Shown here: piece after piece, positions 1-64,000 of the stretch
How the letters are laid out: every line of letters starts with the position of its first letter
How positions within the stretch are numbered: position 1 is the first letter of the stretch
Assembly (NCBI GenBank): GCA_022797145.1
Contig: JAAWKA010000006.1
Coordinates: 14,306 to 78,305, forward strand
Length of the DNA stretch: 64,000 nucleotides
Direction: 5' to 3'
From: Clostridia bacterium
GTDB taxonomy: Bacteria; Bacillota; Clostridia; TANB77; CAG-508
Program-made: the position numbers and the translations under genes
Notes under the pieces: generated by a model
Databases searched by the model: none
Seen by the model: the letters and a program-made list of their open reading frames with translations, nothing else
Told to the model about the DNA's origin: nothing

Positions 1-20147: not shown

Positions 20148-20789
20148 ATGATAGATTTATCAAAAAAACAAATCTTAATTTTAATTATAATAGGAAGTTT
20201 AATGGTCGGGATAATAGGATATTATATTTATACAAAATTAATAGATAATAAATATGAAGAAATTGATATTTTAAATACCACACAAAATAATATATTACTT
20301 AATAAAAAAAATGATGAGGAAACTCAAGAAATTGTAGTACATATAGCAGGGGAAGTAAAAAAAGAAGGAATTGTAAGGACAAAAGAAGGAGTAAGAATTG
20401 CAGACATTATAGAAGCAGCAGAAGGACTAACACAAGAAGCGGATATCACAAATATAAACCTTGCATATATAGTAGAAGATGGACAAAAAATAATCATACC
20501 AAGTAAAGTAGATAAAGAAGAAATAAAACAAGAGTATATTACACAAGAAAGTGGAAGTAATTTAAATAAAGAAAGTATAAAGACCGAAGCAATAGTGATG
20601 ATAAATATAAACAAAGCAAGTATAACAGAGTTAGAACAGTTACCAGGAATAGGAGGAGCAACGGCACAAAAAATAATAGATTATAGAAAAGAAAATGGAA
20701 AATTTAATCAAATAGAGGATATAAAAAAAGTACAAGGGATAGGTGAGGCAAAGTATGAGGCAATAAAGGATAATATCTGTGTGAAATAG
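20148..20789 (+). CDS. comEA: Competence protein ComEA (SLBB plus helix-hairpin-helix DNA receptor)
   Basis: N-terminal TM helix, an SLBB-like core, and a C-terminal tandem HhH (LEQLPGIGGATAQKIIDYRKENGKFNQIEDIKKVQGIGEAKYEAI). Confidence 0.85.
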   Translation: MIDLSKKQILILIIIGSLMVGIIGYYIYTKLIDNKYEEIDILNTTQNNILLNKKNDEETQEIVVHIAGEVKKEGIVRTKEGVRIADIIEAAEGLTQEADITNINLAYIVEDGQKIIIPSKVDKEEIKQEYITQESGSNLNKESIKTEAIVMININKASITELEQLPGIGGATAQKIIDYRKENGKFNQIEDIKKVQGIGEAKYEAIKDNICVK

Positions 20790-21034
20790 AGAGTATACTA
20801 ATAAGTATAAATAATAAACAACATCATATATATTCTGTTATTAGATTTGGGGCTTTTGCAATTAATTTGTATTTTAAGCAAATTTATACAGACTGTGGTA
20901 TAGGAAAAACTAATATTGAAGGAGAAATAACAGATTATTACTATCATGCAGTAGGAATTAAAATAGCTTCACTTTATATAACTCCATTATTATTTGATAA
21001 TGGAGTTATTAGCTATGTAGAAGTTATGAGTTAA
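20789..21034 (+). pseudogene. Start-less 81-codon open frame, possibly the 3' remnant of a lost gene at the island junction
   Basis: Open frame ESILISINNKQHH...GVISYVEVMS has no ATG/GTG with an RBS. It lies immediately after the comEA stop, where comEB/comEC-type genes would normally follow. Confidence 0.25.
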
Positions 21035-21254
21035 AAAAATAGAATACAGAAATGATAAAGTTTAAATAGGGAGGCAATTGAGTGAGTATTTGATTTAGAG
21101 AAAAATAAGGTAGTATCAATTTTATAGGACTTAGCAATACTAAAGATGATAAATAAAATTTAGTAAATATTTAACAAAAAGATAGTAATAAAATTCTAAA
21201 ATATATGTTTCTCAAAAGTATATATTTTTATGATATAATAATTAAGGGGAAAAA

Positions 21255-22151
21255 ATGAAAATAAATAGATTGTTTGAAATAGTATATTTATTATTAGAAA
21301 GAAAAACATTAACTGCAAAGGAACTATCAGAATATTTTGGAGTATCCATTAGAACTATATATAGAGATATTGATATATTAAGTACAGCTAATATTCCAAT
21401 TTATACTAGTAAAGGAAAAAATGGAGGAATCAGTTTATTAGATAGTTATGTATTTGATAAATCAATATTATTAGAAGAAGAACAAAATGAAATTTTATTT
21501 GCATTACAGAGTTTAGAAAAATTAGGTATAGATAATGAAAAAAAAATTTTACAGAAAATGAATATACTATTTAATAAGGTAGTTAAGAATTGGATAGAAA
21601 TAGATTTTTCACACATGGAGACAGATGAAGGAGAAAATAAAAAATTTCATGATATAAAACAAGCAATATTAAATAAAAAAGTAATTGAATTTATATATTT
21701 TAATTCTTTAGGGGAAAAAACTAAAAGACAAGTGGAACCATTGCAAATTTGCTTTAAAGATAAAGCATGGTATGTAAAGGCATATTGTAAGTTAAGAGAA
21801 GATTATAGAGTTTTTAAAATTACAAGAATAAAAGATGCAAAAGTATTAAATGAAACTTTTGAAAGAGAAAACTTAACAAAATACAAAGAACAAACAAGTA
21901 ATTTAAAAATTGTATCATTAGAGGTGAAAATAGCAAAAGAAAAAGCATATAGGGTATATGATGAGTTTGAAATAGAGAATATAAAAACAAATGATGATGG
22001 AGATTTTATAGTGAAATTTAGTTGTCCTGATAATGATTGGATATATGAATATATTTTATCTTTTGGAGAATATATAAAAGTTATATCACCAAATTATGTG
22101 AAGGAAGTTATAAAAGAAAAAATTCAAAAAATGGTAAAAAATTATTTATAA
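21255..22151 (+). CDS. HTH plus WYL-domain transcriptional regulator (YafY family)
   Basis: N-terminal wHTH (LTAKELSEYFGVSIRTIYRDIDIL) and a WYL core (VEPLQICFKDKAWYVKAYCKLREDYRVFKITRI). Confidence 0.8.
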   Translation: MKINRLFEIVYLLLERKTLTAKELSEYFGVSIRTIYRDIDILSTANIPIYTSKGKNGGISLLDSYVFDKSILLEEEQNEILFALQSLEKLGIDNEKKILQKMNILFNKVVKNWIEIDFSHMETDEGENKKFHDIKQAILNKKVIEFIYFNSLGEKTKRQVEPLQICFKDKAWYVKAYCKLREDYRVFKITRIKDAKVLNETFERENLTKYKEQTSNLKIVSLEVKIAKEKAYRVYDEFEIENIKTNDDGDFIVKFSCPDNDWIYEYILSFGEYIKVISPNYVKEVIKEKIQKMVKNYL

Positions 22152-22208
22152 TGTGACATACAGCTGTCATATTTGATATTATATAATCCTTGCTAGGAGG
22201 TAATAATT

Positions 22209-22682
22209 ATGAAATTTGAAATTGTAGAATTAGAAGAAAAACTAGTTGAAGGATTGCAAATAAGAACGACAGAGGAATATGGAGAAGCTACACAACAAAT
22301 AGTAAATGTGTGGCAAAAATTTTTAGGTGAAGGAATATATGATAAAATTGAAAATAAGAAAAATAGCAAAACAATTGGATTATATACAGATTATGAAGGT
22401 GACTACACGAAACCATATAATTTTATTGCTTGTACAGAAGTGAATAAAAAATCTGAAAATATTGAAGACAGAGTAGTAAAAGTTATACCAAAAGGGAAGT
22501 ATGCTAAATTTGTAATTTTTGCAGTTGATGGAGACATATCAAAATCTTTAGAAGAAGCTTGGGAAAAAATTTGGAGCATGAATTTAAACATAAAATATAC
22601 TTGCAATTTTGAGGAATATCAAGATAACTCAGAAGATACTCAAAACGAGGAAATTCATCTTTATGTTGAAATAGAAGGTTAA
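22209..22682 (+). CDS. GyrI-like small-molecule-binding domain protein
   Basis: 157 aa with MKFEIVELEEKLVEGLQIRT... and a C-terminal ..FEEY......IHLYVEI, the typical AraC-effector/GyrI-like fold signature. Confidence 0.65.
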   Translation: MKFEIVELEEKLVEGLQIRTTEEYGEATQQIVNVWQKFLGEGIYDKIENKKNSKTIGLYTDYEGDYTKPYNFIACTEVNKKSENIEDRVVKVIPKGKYAKFVIFAVDGDISKSLEEAWEKIWSMNLNIKYTCNFEEYQDNSEDTQNEEIHLYVEIEG

Positions 22683-22688
22683 AATATT

Positions 22689-23327
22689 ATGCCATTTGAT
22701 TATAAGAAAGAATACAAGGAATTTTATATGCCAAAAAATAAACCTAGTATTGTTGAAGTGCCTAAAATTAATTATATAGCGGTTAGAGGAAGGGGAAATC
22801 CAAATGAAGAAAATAGTGAATATAAAGATTCAATAGGACTTTTGTATGGAATTGCTTTTACGATAAAAATGAGTTATAAGGGAACACATAAAATAGAGGG
22901 CTATTTTGAATATGTTGTACCACCATTAGAGGGTTTTTGGTGGCAAGATGGAAATAAATTAGGAATAGATTATAAAAGTAAGGATAAGCTTAAGTTTATT
23001 TCTGTAATTCGATTACCAGATTTTGTATCAAAAGAAGATTTTGACTGGGCTACCAAAGAAGCGACTAAAAAGAAAAAACAGGATTTTTCAAAGGTTGAAT
23101 TTTTAACTTATGATGAAGGGATTTGTGTTCAATGTATGCATATTGGTAGTTATGATAAGGAAGCAACAACAGTTAATTTAATGCACAAATTTGCAAAAGA
23201 AAATGGATACGAACTAGATATAACAGATACAAGATTACATCATGAGATATATTTAAGCGATCCAAGAAAATGTGATGTAAGTAAATTAAAGACTCTTATA
23301 AGGCACCCAATTAAGAAAAGAAAATAA
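22689..23327 (+). CDS. GyrI-like domain protein (second paralogous type)
   Basis: The N-terminus FDYKKEYKEFYMPKNKPSIVEVPKINYIAVRGRGNPN and ..HHEIYLSDPRK are typical of the larger GyrI-like family. Confidence 0.6.
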   Translation: MPFDYKKEYKEFYMPKNKPSIVEVPKINYIAVRGRGNPNEENSEYKDSIGLLYGIAFTIKMSYKGTHKIEGYFEYVVPPLEGFWWQDGNKLGIDYKSKDKLKFISVIRLPDFVSKEDFDWATKEATKKKKQDFSKVEFLTYDEGICVQCMHIGSYDKEATTVNLMHKFAKENGYELDITDTRLHHEIYLSDPRKCDVSKLKTLIRHPIKKRK

Positions 23328-23334
23328 TTACTAA

Positions 23335-23380
23335 ATTGTAGACATACTATTAAATGTAAATTTAATAGTATGCCTACAAT
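23335..23380. terminator. Long bidirectional hairpin between converging genes
   Basis: About 20-bp stem ATTGTAGACATACTATTAAA / TTTAATAGTATGCCTACAAT with one mismatch. Confidence 0.65.
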
Positions 23381-23400
23381 TTATAAATATATATATAAAT

Positions 23401-25296
23401 TTATAAATAATTATTTCTTATATAGTCTTTAAATAATTCAATATCTTCAAATACTCTATATTTTTGTAAATTAACTTTACTAATATTACTGTTTTCTTCA
23501 TCTATCATAATTGCAACTGGTTCACTTAAATTATTTTGTATTCCATCAGGCCATGCCAGATCAATAATAATACTTTCATTATCATTTATTTTCAATTCAT
23601 AATTAATTTCTCCACTTGAAAGCCCATTTTCATCCATCCAATATGATAATTCCAATATTTTTTCATCTTCATTTATATCATTTGATACCCCTTTTCTGTT
23701 AGCATAATCAGTAATTTCCACTTTATCAACCTTGTTGTCCAAAAGACTATTTAAGAAATTATTTGCACAATCAGCTAATAATTTTCTTCTTTCAGCTAAA
23801 AATGCTTCATAATTTTCTACTTTAAATAATTCTTTATCATTTGTTGGAATCCAATGAGACTCTATTGCTCCTGGTTGTTTTTCAATATAAATTGGAATAT
23901 ATTTTTCTGGTTTTTCATCAGATATATCTTCATTTGTTTTTCTAGTAATAAATGTATAATTTGCTAAAGAATTTACTACAGATTTAGTTCTACCATTTTT
24001 ATATAGTAATGCTTTAGGGAATATATGATGAATTTCTAATGAAGAATTTTTTCCTAATAAGCAATTCTTTAACTCAATACCACTTGAAAAATCTTTTGAC
24101 TTATTCATTCGTGTTAATAAATATAATAAAGGATAAAATCTAGCACCAGTTCCCCATCCCAAGAAATCCTCTGGTTTTATCGTTAAATCTGACCTATCTT
24201 GTCTTAATTGATTTATCAGTCCATCTATTCCTTCACCATTATTTACTACATTTAAATCTCTTGCAAGAACACTTTCTGTTGAGCCTGCATATCTTCCCCA
24301 TAGAAATGTATGAATATACCAATATAATAATTTGTTCCATTCTGCATCATTTAGTTCTCTATTGTCTTTATTTAAATAGCCTATCATTAATGGAATAGCA
24401 AATTTACTACTTAGTACTCTTGTATTATCTAATCCAAGTCTTGAACCAATTTGGTTTAAAATTTCATCTATTCTATTTTCCACATATTTAAGACTTTTCT
24501 TAAATTCTTCTATATCTACTTGTTCTAATTCAGAGAAATAGGATTTACTTGTTAAATAAACTGTTATACACCTTAGCAACCATTCTAGTTTAAATTCATA
24601 ACCAGCTTCTTTTAATCTATTTAATATACCTCTTAGTTTTTGCCTTGCTTCTGGCCACAATGCACATATTTTTGCTAATGCTAAATCACCTTTACTTAAT
24701 TTAGTACCACCACTATTTAAATTGTTAAAAATTTCAACTACAACATCTAAAGTCTTGTCTTCTCCAACAACTTCCTCTATTTGCAAATCTTTTTGTGTTA
24801 AATTTAAATAAAGTCTATTTAGTTTTTCTATATAATCCATATAAAATTCTTTTTTATCTGATTGTACAATATAGTTTGCAGCTCCTAATTTTAACACTTG
24901 TGTTACATCTACCCAATAATCATCATCTTTCATCTTAATTGGAGCATAAAACTCGAATATTTCTGTATTCAAGTTAAAATATAAATTTTTAAATGCTTTA
25001 TCATCACCTTCAAAAAATGATGGAGCGTCTCCTTTAATTAATCCATATAGTGTTGTTAACCTTTGTTGTCCATCCAATATTAATTTTACAGATTTGTTTG
25101 CCTGATCAATATTTCCTCTTGTATATGATTCATCAGCTTCTGTTGTCCAAATTAGTAATCCACCTATTGGGTATCCCTTATATAAAGAATTTGCTAGCTT
25201 TTTGACTTGTTCTCTATTCCATACATACCCCCTTTGAAAATCTGGTAATGCATATTGTTTTGCATCAATTTGTGCTAGAATATCAATAATTTTCAT
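23401..25296 (-). CDS. GmrSD-type DUF262-DUF1524 nuclease (type IV restriction-like) with an extra C-terminal domain
   Basis: DUF262 motifs DFQRGYVW and LDGQQRLTT. DUF1524 His-Me finger LEIHHIFPKA..NSLANYTFITRKTNEDIS. About 120 further residues are uncharacterised. Confidence 0.8.
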   Translation of the reverse strand: MKIIDILAQIDAKQYALPDFQRGYVWNREQVKKLANSLYKGYPIGGLLIWTTEADESYTRGNIDQANKSVKLILDGQQRLTTLYGLIKGDAPSFFEGDDKAFKNLYFNLNTEIFEFYAPIKMKDDDYWVDVTQVLKLGAANYIVQSDKKEFYMDYIEKLNRLYLNLTQKDLQIEEVVGEDKTLDVVVEIFNNLNSGGTKLSKGDLALAKICALWPEARQKLRGILNRLKEAGYEFKLEWLLRCITVYLTSKSYFSELEQVDIEEFKKSLKYVENRIDEILNQIGSRLGLDNTRVLSSKFAIPLMIGYLNKDNRELNDAEWNKLLYWYIHTFLWGRYAGSTESVLARDLNVVNNGEGIDGLINQLRQDRSDLTIKPEDFLGWGTGARFYPLLYLLTRMNKSKDFSSGIELKNCLLGKNSSLEIHHIFPKALLYKNGRTKSVVNSLANYTFITRKTNEDISDEKPEKYIPIYIEKQPGAIESHWIPTNDKELFKVENYEAFLAERRKLLADCANNFLNSLLDNKVDKVEITDYANRKGVSNDINEDEKILELSYWMDENGLSSGEINYELKINDNESIIIDLAWPDGIQNNLSEPVAIMIDEENSNISKVNLQKYRVFEDIELFKDYIRNNYL

Positions 25297-25567
25297 ATTA
25301 AACTCCTTTACTATTTATTATAATATTTTTTAAAGTTTCCAGATTTCTATATCATCATATTTGCTTTTCTATTTCTGATGATTTATTAAGTAGTTTTATC
25401 AATTCAACTATTTTTTTGTTCTTCTATATCAATTTACAAATATATTAATTCATTTAAAATTCTGCATTAGCTATAAGTTTCATGAATATTTAAGTATTAG
25501 ATAGTTTATCTATGTTCATCTTTTGCTCTTTTCACTATCCATTCGTCATATTCTCCCACTTAACTAT

Positions 25568-27442
25568 TTATTCTCCTTCTAATATTTGTGTCAATTCTGC
25601 TAAATACTTTTGCTTAATATATTTTATTAAATTTGCATCTTCGGAAATCATAACTAAAACTCTTCTTGAATATTCTTGTATTATTTCTTCTAGCAAATAA
25701 TCTATTTTATGATCTGTATCTATATTTATATGTAACTTAGCATATTCATTGTTATCTAATATTTCTTCTATTTCTTTTTTTCTTAAATTATATAAATTAT
25801 CTAATTCTTCTTCATTTAATAGTTCTTTAATCCTATTTTTAAAATTTTCAATATTTCTATCTACACCTATTTTTTCTTTTAATTCTGAAATAAATTTTGA
25901 TGTTATATATTTAACTATTTGTCCCTCTTTTTGATGCTTTAATCTTTCGAAAATTTTACTTTTAGTTTTTTCTAGTGCTTCATCTGTAGCACAAAATCTA
26001 ATTTTAGCTTGTTTTATTATTTCTTCATCTAACAAAATATTTTCTATTTCTAAAATATTTAAAACAAGTATTTTATCTTCCTTTAATTTTTTAATATTCT
26101 CTTCTGTTCTAAAATCAAAATCAATAATTCCATATGCTCTATTTTGAGTACCAAATGTTTTATTATACATCCTAGTGTTTTCTATTACTTCATTATGACC
26201 AGCAGAAGATATAATATTAGCATTTTTAAATAAAATACTATATAATTTTTTGTCTAGACTTCGATCTGTTCCTTCACAGTACAAAATTGTTTTTTCTAAA
26301 AATGCATTTATTCTACTTCCTGTCAAATATCTTATTTGAGATAATCTATCATCATCAAAAATTTCAATATTATTATTATCGTTTCTTTTCAACATAATAA
26401 TATTTTCTTGTTCTGCAATGTCTATAAAAGTAGGTGAATGTGTTGCTAATACAATTTGTCTTCCATTAGTAGCATATTCTTTTAATTCATTATATAGACC
26501 TTCTTTTCTTGATTCATTTATAAAAGCATCTGGTTCATCAAATAATATTAATGAATTTTCATCTCCTAAAAACTCAAGTATGACTTTAAATAAAATCATC
26601 TTTTTTTGTCCTTCACTTAAATAAGAAGCTTCAAATGAATTATTTAGATATATTAATATATCTGTTATATTTGATTGTTTTAATATGTTAAAAATTTCAT
26701 TTTCATAATAAGATAAGCTATTTGATAAAATAATTTTACTAACATCTCCAGCAAGATATAATTTATTATCTTTTAAATTATATTGGTTCTTAATATTAAA
26801 AAAATTATTAATATCTTGTATTTTTCCACGAATCCATCTATATTCTTCTTCAGGATTATTTTGTGTTACAATTTCCTTTATAACTTCATTTTGATTGTTT
26901 TTAAAATTTTTAACAGTATATAGAAAAATTATATTATTTACTGTATCAATATTAATTTCATTTTTTAGGAAATTTTTAATGTTTTCTAACTGGCTATATA
27001 CTAATGTAAATAATGCATTTTTCCACATTCTTTTATCTACATAAATTAATCTATCATGTTTATGTTTCTCATTTGAATAATAATATTTCCTATATAATCT
27101 TTCATCTTCGCCACTATACATAGTAATGATATTAGTAGGCAATAGATTATCTCTTTCCAATAAATATCTTGATATAACTTTTCCATTTTTCTTTACAAGC
27201 CTTCTTTTTTTATTTATTATTGTAATTATATTATCATTTAAACTATAGGTTAATTCATATTCTATTTTTGAAATTTTGTTATTATATAAACAGTTAAAAA
27301 TTTCACTCAAACATTCTATTATATTGCTTTTTCCAGTACCGTTATTTCCTACAAAAATGCTTAATCCATTACTTTTTTCAAAATCTATTGTTAAATTTGT
27401 TAAATTTTTATAATTATTAATCCATAACTTTAAAAGTTTCAT
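25568..27442 (-). CDS. Fused ABC-type ATPase (AAA_15/21-like) and DUF4435/TOPRIM-like domain protein (PARIS AriA-AriB / RloA-RloB / OLD-like)
   Basis: Walker A GNNGTGKS, ABC signature LSEGQKK, Walker B LILFDEPD, and H-loop ATHSP. These are followed by ILYCEGTDRSLD and YGIIDFDF (EG..D / DxD TOPRIM-like motifs) and a helical tail. GGAG RBS lies in the 11-nt gap after hsdS. Confidence 0.75.
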   Translation of the reverse strand: MKLLKLWINNYKNLTNLTIDFEKSNGLSIFVGNNGTGKSNIIECLSEIFNCLYNNKISKIEYELTYSLNDNIITIINKKRRLVKKNGKVISRYLLERDNLLPTNIITMYSGEDERLYRKYYYSNEKHKHDRLIYVDKRMWKNALFTLVYSQLENIKNFLKNEINIDTVNNIIFLYTVKNFKNNQNEVIKEIVTQNNPEEEYRWIRGKIQDINNFFNIKNQYNLKDNKLYLAGDVSKIILSNSLSYYENEIFNILKQSNITDILIYLNNSFEASYLSEGQKKMILFKVILEFLGDENSLILFDEPDAFINESRKEGLYNELKEYATNGRQIVLATHSPTFIDIAEQENIIMLKRNDNNNIEIFDDDRLSQIRYLTGSRINAFLEKTILYCEGTDRSLDKKLYSILFKNANIISSAGHNEVIENTRMYNKTFGTQNRAYGIIDFDFRTEENIKKLKEDKILVLNILEIENILLDEEIIKQAKIRFCATDEALEKTKSKIFERLKHQKEGQIVKYITSKFISELKEKIGVDRNIENFKNRIKELLNEEELDNLYNLRKKEIEEILDNNEYAKLHINIDTDHKIDYLLEEIIQEYSRRVLVMISEDANLIKYIKQKYLAELTQILEGE

Positions 27443-27453
27443 ATCTTACTCCA

Positions 27454-28830
27454 TCATTTAAAAATCTTTGTACTTATATATATTTCAATTTGATGATTTA
27501 TTAGTTCAGAGTGTATTTTTAATTTATTAATTTTTTCTCGAATTTCAAAAATATAATTAACAATTTGTTGCTGGACTTCAATTTCTGGTAAGGGTATCAT
27601 TATTTTTTTTACATTTTCTATCCCTAATTCTGTTTGTTTTGTTGCTTCAGCTCCTTTTAATACTTCAATCTGATTTTGTACAATGTTACTATTAAATAAA
27701 TATGTATAGTATTCTGGATTTATATATTTAGTATTTACTCTTAATAATAATATATGACTATCGTACATTAGGTTTGTATTTTCATCATTAACTATACAAC
27801 TGGCTCTTCCTATAGTTCCTTCCCCTGTCGAATTAATTAAAATATCATTTTTTTGAGTAAAAATTTCTTTATTAATTGATAAAAGCCAATTTGTATTTAC
27901 ATTCTTAGCATAAGATAAATCTATATAATTTAATCTATTGCATTTTTGATTTAAAATTATAGATTCTGAATTTTCATCATATTTTGGGCTTTTTCCTCTG
28001 GCTAAAATTTGATAATATTTTGAATTTAATGAAATAATATTAAATTTATTACTTTCTATATTAGAAGCCTTTAAAATTTTGTTTACTCCCCATTGTGTTA
28101 TATTCATGAAATTAATAAATTCTAATATTTTATATTTTTTATTTGAAATGTTATTATTTTTTTTAATATTAATTTCTAGTTTTTCATATAAGTATTTATC
28201 TATACTATCTTCTAACATTTTTATCGTAGCTTCATTATCTTTTATAGTATTGCTCATTATTTTAAATTCTTTAACAATCTGATTTTGAATTTCTAACTTT
28301 GGTACTGGAATTTTGGTATTTAAAAATAACTCTTCTTGTAAATATAATCTATTTCCGCTACCATTACTGCATACTTCCCATTTTTCCACAAACCATTTAG
28401 AGGTTAGTATTAATACTAAATATTCTAAATTAACTTTGTCTAAATCAGCATCAAAAACCCAAAAATTTCCTGTAATGACAGCTTTGTCTAGTTCTTCATT
28501 TACGATTCCTATAGCTCCATTTCTTGCATCTATTTTAGATAATATTAATTGACCTGTTTTTATCTGAAATTGATCTTTGGTATTAATATATTTTCCATAT
28601 ATATTATCCCTTAATAATACTCCTCCATTATTAGTTTTTATTGTAACTCTCTTATACCTTTGGTCATTTGCAATTTTAATTTTATCTTTAATCCTTTTAA
28701 TACATTCTCTAATTGGTATCATATTAAATTTTGTATTTATATAGTTATCATATGAGAACTTTTTAATATTCCAATTAACTAAATCATTAAATTTTATAAA
28801 TTTTAATATATTATAATTTTCTTTTACCAT
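27454..28830 (-). CDS. hsdS: Restriction-modification specificity subunit (HsdS-like, two target-recognition domains)
   Basis: Two TRD repeats, each ending in the conserved-region helix (..IPVPKLEIQNQIVKEF.. and ..IPLPEIEVQQQIVNYIFEIREKINKL). The start overlaps the methyltransferase stop (ATGGTAA). Confidence 0.85.
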   Translation of the reverse strand: MVKENYNILKFIKFNDLVNWNIKKFSYDNYINTKFNMIPIRECIKRIKDKIKIANDQRYKRVTIKTNNGGVLLRDNIYGKYINTKDQFQIKTGQLILSKIDARNGAIGIVNEELDKAVITGNFWVFDADLDKVNLEYLVLILTSKWFVEKWEVCSNGSGNRLYLQEELFLNTKIPVPKLEIQNQIVKEFKIMSNTIKDNEATIKMLEDSIDKYLYEKLEINIKKNNNISNKKYKILEFINFMNITQWGVNKILKASNIESNKFNIISLNSKYYQILARGKSPKYDENSESIILNQKCNRLNYIDLSYAKNVNTNWLLSINKEIFTQKNDILINSTGEGTIGRASCIVNDENTNLMYDSHILLLRVNTKYINPEYYTYLFNSNIVQNQIEVLKGAEATKQTELGIENVKKIMIPLPEIEVQQQIVNYIFEIREKINKLKIHSELINHQIEIYISTKIFK

Positions 28831-31085
28831 ATCATTATTTCCTTTTCTCCATTTATTGTCCTTTGTATAAAATCATTTTCTAATATATCATATTCTATAA
28901 CATTCTTTTTTGGGTTCCACAATTTATTTTCTGACACATAGTCTTTAAATTCTTTTTCTAAAGTTAATAATTCTAAATTTTCAGTTTTCATACCAGTACT
29001 TGTTATACCTGCATCATTTATTTTTGCAATTGGTATTTCATAATCAAAGTATTTCTTTATCAATGGTTTTGCTTCATCAATAACTATATTATCTAGTTCT
29101 GCTAATAATTTCAATATTTTCCTTTTTTCAGATGTTTTTTTGTCATTACATTCCTTCAATTGATTGTTAAGGTTAAAATATTTATCTTTATATTTTTCTC
29201 TCACTTCACATATTGCCTTTTTGACAGCTTTACTATAATCGTTTTCCTCTTCTTCAGTAAATTTTTTCATAAATATTAAACTGGGTTTAACAGTTGCACC
29301 AGCTGCAATAAACACATCTTGAGGAATAGAACAAATTAATAATATTTTTGCTTTTCCTTCAAAATAATCTCTTACTTTTTGTAGATTACTTGTATTTAAT
29401 ACTCCTTCTGGAAGAACCATTCCCATTCTTCCGCCTTTTTTTAGTAATCTTAAACATCTTTCCATAAATAATACTTCTGTTAAAGTTGAAACAGAGCCTA
29501 AATCATATAAATCTAACAATCTAGTATTTATATTATCATCAATTTGTTTTAAAGAGTTTATGTATGCTTCTCCATACTTAGCAATATATTCTTGTTTTGC
29601 TTCCTCATCTTTAAACTTATCATCTTCTGTTATTTTTTGGGTTTTGCCAATTCTTGAACCAAATGGAGGATTTGTAAGTATTACGTCAAACTTATTTTCA
29701 AATATTCCCCCAATATTTAATAAACCATCATGATGATGTACTCCTCCATGACCATCACCATGCATTATCATATTCATTTTAGATGTCCTTGCCATTCTTG
29801 GATTTGCATCTGTACCATATATACAATTATATGAAAGGTGGTGTAGTCTACTTTTTTTAAAATCGCTTACTAATTCTGTATTTAATAATAATTGCATTTT
29901 ATCTATTTTCTCATTTATAAGTATCTTTTCATTTTCTTTTAAATTTTCATAATTTTTTCCTTCAATAATTTTCCTTAGTTTTTCCTTCGATTCTTTAACA
30001 TCTTTTTCTATTTTTTCTCTAATGTATTCAAATGCTTTTATTAAAAAACCTCCACTACCACAAGTAGGATCGCAAATAAATTCACCTTCTTGGGGATCTA
30101 AAATATGTGTCATAAAATTTACTATGGTTCTAGGAGTAAAAAATTGCCCAAGTTCACCTCTGAATGTTTTTCCTAAAAATTCTTCAAAAGCGATACCTTT
30201 AACGTCATCTGATGTATCTGACAAATTATATTTTTGAAGTTTCTCTAATATAGCTTCAAAACTATTTTCTCGAATTTTAATTACTTCATTTGATTCAAAT
30301 AACTTATTAGTTCTATAAAAATGTTTTGCATCTTCAAATAAGGTTTGCATATATTCTTTTTTATCTGCATTATAATTTATTTTTTGATACTCTTCATAAA
30401 CCTTTTTATTTTCTTTATATTTCTTTAAAGTAAAGATTTCTTTACCCTTTACTTCTTTTTCATGTCTTATTTTAATAAACAATATTTTACTTATTTCATC
30501 AAATGCAGCTTCTGGTGATAACTTATCATTATTCCTAATTATATTATGGCATGTAAATAAAAGCCTAGCAAATTCATCTCTTGTAAAAGTTTTAGTTTCT
30601 GATAAAATTTCTTTTATACGTTTACTATCATTAACCTCATCAGCTTTGGGGATCGATAATATTTCTTCTAAGGCCATAGGTATTTCGCCTTTTACTACAT
30701 TAAAATACTTTGTTTCTTTTTGATTTGTTGTAACAAAAAATTTTGCTCCTGCCCATGAGGCATAATTATATCCTTGAAAATAATCTTCTTCATGCAATTT
30801 TACATTTTCTGCTTTACATTCTACAACGATAAATGCACTTTTATTTTCTCTTTTTTCTATTTTACTTTTCCATATAACAATATCTGCTCTAGCTTGTCCA
30901 TTCCCTCTTCTAGAATTATTTACTTGAACTTCTTGATCCATTTGTTCTTTTTCATATCCTAGTTCGTTAATTAAATGTAAAATAAACTCTTGCCTAACTA
31001 TTTCTTCAGGGGTTTCTATTAACCATGTATCTTTTAGAGGGGCATATATTTTTCCATCTTTTTTTTGTATATATATTTTTTCCAT
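28824..31085 (-). CDS. hsdM: N6-adenine DNA methyltransferase (HsdM-like, gamma class) fused to an N-terminal HSDR_N/PD-(D/E)xK nuclease-like domain (BcgI-A-like architecture)
   Basis: N-terminal ~130 aa carry D68 (RADIVIW) and E89-x-K91 (FIVVECKAE). SAM motif I is FICDPTCGSGGFL and catalytic motif IV is LTNPPFGS. 753 aa. RBS GGAGG. Confidence 0.8.
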   Translation of the reverse strand: MEKIYIQKKDGKIYAPLKDTWLIETPEEIVRQEFILHLINELGYEKEQMDQEVQVNNSRRGNGQARADIVIWKSKIEKRENKSAFIVVECKAENVKLHEEDYFQGYNYASWAGAKFFVTTNQKETKYFNVVKGEIPMALEEILSIPKADEVNDSKRIKEILSETKTFTRDEFARLLFTCHNIIRNNDKLSPEAAFDEISKILFIKIRHEKEVKGKEIFTLKKYKENKKVYEEYQKINYNADKKEYMQTLFEDAKHFYRTNKLFESNEVIKIRENSFEAILEKLQKYNLSDTSDDVKGIAFEEFLGKTFRGELGQFFTPRTIVNFMTHILDPQEGEFICDPTCGSGGFLIKAFEYIREKIEKDVKESKEKLRKIIEGKNYENLKENEKILINEKIDKMQLLLNTELVSDFKKSRLHHLSYNCIYGTDANPRMARTSKMNMIMHGDGHGGVHHHDGLLNIGGIFENKFDVILTNPPFGSRIGKTQKITEDDKFKDEEAKQEYIAKYGEAYINSLKQIDDNINTRLLDLYDLGSVSTLTEVLFMERCLRLLKKGGRMGMVLPEGVLNTSNLQKVRDYFEGKAKILLICSIPQDVFIAAGATVKPSLIFMKKFTEEEENDYSKAVKKAICEVREKYKDKYFNLNNQLKECNDKKTSEKRKILKLLAELDNIVIDEAKPLIKKYFDYEIPIAKINDAGITSTGMKTENLELLTLEKEFKDYVSENKLWNPKKNVIEYDILENDFIQRTINGEKEIMIW

Positions 31086-31413
31086 TATGAACCTCCATAG
31101 CCACTTTTTTGTTGATTATATCACACATCTCTTTTATGTCCAACTTTATGTATGAAAAAACAAAATTTTTCTACAATATTTTACTTTATAGCCTGTATAG
31201 CAAGAATAGATGCCAGATATTTTTCTTTGCTGATTTTTAATTATTATCATTCTTATATTTTTTAAAATTCTTGAAACATTAATATATGGAAATTCGCCCC
31301 TCCAGTATATGGAAAATTGCACACTAGACAACAGGAAGCTCAAATCATAGCTAAAATGTATGAGATTATTTATTATAAAGTTGAAAACCTTAGAAGAAAA
31401 TCATAACATACAT

Positions 31414-31452
31414 AAAAAATACCTACTAACTTCGTTTTATAGTAGGTATTTT
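31414..31452. terminator. Hairpin terminator downstream of the 31463-31876 gene
   Basis: About 12-bp stem AAAATACCTACT / AGTAGGTATTTT flanked by A/T runs. Confidence 0.6.
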
Positions 31453-31462
31453 CATTTTATAT

Positions 31463-31876
31463 TTAATCTTTATAATATTTTCCAACTCCATCAGTTTTGG
31501 TAAATACTGTATTACTTGTTATATTATATTTTCCCCATTCTGTTCTGCTAGAAGTTGTAAAAGTAATAACATTTCCTTGTACCTTATATGTACCATTAAA
31601 TTTTGTGTTTTTATTGTTAGTAGATGTCCATGTTGTTTCAGTAAAATTTCCTTTTCCATCAATAACCATAGTTGTTTTTGTTCTTTTATTTTCAATATCG
31701 TGCGGATTCCAATATGTCCATGTTCCGACATACTGGTCTAAATTTCCCTTTAGAGTGTTGCTAGGGTTGTTCTTCGTAGTCCTGCTATTCTTGCTCGATA
31801 ATCTCGCAAGAATTATGCCCATTTCGTGTGCATACCACAGGGTTTGGGTTTGTTCTTGCGGGGGAGTGTCGCCCAA
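31463..31876 (-). CDS. Hypothetical beta-rich protein, probably 5'-truncated or remodelled
   Basis: The C-terminal ~100 aa (GTWTYWNPHD...GTYKVQGNVITFTT...) use normal AT-rich codons. The first ~45 codons lie in a GC-rich segment with atypical GC-ending codons. There is no signal peptide and no RBS, and the nominal start is TTG. Confidence 0.4.
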   Translation of the reverse strand: MGDTPPQEQTQTLWYAHEMGIILARLSSKNSRTTKNNPSNTLKGNLDQYVGTWTYWNPHDIENKRTKTTMVIDGKGNFTETTWTSTNNKNTKFNGTYKVQGNVITFTTSSRTEWGKYNITSNTVFTKTDGVGKYYKD

Positions 31877-31900
31877 CGCTCATCTTTCTCTGGGGTTGTA
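31755..31900. other. GC-rich structured element of unknown identity (candidate ncRNA or mobile-element end)
   Basis: Local G+C is far above the surroundings. CGCAAGAA (31805-31812) can pair with either of two TTCTTGC copies (31788-31794 or 31853-31860). Confidence 0.3.
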
Positions 31901-32279
31901 TTTATTGTATTATGGGAAACTTGGGTATTTCTTTTTGTATAATAATTTTGAAAAATTATTATATTTATTATTTTACTTGTAATTTTTGTTTTTTATTTGA
32001 AAAAATTTTCTAAAAATTTTTACCCAAATTACCCAAACTTGAAATAATTATCTATTTTTAGTATATTTTTATTTCTTCTTGCTTTTTCTCCTGTAACTCT
32101 TGATTACTATTTTATGGGGTTATTTTTTGCTTTTTATTGACCTAAGTTGCCGTTCTTACTTTAATGTAATAAACAAAATGATTAACTTCATGAATCTTAG
32201 TCGTCAAAATTGGTCGGAAATTATAAAAATTCTTAAAATTAAAAAAAACACAATAATCTTTGAAATTATTGTGTCTGTT

Positions 32280-32355
32280 TGGTTGCGGGGGGTAGACTCG
32301 AACTACCGACCTTTGGGTTATGAGCCCAACGAGCTGCCAACTGCTCCACCCCGCG
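32280..32355 (-). tRNA. Initiator tRNA-fMet (anticodon CAT)
   Basis: The reverse complement CGCGGGGTGGAGCAGTTGGCAGCTCGTTGGGCTCATAACCCAAAGGTCGGTAGTTCGAGTCTACCCCCCGCAACCA folds as a cloverleaf. It has a C1xA72 mismatch and three G-C pairs closing the anticodon stem, both initiator hallmarks. Confidence 0.9.
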
Positions 32356-32377
32356 ATGTTTAAATACTCTGTTAATT

Positions 32378-32407
32378 ATTATATATCATTTTCTTTTATA
32401 ATGTCAA
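32378..32407 (-). promoter_or_regulatory. Sigma-A-type promoter of tRNA-fMet
   Basis: On the minus strand: TTGACA (32407-32402), 18-nt spacer, TATAAT (32383-32378). Confidence 0.55.
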
Positions 32408-33035
32408 GATTTTTTTAAATTTAATGATATTTATTAATTAAAATATTATATATATAGTATTTTATTAAACTTTTGTAAAATTATGCATAAAACTAGAAAA
32501 TAAAAAATAAATAACTGTAAATGAATGCAAATCATTGACAATTTATATATTTATAGTAATAATAGAAATTAATAAAATAAAAATGAATATAGAAAAATTT
32601 AAACAGATCACACAAAAAGATTTATAAATAGAAGAGGTAGTTGTAAAAGACAAAATAATAGATATAGTATAAAATATTTAATAATCTAAACAGTGAAGGA
32701 AGAATTTCACAAGATTTGAACATTATTAATAATGATGAAGGCAAGATGAATTAAAACATGATAGAGAAAAATTAGAAAAACTGAAGACTTTAGAGACTAG
32801 GAAAGCAGATCAAGATTCTATCCACCATTATACTTACTAACAACTTACAAGATTTTTCAAGTAAAATGGAATTTAAAAATGTATTATTAAGTAAAAATTC
32901 TTCAGTGGATAGTTCTAATATTTTCTAAAATCTGTACAATATAAAAATGATTATAATATTTAACCAAATAAAAAAGAAAAAAATTACATATTTTATAATA
33001 TAAAATATGTAATATTTATTATAAAGGAGTCTGTC

Positions 33036-33617
33036 ATGAATTATGAAAAAATAAAAGAAGAAGTGAAACAAATACTTTCTAAAAAAAGATACATACATAC
33101 GATAGGAGTAGTAAAAAGAATAGAAGAACTTGCTAAAATATACAATGAAGATATACAAAAAGCAAAATTAGTAGCAATTTCACATGATATAGCAAAAGAA
33201 ATGAGTAAAGAGCAAATAGATGAATACATACAAAAAAATAATATAAAAATAGATAAAATAGAAGAAAAAGAAAAAGGACTATTACATGCAAAAATAGGAG
33301 CAGACATATGTGTAAAAAAATATGCATTTACAAAAGAAATGGAAGAATCAATACTGTATCATACAACTGGAAACATAAAAATGAATAATTTAGCCAAAAT
33401 TCTATACTTAGCAGATAAAACAGAAGAAAATAGAACATATGCAGAACTTCAAGAAGCAATACAAATATCGAATGAAAATTTAGATGAGGGAATATTATAT
33501 ATAACAGGAAAAACAATAAATAAAAGCATAAAAGATAAAAAACTTATACATCCAGATACTATAGACTTAATTAATGAAATTATAATAAAAAAATGGAATA
33601 GCATAAATAAAATGTAA
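33036..33617 (+). CDS. yqeK: HD-domain bis(5'-nucleosyl)-tetraphosphatase YqeK
   Basis: RYIHTIGVVKRIEELAKIY...VAISHDIAKE (HD motif) and ..LYHTTG.. ..LYLADK.. are typical of YqeK. Confidence 0.75.
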   Translation: MNYEKIKEEVKQILSKKRYIHTIGVVKRIEELAKIYNEDIQKAKLVAISHDIAKEMSKEQIDEYIQKNNIKIDKIEEKEKGLLHAKIGADICVKKYAFTKEMEESILYHTTGNIKMNNLAKILYLADKTEENRTYAELQEAIQISNENLDEGILYITGKTINKSIKDKKLIHPDTIDLINEIIIKKWNSINKM

Positions 33618-33642
33618 TATAAATAAGTAGGAAGGATTTATT

Positions 33643-35034
33643 ATGAAAGAAATAAAAGTAAAAGATATTTTAGAAATATGTAATGCAACCCTAATATTTG
33701 GAGATCTAGAACAACCATGTGAAAATTTCACAAAAGATACAAGACAAATAGAACAAGGAGATGTATATATAGGGCTAAAGGGTAATAACTTTAATGGAAG
33801 TATGCTATACGAAGAAGCATTAAAACAAGGAGCAAAAGTATGTATAATAGAAAATAACAATAAAATAAATCCATATATAGAAGAAAAATATAAAGGCACA
33901 AGTATAATAGTAGTAAAAAATACATTAGAAGCCCTACAAAAAATTGCAATATATAAAAGAAGTCTATATAAAATACCTGTAGTTGCAATAACTGGAAGTG
34001 TAGGAAAAACAAGCACAAAAGACATGATTGCAAGTGTATTAGAACAAAAATATAAAGTTTTAAAAACACAAGGCAATTACAATAATCACATAGGATTACC
34101 ACTAACAATATTAAAATTAAAAAATCATGAAATACTTGTTGTAGAAATGGGAATGAGCGAATTAGGAGAAATTAAAGTATTAACAAATATTGCAAAACCA
34201 ACGATTAGTGTAATAACCAATATTGGAACATCACACATAGGAAACTTAGGATCAAGAGAGAATATATTAAAAGCAAAATTAGAAATATTAGAAGGAATGG
34301 ATAATAAAGGAATTCTTGTCATAAATAATGACAATGATTTACTTAATGAATGGAACAAACAAAATAAAAGATATATTACAAAAACCTTTGGAATAAATAA
34401 TAAAAGTAATACCACAGCAGAAAATATAGAAAAAGGAGAAACATCAAGTAAAATAACATTAAAAATAGAACAAGAGACAATATCATGTAAAATACCTGTA
34501 GGAGGAACAGCATTTGTATACAATGCAATTTGTGCAGCTACTGTAGGTAAAATAATGGAAATAGAAAAAGAAAAAATCATTACAGGAATAGAAAACTTTG
34601 AACTTACCAAAAACAGAATGGATATAATAAAAAATACAAAAGATATAACCATAATAAATGACAGCTACAATGCAAACTATGAATCTATGAAAAATGCAAT
34701 AGAAAATTTGGCAACAATAAAAGCCAAAAGAAAAATAGCAATATTAGGAGACATGTTAGAACTAGGAGAACATTCAAAAAATCTACATGAAAGAGTAGGA
34801 GAAGAGATCATAAAAAATAAAATAGACATATTAATATGTGTAGGAAAAGAATCAAAATATATTATAAAAAAAGTAGAAGAACAAAAAATGAATATAAATA
34901 ATATATACTATTTTAGTACAAATGAAGAAGCTATAAAGAAAATAAAACTATTATTAAAACCAGAAGATGCAATATTAATAAAAGCATCAAATGGAATGAA
35001 ATTTAGCGAAATAGTAAAAGAAATTTCTAAATAA
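33643..35034 (+). CDS. murF: UDP-N-acetylmuramoyl-tripeptide--D-alanyl-D-alanine ligase
   Basis: Mur ligase P-loop ITGSVGKTSTKDM, ..VVEMGMS.., and C-terminal ..ILGDMLELG... Confidence 0.9.
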   Translation: MKEIKVKDILEICNATLIFGDLEQPCENFTKDTRQIEQGDVYIGLKGNNFNGSMLYEEALKQGAKVCIIENNNKINPYIEEKYKGTSIIVVKNTLEALQKIAIYKRSLYKIPVVAITGSVGKTSTKDMIASVLEQKYKVLKTQGNYNNHIGLPLTILKLKNHEILVVEMGMSELGEIKVLTNIAKPTISVITNIGTSHIGNLGSRENILKAKLEILEGMDNKGILVINNDNDLLNEWNKQNKRYITKTFGINNKSNTTAENIEKGETSSKITLKIEQETISCKIPVGGTAFVYNAICAATVGKIMEIEKEKIITGIENFELTKNRMDIIKNTKDITIINDSYNANYESMKNAIENLATIKAKRKIAILGDMLELGEHSKNLHERVGEEIIKNKIDILICVGKESKYIIKKVEEQKMNINNIYYFSTNEEAIKKIKLLLKPEDAILIKASNGMKFSEIVKEISK

Positions 35035-35048
35035 AAAGGGGGAAATCT

Positions 35049-36110
35049 ATGAATAAGACAAAAGTAGGAGTTATTTTTGGAGGAATCTCAACAGAACATG
35101 AAGTATCCATAATATCAGCTACATCTGTTATAGAAAACTTAGATAAAGAAAAATATGAAATTTTACCAATATACATAGATAAAAAAGGAGAATGGTATGA
35201 GTACATAAAACCAGTTGAAGAAATAAAAACATTAGAAATAAATGAAGATATTACACCAATAAAAAAAATAGAAAACATAATAGAATATCTAAAAAAAATA
35301 GAAGTAATATTTCCAGTATTACATGGAATAGGAGGAGAAGATGGAACAATACAAGGACTTTTTGAATTAATAAAAGTACCATATGTAGGATGTGGAGTAT
35401 TTGCATCAAGCAGTGGAATGGATAAAGTATATACAAAAATTATTTTAGAAAAAGCACAAATAAACCAAGTAAAATATGAATACATAAAAAAATGTAAAAA
35501 TAATTATAAATATATAAATAAAAACTTTCAAGAAGAAATATTAACATTAGAAGAAATAACAAAAAAAATAGAAGAAAAATTAAAATATCCAATGTTTATA
35601 AAACCATCGAACTCAGGTTCAAGTGTAGGTGTAAATAAAGCTAAAAATAAAGAAGAACTAAAAAAATATATAGAACATGCAGAAAAATTTGATAAAAAAA
35701 TATTAATAGAAGAAGGAATAGAAGCAAAAGAAATAGAATGTGCAGTCTTAGGAAATGAAGAAGTAGAAACTTCATGTTTAGGGCAAATCATACCAGCAGA
35801 AGATTTTTATAGTTATAGCTCAAAATATAAAAATACAGAATCTAAAGTAATCATACCAGCAGATATAGACAAAGAAATTTCTAATCAAATTAGAGAACTT
35901 GCAATAAGGGCATTTAAAGCAATAGATGGTAAAGGACTATCTAGAGTAGATTTTTTTATAGAGAACAAGACAAATAAAATTTATATTAATGAAATTAATA
36001 CATTACCAGGATTTACTAAAATAAGTATGTACCCTAAACTATTTTCACAAATAGGAATACAATATAAAGAATTACTAGATAAACTAATACAATTAGCATT
36101 AGAAAAATAA
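35049..36110 (+). CDS. ddl: D-alanine--D-alanine ligase
   Basis: ATP-grasp motifs: VGVIFGGISTEHEVS, FPVLHGIGGEDGTIQG, FIKPSNSGSSVGV, NEINTLPGFT. Confidence 0.9.
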   Translation: MNKTKVGVIFGGISTEHEVSIISATSVIENLDKEKYEILPIYIDKKGEWYEYIKPVEEIKTLEINEDITPIKKIENIIEYLKKIEVIFPVLHGIGGEDGTIQGLFELIKVPYVGCGVFASSSGMDKVYTKIILEKAQINQVKYEYIKKCKNNYKYINKNFQEEILTLEEITKKIEEKLKYPMFIKPSNSGSSVGVNKAKNKEELKKYIEHAEKFDKKILIEEGIEAKEIECAVLGNEEVETSCLGQIIPAEDFYSYSSKYKNTESKVIIPADIDKEISNQIRELAIRAFKAIDGKGLSRVDFFIENKTNKIYINEINTLPGFTKISMYPKLFSQIGIQYKELLDKLIQLALEK

Positions 36111-36120
36111 GAGGTAAAAT

Positions 36121-36528
36121 ATGGAAAAATATGAAATAGAATTGGAAATAAAATCACAACAAATATTTGAAGAAAAGAAAGAAGAAGAAAATAATAGATG
36201 TAGAGGACAAATAGAATACAAACCAAAAGAAACAAAATTACAGTTTGTAAAAAACTATGAAGAACAAACATTAAATTTTGATATAATAATAACTGAAAAT
36301 AAAGTAATAACAAAAAGAAATGGTCAAGAAATGACATTTGATTTAGAAAAAACAACAAAAAGTGAAATGCAAACTCCATATGGAAATATAAAAATGTATA
36401 TAAAGACAAATAAAATAGATATAAGAAAAGAAGAAAATAAAATAAAACAAATTAATTTAGAATACAATATAAATTTGGAAAATGAAATACAATATCTAAA
36501 TAAAATAAATATAAAAATAGAATATTAA
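36121..36528 (+). CDS. DUF1934 (YwiB-like) beta-barrel protein
   Basis: 135 aa. The segment ..ITKRNGQEMTFDLEKTTKSEMQTPYGNIKMYIKT.. matches the Y.TPYG core of the family. Confidence 0.55.
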   Translation: MEKYEIELEIKSQQIFEEKKEEENNRCRGQIEYKPKETKLQFVKNYEEQTLNFDIIITENKVITKRNGQEMTFDLEKTTKSEMQTPYGNIKMYIKTNKIDIRKEENKIKQINLEYNINLENEIQYLNKINIKIEY

Positions 36529-36542
36529 TAAAAAATACCTAA

Positions 36543-36567
36543 AAATCACTATAAAGTGATTTTTTTG
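36543..36567 (+). terminator. Rho-independent terminator
   Basis: AAATCACT-ATAA-AGTGATTT followed by a T-run. Confidence 0.7.
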
Positions 36568-36591
36568 TTACCATAATTTTTATTTTTAGTA

Positions 36592-36620
36592 TTGAAAAAT
36601 AATATAAAACTTGATATAAT
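36592..36620 (+). promoter_or_regulatory. Sigma-A-type promoter of the J-domain gene
   Basis: TTGAAA, 17-nt spacer, TG-extended TATAAT (36615-36620). Confidence 0.55.
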
Positions 36621-36653
36621 AAGCAAAACCATGAAATAATGGGAGGATGTTAA

Positions 36654-37562
36654 ATGATATTTAAAGACTATTATAAAATACTAGAATTAGAAACTAATAA
36701 AGTAACAATGGAGCAAATAAAAACAGCATACAGAGAACAAGCAAAAAAGTACCATCCAGATGTTAATGTAAAAGATAAATTTTCAGAAGAAAGATTTAAA
36801 GATATAAATGAGGCATATAGAATATTATCACAAGGACCTTCAAAAAGAAAATATGATAGAATGTGGAACTCACATGTAGGAAATAAAAAGAAAAAACAAG
36901 AATATGAAGAAACAAAAAAAAGTATAGATACAGTGTTTGCCGATTTTTTTAATATGTTTTTTGGAAATATAAAACAACAAAATGATGAAGAAAAAATAAA
37001 AACTTCTAAGAAAAATCCACCTATAAAAGGAGAAAATGTAGAAACAGAAATAACAATAACAGTAGAACAAGCCTTTTATGGAATAAGTAAAAAAATATCA
37101 CTAAGAACAGTAGATGGAAAAATGAAAACATTTAGTGTAAAAGTTCCAGCAGGCATAAGAAATGGAGAAAAAATAAGACTTATAGGACAAGGAAAAATAG
37201 GATATAATGGTGGAAAGAATGGAGATCTATTTATAAGAATACAAATAGAGGCTAACAAAAAATTTGAATTAATAGGATATGATTTATATACATCATTATA
37301 TTTAACACCATCAGAAGCGGCACTAGGAACAAGAGTAAACTTAGAAGGAATTGATGATACTATATCAATATTTGTACCAGCAGGAATAGCAAGTGGAGAA
37401 AAACTAAAAATTCCACAAAAGGGATATAAAGATGGCAAAGGTGAAAGAGGAGACTTAACAGCAATAGTTAAAATTGTTGTACCAAAAGAACTAACTAATG
37501 AAGAAAAGAAATTATATGAAAAACTAAAAGAAATTTCAAAATTTAACCCAAGAACTGCATAA
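36654..37562 (+). CDS. cbpA: J-domain co-chaperone, CbpA-like (DnaJ without a zinc-finger domain)
   Basis: J domain YYKILELE...AKKYHPDVN, no CxxCxGxG repeats, and DnaJ C-terminal beta domains (..GDLFIRIQIE.., ..GERGDLTAIVKIVVP..). Confidence 0.75.
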   Translation: MIFKDYYKILELETNKVTMEQIKTAYREQAKKYHPDVNVKDKFSEERFKDINEAYRILSQGPSKRKYDRMWNSHVGNKKKKQEYEETKKSIDTVFADFFNMFFGNIKQQNDEEKIKTSKKNPPIKGENVETEITITVEQAFYGISKKISLRTVDGKMKTFSVKVPAGIRNGEKIRLIGQGKIGYNGGKNGDLFIRIQIEANKKFELIGYDLYTSLYLTPSEAALGTRVNLEGIDDTISIFVPAGIASGEKLKIPQKGYKDGKGERGDLTAIVKIVVPKELTNEEKKLYEKLKEISKFNPRTA

Positions 37563-37601
37563 AATCTTCATAAAACAAATTAACATAAAAAGATATATAT
37601 G

Positions 37602-37630
37602 TTGACAATTCAATATATACAGTATATAAT
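37602..37630 (+). promoter_or_regulatory. Perfect-consensus sigma-A promoter ahead of the 37688-40500 cluster
   Basis: TTGACA (37602-37607), 17-nt spacer, TATAAT (37625-37630). Confidence 0.65.
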
Positions 37631-37687
37631 TATGTATAGTGGCAAAAATTATACATAAGATAAAAGTAGAATGGAGTGTAATAGAAA

Positions 37688-38203
37688 ATGGAGGCAATAC
37701 AAGGAAAACATTTTAGTATAACAGATCCTAAAGATGTAAGTACTGTAATATACAAAATAAATAAAACCGAAAAAGAATATTTAAAAGAGTCCCCTAAATA
37801 TACAGTAGAAAGATTAGACTATATGGAAGAATTAAATGGAGAATTAAAAAAGAAAACTTTTTTTGTAGATAATCCAGAACCAGAAGGAGATGAATTAGTA
37901 ATACTATCTTTTGGAAAAGAAAAAGTAGTAATTAATACAGGGGTAATAGAAGAAACATGTATAAAAATATCAAAAAAGCCAGTACCAATAAAGTTTGATA
38001 CATTATATTCAGAAAAAGAACATGAAACAAAAGAATTTAGATATACACCAAATTTAAAAAGACCAATATCAATAATAGATCCAGAAACTACAGAAGAAAT
38101 AAAACCAATATTATATTTTGATGAAAAAACAAATGAAGTAAAAGGAAAGTGTAAATTAAAACCATATAAATCTTATTTTGCTTTTGAAATAAGAGATAAA
38201 TAA
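37688..38203 (+). CDS. Hypothetical protein (171 aa)
   Basis: ORF behind GGAGTG. No TM helix and no recognised motif. First gene of the coupling-protein cluster. Confidence 0.5.
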   Translation: MEAIQGKHFSITDPKDVSTVIYKINKTEKEYLKESPKYTVERLDYMEELNGELKKKTFFVDNPEPEGDELVILSFGKEKVVINTGVIEETCIKISKKPVPIKFDTLYSEKEHETKEFRYTPNLKRPISIIDPETTEEIKPILYFDEKTNEVKGKCKLKPYKSYFAFEIRDK

Positions 38204-38213
38204 GGAGGAAAAA

Positions 38214-38525
38214 ATGGGAAATTCAAATGAAAATCCAAATAAAACATTAGCAGGAGGAATACTTTATCCACAGGAAAAAGCACTTGAAATTCCACCTAAA
38301 ACAGCCAAAACAGTAAAAATTGGAGAAGTAAAGGATGCAATACTTATACCATTATCAGAAAATATTATTTTAAAAGAACAAGAAGAAGTTCTTGCAAGAA
38401 TGAAAAAAGAAAAGCCAGGACAAATATTACCTTCAAAAGAAATCCCAGAAGAAGTTTCTAAAAAAGCTTATGAAAAATATGTAAAGGAAAAAAATAAAAA
38501 AGACACATCAGAAGTATACAGATAG
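38214..38525 (+). CDS. Hypothetical protein (103 aa)
   Basis: ORF behind AAGGAGGAA, 10 nt after the previous stop. Lys/Glu-rich with no recognised motif. Confidence 0.5.
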   Translation: MGNSNENPNKTLAGGILYPQEKALEIPPKTAKTVKIGEVKDAILIPLSENIILKEQEEVLARMKKEKPGQILPSKEIPEEVSKKAYEKYVKEKNKKDTSEVYR

Positions 38526-38552
38526 ATACACATAAGAAGAGGTGAAGACTTT

Positions 38553-40500
38553 ATGAATTATAAAGTACAAGGTATAATTAGAAGAAATAAAAAATATTTA
38601 GTATTATTTTTAGTACTATGGTTTGTTTTAACTGTAGTACTTGTTATGCCGTTAGCATATAGTATAAAGAATTCTATAGTAAATGAAAAATTTATTATAA
38701 ATAAATTTTTTGAAAATATTTATCAATCGGTGATAAACTTAGGCTCAGTTATAGGAAGTACATTTACACCCAAATACATTGGAACATTTTTTAATGTATT
38801 GTGGAAATTTAGCTTAGTTTATACAATTTGTATGTTAATAGGACTAATAAAAACTGCACCAAAAAATGAATATACAGATATAGAACATGGATCAAGTGAC
38901 TGGTCAAAAAATGGAGAACAATATAGAATCTTAAGTAATAAAAAAGGAATAATATTAGCAAAAGAGAATTATTTACCAGTAGATAAAAGAGGAAATGTCA
39001 ATGTACTAGTAGTAGGACGGTTCAGGTTCAGGTAAATCAGCATCATACTCAATACCAAATGCATATCAAATGTTAGGTTCATACATATTTACAGATCCAA
39101 AAGGTGAACTATATGATAAAACAGCAGGATATCTAAAACAACATGGATATGAAATAAAAGTATTAAATTTAGTACGTCCACAATATAGTGATGGATACAA
39201 TCCGCTAATGCATATATCAAGTGAACTAGATGTAGACGTTATAGCAAATACAATAGTAAAAGGACAAAAAACATCAGACAGTAGTGATCCATATTGGGAT
39301 GATATGGCAGAAATGCTATTAAAATCATTAATTTATTATCTAATTGCAACAAGACCAGAAGAGGAACAAAATTTAGCAAGTTGTGCTGAACTAGTAAGAG
39401 CAGCCAATAATAAGGGTGGAAGTAATTTGCTTACAGAGCTAATGAATCAATTACCATATGATCACCCAGCTAGAATGAACTATAAATCAATAGAAATAGC
39501 ACCAGAGAAAACTTATGGTTCAATACTATCATCATTACAATCAAAACTTGGAAAATTTGATTCAAGAGAAATAGCAGAACTAACATCAACAGATACAATA
39601 AATTTTGAAGAGATAGGAAACAAAAAAACAGCAGTATATGTAATATCATCAGATACACATACAGCATATGACTTTTTATTAACTATATTCTTTTCTCAAA
39701 TGATACAACAACTATATGACTTTGCAGATAAAAAAGGTGGAGCACTACCAATGCCAACATACTTTATATTAGACGAATTTGCAAACATAGGAAAGATACC
39801 AGATTTTGACAAAAAAATATCTACAAGTAGAAGTAGAAAAATATCATTTAGTGTAATTTTACAAAATTTAGACCAATTAGAAGCAGTATATGAAAAATCA
39901 TATGAAACAATAATAGGAAACTGTGATACACATGTATTTTTAGGAAGTAATTCACAAAAAACAGTAGAATATTTTTCAAAAGCATTAGGAGAAAAAACTA
40001 TAGAAAGAGAGAGTATCTCCTTAAATAAAGATAAACATAACTGGAATCAAGGAAAAAGTGTATCAGACCAAATAATGGCAAGAGCTCTAATGACACCAGA
40101 TGAATTAAGAAGAATGGACAATGATTTATGTATCATATTTGAAAAAGGAATAAAACCAATACAAGCAGAAAAATTCTATTATTTTCAAACTTCAATGGCA
40201 AAAAGGTTAGCAGCAGTAAGTATCAACCATAATGATATAGGAGATATAGAAAGAGGAATATGGAGAAAATACAATCCATATAATCCATATGTGGAAGAAA
40301 ATAAAGAAAAACAAATAGAAGATTTAAAAGTGGAATCTTTAGATGATCTATTTGAAGAAGAAACACAAGAAATGCAAGAAGCACCAATATTACCACAAGA
40401 AGAAAATAAAGTAGAAGAAGAACTACAAATAGATATACAAGAAGAATTAGAAGCAAAATTTGATGAACTATTTGGACCAATAGAAGATAACCAAACATAA
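38553..40500 (+). CDS. VirD4/TraG-family type IV coupling protein, frame interrupted by one extra C (39018)
   Basis: ORF 38553-39035 encodes two N-terminal TM helices and ends ..NVLVVG-CGG-TTC..TAA. Skipping the C gives VVGGSGSGKSASYSIPNAYQMLGSYIFTDPKGELYD, continuous with ORF 39070-40500. Motifs present: Walker A, DPKGE, Walker B YFILDEFANIG, and an acidic tail. The span is 1948 nt, i.e. 649 codons plus 1 nt. Confidence 0.85.
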
Positions 40501-40518
40501 AAATAAATTATAAACATT

Positions 40519-40563
40519 ACTCCCCAATTATTAAAGTCTAATTTAATAATTGGGGAGTTTATT
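40519..40563 (+). terminator. Strong rho-independent terminator after the coupling-protein gene
   Basis: 17-bp stem ACTCCCCAATTATTAAA / TTTAATAATTGGGGAGT plus a T-rich tail. Confidence 0.8.
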
Positions 40564-40970
40564 AAAAAAAATAAAAAATTATAATAAATTTTTTAGTAAA
40601 ATTTAATTTGTTAATTAAAAATTTTAATAATACTAATAATAAAATTATTAGTAAAAGTAAATATCAAAAAATATAATCAAAAAAATAAATATAAAATAAA
40701 TTAAAAATTAAATATTATTAAAACAAATTAGAAAATTATATATATTAAGAAAAAATAGAGAAAGTAATTATAATAAAAAATATTAACTATATTTGCTGAG
40801 AATTAAAAAATATAGTATAATAAAAAAGTAGATTTATCAGATAAACAAATTATTCTTCAAAATGATAATTATACTATATAAATAGGATTATTTTAAACAG
40901 TAGTCCTAAAATCTTTTATAAAAAATTTAAAAATAAGGAGAAGATATATAAAATATATCATGAAAAAAAT

Positions 40971-42038
40971 ATGAAATTTATACATATGGCAGATATGCAC
41001 TTTGATATTCCATTTACAACATTAAGTAAAAAAGGTTTGGGAGATAAAAGAAGACTAGAACAAAGAGAAGCATTTAAAAAAATAATAGAATATATACAAA
41101 ATAATAAAATAGAATACTTATTTATATGTGGAGACTTTTATGAACATGAATATGTAAAACAAAGTACAATAGAATATATAAATAACAAATTCAAAGAAAT
41201 ACCAAATACAAAAATATATATAGTACCAGGAAACCATGATCCAATAATAAAAAATTCATATTATAACACATTTAATTGGAATAATAATGTACACATATTT
41301 AAAGCAGAAATAGAAAAAGCATCAAATCAAAATATACATATATATGGATATGGATTTGATAACTTTTATATGAAAAATACAAAAGTTAATGAAATAAAAA
41401 TAGAAAATAAAAATGATATAAACATTTTATTAACACATGCAAGTTTAGATGCAATATCAGATGAAGAAAAACAATATAATCCAATAATAGCAAAACAATT
41501 AAATGAAAAAGGATTTGATTATGTTGGATTAGGACATATACACAAACCATTATATAAAAAAGAAGAAAATGAAAAAATAATATATCCTGGCTCAACAATA
41601 TCATTAGGATTTGATGAAAAAGAAAACCATGGAATAATATATGGTGAAATAAATGAAAAAAAAGAAATAAAAATAGAATTTATAAAAATAGACGAAACAG
41701 AATTTAAAGAAAAAGAAATAAAAATAGATGAAATAATATCAAAAGAAGAATTAATAGAAAAAATAAATAATTTAAATATAGAAGATAATAATCTATATAA
41801 AATAATATTAATAGGAAAAAGAAATTTTGAAATAAATGTACAAGAAATAATGAAACAAATAAAAATAAATAATATTATAAAAATAAAAGATAATACCCAA
41901 ATAAAAACAGATTTACAAAAATTATCAAAAGAAAATAATTTAAAAGGATTATTTATAAAAAATATGCTATCAAAAATAAATAATGAAAACAAAGAACAAA
42001 TATTAAAAGCAATAGAAATAGCTTTAGAATGTATGTAG
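40971..42038 (+). CDS. Mre11/SbcD-like metallophosphoesterase (YhaO-like)
   Basis: Calcineurin-like motifs MADMHFD, GDFYEH, GNHD and GHIH. Confidence 0.75.
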   Translation: MKFIHMADMHFDIPFTTLSKKGLGDKRRLEQREAFKKIIEYIQNNKIEYLFICGDFYEHEYVKQSTIEYINNKFKEIPNTKIYIVPGNHDPIIKNSYYNTFNWNNNVHIFKAEIEKASNQNIHIYGYGFDNFYMKNTKVNEIKIENKNDINILLTHASLDAISDEEKQYNPIIAKQLNEKGFDYVGLGHIHKPLYKKEENEKIIYPGSTISLGFDEKENHGIIYGEINEKKEIKIEFIKIDETEFKEKEIKIDEIISKEELIEKINNLNIEDNNLYKIILIGKRNFEINVQEIMKQIKINNIIKIKDNTQIKTDLQKLSKENNLKGLFIKNMLSKINNENKEQILKAIEIALECM

Positions 42039-42104
42039 ATATATTTAATAAATAATATATATAAAAATTTATAAAATAAAAACTCAATATAGGAGAAAAT
42101 AAAA

Positions 42105-43982
42105 ATGAATATATTAAAAATGCATATAAATAATTTCGGAAAATTAGAAAATAAAAAAATAAACTTAGAAAAAGGAATTAATATTATTTATGGTAAAAAT
42201 GAAAGTGGTAAATCAACACTATTAAAATTTATAATAGGAATATTCTTTGGGCTTTCTAAAAATAAAAATGGGAAAATTATTTCTGATTATGATAAATATA
42301 CTCCTTGGTCAAATAAAGAATTTTCAGGAAAATTAGAATATGAATTAGATAATAAAAATAAATATGAAATATTTAGAGAATTTAATAAAAAAAATCCTCA
42401 AATATATGATGAGAATTTAGAAGAAATATCAAAAAAATTTAATATAGATAAAACAAATGGTAATCAATTTTTTTATGAACAAACTAATGTAGATGAAAAT
42501 TTATTTAAATCTACAATTGTTTCTGAACAACAAGAAATAAAATTAGAAGAAAAAGAACAAAACCAATTAATTCAAAAAATGACTAATATAATATCTACTG
42601 GAGAAGATAATATATCATTTCAAAAAATAATAAACAAATTAAATAAAAAACAATTAGAAGAAATAGGAACAAAAAGAAGTCAAGATAGACCAATAAATAT
42701 TTTAAGTAATAGATTAGAAGAAATAGAAAATAAAAAAGAATATTTAAAACAATTTATTGACAAAAAAAATGAAATAGAACAAAAAAACAAATACATACAA
42801 AATATAATAGAATCAAAAGAAATAGAATTAGAAATAATAAAAAAACAAAAAAATATAATAGAGAATGAAGAATTACAAAAAGAAAAAATAAAAATAAAAA
42901 AAGAAAATGTAGAAGAATATAATGAAAAAATAAATAATTTAAAAAATAAAAAAGAAATATTAGAAAAAGATAATGAAATAAAAAAAGAAACATTAAAAAT
43001 ACAAATTATATTAGAAATTATATATATCATAATTACAATTATAATGCTTAGTATAAAAAATAATTTAATAGCAACAATAGGAATGATAATTACAATTTTA
43101 AATTTAATATATATTTTATATAAAAAAAGTAAAAGTAAAAAAAATAATAAACAAAAATATAATAATAAAAAAATACAAATTAATAATATAGAAAATGAGA
43201 TTAAAATATTAGAAGAGAGTAAAAATAAAAAAATAGAACAAATAAAAATAGAACAAAACAAAATAAAATATGAAAAATATTTACAAGAAAATAACACAAA
43301 AGAATATTATAAAAAAATATTGCCGTTAAATTTTATAGAAGAAATATTAAACAAAAAAGAATTAAATCTTGAAATAGAGAAATTGCAAAATGAAATAAAT
43401 AATGAAAAAATAAGTTTTAATACTAATAATATAGAAAAAAATAACATAATAAAAAAATTAGAAGAATTAGTAAAGATAGAAGAAGAATATTATTTTTTGC
43501 AAGAACAATATAAAGAATTAAAATTTAACAATGAGGCAATAGAAATTGCAAGACAAGAACTTGAGAACACATATGAAGAGATGAAAAAAAATATTACTCC
43601 TGAATTTACCTATAATTTATCAAAAATAATAAGTAAAATATCTAATGGGAAATATAATAAAATAAAATTTGATGATAAAAATGGTATAACAGTAGAACTT
43701 CAAAATGGTAATTATATATCAGCAGAAAAGCTAAGCATAGGAACAATAGATCAACTTTATTTATCATTAAGATTAGCTGCTGCAAATCAAATATCAAAAG
43801 AAAATTTACCAATAATATTAGATGAAGTATTTGCTTTTTATGATAAAGAAAGATTAGAAAATATATTAAAATATATAAATGAAGAATTTGAAAATAGACA
43901 AATTTTAATATTTACTTGTACAAATAGAGAATCAGAATTATTAGAAAAAAATAATATAACATTTAATTATATTACAATATAA
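42105..43982 (+). CDS. SbcC/Rad50-like AAA ATPase with a coiled coil and an internal TM hairpin (YhaN-like)
   Basis: Walker A GKNESGKST, a long Lys/Glu coiled coil interrupted by two hydrophobic helices (IQIILEIIYIIITIIML..ATIGMIITILNLIYILY), a signature-like LSIGTIDQLYLSLRLA, and Walker B IILDEVFAFYD. Confidence 0.7.
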   Translation: MNILKMHINNFGKLENKKINLEKGINIIYGKNESGKSTLLKFIIGIFFGLSKNKNGKIISDYDKYTPWSNKEFSGKLEYELDNKNKYEIFREFNKKNPQIYDENLEEISKKFNIDKTNGNQFFYEQTNVDENLFKSTIVSEQQEIKLEEKEQNQLIQKMTNIISTGEDNISFQKIINKLNKKQLEEIGTKRSQDRPINILSNRLEEIENKKEYLKQFIDKKNEIEQKNKYIQNIIESKEIELEIIKKQKNIIENEELQKEKIKIKKENVEEYNEKINNLKNKKEILEKDNEIKKETLKIQIILEIIYIIITIIMLSIKNNLIATIGMIITILNLIYILYKKSKSKKNNKQKYNNKKIQINNIENEIKILEESKNKKIEQIKIEQNKIKYEKYLQENNTKEYYKKILPLNFIEEILNKKELNLEIEKLQNEINNEKISFNTNNIEKNNIIKKLEELVKIEEEYYFLQEQYKELKFNNEAIEIARQELENTYEEMKKNITPEFTYNLSKIISKISNGKYNKIKFDDKNGITVELQNGNYISAEKLSIGTIDQLYLSLRLAAANQISKENLPIILDEVFAFYDKERLENILKYINEEFENRQILIFTCTNRESELLEKNNITFNYITI

Positions 43983-44060
43983 AATTAATAAAATAAATAT
44001 ATAGAAATATACTATAAAATACTAAATTATTTAATTAAAATATCACAATTAAATAATCAC

Positions 44061-44089
44061 TTGAAAATTTGGAAAAATCTGTGTATAAT
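44061..44089 (+). promoter_or_regulatory. Sigma-A-type promoter of prfA
   Basis: TTGAAA, 17-nt spacer, TG-extended TATAAT (44084-44089). Confidence 0.55.
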
Positions 44090-44121
44090 ACTATAAAATA
44101 AAAAAATGAGGAGAGACAAAA

Positions 44122-45180
44122 ATGTTTCAAAAATTAGATGATGTAGAAAAAAAATATGATGAACTAACTATAAAAATTAGTGATCCTGAAGTAATTGCTA
44201 AAAATCAGGAATGGCAAAAATTAATGAAAGAACATTCAGATATGACACCAGTAGTAGAAAAATACAGACAATATAAAAAAGTAAAAGCAGATTTTGAAGA
44301 AGCAAAAGAGATGATGAATGATAAAGAGCTAAAGGACTTAGCAGAAGCAGAGATGTTACAAGCAAAAGAGAAACTACCTAAATTAGAAGAAGAATTAAAA
44401 ATGTTACTTATACCAAAAGATCCTGATGATGACAAAAATGTAATATGTGAAATAAGAGCAGGAGCAGGAGGAGAAGAAGCAGCATTATTTGCAGGAACAT
44501 TATTTAGAATGTACTCAATGTATACGGAAAGAAGACATTGGAAGCTAGAAATACTAAATGAAAATGAAACAGGACTTGGGGGATATAAAGAAATATCTTT
44601 TATGATAACAGGAAAAGGAGCGTATAGTAGATTAAAATTTGAAAGTGGTGTACACAGAGTACAAAGAGTTCCAGATACAGAATCAAGTGGAAGAATACAC
44701 ACATCAACATCAACAGTTGCAGTATTACCAGTAGTAGAAGATGTAGAAATAGAAATAAATCCAGCAGATGTAAAAATGGATGTATATAGAGCATCAGGAG
44801 CAGGAGGACAGCATGTAAATAAAACTTCATCAGCCGTAAGACTAACACATATTCCAACAGGAATAGTAGCAGAATGTCAAACTGAAAGATCTCAATTACA
44901 AAATAGAGAATATGCAATGAGATTATTACGTTCAAGATTATATGAACAAGAAAGAGAAAAAAGAGATTTAGAACTTGCAAATGAAAGAAAAAGTCAAGTA
45001 GGAAGTGGAGATAGATCAGAAAAAATAAGAACATATAACTATCCACAAGGAAGAATAACTGACCACAGAATAGGAGTTAGTATATTCCAAATGGAAGATT
45101 TCTTAAATGGAAATATAGATGAAATGTTAGATTCATTAATAGCAGCAGATAGAGCAGAAAGACTAAAAGGAGAAGAATAA
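44122..45180 (+). CDS. prfA: Peptide chain release factor 1
   Basis: GGQ motif ([11 protein letters not shown]). The RF1-type tripeptide region is [17 protein letters not shown] (PxT, here PDT). Confidence 0.9.
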
Positions 45181-45257
45181 TACTTATAATAATATATGAA
45201 TAAAAATACTCTTTTTTAAATAAACTAATATTAGATTATTTGAAGGAGTTTTTTATT

Positions 45258-46001
45258 TTGGAACATTTAGTAAAAACAACATTAATAGGTTTATTTTTTG
45301 GAACATTTGGAACTACATTAGGAGGAATAATAGGTATTACATTTAAAAATACATCTAACAAATTTTTAAGTTTTATACTATCTTTAGCATCAGGACTAAT
45401 GATTTCCATAGTATGTTTTGACTTAGTACCAGAAGCTTTAGAAATAGCAAATTTACCAATCATACTTTTAGGTATACTTTTAGGGGTAATAGGAATGATT
45501 ATATGTGACATATTAGTTCAAAAAAAGTTTAGTACCAAAGTAGCAAAAGCTAAAACTTCTAATAGCTTATTACAAACAGGAATAATAGTAAGTATAGGAT
45601 TAGCACTACACAATTTTCCAGAAGGATTAGCAATAGGATCAGGATTCGGGGCTTCTATAAAATTAGGCTATTCTTTAGCAGTAGCTATTCTATTGCATGA
45701 CATTCCAGAAGGAATAAGTATGGCAGTACCTATGAAAAATGGGGGTATGAAAGTTTCAAAAGTAATATTTTATGTTGTATTATCTGGAATAACAACAGGT
45801 ATAGGAGCATTATTTGGAGCAATTATAGGAGGAATTTCAAAAGAAATTATAGCAATATGCCTATCATTTGCAGCAGGTGCTATGCTATATATTGTATCAG
45901 GAGAATTAATACCAGAATCAAATAAACTATATAAAGGAAGAATGTCAAGCATTGGAAATATAATGGGATTTATATTAGGAATATTAACAATAAGTATATA
46001 A
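45258..46001 (+). CDS. ZIP-family divalent metal (zinc) transporter
   Basis: Multi-pass membrane protein with HNFPEGLAIG and LHDIPEGISM motifs. The likely start is TTG 45258 behind GAAGGAG (ORF track begins at 45240). Confidence 0.75.
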   Translation: MEHLVKTTLIGLFFGTFGTTLGGIIGITFKNTSNKFLSFILSLASGLMISIVCFDLVPEALEIANLPIILLGILLGVIGMIICDILVQKKFSTKVAKAKTSNSLLQTGIIVSIGLALHNFPEGLAIGSGFGASIKLGYSLAVAILLHDIPEGISMAVPMKNGGMKVSKVIFYVVLSGITTGIGALFGAIIGGISKEIIAICLSFAAGAMLYIVSGELIPESNKLYKGRMSSIGNIMGFILGILTISI

Positions 46002-46070
46002 ATAAAATTATAAAAAAACTTGTATATACAAAACATTAATTGATATAATACAAAAAGGTAGGTGAAAAAA

Positions 46071-46523
46071 ATGAAAATAATGTTTATATGTACAGGAAAT
46101 ATATGTAGAAGTGCTATGGCACACAGATTGTTAGAAAAAAAATTAAAAGATTTAGAACGAAAAGATATACAAGTCTATTCAGCAGGAATATTTGCATATG
46201 ATGGAGATGGTTCACCATATAATGCTATAGAAGTTATGAAAGAATATAATGTAGATTTAATAACTCATAAAGCAACAAATATAAAAAATTCTGACTTAGA
46301 AAATATGGATTTAATATTATGTGCAACAAAAAGTCATAAAAATGAGTTATTAGATATATCAGACAAGTTAAAAGACAAAGTATATACATTAATAGAGTAT
46401 ATAGAACCAGAAAAAGAAGAAATAAACATAGCAGATCCTTGGGGATATGACTTAGAAACATATAGAAACTGTGCATCAATAATTAATAATTATATAGATA
46501 AATTAATAGAAAAATTAAATTAA
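46071..46523 (+). CDS. Low-molecular-weight protein phosphatase (arginine/tyrosine phosphatase, YwlE-like)
   Basis: P-loop FICTGNICRS at the N-terminus and a DPWG general-acid region. Confidence 0.8.
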   Translation: MKIMFICTGNICRSAMAHRLLEKKLKDLERKDIQVYSAGIFAYDGDGSPYNAIEVMKEYNVDLITHKATNIKNSDLENMDLILCATKSHKNELLDISDKLKDKVYTLIEYIEPEKEEINIADPWGYDLETYRNCASIINNYIDKLIEKLN

Positions 46524-46588
46524 CTTGACTAAAAAAATAATATATAATAAAATACAAACAAAATTTTGTAAAATTAGAGGAGAAAAAA

Positions 46589-48868
46589 ATGCAAAACTTA
46601 TTAGATGAGTTAAATGACAAACAATATGAAGCTGTTATAAACTATGAAGGACCATGTCTTGTAATAGCGGGAGCAGGTAGTGGAAAAACAAAAGTACTAA
46701 CACATAAAATAGCATACTTAATACAAGAAAAAAATATAAAACCTTGGAACATATTAGCAATAACATTTACTAATAAGGCAGCAAATGAAATGAAACAAAG
46801 AGTAGAAACATTAATTGGAGAAATTGCAAACGATATGTGGATAGGAACATTTCATGCAATATGTGTAAGAATTTTAAGAAGGTATATAGATAGAATAGAA
46901 TTTGAAAAGTCTTTTGTAATATTTGATACATCAGACCAAAGAACATTAATAAAAAACTGTCTAAAAGAATTAGATATAGACGATAAAATGTTTACAGACA
47001 GAATAGTACAATATGAAATAAGCAATGCAAAAAATGATATGTTAGAACCAGAGACATATGCAGCAAAAGCAATAGGAGATTTTAGAAAAGAAAAAATAGC
47101 ACAAATATATGAACTATATCAAAAAAGATTAAAAGAAAACAATGCAATAGACTTTGATGATATAATAAATTTTTCAATAAAAATAATCACAGAAAATCCA
47201 GATATATTAGAATATTATTCGGAGAAGTTTAGATACATTTTAGTAGACGAATATCAAGATACCAACAAAGCACAATTTACATTAATAAGTTTACTTGCAG
47301 CAAGATATGGAAATATAACAGTAGTAGGAGACAATGATCAAGGAATTTACTCTTTTAGAGGAGCAGATATATCAAACATATTAAATTTTGAAAAAGACTT
47401 TCCAGGAACTAAAATTATAAAATTAGAACAAAACTATAGATGCACAGGAAATATATTAAATGCAGCTAATTCAGTAATAAAAAACAATGAAGTTAAATAT
47501 GAAAAAAAATTGTGGACAGAAAATGAAATAGGAAAATTACCATATTTACATACTGCAGAAGATGAATATGATGAAGCAAGATTTATTGTAGAACAAATTA
47601 ATCATTTAAAAATAGAAGAATACTATAAATATTCAGATTTCTCAATACTATATAGAATGAACACACAATCTCGTGCAATAGAAGAAATATTAGTAAGAGA
47701 AGGTATACCATATAAAATTATTGGCGGATTAAAATTTTATGAAAGAAAAGAGATAAAAGACATAATTGCATATTTAAGACTTATACATAACACTAATGAC
47801 AATTTAAGTTTAATAAGAGTCATAAATGAACCTAAAAGAGGAATAGGAAAAACAAGTATAGAAAAAGTACAAAAGATTTCAGAACAAAATGGAATTTCAA
47901 TGTATGAAGTCATAAAACATGCAGAAGAATATGGACTAAACAAAGTATTTTTAAATTCAAGAGAATTTATACAAACAATAGAAGAATTAAGGAAAGAAAA
48001 AGAAAACATAAACATATCAGAATTAATAAAACAAACACTAAACAAAACTGGATATACAAAAGCACTAGAAACAGAAAATACAGTAGAAGCAGAGAATAGA
48101 ATAGAAAACCTAGAAGAATTTTTAACAGTAGCAATAGAATATGAAGAACAAGTTGCAGAAAATGATTTAGGAGACTTTTTAGAAGGAATTACACTTACAA
48201 GTGACATAGATAATTTAGAAGAAGAACAAGACATGGTAACTTTAATGACATTACATAGTGCAAAAGGTTTAGAATTTCCAGTAGTATTTTTAGTAGGAAT
48301 GGAAGAAGGAATATTTCCAGGATATAAATCTATATCTGAACCAAAAGAATTAGAAGAAGAAAGACGATTATGCTATGTTGGTATAACAAGAGCAAAAAAC
48401 TATTTATATTTAACCTGTGCAAAAAGAAGAACAATATTTGGCTCAACGAGCTGTAACCCTGTATCAAGATTTATAGGAGAAATACCAGATGAATACATAG
48501 AAGGAAGACAAGAAAAGGATGAGAACATATTCAATGATACAAAATATGAATGGACTTATCAAGAATCAAAAATTGTTAAATATAAAAATCAAAATTTAAG
48601 AAATACAACTAAGGAAGAGATTAAAAAGAAAGAATATCCATTTAAAAGTGTAGAAACCTTTTTAAACAATATTTCAAAAAAAGAAGAAAATCAAATAAAC
48701 TTATCACAATACAAAGCTGGACAAAAAGTATATCATAAAAAATTTGGAGAAGGAACAATAAACTATGTAGAAAAGGAAGGAACAGACTTAAAAGTAGACA
48801 TTACCTTTGATAAAGTAGGACATAAACGATTAATGGCAAAATTTGCAGGCTTAGAAATAATAGAATAA
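46589..48868 (+). CDS. pcrA: ATP-dependent DNA helicase PcrA (UvrD family)
   Basis: SF1 motifs AGAGSGKT, DEYQDTN, VGDNDQGIYSFRGA, TLHSAKGLEFPVVF, and YVGITRAK. Confidence 0.9.
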   Translation: MQNLLDELNDKQYEAVINYEGPCLVIAGAGSGKTKVLTHKIAYLIQEKNIKPWNILAITFTNKAANEMKQRVETLIGEIANDMWIGTFHAICVRILRRYIDRIEFEKSFVIFDTSDQRTLIKNCLKELDIDDKMFTDRIVQYEISNAKNDMLEPETYAAKAIGDFRKEKIAQIYELYQKRLKENNAIDFDDIINFSIKIITENPDILEYYSEKFRYILVDEYQDTNKAQFTLISLLAARYGNITVVGDNDQGIYSFRGADISNILNFEKDFPGTKIIKLEQNYRCTGNILNAANSVIKNNEVKYEKKLWTENEIGKLPYLHTAEDEYDEARFIVEQINHLKIEEYYKYSDFSILYRMNTQSRAIEEILVREGIPYKIIGGLKFYERKEIKDIIAYLRLIHNTNDNLSLIRVINEPKRGIGKTSIEKVQKISEQNGISMYEVIKHAEEYGLNKVFLNSREFIQTIEELRKEKENINISELIKQTLNKTGYTKALETENTVEAENRIENLEEFLTVAIEYEEQVAENDLGDFLEGITLTSDIDNLEEEQDMVTLMTLHSAKGLEFPVVFLVGMEEGIFPGYKSISEPKELEEERRLCYVGITRAKNYLYLTCAKRRTIFGSTSCNPVSRFIGEIPDEYIEGRQEKDENIFNDTKYEWTYQESKIVKYKNQNLRNTTKEEIKKKEYPFKSVETFLNNISKKEENQINLSQYKAGQKVYHKKFGEGTINYVEKEGTDLKVDITFDKVGHKRLMAKFAGLEIIE

Positions 48869-48875
48869 ATAAAAA

Positions 48876-48913
48876 ACACTATAGATTTAGAAAATCCATA
48901 GTGTCTTTATTTT
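48876..48913 (+). terminator. Rho-independent terminator after pcrA
   Basis: Stem ACACTATAGA / TCCATAGTGT followed by CTTTATTTT. Confidence 0.65.
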
Positions 48914-49029
48914 GTATATTAAAATACATACTAACAATAATATAAATCTTAAAATTCACCTTAAAATTGAATAAAATATAAAAAAGAGGAACACAATAAA
49001 ATTATATAATAAAAGAAAGGATGATAAAA

Positions 49030-49218
49030 ATGGCAAATTTAAATCAAGTAGAACTTCAAAATTTAAGACATCTAATAGGAGCACATGAAACATCATATCA
49101 AAAACTAAACACATATGCATCACAAACAGTAGACCCAGAAATAAAGCAAGTATTCACAAAAGCAGCACAAGATGCATTAAATACAAAACAAAAATTAATG
49201 ACATTTTTAAATAATTAG
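49030..49218 (+). CDS. Small CotF-related spore coat protein
   Basis: The 62-aa product MANLNQVELQNLRHLIGAHETSYQKLNTYASQ... is a helical CotF-like partner. ATG 49030 is better spaced from AAGGA than 49021. Confidence 0.5.
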   Translation: MANLNQVELQNLRHLIGAHETSYQKLNTYASQTVDPEIKQVFTKAAQDALNTKQKLMTFLNN

Positions 49219-49227
49219 GAGGTTAAT

Positions 49228-49473
49228 ATGGACGAAAAAGTAATGATAAATGATATTTTATCAGGAGTAAAATCAGAATTAAAAACATATCAAGGAGCTA
49301 TATCTGAATGTGAAAATATGCAACTAAGACAAACTTTTCAACAAATTAGAAATAATGATGAAAGTTTCCAATATGAAATATTCAAAATAGCACAAACAAA
49401 AGGATATTATAAACCAGCAGCACAAGCAACAACTACAGAGATTAATACAGTAAAAGCAGATCTACAAGCATAA
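49228..49473 (+). CDS. Spore coat protein F (Coat_F domain)
   Basis: INDILSGVKSELKTYQGAISECENMQLRQTFQQIRNNDESFQYEIF is the typical Coat_F signature. RBS AGGAGG. Confidence 0.7.
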   Translation: MDEKVMINDILSGVKSELKTYQGAISECENMQLRQTFQQIRNNDESFQYEIFKIAQTKGYYKPAAQATTTEINTVKADLQA

Positions 49474-49487
49474 TAAATATTAGAATA

Positions 49488-49546
49488 AAAGTAAAGTCAA
49501 ATTTTCTTACTACTTTGTAAAGAATTTGACTTTACTTTTTTTATAC
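49488..49546 (+). terminator. Strong rho-independent terminator
   Basis: About 19-bp stem AAAGTAAAGTCAAATT.. / ..AATTTGACTTTACTTT followed by TTTTT. Confidence 0.8.
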
Positions 49547-49751
49547 GGAAATAAGCTATTATTACAAAAAAATATAAAATATTACAAAAATATTACAATA
49601 TATTAAAAAATAAAGAAAAGAGAAGAAAAGAGAAGAAAAACAAAAATAATTTAAAAAAACAAGGACGAGTAATCCTTGTAAAAAAAATTAGTATAAGATA
49701 AAATATCAAGTATCAAAAGAAAAAGAGAAAAAGGAGTGTATTAAATTAAAT

Positions 49752-50762
49752 ATGAAAAAAATATTAATACATTTAAGAACTTGGGTAAAACTTATTTCCC
49801 TAACAGTTTTAGCAACAGCAATAATAACAGGAGTAGTAGCATATATATATAAACCAACATATAGTGTTACACTAAATGGAGAATTTATTGGATATACAAA
49901 AGACAAGACACAATTGCAAAAAAGAATTAATGACTACATAGAAGAAGGTGATGGAGAAAACGTTTCTTTTGTACAAGTTGATGAATTACCAGAATACAAA
50001 TTATGCTTACTACAAAAAGATGTATCAACAAATGATGAAGAAATATACACAAAAGTAAAAGATACAGGAACAGCATACTATAGATATTATGCTATTGTAC
50101 AAGATGAAGAAGAAAAAATGTATGTAGCATCATATGAAGAAGCTGAAAAGGCAGTAGAAGGCTTAAAAGAAAAAAATAGTGCAAATAAAGATGAAATAGG
50201 AATAGTAGAAAAATATGAGCCACAATCAAAAGATATAGTATCCTCAGAAGAAGTTATATCAAAATTATATGAAAAACCAGAAGAAAAAGTAACAAAAACA
50301 ATTACTAATTCAAGTGGAACTACTAAATCTTCAGGGCCAGTAAAATATGCAACAAGTGCAAATAGTTCTGGAAATAAAATAGAACTAGGTATTAACATTA
50401 TAAAACCAATATCAGGAACAGTAACATCCAGATTTGGTGGAAGATGGGGAAAAGCACATAAAGGGATTGATATAGGAGCACCAAAAGGAACAAAAATAAA
50501 AGCAGCAGCAGGAGGAACAGTAGTAACCTCAAGCACTGGTTATAATGGAGGTTATGGAAATTACATTGTTATATCACATGGAAATGGAGTAGAAACAGCA
50601 TATGGTCACTGTAATGAACTATATGTAAAAGTGGGACAAAAAGTATCACAAGGAGAAATAATTGGATCAGTAGGAAATACAGGGCGTTCTTATGGTAATC
50701 ATTTACATTTAGAAATTAGAAAAAATGGAGTTGCACAAAATCCACAAAACTATTTATATTAA
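49752..50762 (+). CDS. M23-family (LytM-domain) peptidoglycan endopeptidase, membrane anchored
   Basis: N-terminal TM helix. C-terminal motifs HKGIDIGAPKGTKIKAAAGGTV, GNYIVISHGNGVETAYGH, and GNTGRSYGNHLHLEIR. Confidence 0.85.
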   Translation: MKKILIHLRTWVKLISLTVLATAIITGVVAYIYKPTYSVTLNGEFIGYTKDKTQLQKRINDYIEEGDGENVSFVQVDELPEYKLCLLQKDVSTNDEEIYTKVKDTGTAYYRYYAIVQDEEEKMYVASYEEAEKAVEGLKEKNSANKDEIGIVEKYEPQSKDIVSSEEVISKLYEKPEEKVTKTITNSSGTTKSSGPVKYATSANSSGNKIELGINIIKPISGTVTSRFGGRWGKAHKGIDIGAPKGTKIKAAAGGTVVTSSTGYNGGYGNYIVISHGNGVETAYGHCNELYVKVGQKVSQGEIIGSVGNTGRSYGNHLHLEIRKNGVAQNPQNYLY

Positions 50763-50770
50763 TAAAAATA

Positions 50771-50808
50771 AAAAACCAATAATAGATTCAACATATTATT
50801 GGTTTTTA
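50771..50808. terminator. Bidirectional terminator between the M23 peptidase gene and mecA
   Basis: AAAACCAATAAT / ATTATTGGTTTT stem flanked by A- and T-runs. Confidence 0.7.
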
Positions 50809-50813
50809 TATTA

Positions 50814-51440
50814 TTAACAAAAATGTTTAATACAAGTGTTTATAGCTGTATCTTTTATAATTAAATTACCATACTCTTTTATCTTACTTTCAAATAAACT
50901 AGAATTTGGAACAAAACGTGCAAACTCAGTTATAGAAGAAGTAAAAACTTTTAGTAAATTTGGATTCATTGTAATATCTGAAAACACCAGATAAAATGAA
51001 TCATTATAAGAGTATAATGAGATACATTTTATAAAATCATTTAAATTTTTTAAAATACTGTTATTTAAAAAATTGCAAAACTCACAAAACTCTTCAAAAG
51101 AAACAAAACAATAAATAGCCTTTTTAGTGTCTAAAGTATGTCGTTTTCTTTTTATATGTACTTTTTTCTTCTTTAAAACAGACTTTTCCTTTTCAGGAGC
51201 AAGCCTTGTCACTGTCAAAATAAAATTACCATCAGCCATAGCAAGAGCTTCAATCATAATACGATAATCTTCAGTTACAAATCCCACTTCTTTTTCGGCT
51301 TCTTCTAACATATCTAAAAAAATCTCTTGAGATTCTATAGAATTAGACATAAAAGCGTGAAAATCTATATCTTTTTCTTTTAAGTCTTCTAAATTTAAAG
51401 TAATTCGTATTTTATCCTCATTTAGTTTTTCTATTTTCAT
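50814..51440 (-). CDS. mecA: Adaptor protein MecA (ClpC adaptor)
   Basis: N-terminus MKIEKLNEDKIRITLNLEDLKEKDIDFHAF and the overall length fit MecA. Confidence 0.75.
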   Translation of the reverse strand: MKIEKLNEDKIRITLNLEDLKEKDIDFHAFMSNSIESQEIFLDMLEEAEKEVGFVTEDYRIMIEALAMADGNFILTVTRLAPEKEKSVLKKKKVHIKRKRHTLDTKKAIYCFVSFEEFCEFCNFLNNSILKNLNDFIKCISLYSYNDSFYLVFSDITMNPNLLKVFTSSITEFARFVPNSSLFESKIKEYGNLIIKDTAINTCIKHFC

Positions 51441-51657
51441 ACAAATATTTACCTCCTAAGTTAAGCTCTAATACCATTATACTACTAATATAACATAATT
51501 TAAAGGAACAATTTTTGGAAATATAATAAAATAAAGTAAAATTACCAGTAATATAGTATATTAAATAGCATATAAAAGTGTACTAATAATATAGCACAAA
51601 CAATAAAAAAAGAAAAGCAAAAGAACAAAAAAAGAAAAAAAATTACCAATTAATTAC

Positions 51658-51686
51658 TTGAAAAAAAGTATTATAGCATATATAAT
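51658..51686 (+). promoter_or_regulatory. Sigma-A-type promoter ahead of the DUF4321-radC-mre operon
   Basis: TTGAAA (51658-51663), 17-nt spacer, TATAAT (51681-51686). Confidence 0.5.
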
Positions 51687-51732
51687 AATATAATATAAAA
51701 GTAAAAAAACAGAAGAAAAATAGGAGGAAAAA

Positions 51733-51990
51733 ATGGCAACAAGAGATAAAAGTGTTTGGATATTAATTGTATTTATACTATCAGGATTAGTAATAGGGGG
51801 ATTACTTGGCGAATTAGCTTCAAAAGTGGATTTTTTATGGTGGCTATCATATGGACAAGAATTTGGATTATCAAATCCATTAACTCTAGACTTAAATATA
51901 GTAAGACTAACATTTGGATTACAACTAAAAATAAATATAGCAAGTATAATAGGAATGGCGATAGCAATTTTTATATATAGAAAAGTATAA
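51733..51990 (+). CDS. DUF4321 small membrane protein
   Basis: 85 aa with two TM helices and the ..NPLTLDLNIVRLTFGLQLKINIASIIG.. core. It sits upstream of radC-mreB, as is usual in Clostridia. Confidence 0.65.
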   Translation: MATRDKSVWILIVFILSGLVIGGLLGELASKVDFLWWLSYGQEFGLSNPLTLDLNIVRLTFGLQLKINIASIIGMAIAIFIYRKV

Positions 51991-52037
51991 TAAAATAAGG
52001 GCTACAATTTAATATGGGGGAGAAGAAAGGGTAAAAT

Positions 52038-52724
52038 ATGTCTATAAAAATGAAAGAACTCCCAGAATCAGAAAGACCATATGAAAAATTAAAATTATAT
52101 GGAGCATGTGAACTTTCAAATGCAGAGTTATTAGCAATTATTATAAAATGTGGTTCAAAAGAAGATACATCAGTAGGACTTGCACAAAAAATTCTAAAAT
52201 TAAATGAAAATAAAGATAGAAATGATTTAAAATTTTTACAAAATATATCCTTAGAAGAACTAACAAAAATAAAAGGAATTGGACAAGTAAAAGCAATCCA
52301 AATATTATCAGTTTGTGAACTTGCAAAAAGAATGTCAAGACCAATAAACTCTTTAAAAATAGTGATTAAAAATACCAAAGATGTGGCAGACTTATTTATA
52401 GAAGAGTTAAGATATGAAAAAAGAGAATTAGTAAAATTAGTTATGCTGAATACAAAAAATGTAGTAATAAAAATTACAGACATAGCATTAGGAGGCGGAA
52501 ACTTTGCAGCAATAGAACCAAAAATTGTTCTATTTGAACCTATTAAAATGCAAGCACAAAAGATAATACTAGTACATAATCATCCTAGTGGAGATCCAAC
52601 TCCAAGTAAAGGAGATTATCGTATTACAGACAGAATAAGTGAATGTGCAGACATAATGGGAATAACATTATTAGACCATGTTGTCATAGGAGATAACAAG
52701 TTTTGTAGTTTATTCCATAGCTAA
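52038..52724 (+). CDS. radC: RadC-family JAB-domain protein
   Basis: HhH region plus JAMM motif [16 protein letters not shown]. Confidence 0.85.
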
Positions 52725-52759
52725 ATAAAAATTTGTTATTAGAGAAAGGAAGAGAAAAA

Positions 52760-53791
52760 ATGAAACTTTTTGGAATTGGTAATAAAGATATAGGGGTAGA
52801 CTTAGGAACAGCAAATATGTTAGTTACATTAAAAGGAAAAGGAATAATACTAAAAGAACCTTCAGTAGTTGCAATAGATAGAAAAACAGGAGGAATTGTT
52901 GCAACAGGAACAGAAGCAAAAGAAATGTTAGGAAGAACACCAGATCAAATAAGAGCAGTAAGACCATTAAAAGATGGAGTAATAGCAGACTTTACAGCTA
53001 CACAATTAATGTTAAAAAATATAATACAAAAAGTATGTAAAAGATATAATATAGGAAAGCCAAGAGTAGTAGTAGGAGTACCATCTGGTATAACAGAAGT
53101 GGAAGAAAGAGCAGTAGAAGAAGCAGTAATACAAGCAGGAGCAAGAGAAGTATATCTAATAGAAGAACCAATGGCAGCGGCAATAGGTGCAAATCTAGAT
53201 GTCTCAGAACCAAGTGGTAATATTATAGTAGATATAGGAGGGGGAACAACAGAAGTTGCTGTAGTTTCACTTGGAGGTATTGTTGTAAGTTATTCTCTAA
53301 GAGTGGCAGGAGATGAACTAGATAGTGACATTGTTTCATATATAAAAAAAGAGATGAATCTTGCAATAGGAGAAACAACAGCAGAAGAAATAAAAATGGA
53401 GATAGGATGTGCAGCCCCTCTAATGAGCACAGCAAGTAAGGAAATAAGAGGAAGAGATTTAACAACAGGATTGCCTAAAAATATCATTATAACATCAGAA
53501 CAAACTCAAAAAGCTATGGAAGAGTCAATAGGTGAAATTGTAGATATAGTAAAATCAGCATTAGAAAAAACACCACCAGAATTAGCATCAGATATTATGG
53601 AAAAAGGAATTGTTTTAGCAGGAGGAGGAGCATTAATTCAAAATTTAGATAAACTACTAAGTGAGAGAACAGGTATGCCAGTATATGTTGCACAAGATCC
53701 ACTAGACTGTGTAGTAAAAGGAACAGGAAAAACCCTAGAGGATTTAGATAGATTAAAAAATGTTTTAATTAATGCAAGAAGAAAAAGATAG
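52760..53791 (+). CDS. mreB: Rod-shape-determining protein MreB
   Basis: Actin-fold motifs [23 protein letters not shown], and [11 protein letters not shown] 52760 is preferred over the upstream alternative start 52733. Confidence 0.9.
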
Positions 53792-53812
53792 CAATTAAAA
53801 TAGGAGGGAAAA

Positions 53813-54631
53813 ATGTATAAGAAAAAAACAGGTATTATAGGAATTATAATAACAGTAGTTATATTAATTATATTAGTGTTTATATCAAATATAAATATAG
53901 AGAACTTATCATATATAGAAAATGCATTTTCAAGTATTGTAATGCCTATTCAAAATGGACTTACTTACTTGAAAAATAAGATATCTGGAAATAATACATT
54001 TTTTGCTGACATAAACAAATTAAAAGAAGAAAATGAAGAATTAAGAAATAAAAACTTAGAATTAGAAAAAGATTTAAGAGAATTTGAAATCATAAAATCA
54101 GAAAACACAACACTAAAAGAATATTTGAACCTAACAGAACAATATAGTAATTATAATACTAAAGCAGCGTATATAATAAATAAAGATATAAGTAATTATA
54201 GTAATATTTTTGTTATAAATATCGGAGAAAAAGATGGTATAAAACCTAATATGACAGTTATATCAGAAAAAGGACTAGTGGGATATATAATATCAACAAC
54301 TAGTAATACAGCTAAAGTACAAACAATTATAGACACAGCAAGTACAGTAAGCTCTACAATAAGCTCATCTAGGGAAACATTAATATGTAAAGGTACTTTA
54401 GATGATACATCATCCTTAAAAGCAACTAATATTTCAACAACAGCAACAATAATACAAGGAGATAAAGTAGAAACCTCAGGAATGGGAGGAATATATCCAA
54501 AAGGAATTCTAATAGGTACTATAAAAAAAGTAGAAAATACAAAAAATATTGTAGACAGATATGCAATTATAGAGCCAGCAGTAAATTTTGATAAAGTAGA
54601 AACAGTATTAGTAATAATAAGTGATAAATAA
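53813..54631 (+). CDS. mreC: Rod-shape-determining protein MreC
   Basis: TM anchor, a coiled coil (LKEENEELRNKNLELEKDL), and a beta domain with ..TSGMGGIYPKGILIG... Confidence 0.85.
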   Translation: MYKKKTGIIGIIITVVILIILVFISNINIENLSYIENAFSSIVMPIQNGLTYLKNKISGNNTFFADINKLKEENEELRNKNLELEKDLREFEIIKSENTTLKEYLNLTEQYSNYNTKAAYIINKDISNYSNIFVINIGEKDGIKPNMTVISEKGLVGYIISTTSNTAKVQTIIDTASTVSSTISSSRETLICKGTLDDTSSLKATNISTTATIIQGDKVETSGMGGIYPKGILIGTIKKVENTKNIVDRYAIIEPAVNFDKVETVLVIISDK

Positions 54632-54652
54632 AAAACAAAAGGAGGGAATAAA

Positions 54653-55186
54653 TTGAAAAATACTTTAATAATAGTAGCATTAATTACCACCTTTTTATTT
54701 ATATATTTTTTACAATCTAATTTTTTTATTTGGTTTACAATAGGAGGAATACAACCAAACTTATTTATAATTTTAATGTTATTTATAGGATTATTTGGAG
54801 GAAAAAGATTAGGCATACCACTTGGAATAACAATAGGTATATTGCTAGATTTTTTTATAAGTAAAAAAATTGGAATATCTGCAATTATGTTAGCACTTAT
54901 TGGAGGACTTGGAGGGATACTAGATAAAAACTTTTCAAAAGATAGTAAAATGACAATTATAATAATGACAATAGGATCTACAATAATATACGAAATAGGA
55001 ATGTATGCTATAAATACAATAATACTTTCATCAACAATAGAAATAACACCATTTATAAAAATATTGTCAATAGAGATAATTTATAATATTATAATTACAA
55101 TACTAGTATATCCAATAATTCAAAAAGCTGGATATTATATAGAAGATACATTTAAATCAACTAAAATTCTAACAAGATATTTTTAA
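54653..55186 (+). CDS. mreD: Rod-shape-determining protein MreD
   Basis: A 177-aa polytopic membrane protein directly after mreC. TTG start follows GGAGGGAA. Confidence 0.75.
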   Translation: MKNTLIIVALITTFLFIYFLQSNFFIWFTIGGIQPNLFIILMLFIGLFGGKRLGIPLGITIGILLDFFISKKIGISAIMLALIGGLGGILDKNFSKDSKMTIIIMTIGSTIIYEIGMYAINTIILSSTIEITPFIKILSIEIIYNIIITILVYPIIQKAGYYIEDTFKSTKILTRYF

Positions 55187-55203
55187 TATAAGGAGGAAGT
55201 AAG

Positions 55204-57300
55204 TTGCAAAAACAATCAAACATAAAATTAAGATACAATATCATTACAGTTGCAATATATATTATTGGAATTGTATTATTAATGCAACTATTTAACCTTC
55301 AAATCATACATGGTGCAGAATATAGAGAAAATTCAAATACTAGACTAACAAGAGAAACAGTATTAAAAGCAGCAAGAGGAAACATATCAGATAGTACAGG
55401 AACAGCCCTAGTAGAGACCACTACTAGTATTAGTTTAGAAATGTATAAAAGTAAAATAGATAACAACAAATTAAATGAAACAATATTAAAAACAATAAAA
55501 GTTTTAGAGCAAAATGGAGATAAATATGTAGATAGCTTTCCAATAGCAATAAATCCATTTGAATTTACTCAAAAAGATGAAGAAAAAGAAAAGAAATGGA
55601 AAAAGTCAAATAAAATAGATCAAAATTTAACAGCAGAAGAAGTATTTTATAAATTCAAAGAAAAATATAAAATAGAAGAAAATGATATAGAGGATATAAG
55701 AAAAATAATAGTAATAAGATACCAGATAGAACAAGAAGGATATAGTTCAACAAAACCAATACAAATAGCGGATAGTATAAGTATACAAAGTAGAGACATT
55801 ATAAGTGAACAAAATGATTCATTTCCAGGCATATATACAGTAGTACAACCAGTAAGAAGTTATCCCAAAGGAAGTTTAGCTTCACACATAATAGGGTATA
55901 CTTCAAAAATAGACAAAAATGAATATGAGCAAGAAAAAGATAATGGCTATACAAAAAACGACTATTATGGGAAAGCTGGAATTGAGAAAGTAGCAGAAAA
56001 ATATTTAAAAGGTCAAGATGGAACAAAACAATTAGATATGGCAGTTGATGGAACAATTACAGATGAATACATATCAAAAGAAGCAATTCAAGGTTCAAAT
56101 GTTATATTAACAATAGATGCAAACTTACAAGCAGTTACAGAAAAAGCATTAAAAGATAATATACAGAAAATAGCAAATGGAGGATTCTCAGACAGATCTA
56201 ATGCAAATGCAGGAGCTATGGTAGTAATGAATGTAAAAACTGGTGAAATATTAGCAATGGCAAGTTATCCTGATTACGAGCCAAATAAATTTACATTTGG
56301 AATAGATAATGAGACTTGGAATATATATAAAGATGAAACAACAAAACCTATGTCAAATAGAGCAATACAAGAAGTATATCCTCCAGGCTCTATATATAAA
56401 ATGGTAACAGCAACAGCAGGATTAGAAACAGGATATATTACTCCAAAAACAAAAATAAATGATACAGGAGTATATCCAAAAGCAGGAAATCCAGTATGTT
56501 GGATATGGACAAGTAATCATAGAGGACATGGTTGGTTAAATGTATCACAAGCAATACAACATTCATGTAACTATTTCTTTTATGACATTGGATATAACAT
56601 AGGAATTGACATGCTAGAAAGATATACAAGATATTATGGACTAGGATCAAAAACAGGAGTAGAATTACCATCAGAAGCATCAGGAACTTTAAACCATAAA
56701 GAAGAAGGAAAAGTTTGGTATCCAGGAGATACATTATCAGCATCAATAGGGCAAAAGGATAACCAATTTACTCCATTACAAATGGCAAAATACGCAAGTA
56801 TGCTTGCAAATGGAGGTAAAGTAGTAAACCCTACTATAATAAAAGCAATACAAAAATCAGATGGTACAGAAATTCCAAAAGAAGAATATGAAGCATACTT
56901 TAATGAAAAATTAGGAATACAAGAAAAACAAGAAGACTTAGTATTAAATCCAGATAATTTAAAAACAATATTAGAAGGAATGCATAATGTTACAAGTGAA
57001 AGTGGGGGAACAGCATACTCAACATTTAGAAATTTCAATATAGAAGTAGGAGGAAAAACAGGTTCTGCCCAAACAGGAAGAATAGATGAAAGAGGAAACA
57101 AGATAACACATGGATGGTTTTTAGGATTTGCGCCATTTGATGATCCAGAAATAGCAGTAGTAGTAATGGTAGAAAATGCAGGACATGGAGGATATACAGC
57201 AGAAGCAGCAAGAGATGTAATGGAACAATACTTTGGAATGAATTCAAATCAAGTAGTAGAAGACGTAACAGCAAAACCATATACAGAAATACAAAATTAA
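55204..57300 (+). CDS. mrdA: Penicillin-binding protein 2 (elongation transpeptidase)
   Basis: TM anchor, SxxK (GSIYKMV), SxN (HSCNYF), and KTG (GKTGSAQ). mreBCD context. Confidence 0.85.
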   Translation: MQKQSNIKLRYNIITVAIYIIGIVLLMQLFNLQIIHGAEYRENSNTRLTRETVLKAARGNISDSTGTALVETTTSISLEMYKSKIDNNKLNETILKTIKVLEQNGDKYVDSFPIAINPFEFTQKDEEKEKKWKKSNKIDQNLTAEEVFYKFKEKYKIEENDIEDIRKIIVIRYQIEQEGYSSTKPIQIADSISIQSRDIISEQNDSFPGIYTVVQPVRSYPKGSLASHIIGYTSKIDKNEYEQEKDNGYTKNDYYGKAGIEKVAEKYLKGQDGTKQLDMAVDGTITDEYISKEAIQGSNVILTIDANLQAVTEKALKDNIQKIANGGFSDRSNANAGAMVVMNVKTGEILAMASYPDYEPNKFTFGIDNETWNIYKDETTKPMSNRAIQEVYPPGSIYKMVTATAGLETGYITPKTKINDTGVYPKAGNPVCWIWTSNHRGHGWLNVSQAIQHSCNYFFYDIGYNIGIDMLERYTRYYGLGSKTGVELPSEASGTLNHKEEGKVWYPGDTLSASIGQKDNQFTPLQMAKYASMLANGGKVVNPTIIKAIQKSDGTEIPKEEYEAYFNEKLGIQEKQEDLVLNPDNLKTILEGMHNVTSESGGTAYSTFRNFNIEVGGKTGSAQTGRIDERGNKITHGWFLGFAPFDDPEIAVVVMVENAGHGGYTAEAARDVMEQYFGMNSNQVVEDVTAKPYTEIQN

Positions 57301-57340
57301 AATAAATAGAACTAAAAAATGAGGAAAAGAGGTAGTAATA

Positions 57341-57958
57341 ATGGATAATAGTGTCAGTATATCATTAGGGAAAAATGAAATAACTTTAAAAATAAATGGA
57401 AGATCAACACAAAGAGAAATCGAAAAATGTTTAGAAAATAAGATACCAGAATTAAAAAGATTATACCAAGATGAAAAAACACCAATTTATGTTACAGGAA
57501 AGGTACTAAAAAATAAAGAAATAGAAAGAATAAAAGAAATTATACAAAAAGACCTAGATGTACAAATAGATTTTGATAGCCCCAAAGTATTAGGACTACA
57601 TGGTATAAGAAAAACTTTTTCAGAAGAAATAAGTTCTTCTGAGACAAAGTTCCATAGAGGTTCTCTAAGATCTGGGAAAAAAATAGAATATGAAGGAAGT
57701 CTTGTTATATTAGGAGATGTAAATGGTGGTGCAGAGGTTATAGCAGGAGATAATATAGTAGTATTAGGTGTATTAAGAGGACTTGCACATGCAGGAGCAA
57801 AGGGAAATAAAAAAGCAATGATTGCAGCAGCTAAAATTGAAGCTCCACAAATAAGAATTGCTAATATTGTACAAGAAATAGACAAAGAGGGAGAAAACAA
57901 TAATAGTCAAATAAAAACATATGCATATGTTAAAGAAAACAAAATGATAATTGAATAA
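57341..57958 (+). CDS. minC: Septum site-determining protein MinC
   Basis: C-terminal beta-helix repeat GSLVILGDVNGGAEVIAGDNIVVLGVLRGLAHAGAKG. Confidence 0.8.
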   Translation: MDNSVSISLGKNEITLKINGRSTQREIEKCLENKIPELKRLYQDEKTPIYVTGKVLKNKEIERIKEIIQKDLDVQIDFDSPKVLGLHGIRKTFSEEISSSETKFHRGSLRSGKKIEYEGSLVILGDVNGGAEVIAGDNIVVLGVLRGLAHAGAKGNKKAMIAAAKIEAPQIRIANIVQEIDKEGENNNSQIKTYAYVKENKMIIE

Positions 57959-57967
57959 AACAACATA

Positions 57968-58016
57968 AAACAGATATATTTACCATTAAATAGGTATATT
58001 ATCTGTTTATTTTTTA
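57968..58016 (+). terminator. Probable terminator after minC
   Basis: 9-bp stem AAACAGATA / TATCTGTTT with a large loop, followed by ATTTTTT. Confidence 0.45.
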
Positions 58017-58053
58017 AAGTATTATATAAAATTAATTAATAAAAATAAATATA

Positions 58054-64000: not shown

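What the first reader, a model, noticed from the sequence alone, without database searches (positions are those of the whole stretch)
25568..27442. Single-chain ABC ATPase plus DUF4435/TOPRIM protein (fused PARIS AriA-AriB / RloA-RloB-like) as third gene of the RM operon
Seen in sequence:
- Complete ABC ATPase motifs are present (GNNGTGKS, LSEGQKK, LILFDEPD, ATHSP).
- They are followed by CEGTDRSLD and IIDFDF, the acidic E-G / DxD pattern of DUF4435 and OLD-type TOPRIM nucleases.
- A ~140-aa helical tail follows.

Established knowledge:
- ATPase plus DUF4435 pairs were first noted as restriction-linked ORFs (rloA/rloB) inside Campylobacter type I loci.
- The PARIS system (AriA ATPase plus AriB TOPRIM) fires when the phage anti-restriction protein Ocr is present.
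- OLD and Gabija GajA proteins share the ATPase-TOPRIM layout.

At 624 aa this protein is shorter than AriA plus AriB combined. It lacks an obvious long coiled-coil insertion. It may therefore be a distinct compact lineage.
Basis: partly seen in the sequence, partly recalled or inferred. Interest (0 to 1): 0.65.

Follow-up and report, generated by a model that had tools for sequence, protein, structure and literature searches.

The report
Hybrid ATPase-nuclease tied to R-less methylase
The gene really encodes a one-chain ABC ATPase plus DUF4435/TOPRIM nuclease, but it is a hybrid: its ATPase half belongs to a widespread family found only behind one kind of restriction-modification pair that lacks the usual HsdR cutting subunit, and only its nuclease half is PARIS-like.

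Summary
ORF 25568-27442 (-) encodes 624 aa with intact ABC ATPase motifs, a DUF4435 domain above Pfam's threshold, and a helical tail.

It is the third gene of a tight operon. The order is M (PD-(D/E)xK domain fused to an N6-methyltransferase), S, ATPase-nuclease, then GmrSD/BrxU-like. No HsdR is present.

The 'fused PARIS' reading is only half right.
- **Tail:** the DUF4435 tail is related to known merged AriAB proteins.
- **Head:** the ATPase head is not. It belongs to a family found after this same M-S pair in 77 of 78 loci across at least eight phyla. That family usually carries an OLD-like TOPRIM tail.
- **Conclusion:** the protein is a head/tail chimera.

In the other direction, about 37% of related M-S pairs lack the ATPase. 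Some of these carry other effectors instead. M keeps an invariant nuclease triad in every case.

Best reading (0.4): an M-S-dependent accessory ATP-driven nuclease acting as a second-line or guard effector. Main rival (0.3): it is the restriction arm, like MAD3/MAD4 of MADS.

It is a new variant of known kinds and of moderate interest.

The parts
28824..31085 (-). M subunit, 753 aa. It has an N-terminal HSDR_N_2 PD-(D/E)xK nuclease-like domain (D68, E89, K91), then a helical region, then a gamma-class N6-adenine methyltransferase (DPTCGSGGF at 339, NPPF at 472).
   Evidence: Pfam HSDR_N_2 1.2e-25 and N6_Mtase 5.6e-35. PADLOC MTase_I PDLC03018 scores 1179 bits. NCBIfam MAD2 scores 278 bits, below its cut-off of 720. 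The D/E/K triad is at least 90% conserved in 70 homologues and invariant in 49 further ones.
30648..31010 (-). The PD-(D/E)xK (HSDR_N_2) domain of M, residues 26-146.
27454..28830 (-). S (specificity) subunit, 458 aa, with two target-recognition regions. Its start overlaps the end of M by 7 nt.
   Evidence: Pfam Methylase_S 3.6e-16 in two stretches. Coordinates.
25568..27442 (-). The gene in the finding: a 624-aa ABC ATPase-DUF4435/TOPRIM protein.
26348..27442 (-). ATPase head, residues 1 to about 365. It has Walker A K38, signature 275-281, Walker B D302/E303 and H335. A mixed alpha/beta insert of about 150 aa (residues about 114-260) replaces a long coiled coil. The head belongs to the M-S-linked OLD-like family.
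26033..26293 (-). TOPRIM-type core of the DUF4435 tail, residues 384-470. It has E390-G, G415-H416, D441-x-D443 and E465-x-E467-N.
   Evidence: Pfam DUF4435. Invariant columns. hhalign against the OLD-like tails of sister proteins aligns EG/GG/DxD at E 1.8e-4.
25571..26026 (-). All-helical C-terminal region, residues about 473-624. It is part of the AriAB-type tail.
   Evidence: AlphaFold models. The match of merged-PARIS-type proteins extends to the C-terminus.
23401..25296 (-). Fourth gene: a GmrSD/BrxU-like type IV restriction enzyme, 631 aa. It lies 271 nt downstream on the same strand, with no terminator-like site between.
   Evidence: Pfam GmrSD_N 5.4e-32. PADLOC HEC-05 3.5e-48. No terminator found. 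The same gene is linked in Treponema loci L005, L007 and L008.
31115..31142 (-). Promoter-like site: TGGACA, 16 nt spacer, TG-TATAAT. It ends 30 nt upstream of the M start codon.
   Evidence: 11 of 12 matches. This is weak evidence, because such sites are as frequent as in shuffled AT-rich sequence.

Best explanation
The protein is an accessory ATP-driven nuclease that depends on the neighbouring M-S restriction-modification core. It is not an independent PARIS system and not a classical type I subunit.

**What the comparisons show**
- The core is an R-less pair. M carries its own conserved PD-(D/E)xK nuclease-like domain fused to an adenine methyltransferase. S supplies sequence specificity.
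- The third gene's ATPase head belongs to an OLD-like ABC ATPase family that occurs essentially only behind this M-S pair.
- Its tail has been exchanged. Most family members carry an OLD-like TOPRIM tail of about 200 aa. This clade carries the DUF4435 tail of about 250 aa typical of merged PARIS (AriAB).

**What is inferred**
- The head docks on, or monitors, the M-S complex.
- When the core is blocked or overwhelmed, for example by a phage anti-restriction DNA mimic, or when it reports foreign DNA, ATP binding or hydrolysis in the dimerised heads releases the TOPRIM active site (E390, D441/D443, E465/E467).
- The nuclease then cuts nucleic acid. By analogy with AriB the target is most likely tRNA or other RNA. 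DNA is possible by analogy with OLD and GajA. The cut stops the infection as a second line of defence.
- This is the logic of PrrC with EcoprrI and of PARIS with Ocr.
- GmrSD downstream adds cover against modified DNA.
For: **1. Linkage of the head to M-S**
- 77 of 78 ATPase-anchored loci with enough upstream DNA have the same M upstream on the same strand. S was detected in 73 of them, and it abuts the ATPase in 52 of those 73.
- The hosts include Clostridia, Treponema, Bacteroidota, Alpha-, Delta- and Epsilonproteobacteria, Ignavibacteria, Peregrinibacteria and Acidobacteria.

**2. Merged-PARIS proteins behave differently**
- Proteins sharing only the tail sit in unrelated places: mobile-element or phage-like DNA, beside a type II RM, or after another hsdS.

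**3. The protein is a chimera**
- The head scores 112-234 bits against M-S-linked ATPases and at most 37 bits against 100 of 109 fused DUF4435 representatives.
- The tail scores 68-126 bits against those same representatives.
- PADLOC profiles give the same split.

**4. The ATPase is accessory to the core**
- Of 49 M-anchored metagenome loci with at least 3.4 kb downstream, 31 have the ATPase and 18 do not.
- In those 18 the position after S is empty or holds other genes: HEPN_ApeA, a DndB-like protein with a deoxyribosyltransferase-like domain, or a recombinase.
- M keeps D68/E89/K91 in 18 of 18 loci without the ATPase and in 31 of 31 loci with it. M-S therefore probably has a nuclease function of its own.

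**5. Evolutionary rate**
- The ATPase evolves faster than M. Median identity is 36% against 58%. The two track each other only loosely, with Spearman 0.29. This fits an exchangeable sensor or effector.

**6. The active sites are intact**
- ATPase and TOPRIM motifs are invariant.

**7. Precedents**
- PARIS is triggered by Ocr, and AriB cleaves tRNA (PMC11464382).
- The PrrC/EcoprrI guard model and frequent embedding of ABC ATPase-nuclease genes and GmrSD in RM loci are described in bioRxiv 10.1101/2024.01.29.577857.

**8. Expression**
- Low-depth metatranscriptome contigs cover all four genes and span their junctions.
Against: - No experiment bears on this family. The trigger, the substrate and any physical contact with M-S are all inferred.
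[quoted passage not shown] They are not merely a backup.
- No HsdR exists, so some component must restrict. It is unproven that M's PD-(D/E)xK domain cuts DNA.
- Neither sequence nor Foldseek aligned the tail to E. coli AriB itself. The tRNase analogy therefore rests on Pfam and PADLOC family membership alone.
- The RNA evidence is low-depth contigs that may include DNA.
Confidence: 0.4

Rival explanations
1. It is the restriction arm of a three-part, R-less RM system, a 'mini-MADS'. The M2S complex recognises unmethylated bipartite sites. It then recruits or activates the ABC ATPase-TOPRIM protein. That protein stands in for HsdR's SF2 motor and nuclease, possibly working with M's PD-(D/E)xK domain, and cleaves the foreign DNA in an ATP-dependent way.
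For: - No HsdR lies in the window, and 83 of 85 related loci also lack one.
- Genes are tightly coupled and the head family is exclusive to M-S.
- The ATPase head covers the whole PADLOC mad3 model (2-374 against 1-360 of 374, 3e-17). M matches the N-terminal half of NCBIfam MAD2 at 278 bits.
- In MADS, mad3 and mad4 are required for defence. A mad3 mutant still methylates. Deletion of mad5 is lethal unless mad2 or mad3 is also deleted.
- Burman et al. class MADS3-4 as an ABC ATPase plus TOPRIM pair.
- Most family members carry an OLD-like TOPRIM tail, and that type is a DNase in OLD and GajA.
Against: - 18 of 49 close M-S pairs lack the ATPase but keep an invariant nuclease triad in M.
- The slot after S can hold unrelated stand-alone effectors such as HEPN_ApeA.
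- The tail was swapped for an AriB-type domain whose characterised member cuts tRNA, not DNA.
- MADS also needs mad6-8, which are absent here. Scores against the MAD2 and MAD3 equivalog models are far below their cut-offs.
Confidence: 0.3
2. It is an autonomous single-gene PARIS (merged AriAB) that merely sits in an RM locus. The head directly senses phage anti-restriction proteins such as Ocr, and the DUF4435 nuclease then cleaves tRNA. M and S are neighbours, not partners.
For: - It has AAA_15/AAA_21 plus DUF4435 above Pfam thresholds. Those are the rule used to detect PARIS.
- It hits PADLOC AriAB models at 1.2e-34 and 4e-22.
- The closest relatives of the tail are hundreds of fused proteins of 600-700 aa.
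- Defence genes are often embedded in RM loci.
- One merged-PARIS-type protein, P0175, also follows an hsdS.
Against: - The head is not of the merged-PARIS lineage.
- The head's family is found in 77 of 78 cases behind one specific M-S type across many phyla. Truly merged PARIS proteins are scattered over contexts.
- An autonomous gene would not keep such exclusive linkage while swapping among hosts.
Confidence: 0.15
3. It has no defence role of its own. It could be an inactive remnant, or an ATPase that only modulates methylation, for example as an assembly or turnover factor for an epigenetic M-S pair.
For: - M-S pairs without R genes often act as orphan methyltransferases.
- Decayed copies exist. 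L003 has lost M and half of S. P0142 is a 5'-truncated fragment with only the DUF4435 part.
Against: - The reading frame is intact and is the same length as homologues of 76-85% identity.
- All catalytic motifs of both domains are invariant over 24 sequences.
- The neighbour is a GmrSD defence gene.
- The related ATPase-TOPRIM fusion HEC-04 needs both active sites for defence.
Confidence: 0.05

Closest known systems
Merged PARIS (single-gene AriAB; PADLOC PDLC02982/02981; Rousset 2022, Burman 2024)
   Same: - A single chain with an AAA_21/AAA_15 ABC ATPase followed by a DUF4435 TOPRIM domain and a helical C-terminus.
- From about residue 384 to the end, the tail is homologous to these proteins at 68-126 bits.
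   Different: - The head is from another ATPase lineage.
- The AriAB profile is matched only over its C-terminal 60%.
- The gene is obligately linked to an M-S pair, whereas merged PARIS occurs in varied contexts.
- No similarity to E. coli AriB itself was detectable.
OLD family nucleases, class 1 (P2 Old, Thermus scotoductus OLD 6p74) and GajA of Gabija
   Same: - N-terminal ABC ATPase plus C-terminal TOPRIM in one chain. These are the best structural matches of the whole model.
- Most members of the head's family carry an OLD-like TOPRIM tail.
- The best PDB match of the tail is the Xanthomonas OLD C-terminal region 6njx, but it is weak (E 0.08).
   Different: - The tail here is DUF4435, not PF20469.
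- There is no UvrD-like partner as in Gabija.
- The gene is linked to M-S.
MADS (methylation-associated defence system; mad2 methylase, mad3 ABC ATPase, mad4 TOPRIM, mad5 specificity)
   Same: [quoted passage not shown]
- MADS recognises a bipartite site. Its ATPase is needed for restriction but not for methylation.
   Different: - MADS has eight genes, and mad6-8 are mandatory in its detection model. They are absent here.
- Here the ATPase and TOPRIM are fused, and the gene order is M-S-ATPase.
- Scores against the MAD2 and MAD3 equivalog models are far below their cut-offs: 278 against 720, and 43 against 420.
PrrC with EcoprrI (and RloA/RloB, AbiL, HEC-01/HEC-04 genes embedded in RM loci)
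   Same: - An ABC-type ATPase joined to a nuclease, encoded right after hsdM and hsdS.
- PrrC is held silent by the RM complex and is released by a phage anti-restriction peptide (as summarised).
- HEC-04 is a validated ATPase-TOPRIM fusion.
   Different: - Those loci are complete type I systems with HsdR.
- PrrC's nuclease is not a TOPRIM.
- No HEC-04 or PrrC model was among the 25 PADLOC hits listed, of 55 found.
- The RloB family (PF13707) was not matched.
Type IIB/IIG enzymes with a separate S subunit (BcgI-like). This comparison is from my own knowledge.
   Same: The M-S core has the same layout: a PD-(D/E)xK domain fused to a gamma-class adenine methyltransferase in one chain, plus a type I-like S with two recognition regions and no motor subunit.
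   Different: - BcgI-type enzymes have no ATPase partner.
- Homology to them was not tested here.
- PADLOC files this M under type I methyltransferases.

Membership tests
PARIS (AriA/AriB or merged AriAB) | ABC ATPase of the AAA_15/AAA_21 type | tested here: met
   AAA_21 scores 51 bits against a gathering score of 27. AAA_15 scores 45 bits against 32.
PARIS (AriA/AriB or merged AriAB) | DUF4435 (PF14491) TOPRIM domain above threshold | tested here: met
   39 bits against a gathering score of 27, over residues 384-593. The tail is homologous to hundreds of fused DUF4435 proteins.
PARIS (AriA/AriB or merged AriAB) | Whole protein matches the merged AriAB profile end to end | tested here: not met
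   PDLC02982 scores 118 bits over model positions 214-565 only. Four true merged proteins score 350-412 bits over positions about 20-565.
PARIS (AriA/AriB or merged AriAB) | ATPase head of the AriA / merged-PARIS lineage | tested here: not met
   The head scores at most 37 bits against 100 of 109 fused DUF4435 representatives, and 112-234 bits against M-S-linked ATPases. Against AriA 8ux9_B it scores 33 bits, with the best-aligned stretch covering the signature-to-H-loop region (query residues 274-342).
PARIS (AriA/AriB or merged AriAB) | AriB acidic active-site set (E26, D30, D88, E90, E122) | tested here: inconclusive
   A matching pattern is present. E390, D441-x-D443 and E465/E467 are invariant, and position 393 is acidic in most sequences. 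No direct alignment to AriB was obtained.
PARIS (AriA/AriB or merged AriAB) | Triggered by Ocr-like anti-restriction proteins; cleaves tRNA | not testable with these tools
   This needs co-expression and RNA assays.
OLD family nuclease (single-chain, class 1-like) | OLD-type ABC ATPase fold at the N-terminus | tested here: met
   Foldseek top hits are GajA 8sm3 at 1.5e-11, retron Eco8 OLD 9x9b, and Thermus OLD 6p74 at 5.4e-11.
OLD family nuclease (single-chain, class 1-like) | C-terminal OLD-like TOPRIM (PF20469) with a catalytic E and DxD | tested here: inconclusive
   PF20469 was not hit. hhalign against the OLD-like tails of sister proteins aligns the EG/GG/DxD core at E 1.8e-4, probability 48%. 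Foldseek finds OLD C-terminal region 6njx at E 0.079.
Classical type I restriction-modification system | HsdM and HsdS genes | tested here: met
   N6_Mtase and Methylase_S. PADLOC MTase_I scores 1179 bits.
Classical type I restriction-modification system | HsdR (SF2 helicase motor plus nuclease) in the locus | tested here: not met
   No such ORF lies near the operon. The 775-aa Walker-A ORF at 46541-48865 is PcrA/UvrD. Only 2 of 85 related loci have any helicase-like ORF within 10 kb, and both are on the opposite strand.
MADS | MAD2 and MAD3 equivalogs | tested here: not met
   NCBIfam MAD2 scores 278 bits against a cut-off of 720. MAD3 scores 43 bits against 420. PADLOC mad3 scores 61 bits with full-length coverage, and mad2 scores 145 bits.
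MADS | mad6-mad8 genes, mandatory in the published detection model | tested here: not met
   The operon has four genes (M, S, ATPase-nuclease, GmrSD), and the flanking genes are housekeeping.

The most novel reading that the evidence does not exclude
The triad may be a distinct and widespread class of RM-like immunity. It consists of a PD-(D/E)xK-methyltransferase, an S subunit and an OLD-like ABC ATPase-TOPRIM protein, with no HsdR. In this reading an ABC/SMC-type ATPase takes the place of the SF2 motor of type I enzymes. It couples methylation-based self/non-self reading to an exchangeable TOPRIM effector. The window's clade would then show that a DNA-directed OLD tail can be replaced by a PARIS-type tail that probably targets tRNA, so a restriction system can be rewired into an abortive-infection system without changing its sensor.
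Probability: 0.25. Interest if true: 0.75.

Novelty: new variant of a known kind. Interest (0 to 1): 0.5.

Why it matters
**Annotation.** Pipelines that follow the 'AAA_21 plus DUF4435 means PARIS' rule are likely to label this gene as PARIS and the two genes before it as an incomplete type I system. The comparisons show one functional neighbourhood instead. An R-less M-S core, with a nuclease domain in M, recruits a dedicated family of OLD-like ATPase-nucleases whose tails are interchangeable.

**Experiments this sets up.**
- Whether ABC ATPase-TOPRIM proteins next to RM genes act as guards or as restriction subunits. A compact three-gene system could answer this more easily than the eight-gene MADS.
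- Whether the effector can be swapped between DNA and tRNA targets while the sensor stays the same.

**Practical use.** The host is a mouse-gut spore-former, and relatives occur in common human-gut genera such as Flavonifractor, Bacteroidales and Treponema. The system is therefore relevant to phage and plasmid transfer in gut communities and to making these bacteria genetically tractable.

Tried and rejected
- **Sequence link to solved AriB.** phmmer with the tail and hmmsearch with an 11-sequence tail profile against PDB found no AriB. The whole-family profile found only ATPases.
- **Structural link of the tail.** Foldseek of a confident tail model (pLDDT 88.7) against PDB and BFVD gave nothing below E 0.001. 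The top hits were the OLD C-terminal region (E 0.079) and an RloB-like phage protein (E 0.099). These are suggestive only.
- **NCBIfam.** No equivalog model covers this protein or its OLD-tailed relatives. TIGR04435 'restriction system-associated AAA ATPase' scores 36-62 bits against a cut-off of 300.
- **HsdR.** It was searched for and not found. This rules out the idea that the gene is embedded in a complete type I system.
- **Obligate third subunit of every such M-S pair.** Rejected, because 18 of 49 M-anchored loci lack the ATPase.
- **Mirror-tree test of M against the ATPase.** The correlation is only loose (Pearson 0.54, Spearman 0.29). It does not decide between the models.
- **Word-indexed homologue search with the tail profile.** It returned mostly fragments. 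The exhaustive representative search was needed.
- **Literature.** Krishnan et al. [quoted passage not shown] It is not held and could not be read. Searches for HSDR_N_2, OLD plus hsdM/hsdS, and the final MADS paper gave nothing further.
- **Promoter and terminator scans.** They are uninformative in this AT-rich DNA: 84 sites found against 80 expected.
Full report
**1. The observation**

The ORF at 25568-27442 on the minus strand is intact and encodes 624 aa.
- Walker A GNNGTGKS 32-39
- signature LSEGQKK 275-281
- Walker B LILFDEPD 298-305
- H-loop ATHSP 333-337
- CEGTDRSLD 389-397
- IIDFDF 439-444

Pfam gives AAA_21 (2.7e-13), AAA_15 (1.1e-11) and DUF4435 PF14491 (1e-9; 39 bits against a gathering score of 27; residues 384-593).

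In an alignment of 24 homologues (37-85% identity) the following are invariant: K38, S276/E277/G278, D302/E303, H335, E390/G391, G415/H416, D441/D443 and E465/E467/N468.

AlphaFold models (pLDDT 80 for the whole protein, 88.7 for the tail) show three parts:
- an ABC head with a mixed alpha/beta insert of about 150 aa in place of a long coiled coil
- a four-stranded TOPRIM-like alpha/beta unit
- an all-helical region from about residue 473 to 623

**2. The operon**

Upstream on the same strand lie M and S.
- M (28824-31085, 753 aa) has an HSDR_N_2 PD-(D/E)xK domain plus an N6_Mtase domain.
- S (27454-28830, 458 aa) overlaps the end of M by 7 nt.
- The ATPase gene starts 11 nt after the S stop, behind a GGAG site.
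- A GmrSD/BrxU-like gene (23401-25296; PADLOC HEC-05 3.5e-48) follows 271 nt downstream, with no terminator-like site between.

The flanking genes are chromosomal housekeeping and sporulation genes: YpeB, a D-Ala-D-Ala carboxypeptidase, a ComEA-like protein, and a Mur ligase.

There is no HsdR. No SF2-helicase-like ORF lies nearby, and the only large Walker-A ORF in the window is PcrA/UvrD, 15 kb away.

The DNA is found in mouse gut metagenomes and in isolates of one organism. Low-depth metatranscriptome contigs cover all four genes and span the M/S, S/ATPase and ATPase/GmrSD junctions. This is weak evidence of co-transcription, because DNA carry-over cannot be excluded.

**3. Relatives of the ATPase and their neighbours**

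Full-length homologues of 37-40% identity occur in Flavonifractor plautii, Acutalibacteraceae and Treponema. In every such locus the gene follows the same kind of M and S.

A scan of one genome per species found 80 loci through the ATPase head. Together with the look-ups, 77 of 78 loci with at least 3.8 kb upstream have this M upstream on the same strand. S was detected in 73, and in 52 of those 73 it abuts the ATPase ORF. The hosts span Clostridia, Spirochaetes, Bacteroidota, three proteobacterial classes, Ignavibacteria, Peregrinibacteria and Acidobacteria. Helicase-like ORFs are absent from 83 of 85 loci.

Only 5 of the 81 distinct tails compared (from loci L001 and L005-L008), plus the window, are DUF4435 tails. 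The other 76 share a tail of about 200 aa. That tail gives sub-threshold OLD-like TOPRIM, Toprim_2 and DUF3226 hits, and it matches the C-terminus of retron Ec67-type endonucleases. Profile-profile comparison aligns the EG / GG / DxD core of the two tail types (E 1.8e-4).

**4. The protein is a head/tail chimera**

An exhaustive search with the tail against 1.84 billion representatives found 894 relatives. The best 150 are nearly all fused proteins of 600-700 aa that match at their C-termini.

The head behaves differently. It scores 112-234 bits against all 82 M-S-linked ATPases. It scores at most 37 bits against 100 of the 109 fused DUF4435 representatives. Only nine, from the window's own clade, score 164-207 bits.

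PADLOC shows the same split.
- True merged PARIS proteins hit the AriAB profile PDLC02982 at 350-412 bits over model positions about 20-565.
- The window protein and its Flavonifractor homologue reach 113-118 bits over positions 214-565 only.
- Their heads hit PDLC00293 at 140-162 bits, exactly as the OLD-tailed M-S-linked proteins do.

The merged-PARIS-type proteins sit in unrelated contexts: phage- or plasmid-like DNA, beside a type II system, or in one case after another hsdS.

The window's clade therefore arose by joining the M-S-linked head to an AriAB-type tail. The junction lies at about residues 365-384.

**5. The M-S core stands alone**

M is highly conserved, at 49-63% identity across phyla. 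Its D68...E89-x-K91 triad is at least 90% conserved in 70 sequences.

I anchored on M in metagenomes (80 loci, 56-65% identity). Of 49 loci with at least 3.4 kb downstream, 31 carry the ATPase after S and 18 do not. In those 18 the slot is empty or holds something else: a HEPN_ApeA protein, a DndB-like protein with a deoxyribosyltransferase-like domain, or a recombinase. Several have an unknown gene of 382-390 aa in front of M.

The nuclease triad of M is invariant in both groups, 18 of 18 and 31 of 31.

M and ATPase distances correlate only loosely (Pearson 0.54, Spearman 0.29). The ATPase is much more divergent than M, with median identity 36% against 58%.

**6. How it most likely works**

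Shown by the comparisons:
- The head family depends on this M-S type.
- The ATPase is accessory to the core.
- The effector tail is exchangeable.
- Both active sites are conserved.

Inferred: the head contacts or monitors M2S, and ATP-driven changes in a head dimer or oligomer unleash the TOPRIM nuclease.

I rank the readings as follows.
- **Guard or second-line effector, 0.4.** This is the logic of PrrC with EcoprrI and of PARIS with Ocr. It is favoured by the M-S pairs that lack the ATPase yet keep the invariant nuclease triad, by the alternative stand-alone effectors in the same slot, by the fast evolution of the ATPase, and by the AriB-type tail.
- **Restriction arm, 0.3.** This rests on the absence of any HsdR and on MADS. 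In MADS a related M sits with an ABC ATPase (mad3), a TOPRIM protein (mad4) and a specificity subunit. mad3 and mad4 are needed for defence, methylation survives loss of mad3, and loss of mad5 is lethal unless mad2 or mad3 is also lost.
- **Autonomous merged PARIS, 0.15.** The exclusive linkage of the head makes this unlikely.

**7. Comparison with what is known, and novelty**

Already described:
- fused ariAB genes
- a validated ATPase-TOPRIM fusion, HEC-04, and GmrSD/BrxU genes embedded in RM loci

I did not find any description of three things:
- this specific R-less triad as a unit
- its breadth across phyla
- the head/tail swap that created the window's clade

No NCBIfam model reached its curated cut-off for this protein or its OLD-tailed relatives, and none of the PADLOC models that matched represents the M-S-ATPase triad.

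I rate it a new variant of known kinds, of moderate interest. It would drop to 'new member of a known kind' if the 2020 classification already delineates the triad.

**8. Limits**
- All functional statements are inferences from sequence, context and analogy.
- Structural comparison of the tail was inconclusive.
- The expression evidence is weak.
- The M-anchored survey covers only M proteins at least 56% identical to the window's.

Noticed in passing
window 21255-22151 (+), with 22209-22682 and 22689-23327 (+): A WYL-domain transcription regulator (HTH_11-WYL-WCX) is followed by two GyrI-like or Cass2 small-molecule-binding proteins. The last of the three genes ends 74 nt from the 3' end of the GmrSD gene, convergent with the defence operon. 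From my own knowledge, regulators of this type (the BrxR/CapW family) control defence islands. Whether this one regulates the operon is unknown.
   Followed up: partly
window 23401-25296 (-): A GmrSD/BrxU-like (HEC-05) type IV restriction gene is the fourth gene. Among related loci GmrSD is adjacent mainly in the DUF4435-tailed clade: the window and Treponema L005, L007 and L008, placed either after the ATPase or before M. Among the 76 OLD-tailed loci it appears only once (L080, 4 kb away). The numbers are small and the loci are related, so this may be shared descent rather than functional linkage.
   Followed up: partly
window 30648-31010 (-) (M residues 26-146): The methyltransferase carries an N-terminal PD-(D/E)xK domain whose D68/E89/K91 triad is invariant in all 49 M-anchored relatives checked, whether or not the ATPase is present. 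M-S may therefore be a self-contained nuclease-methylase, with a BcgI-like layout, rather than an orphan type I methylase.
   Followed up: yes
L086 4482-7119; L096 7772-9280; L114 4115-5074; L118 6613-7782; L106 6653-7798: In M-S loci without the ATPase, the gene after S can be a DndB-like protein with a nucleoside-deoxyribosyltransferase-like domain (with an OGG-like neighbour) or a HEPN_ApeA protein. Many such loci have a conserved gene of 382-390 aa with no Pfam match just upstream of M. These look like alternative partners of the same core.
   Followed up: partly
L029 11659-13182; L057 11659-13185; L072 9020-10486 and 11177-13414: Some Bacteroidota loci carry a second, shorter ABC ATPase gene in tandem with the ATPase-TOPRIM gene. 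Other relatives of 700-770 aa have extra C-terminal domains (DUF4357, DUF5655).
   Followed up: no
L003 9256-11902; L166 5774-6694 (P0142): These are decayed copies. In one Flavonifractor-type contig, M and half of S are replaced by RNA polymerase genes while the ATPase gene stays intact. P0142 is a 5'-truncated remnant with only the DUF4435 part, next to an integrase.
   Followed up: partly
window 27879-28165 (inside the S gene): Two metatranscriptome runs show a sharp local rise in contig depth here, 116 and 74 against about 3-10 elsewhere. Contigs break at 27914 and 27949 and continue into unlike sequence. This may come from abundant foreign contigs that share a short stretch, or from a recombining or variable segment of S. 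It remains unexplained.
   Followed up: no
whole window: The window is about 25% G+C with sporulation genes (YpeB), and it is found in mouse gut metagenomes and isolates. The host is therefore a low-GC, spore-forming gut Firmicute. The defence operon is the only stretch between about 20 kb and 64 kb transcribed on the minus strand, and GC skew reverses over it. This is consistent with an inserted island of about 8 kb.
   Followed up: partly

Follow-up and report, generated by a model that had tools for sequence, protein, structure and literature searches.

A conserved operon that joins an M and S restriction-modification pair to a swappable PARIS/OLD-like ATPase-TOPRIM protein in a Clostridia bacterium

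Background

PARIS responds to Ocr by cleaving tRNA-Lys (PMC9122126, PMC11464382); its canonical form does not need any restriction-modification (RM) system and has been shown not to guard EcoKI (PMC9122126). PrrC, an ABC-type NTPase-nuclease, is encoded within a type I locus, and inhibition of the RM enzyme sets it free (PMC12707154). The four published classes of OLD nucleases are the single gene, the class with a UvrD-like helicase, the retron class and the split ariA/ariB class (PMC10568477). Furthermore, RloAB has been located inside type I loci (PMC10802264) and PARIS inside BREX (PMC9009780, PMC12839542), the published readings of these modules being synergy or back-up.

Here we analyse a methyltransferase gene (M), a specificity gene (S) and an ATPase-TOPRIM gene (A) in a window of 64,000 nucleotides, which is the whole stretch of DNA examined. 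The original prediction was that A either guards the RM complex or replaces HsdR. Among named systems we found none with exactly the M-S-A module, the closest being MADS, fused PARIS, RloAB and BREX-embedded PARIS.

Organization of the operon

The predicted operon consists of four intact minus-strand genes in the order M-S-A-GmrSD, headed by a single good candidate promoter and flanked by two strong hairpin terminators:

31415..31453, minus strand: terminator of the preceding gene, intrinsic, with a U-run after a 14-bp stem; upstream limit of the unit
31115..31142, minus strand: predicted promoter, TGGACA, 16-nt spacer, TATAAT, with a TG extended -10; consensus match
28824..31085, minus strand: M, 753 aa, N-terminal PD-(D/E)xK nuclease, HsdM-like helical region and gamma-class N6-adenine methyltransferase
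27454..28830, minus strand: S, 458 aa, with two target-recognition domains; start codon overlapping the end of M
25568..27442, minus strand: A, 624 aa, ABC ATPase of the OLD family (aa 1-341) followed in the same chain by a TOPRIM of the DUF4435/AriB type (aa 384-593)
25297..25567, minus strand: A/GmrSD spacer, 271 nt, without terminator-like fold; strong AAAGGAG ribosome-binding site ahead of GmrSD
23401..25296, minus strand: GmrSD, 631 aa, type IV modification-dependent nuclease, DUF262/ParB-like N domain and His-Me finger C domain (EIHHIFP)
23332..23383, no single strand: bidirectional terminator, perfect 24-bp hairpin where the convergent GmrSD and GyrI-like genes meet; downstream limit

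The upstream terminator (~31415-31453) folds with a dG of -19.4 kcal/mol (z -5.7) and the hairpin 3' of GmrSD with a dG of -28.9 kcal/mol (z -9.8), and in neither case did any of 200 shuffles equal the fold. The promoter-like site at 31142-31115 lies around 30 nt 5' of the M start, matches 11 of the 12 consensus positions and is the top match within a 9.4-kb region; it would be expected to drive the operon. The ribosome-binding site of M is GGAGG (31096-31092).

Both gene junctions are as had been described from the sequence. The M stop and the S start overlap on the minus strand in ATGGTAA (28830-28824), where the ATG of S overlaps TGG, the last codon of M, and TAA follows. Between the TGA of S (27456-27454) and the ATG of A at 27442 lie the 11 nt TGGAGTAAGAT, with a GGAG among them. 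The original prediction also saw no terminator until after the end of A at 25568, and fold analysis found no terminator-like hairpin inside the operon; however, there is none just past A either (fold z-scores of -0.7 and -0.2 in the 271-nt spacer), and the first strong one is the 24-bp hairpin at ~23332-23383. Therefore, GmrSD is probably the fourth gene of the M-S-A transcript. It had been proposed as a third layer 271 nt downstream; the distance is right, although an apparently co-transcribed gene is more than that, and in other mobile elements a gene 93% identical to it at the DNA level fills the third-gene slot directly. The predicted fixed stoichiometry of the three proteins was overstated, because translational coupling alone does not give it.

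The four proteins

M looks like a complete, bifunctional RM subunit. It contains an HSDR_N_2 domain (aa 26-146, 90 bits) with the nuclease residues D68, E89 and K91 (the DEK motif) and an N6_Mtase domain with the motifs DPTCGSGGF and NPPF (aa 472-475), and the PADLOC model MTase_I PDLC03018 matches it at full length (1179 bits). The three nuclease residues are kept in 110 of 114 M homologues and NPPF in all of them. By profile, the closest solved relative of M is the type IIB enzyme RM.BsaXI (E 2.8e-32), with the D..ExK region aligned too, weakly, and the top three Foldseek matches are also BsaXI. S is matched by Methylase_S in two stretches and at full length by PADLOC Specificity_I PDLC03148 (1.1e-47).

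The first 341 residues of A match AAA_21/AAA_15, and aa 384-593 match DUF4435 with 39 bits, the cut-off being 27. The ATPase carries a Walker A (GNNGTGKS), a signature (LSEGQKK), a Walker B (LILFDEPD) and an H-loop (ATHSP), and the TOPRIM carries E390-G391 and D441-x-D443; across 78 A-type proteins Walker A, Walker B and the TOPRIM E-G are invariant and the DxD nearly so. The likeness to PARIS that had been drawn for this protein was borne out by the fused AriAB model of PADLOC (1.2e-34), and also by the C-terminal domain alone (AriAB 1.4e-29, AriB 2.6e-8). Nevertheless, the N-terminal half is better matched by a PtuA-type model (2e-41). The AF2 model of A (pLDDT 82.5) has its best fold matches in retron-Eco8 OLD, GajA, TsOLD and PtuA; the model lacks a long coiled coil like that of AriA, which comes no higher than 48th in the fold search. 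The sequence matches place A in the PARIS/OLD family group.

The GmrSD protein reaches 112 bits for GmrSD_N and 22.2 bits for GmrSD_C, slightly below the cut-off of 23, and is matched by PADLOC HEC-05 (3.5e-48).

Linkage of A to M and S

The original prediction called for a census of how often this ATPase lineage lies next to M and S, and we carried it out on the nearest ATPase relatives with at least 3.8 kb of upstream sequence. In all 73 evaluable genomes A is preceded, on the same strand, by a homologue of M (45-65% identity) and by a gene of the size of S. The arrangement is spread over at least eight bacterial phyla and is far from chance; therefore, A is a dedicated partner of the RM genes and not a chance neighbour, and the three genes are a real, conserved functional unit, as had been proposed. 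The distance from the S stop to the A start ranges from -14 to +36 nt and does not exceed 9 nt in 36 of 38 loci, with an overlap in 23. M and A show co-inheritance, their pairwise identities rising and falling together (Mantel r = 0.51, reached by 0 of 999 permutations), and A evolves much faster (median identity 36%, against 58% for M).

The ATPase lineage of A is found almost exclusively in this operon position. Such an exclusive tie to one M family would be just as expected of an integral subunit of the enzyme. Unrelated genes (TIR, Schlafen, AbiC, NYN, IS200) separate S from A at 20 of 65 loci. Among more distant fused DUF4435 proteins, three of the four informative ones are also 3' of an S gene, and P0349, in which AAA_21 is fused to DUF4435, is encoded on its own in a contig of 1.3 Mb.

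M lineages without A

The link from M to A is weaker than that from A to M. After de-replication at 90% identity, 21 of the 32 M lineages have the ATPase (with fused TOPRIM or as split PtuA+PtuB-HNH), 9 lack it and 2 are mixed. Among M proteins at least 90% identical, A may be swapped for a DndB/TIR-like protein or be absent, so A is dispensable and swappable. The third-gene slot holds PtuA and PtuB-HNH in sister operons (PADLOC 1.4e-77 and 4.5e-52) and a DndB/NDT-TIR-like protein in some M lineages, and the nuclease joined to the ATPase varies too (TOPRIM-OLD, DUF4435, or HNH in trans). Many defence genes that are unrelated to one another occupy the fourth and inserted slots (GmrSD, GIY-YIG, RAMA, Mrr, TIR, AbiC), and related operons are located on mobilizable elements.

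The DEK motif is present in M at all 18 ATPase-less loci, and NPPF is likewise kept in every lineage without the ATPase; A. caldus pTcM1 encodes a 922-aa single-chain M relative without any ATPase. Conversely, DEK is lost in 4 of 65 ATPase-linked M proteins, and in those loci A could supply the nuclease.

Comparison with described systems

i) PARIS. Single-gene 'merged' AriAB (Rousset 2022, PMC9122126; Burman 2024, PMC11464382) shares with A the AAA_15/AAA_21 ABC ATPase fused to a DUF4435 TOPRIM, including the catalytic E and DxD. Canonical PARIS is autonomous, whereas A takes the third position in an operon with M and S, its ATPase part coming from a lineage found almost only there; A also departs from PARIS in its PtuA-like N-terminal half and its predicted lack of the coiled coil.

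ii) PrrC/EcoprrI and RloC. These also combine an ABC-type NTPase and a C-terminal nuclease in one polypeptide, with the gene beside hsdM-hsdS, and the proposed logic is the same for A, a latent effector released upon RM inhibition. However, A has no sequence relationship to the anticodon-nuclease domain and its partner RM lacks HsdR.

iii) Type IIB BsaXI and BcgI. The RM subunit plan is the same (N-terminal PD-(D/E)xK and gamma-class N6-adenine methyltransferase), with a separate two-TRD S. M is only ~18% identical to BsaXI, which has no ATPase partner, two-sided cleavage being a putative activity of the M family.

iv) MADS (Maestri 2024). Its methyltransferase is related to M, with the similarity extending into the N-terminal half (NCBIfam MAD2, E 1e-82), and the system likewise encodes a specificity subunit (mad5) and an ABC ATPase (mad3). 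Nevertheless, the locus falls far short of the equivalog cut-offs (278 bits where 720 are required; 43 where 420 are required), has three or four genes instead of eight, with no kinase or other mad genes, and the TOPRIM of A is fused and AriB-type.

v) OLD nucleases of classes 1-4 (PMC10568477) and Septu PtuAB. The order is the same, ABC ATPase then TOPRIM, and sister operons hold OLD-like_TOPRIM or PtuA+PtuB in the slot of A. However, the gene context of A fits none of the four classes, an M-S-linked class not being listed (PMC10568477).

vi) RloAB in Campylobacter type I loci and BREX-embedded PARIS (StySA). [quoted passage not shown]

The role of A

Since the link from M to A is the weaker one, the motifs of M are kept without the ATPase and BsaXI is the closest solved relative, we favour, with a probability of around 0.5, the reading that M and S are a self-sufficient type IIB-like RM enzyme and A is a dedicated, swappable effector like PrrC and PARIS. 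The guard model gains weight from M's own nuclease, from the persistence of M and S without A and from the effector swaps in the slot: TOPRIM, HNH and TIR-like effectors are of unrelated chemistry, which is expected for suicide effectors and not for a core R subunit. Against it, canonical PARIS is independent of RM and does not guard EcoKI, therefore such a tight operon linkage is unexpected from the best-studied relative. It also counts against an effector role that most MADS genes are reportedly necessary for restriction or self/non-self discrimination.

A second reading, weakened by these results and in our opinion less probable, makes A the part that carries out ATP-dependent restriction in an RM-like enzyme of three subunits, in which M2S would find unmethylated sites and recruit or activate A, which would cut the DNA; A would take HsdR's role with an ABC/OLD-type engine, and the PD-(D/E)xK domain of M would serve to cut the other strand or to dock. 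The tie of the ATPase lineage to one M family and to no other RM type, the near-universal overlap or short spacing of S and A, the co-inheritance of A with M, the conserved catalytic residues of A and the M proteins without DEK would all suit it. Furthermore, all three proteins match MADS components (NCBIfam MAD2 278 bits; PADLOC mad2 5.9e-43, mad5 4e-22, mad3 3.3e-17), ATPases serve restriction in other methylation-based systems (bioRxiv 10.64898/2026.09.23.753747) and OLD nucleases cut DNA (PMC10568477). However, M has a complete nuclease motif almost everywhere, also where A is missing, and resembles BsaXI, a self-sufficient enzyme; therefore, no substitute for HsdR is needed. A is missing from about one third of the M lineages, is replaced or lost between closely related M proteins and diverges much faster than M, and a variable attached nuclease and inserted genes are unusual for an obligate subunit.

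Finally, it is improbable that A is a free-standing single-gene PARIS/OLD-type defence that shares a mobile cassette and transcript with the RM genes and benefits from co-transfer and co-expression, as in a defence island, without molecular cross-talk: canonical PARIS does function without any RM (PMC9122126), P0349 stands alone, mobilizable elements carry related operons and the many unrelated defence genes make the locus behave as a hotspot, but a generic neighbour would be expected beside many RM families and in either orientation, not in one position beside one M family with mostly overlapping S and A codons, correlated identities and an S gene ahead of most distant fused relatives.

Thus, the conserved unit and the PARIS/OLD kinship of the original interpretation hold and the fixed stoichiometry does not, while sequence alone cannot separate guard from replacement. 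Under the preferred reading, with A as a swappable effector, the locus would be a layered defence operon. M and S would form an (RM)2S-type enzyme, built as BsaXI and BcgI are, in which S recognises a bipartite site while M protects host DNA with m6A through its gamma-class methyltransferase and cuts unmarked DNA with its N-terminal PD-(D/E)xK domain, HsdR being unnecessary. A would be made together with M2S, functionally and probably also physically tied to it, and would stay latent until something attacks or bypasses the RM complex, such as an anti-restriction protein that mimics DNA, and then act as a second-line nuclease of the abortive-infection type, with tRNA or DNA as the possible TOPRIM substrate. 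The probably co-transcribed GmrSD, in turn, may clear the phages that escape through cytosine hypermodification.

Organisation of the operon and its predicted transcription unit

Four long open reading frames follow one another head to tail on the minus strand, in the order M, S, A and GmrSD, and the catalytic motifs are intact in every enzyme of the operon. The genes and the signals around them are the following:

28824-31085, minus strand: M, methyltransferase with an N-terminal PD-(D/E)xK nuclease domain, long ORF of 753 aa
27454-28830, minus strand: S, specificity subunit, long ORF of 458 aa
25568-27442, minus strand: A, ABC ATPase fused to a TOPRIM domain, long ORF of 624 aa
23401-25296, minus strand: GmrSD, long ORF of 631 aa
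about 31415-31453, minus strand: hairpin and U-run at the end of the gene upstream of M (dG -19.4 kcal/mol, z -5.7)
31142-31115, minus strand: predicted sigma-70-like promoter (TGGACA, 16 nt, TATAAT with TG; 11/12 positions)
about 23332-23383: perfect 24-bp hairpin 3' of GmrSD, the first strong terminator (dG -28.9 kcal/mol, z -9.8)

Regarding the spacing of the genes, the original prediction was exact. In ATGGTAA (28830-28824) the end of M and the start ATG of S overlap, the S stop and the A start are 11 nt apart (TGGAGTAAGAT, with a GGAG), and the spacer from A to GmrSD measures 271 nt. The statement that there is no terminator until after 25568 is also true, but the unit that it implied, ending with A, is probably too short. 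A sequence scan found no terminator-like site within the operon, and shuffled versions of the 271-nt spacer 3' of A fold just as well (z -0.7 and -0.2). Since this spacer has no terminator structure and the first strong terminator lies 3' of GmrSD, the sequence indicates that M, S, A and GmrSD most likely form one transcription unit, with GmrSD as its fourth gene. The predicted promoter, about 30 nt 5' of M, is the best sigma-70-like match in the 9.4-kb region and is separated from M by a GGAGG ribosome-binding site.

The operon is flanked by plus-strand housekeeping genes, which on one side encode a PBP5-type carboxypeptidase, ComEA, a WYL regulator and GyrI-like proteins; beyond the other flank are tRNA-Met, an HD protein, MurF and Ddl. 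The GC skew of the operon block is inverted with respect to its surroundings. Two GyrI-like (Cass2) genes come after the WYL/HTH/WCX regulator gene (window 21255-23327); these genes are convergent with GmrSD, and the GyrI-like genes share a bidirectional terminator with GmrSD. WYL regulators often accompany defence islands; nothing in the window ties this one to the operon. The window also holds a gene for a YpeB sporulation protein (16999-18393), which together with a G+C content of about 25% identifies the host as a spore-forming Firmicute, and a small SRP RNA gene (12146-12240).

M and S resemble a type IIB enzyme

Three parts can be recognised in M. The N-terminal HSDR_N_2 domain carries a PD-(D/E)xK motif (ARAD68IV ... 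VVE89CK91), the middle part is an HsdM-like helical region (CHNIIRNNDKLSPEAAFDEISKILF) and the third part is a gamma-class N6-adenine methyltransferase (DPTCGSGGF, NPPF). The PADLOC 'type I methyltransferase' model matches M end to end with 1179 bits, and S has two Methylase_S domains, that is, two target recognition domains (TRDs). Two type I hallmarks, an HsdM-type gamma N6-adenine methyltransferase and a two-TRD HsdS, are therefore present. HsdR, the SF2 helicase motor with its nuclease, was found neither in the operon nor in any large ORF of the 64-kb window, and none was seen in 73 related operons. A classical type I system with a distant hsdR was rejected, as the window has no HsdR-like ORF.

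Two features of type IIB architecture are also present, namely a PD-(D/E)xK motif and a gamma methyltransferase in one subunit and a separate two-TRD S. Type IIB enzymes are further defined by a biochemical property, double-strand cleavage on both sides of the recognition site that needs no ATP. Among solved structures, the M family comes closest to the RM subunit of BsaXI, a type IIB enzyme (profile E 2.8e-32), and in an additional weak stretch RVDVLV ... IEVKA of BsaXI is aligned with ARADIVIW ... VVECKA of M. In a Foldseek search with an AF2 model of M the top three matches were BsaXI; this model is poor (pLDDT 68), above all in the methyltransferase core, and is unfit for use beyond this match. 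BsaXI and BcgI are (RM)2S enzymes that work without a separate R subunit or ATP. A single-chain relative of 922 aa that has no ATPase occurs on the Acidithiobacillus caldus plasmid pTcM1.

The nuclease residues D68/E89/K91 are kept in all 18 ATPase-less and all 31 ATPase-positive loci of a set chosen from the M side, and in 61 of 65 M proteins of the census from the ATPase side, while NPPF is present in 114/114 M homologues. On plasmid p1 of Flammeovirga kamogawensis (locus L176, 6707-6988) a small HTH gene ends one base before the M start of an M-S-ATPase operon, in the manner of RM controller proteins.

A belongs to an OLD-type ATPase-TOPRIM lineage

The ABC ATPase of A is complete (Walker A GNNGTGKS, signature LSEGQKK, Walker B LILFDEPD, H-loop ATHSP), and its C-terminal DUF4435 domain bears the TOPRIM residues E390-G391 and D441-x-D443. 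The Pfam matches are AAA_21 (51 bits), AAA_15 (45 bits) and DUF4435 (39 bits, cut-off 27). The PADLOC model of fused AriAB, PDLC02982, matches A at 1.2e-34; the C-terminal 250 residues match AriAB at 1.4e-29 and AriB at 2.6e-8, and the best match of the N-terminal half is a PtuA-type model (2e-41). The nearest folds to the AF2 monomer model of A (pLDDT 82.5) are retron-Eco8 OLD, GajA, Thermus OLD and PtuA. This model is without a long coiled coil, and AriA appeared 48th in Foldseek, behind OLD, GajA and PtuA. AriA itself has coiled-coil insertions and assembles into a propeller hexamer.

The relatives of A in the census are only 24-40% identical to it, and the C-terminal domains cannot be aligned by BLAST outside the closest relatives; Pfam assigns them to OLD-like_TOPRIM (26), DUF3226 (13), Toprim_2 (7) and DUF4435 (5). 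Nevertheless, the 78 proteins of the family that were aligned show no variation in Walker A/B, the signature, the H-loop or E390-G391, and D441/D443 are found in at least 90% of them. This conservation despite the divergence identifies the family, at the level of sequence, as an OLD-type ATPase-TOPRIM lineage dedicated to the M-S-linked position, of which the window's branch has an AriB-like TOPRIM version.

The linkage of A to M and S is one-sided

The original prediction had called for a census of the linkage among genomes. Our query was an alignment of ATPase homologues, M being excluded, and the scan covered a single genome for each GTDB species; it gave 80 loci from Clostridia, Spirochaetes, Bacteroidota, Alpha- and Deltaproteobacteria, Campylobacterota, Ignavibacteria, Acidobacteria, Oligoflexales and Peregrinibacteria. 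Seventy-three of them had at least 3.8 kb of upstream sequence and could be evaluated, and the order M, S-sized gene, ATPase was conserved in all 73. On the same strand, each has a homologue of M that shares 45-65% identity with that of the window, nuclease domain included. A tblastn search with S of the window detected the S-sized gene in 67 loci, whereas the other six have an ORF of 428-458 aa at this position, as expected from the hypervariable TRDs. Three more lineages located by exact protein look-up (Flavonifractor-type gut contigs, Treponema pectinovorum) showed the same order.

Where exactly one gene lies between M and A, the distance from the S stop to the A start is -14 to +36 nt; it is at most 9 nt in 36 of 38 such loci, and the genes overlap in 23. 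Pairwise identity in M goes along with pairwise identity in A (Mantel r = 0.51, reached by 0 of 999 permutations), and A diverges much faster than M, with a median identity of 36% vs 58%. Next to a linkage found in 73/73 loci, the explanation that A and M-S are simply co-located appears improbable to us.

The view from M is different. There are at least 8000 homologous proteins, many of them above 60% identity, which carry the generic name 'N-6 DNA methylase'. From 80 metagenomic loci chosen by M alone, we analysed the 37 with at least 5 kb of downstream sequence, and the third gene was as follows:

Fused ATPase-nuclease: 15/37 loci
ATPase of 476-506 aa, then an ORF of about 210 aa: 8/37 loci
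Fragment only: 1/37 loci
No ATPase: 13/37 loci

After de-replication at 90% M identity, 32 M lineages remained, 21 with the ATPase, 9 without it and 2 mixed. Thus, the linkage is one-sided: A is always with M-S, but M-S is often, not always, with A.

The third gene is exchanged

The split pair corresponds to Septu, that is, PtuA and the HNH nuclease PtuB (PADLOC 1.4e-77 and 4.5e-52), and its ATPase shares the PADLOC subfamily PDLC00293 with the window's A. Examples are L115 (11599-13673) and L124 (4124-6291), plus six more M-side loci. In the loci without the ATPase we found three states of the slot:

i) A DndB-like protein fused to a nucleoside-deoxyribosyltransferase/TIR-like domain (L090, L100). 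In L090 (4518-7122) a protein of about 500 aa with this domain at its C-terminus is followed by an OGG-like protein, and a similar protein of about 500 aa occurs in L100 (7787-9283), which belongs to a separate M lineage. We regard it as a candidate alternative effector.

ii) Mobile-element genes (L096, L122).

iii) An empty slot.

The M of L090 is at least 90% identical to that of the ATPase-bearing loci L093 and L094, which indicates that the third gene has been exchanged on a constant M-S chassis. The slot is thus exchanged freely among chemically unrelated effectors.

Accessory genes and the origin of GmrSD

The genes directly 3' of A in the related loci (49 proteins) encode mostly nucleases or RM-associated domains: GmrSD (7, window included), GIY-YIG/DUF4357 (7), RAMA (7), T5orf172 (3), FokI-like (2), Mrr (2) and a second AAA_15 ATPase (2). 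Furthermore, 20 of 65 loci have one to three additional genes between S and A, among them TIR_2, Schlafen/AlbA_2, AbiC, NYN, RhuM, IS200 and a second AAA_15 ATPase. Such loci include L011/L012, L014, L050, L073, L076, L077, L087 and L088, and several inserted ORFs of 181-246 aa are without a family match. Relatives from Treponema have DUF262-family genes 9-20 nt after A (L009, L019, L020, L023) or a GmrSD homologue directly 5' of M (L011, L012).

The window's GmrSD has the two domains that define this type IV nuclease. GmrSD_N/DUF262 scores 112 bits (cut-off 33.2) and GmrSD_C is marginal at 22.2 bits (cut-off 23); the translation shows EIHHIFP, of the DUF1524 (GmrD) His-Me C domain, and PADLOC HEC-05 matches at 3.5e-48. 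The gene (23399-25309) is 92.9% identical in DNA to positions 9988-11898 of L170/L171, mobilizable elements from gut metagenomes that carry a relaxase, DUF6076, TnpV and an integrase, and the similarity begins 13 nt before the ATG and stops at the stop codon. In these elements only one base separates GmrSD from the preceding genes, a different HSDR_N_2-methyltransferase of 794 aa (26% identical) and an S-like ORF of 472 aa, so GmrSD can also occupy the third position of such an operon. By these sequence limits, GmrSD behaves as a gene-sized cassette that is swapped between RM operons. In L171/L174/L175 (1-1034) a gene for a 606-aa OLD-like ATPase-TOPRIM ends just 5' of the mobile-element backbone, the part further upstream being cut off; as this backbone carries M, the S-like ORF and GmrSD, these elements may hold two such operons.

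A 45-nt match of 93% joins the 3' half of tRNA-Met (window 32280-32324) to L171 19460-19504, beside the TnpV and integrase genes, which suggests that tRNA-Met is an attachment site. At the opposite end of the island, no tRNA-derived direct repeat was found within 20-33 kb, and insertion of the island at tRNA-Met with att repeats was rejected for this reason.

Elsewhere in the window, a stretch at 40971-43982 (and 39070-40500) has a G+C content of only 16-20% and lies directly downstream of a TraG/VirD4-type coupling protein. Two proteins are encoded there, one of 355 aa that matches PDC-S10 weakly and a 625-aa AAA_23/AAA_27 ABC ATPase that weakly matches mad3 and PbeC, and the stretch may represent a second region of defence or mobile-element cargo.

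Comparison with known systems

Every part of the operon is of a known kind, and we compared the whole with the following systems:

i) PARIS. The rule of Rousset 2022, an AAA_15/AAA_21 ABC ATPase with DUF4435 (PMC9122126), describes A, which has both domains in one protein. However, the A lineage is linked to M-S in 73/73 loci, whereas canonical PARIS is autonomous. PARIS is triggered by Ocr and cleaves tRNA-Lys (PMC9122126, PMC11464382), and the canonical system was shown not to guard an RM enzyme (PMC9122126).

ii) OLD. A shares with this family the N-terminal ABC ATPase and the C-terminal TOPRIM with catalytic acidic residues. Four classes have been described, namely single gene (1), with a UvrD-like helicase (2), with a retron RT (3) and split ariA/ariB (4) (PMC10568477), but the context of A, with M-S upstream and GmrSD downstream, fits none of them, and this classification has no M-S-linked class.

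iii) MADS. Membership was rejected, because the scores are far below the curated cut-offs of the NCBIfam equivalogs (MAD2 278 bits vs 720, MAD3 42.7 vs 420) and the locus lacks five of the eight genes. MADS has mad1-mad8, whereas M, S, A and GmrSD stand alone between two terminators, and in PADLOC GmrSD matches HEC-05 and no mad model.

iv) PrrC. This ABC-type NTPase-nuclease resides in a type I locus and is released when T4 Stp acts on EcoprrI (PMC12707154). No PrrC-type family, and thus no PrrC anticodon-nuclease domain, was found among the Pfam, NCBIfam and PADLOC matches of the operon; the nuclease domain of A is instead TOPRIM/DUF4435.

Related modes of action are those of P2 Old, retron-linked OLD and the Septu effectors (PMC10568477). 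OLD-ABC modules in BREX loci have been read as back-up suicidal effectors (PMC12839542), and ATPase-TOPRIM modules in RM-like loci are said to synergise, as in RloAB (PMC10802264), StySA BREX (PMC9009780) and BREX (PMC12839542). A paper of 2015 reported that type I RM elements and SMC_N/AAA_23 proteins are enriched in the neighbourhood of GmrSD genes (PMC4619093). A description of the M-S-OLD/PtuA-type ATPase module as a unit was not found in the literature searched, and priority is uncertain.

Regarding fused DUF4435 proteins in general, a word-indexed search with the C-terminal domain of A alone returned only the query fragment. Exhaustive HMMER returned 889 representative proteins, 284 at E <=1e-10, and the best 150 of the 889 are mostly fusions of 600-695 aa with the domain C-terminal. 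We looked up five fused proteins: P0279 follows an S gene and precedes Mrr, P0299 and P0315 follow partial S-like ORFs (blastp 2.6e-7 and 8e-14), P0349 is alone in a 1.3-Mb contig, and the contig of P0290 was too short. The three S-linked cases suggest that a good part of the 'merged' AriAB proteins may be RM-linked, five look-ups not being a census.

A coupled effector or a restriction subunit

The original prediction proposed A either as a guard of the RM complex or as a replacement of HsdR. We favour a reading close to the first, with a probability of about 0.5: M and S would cut and methylate as a self-sufficient type IIB-like RM enzyme, and A would be an effector dedicated to this enzyme and coupled to it, most likely kept silent, which would fire once the RM complex has been inhibited or overwhelmed. 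The predicted transcription unit, the intact motifs, the one-sided linkage and the free exchange of the third gene argue for it.

That A is instead an ATP-dependent restriction subunit we consider less likely. The exclusive linkage of A and its kinship with MADS are explained equally well in this way, but the main weakness is that the universally conserved nuclease domain of M is left without explanation, and so are the ATPase-less lineages and the TIR-like replacements. A wider form of this idea is slightly less likely again, namely that M-S-(ABC ATPase/TOPRIM) is a distinct and widespread class of ATP-dependent RM systems, in which an OLD-type ABC ATPase-nuclease would be the engine recruited by M2S, the complex of M and S, in place of the SF2-helicase HsdR; the 'merged' single-gene PARIS clades would then be largely components of this class and not autonomous anti-restriction sensors.

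In RefSeq the genes of such an operon, seen on the Flammeovirga plasmid, are named 'N-6 DNA methylase', 'restriction endonuclease subunit S' and 'ATP-binding protein'. With these names the unit is missed, and annotation tools will likewise label such loci 'incomplete type I RM plus PARIS/Septu'. Furthermore, the swappable third and fourth slots (TOPRIM, HNH, TIR-like, GmrSD, GIY-YIG, RAMA, Mrr) make the M-S pair an anchor for the discovery of effectors. PARIS, Septu and OLD are usually studied as free-standing systems, whereas here the ATPase-nuclease is bound to one conserved M/S pair in many phyla. Therefore, this lineage is a natural test of whether ABC-ATPase effectors act as true guards, with the logic of PrrC in another protein family, or as restriction engines.
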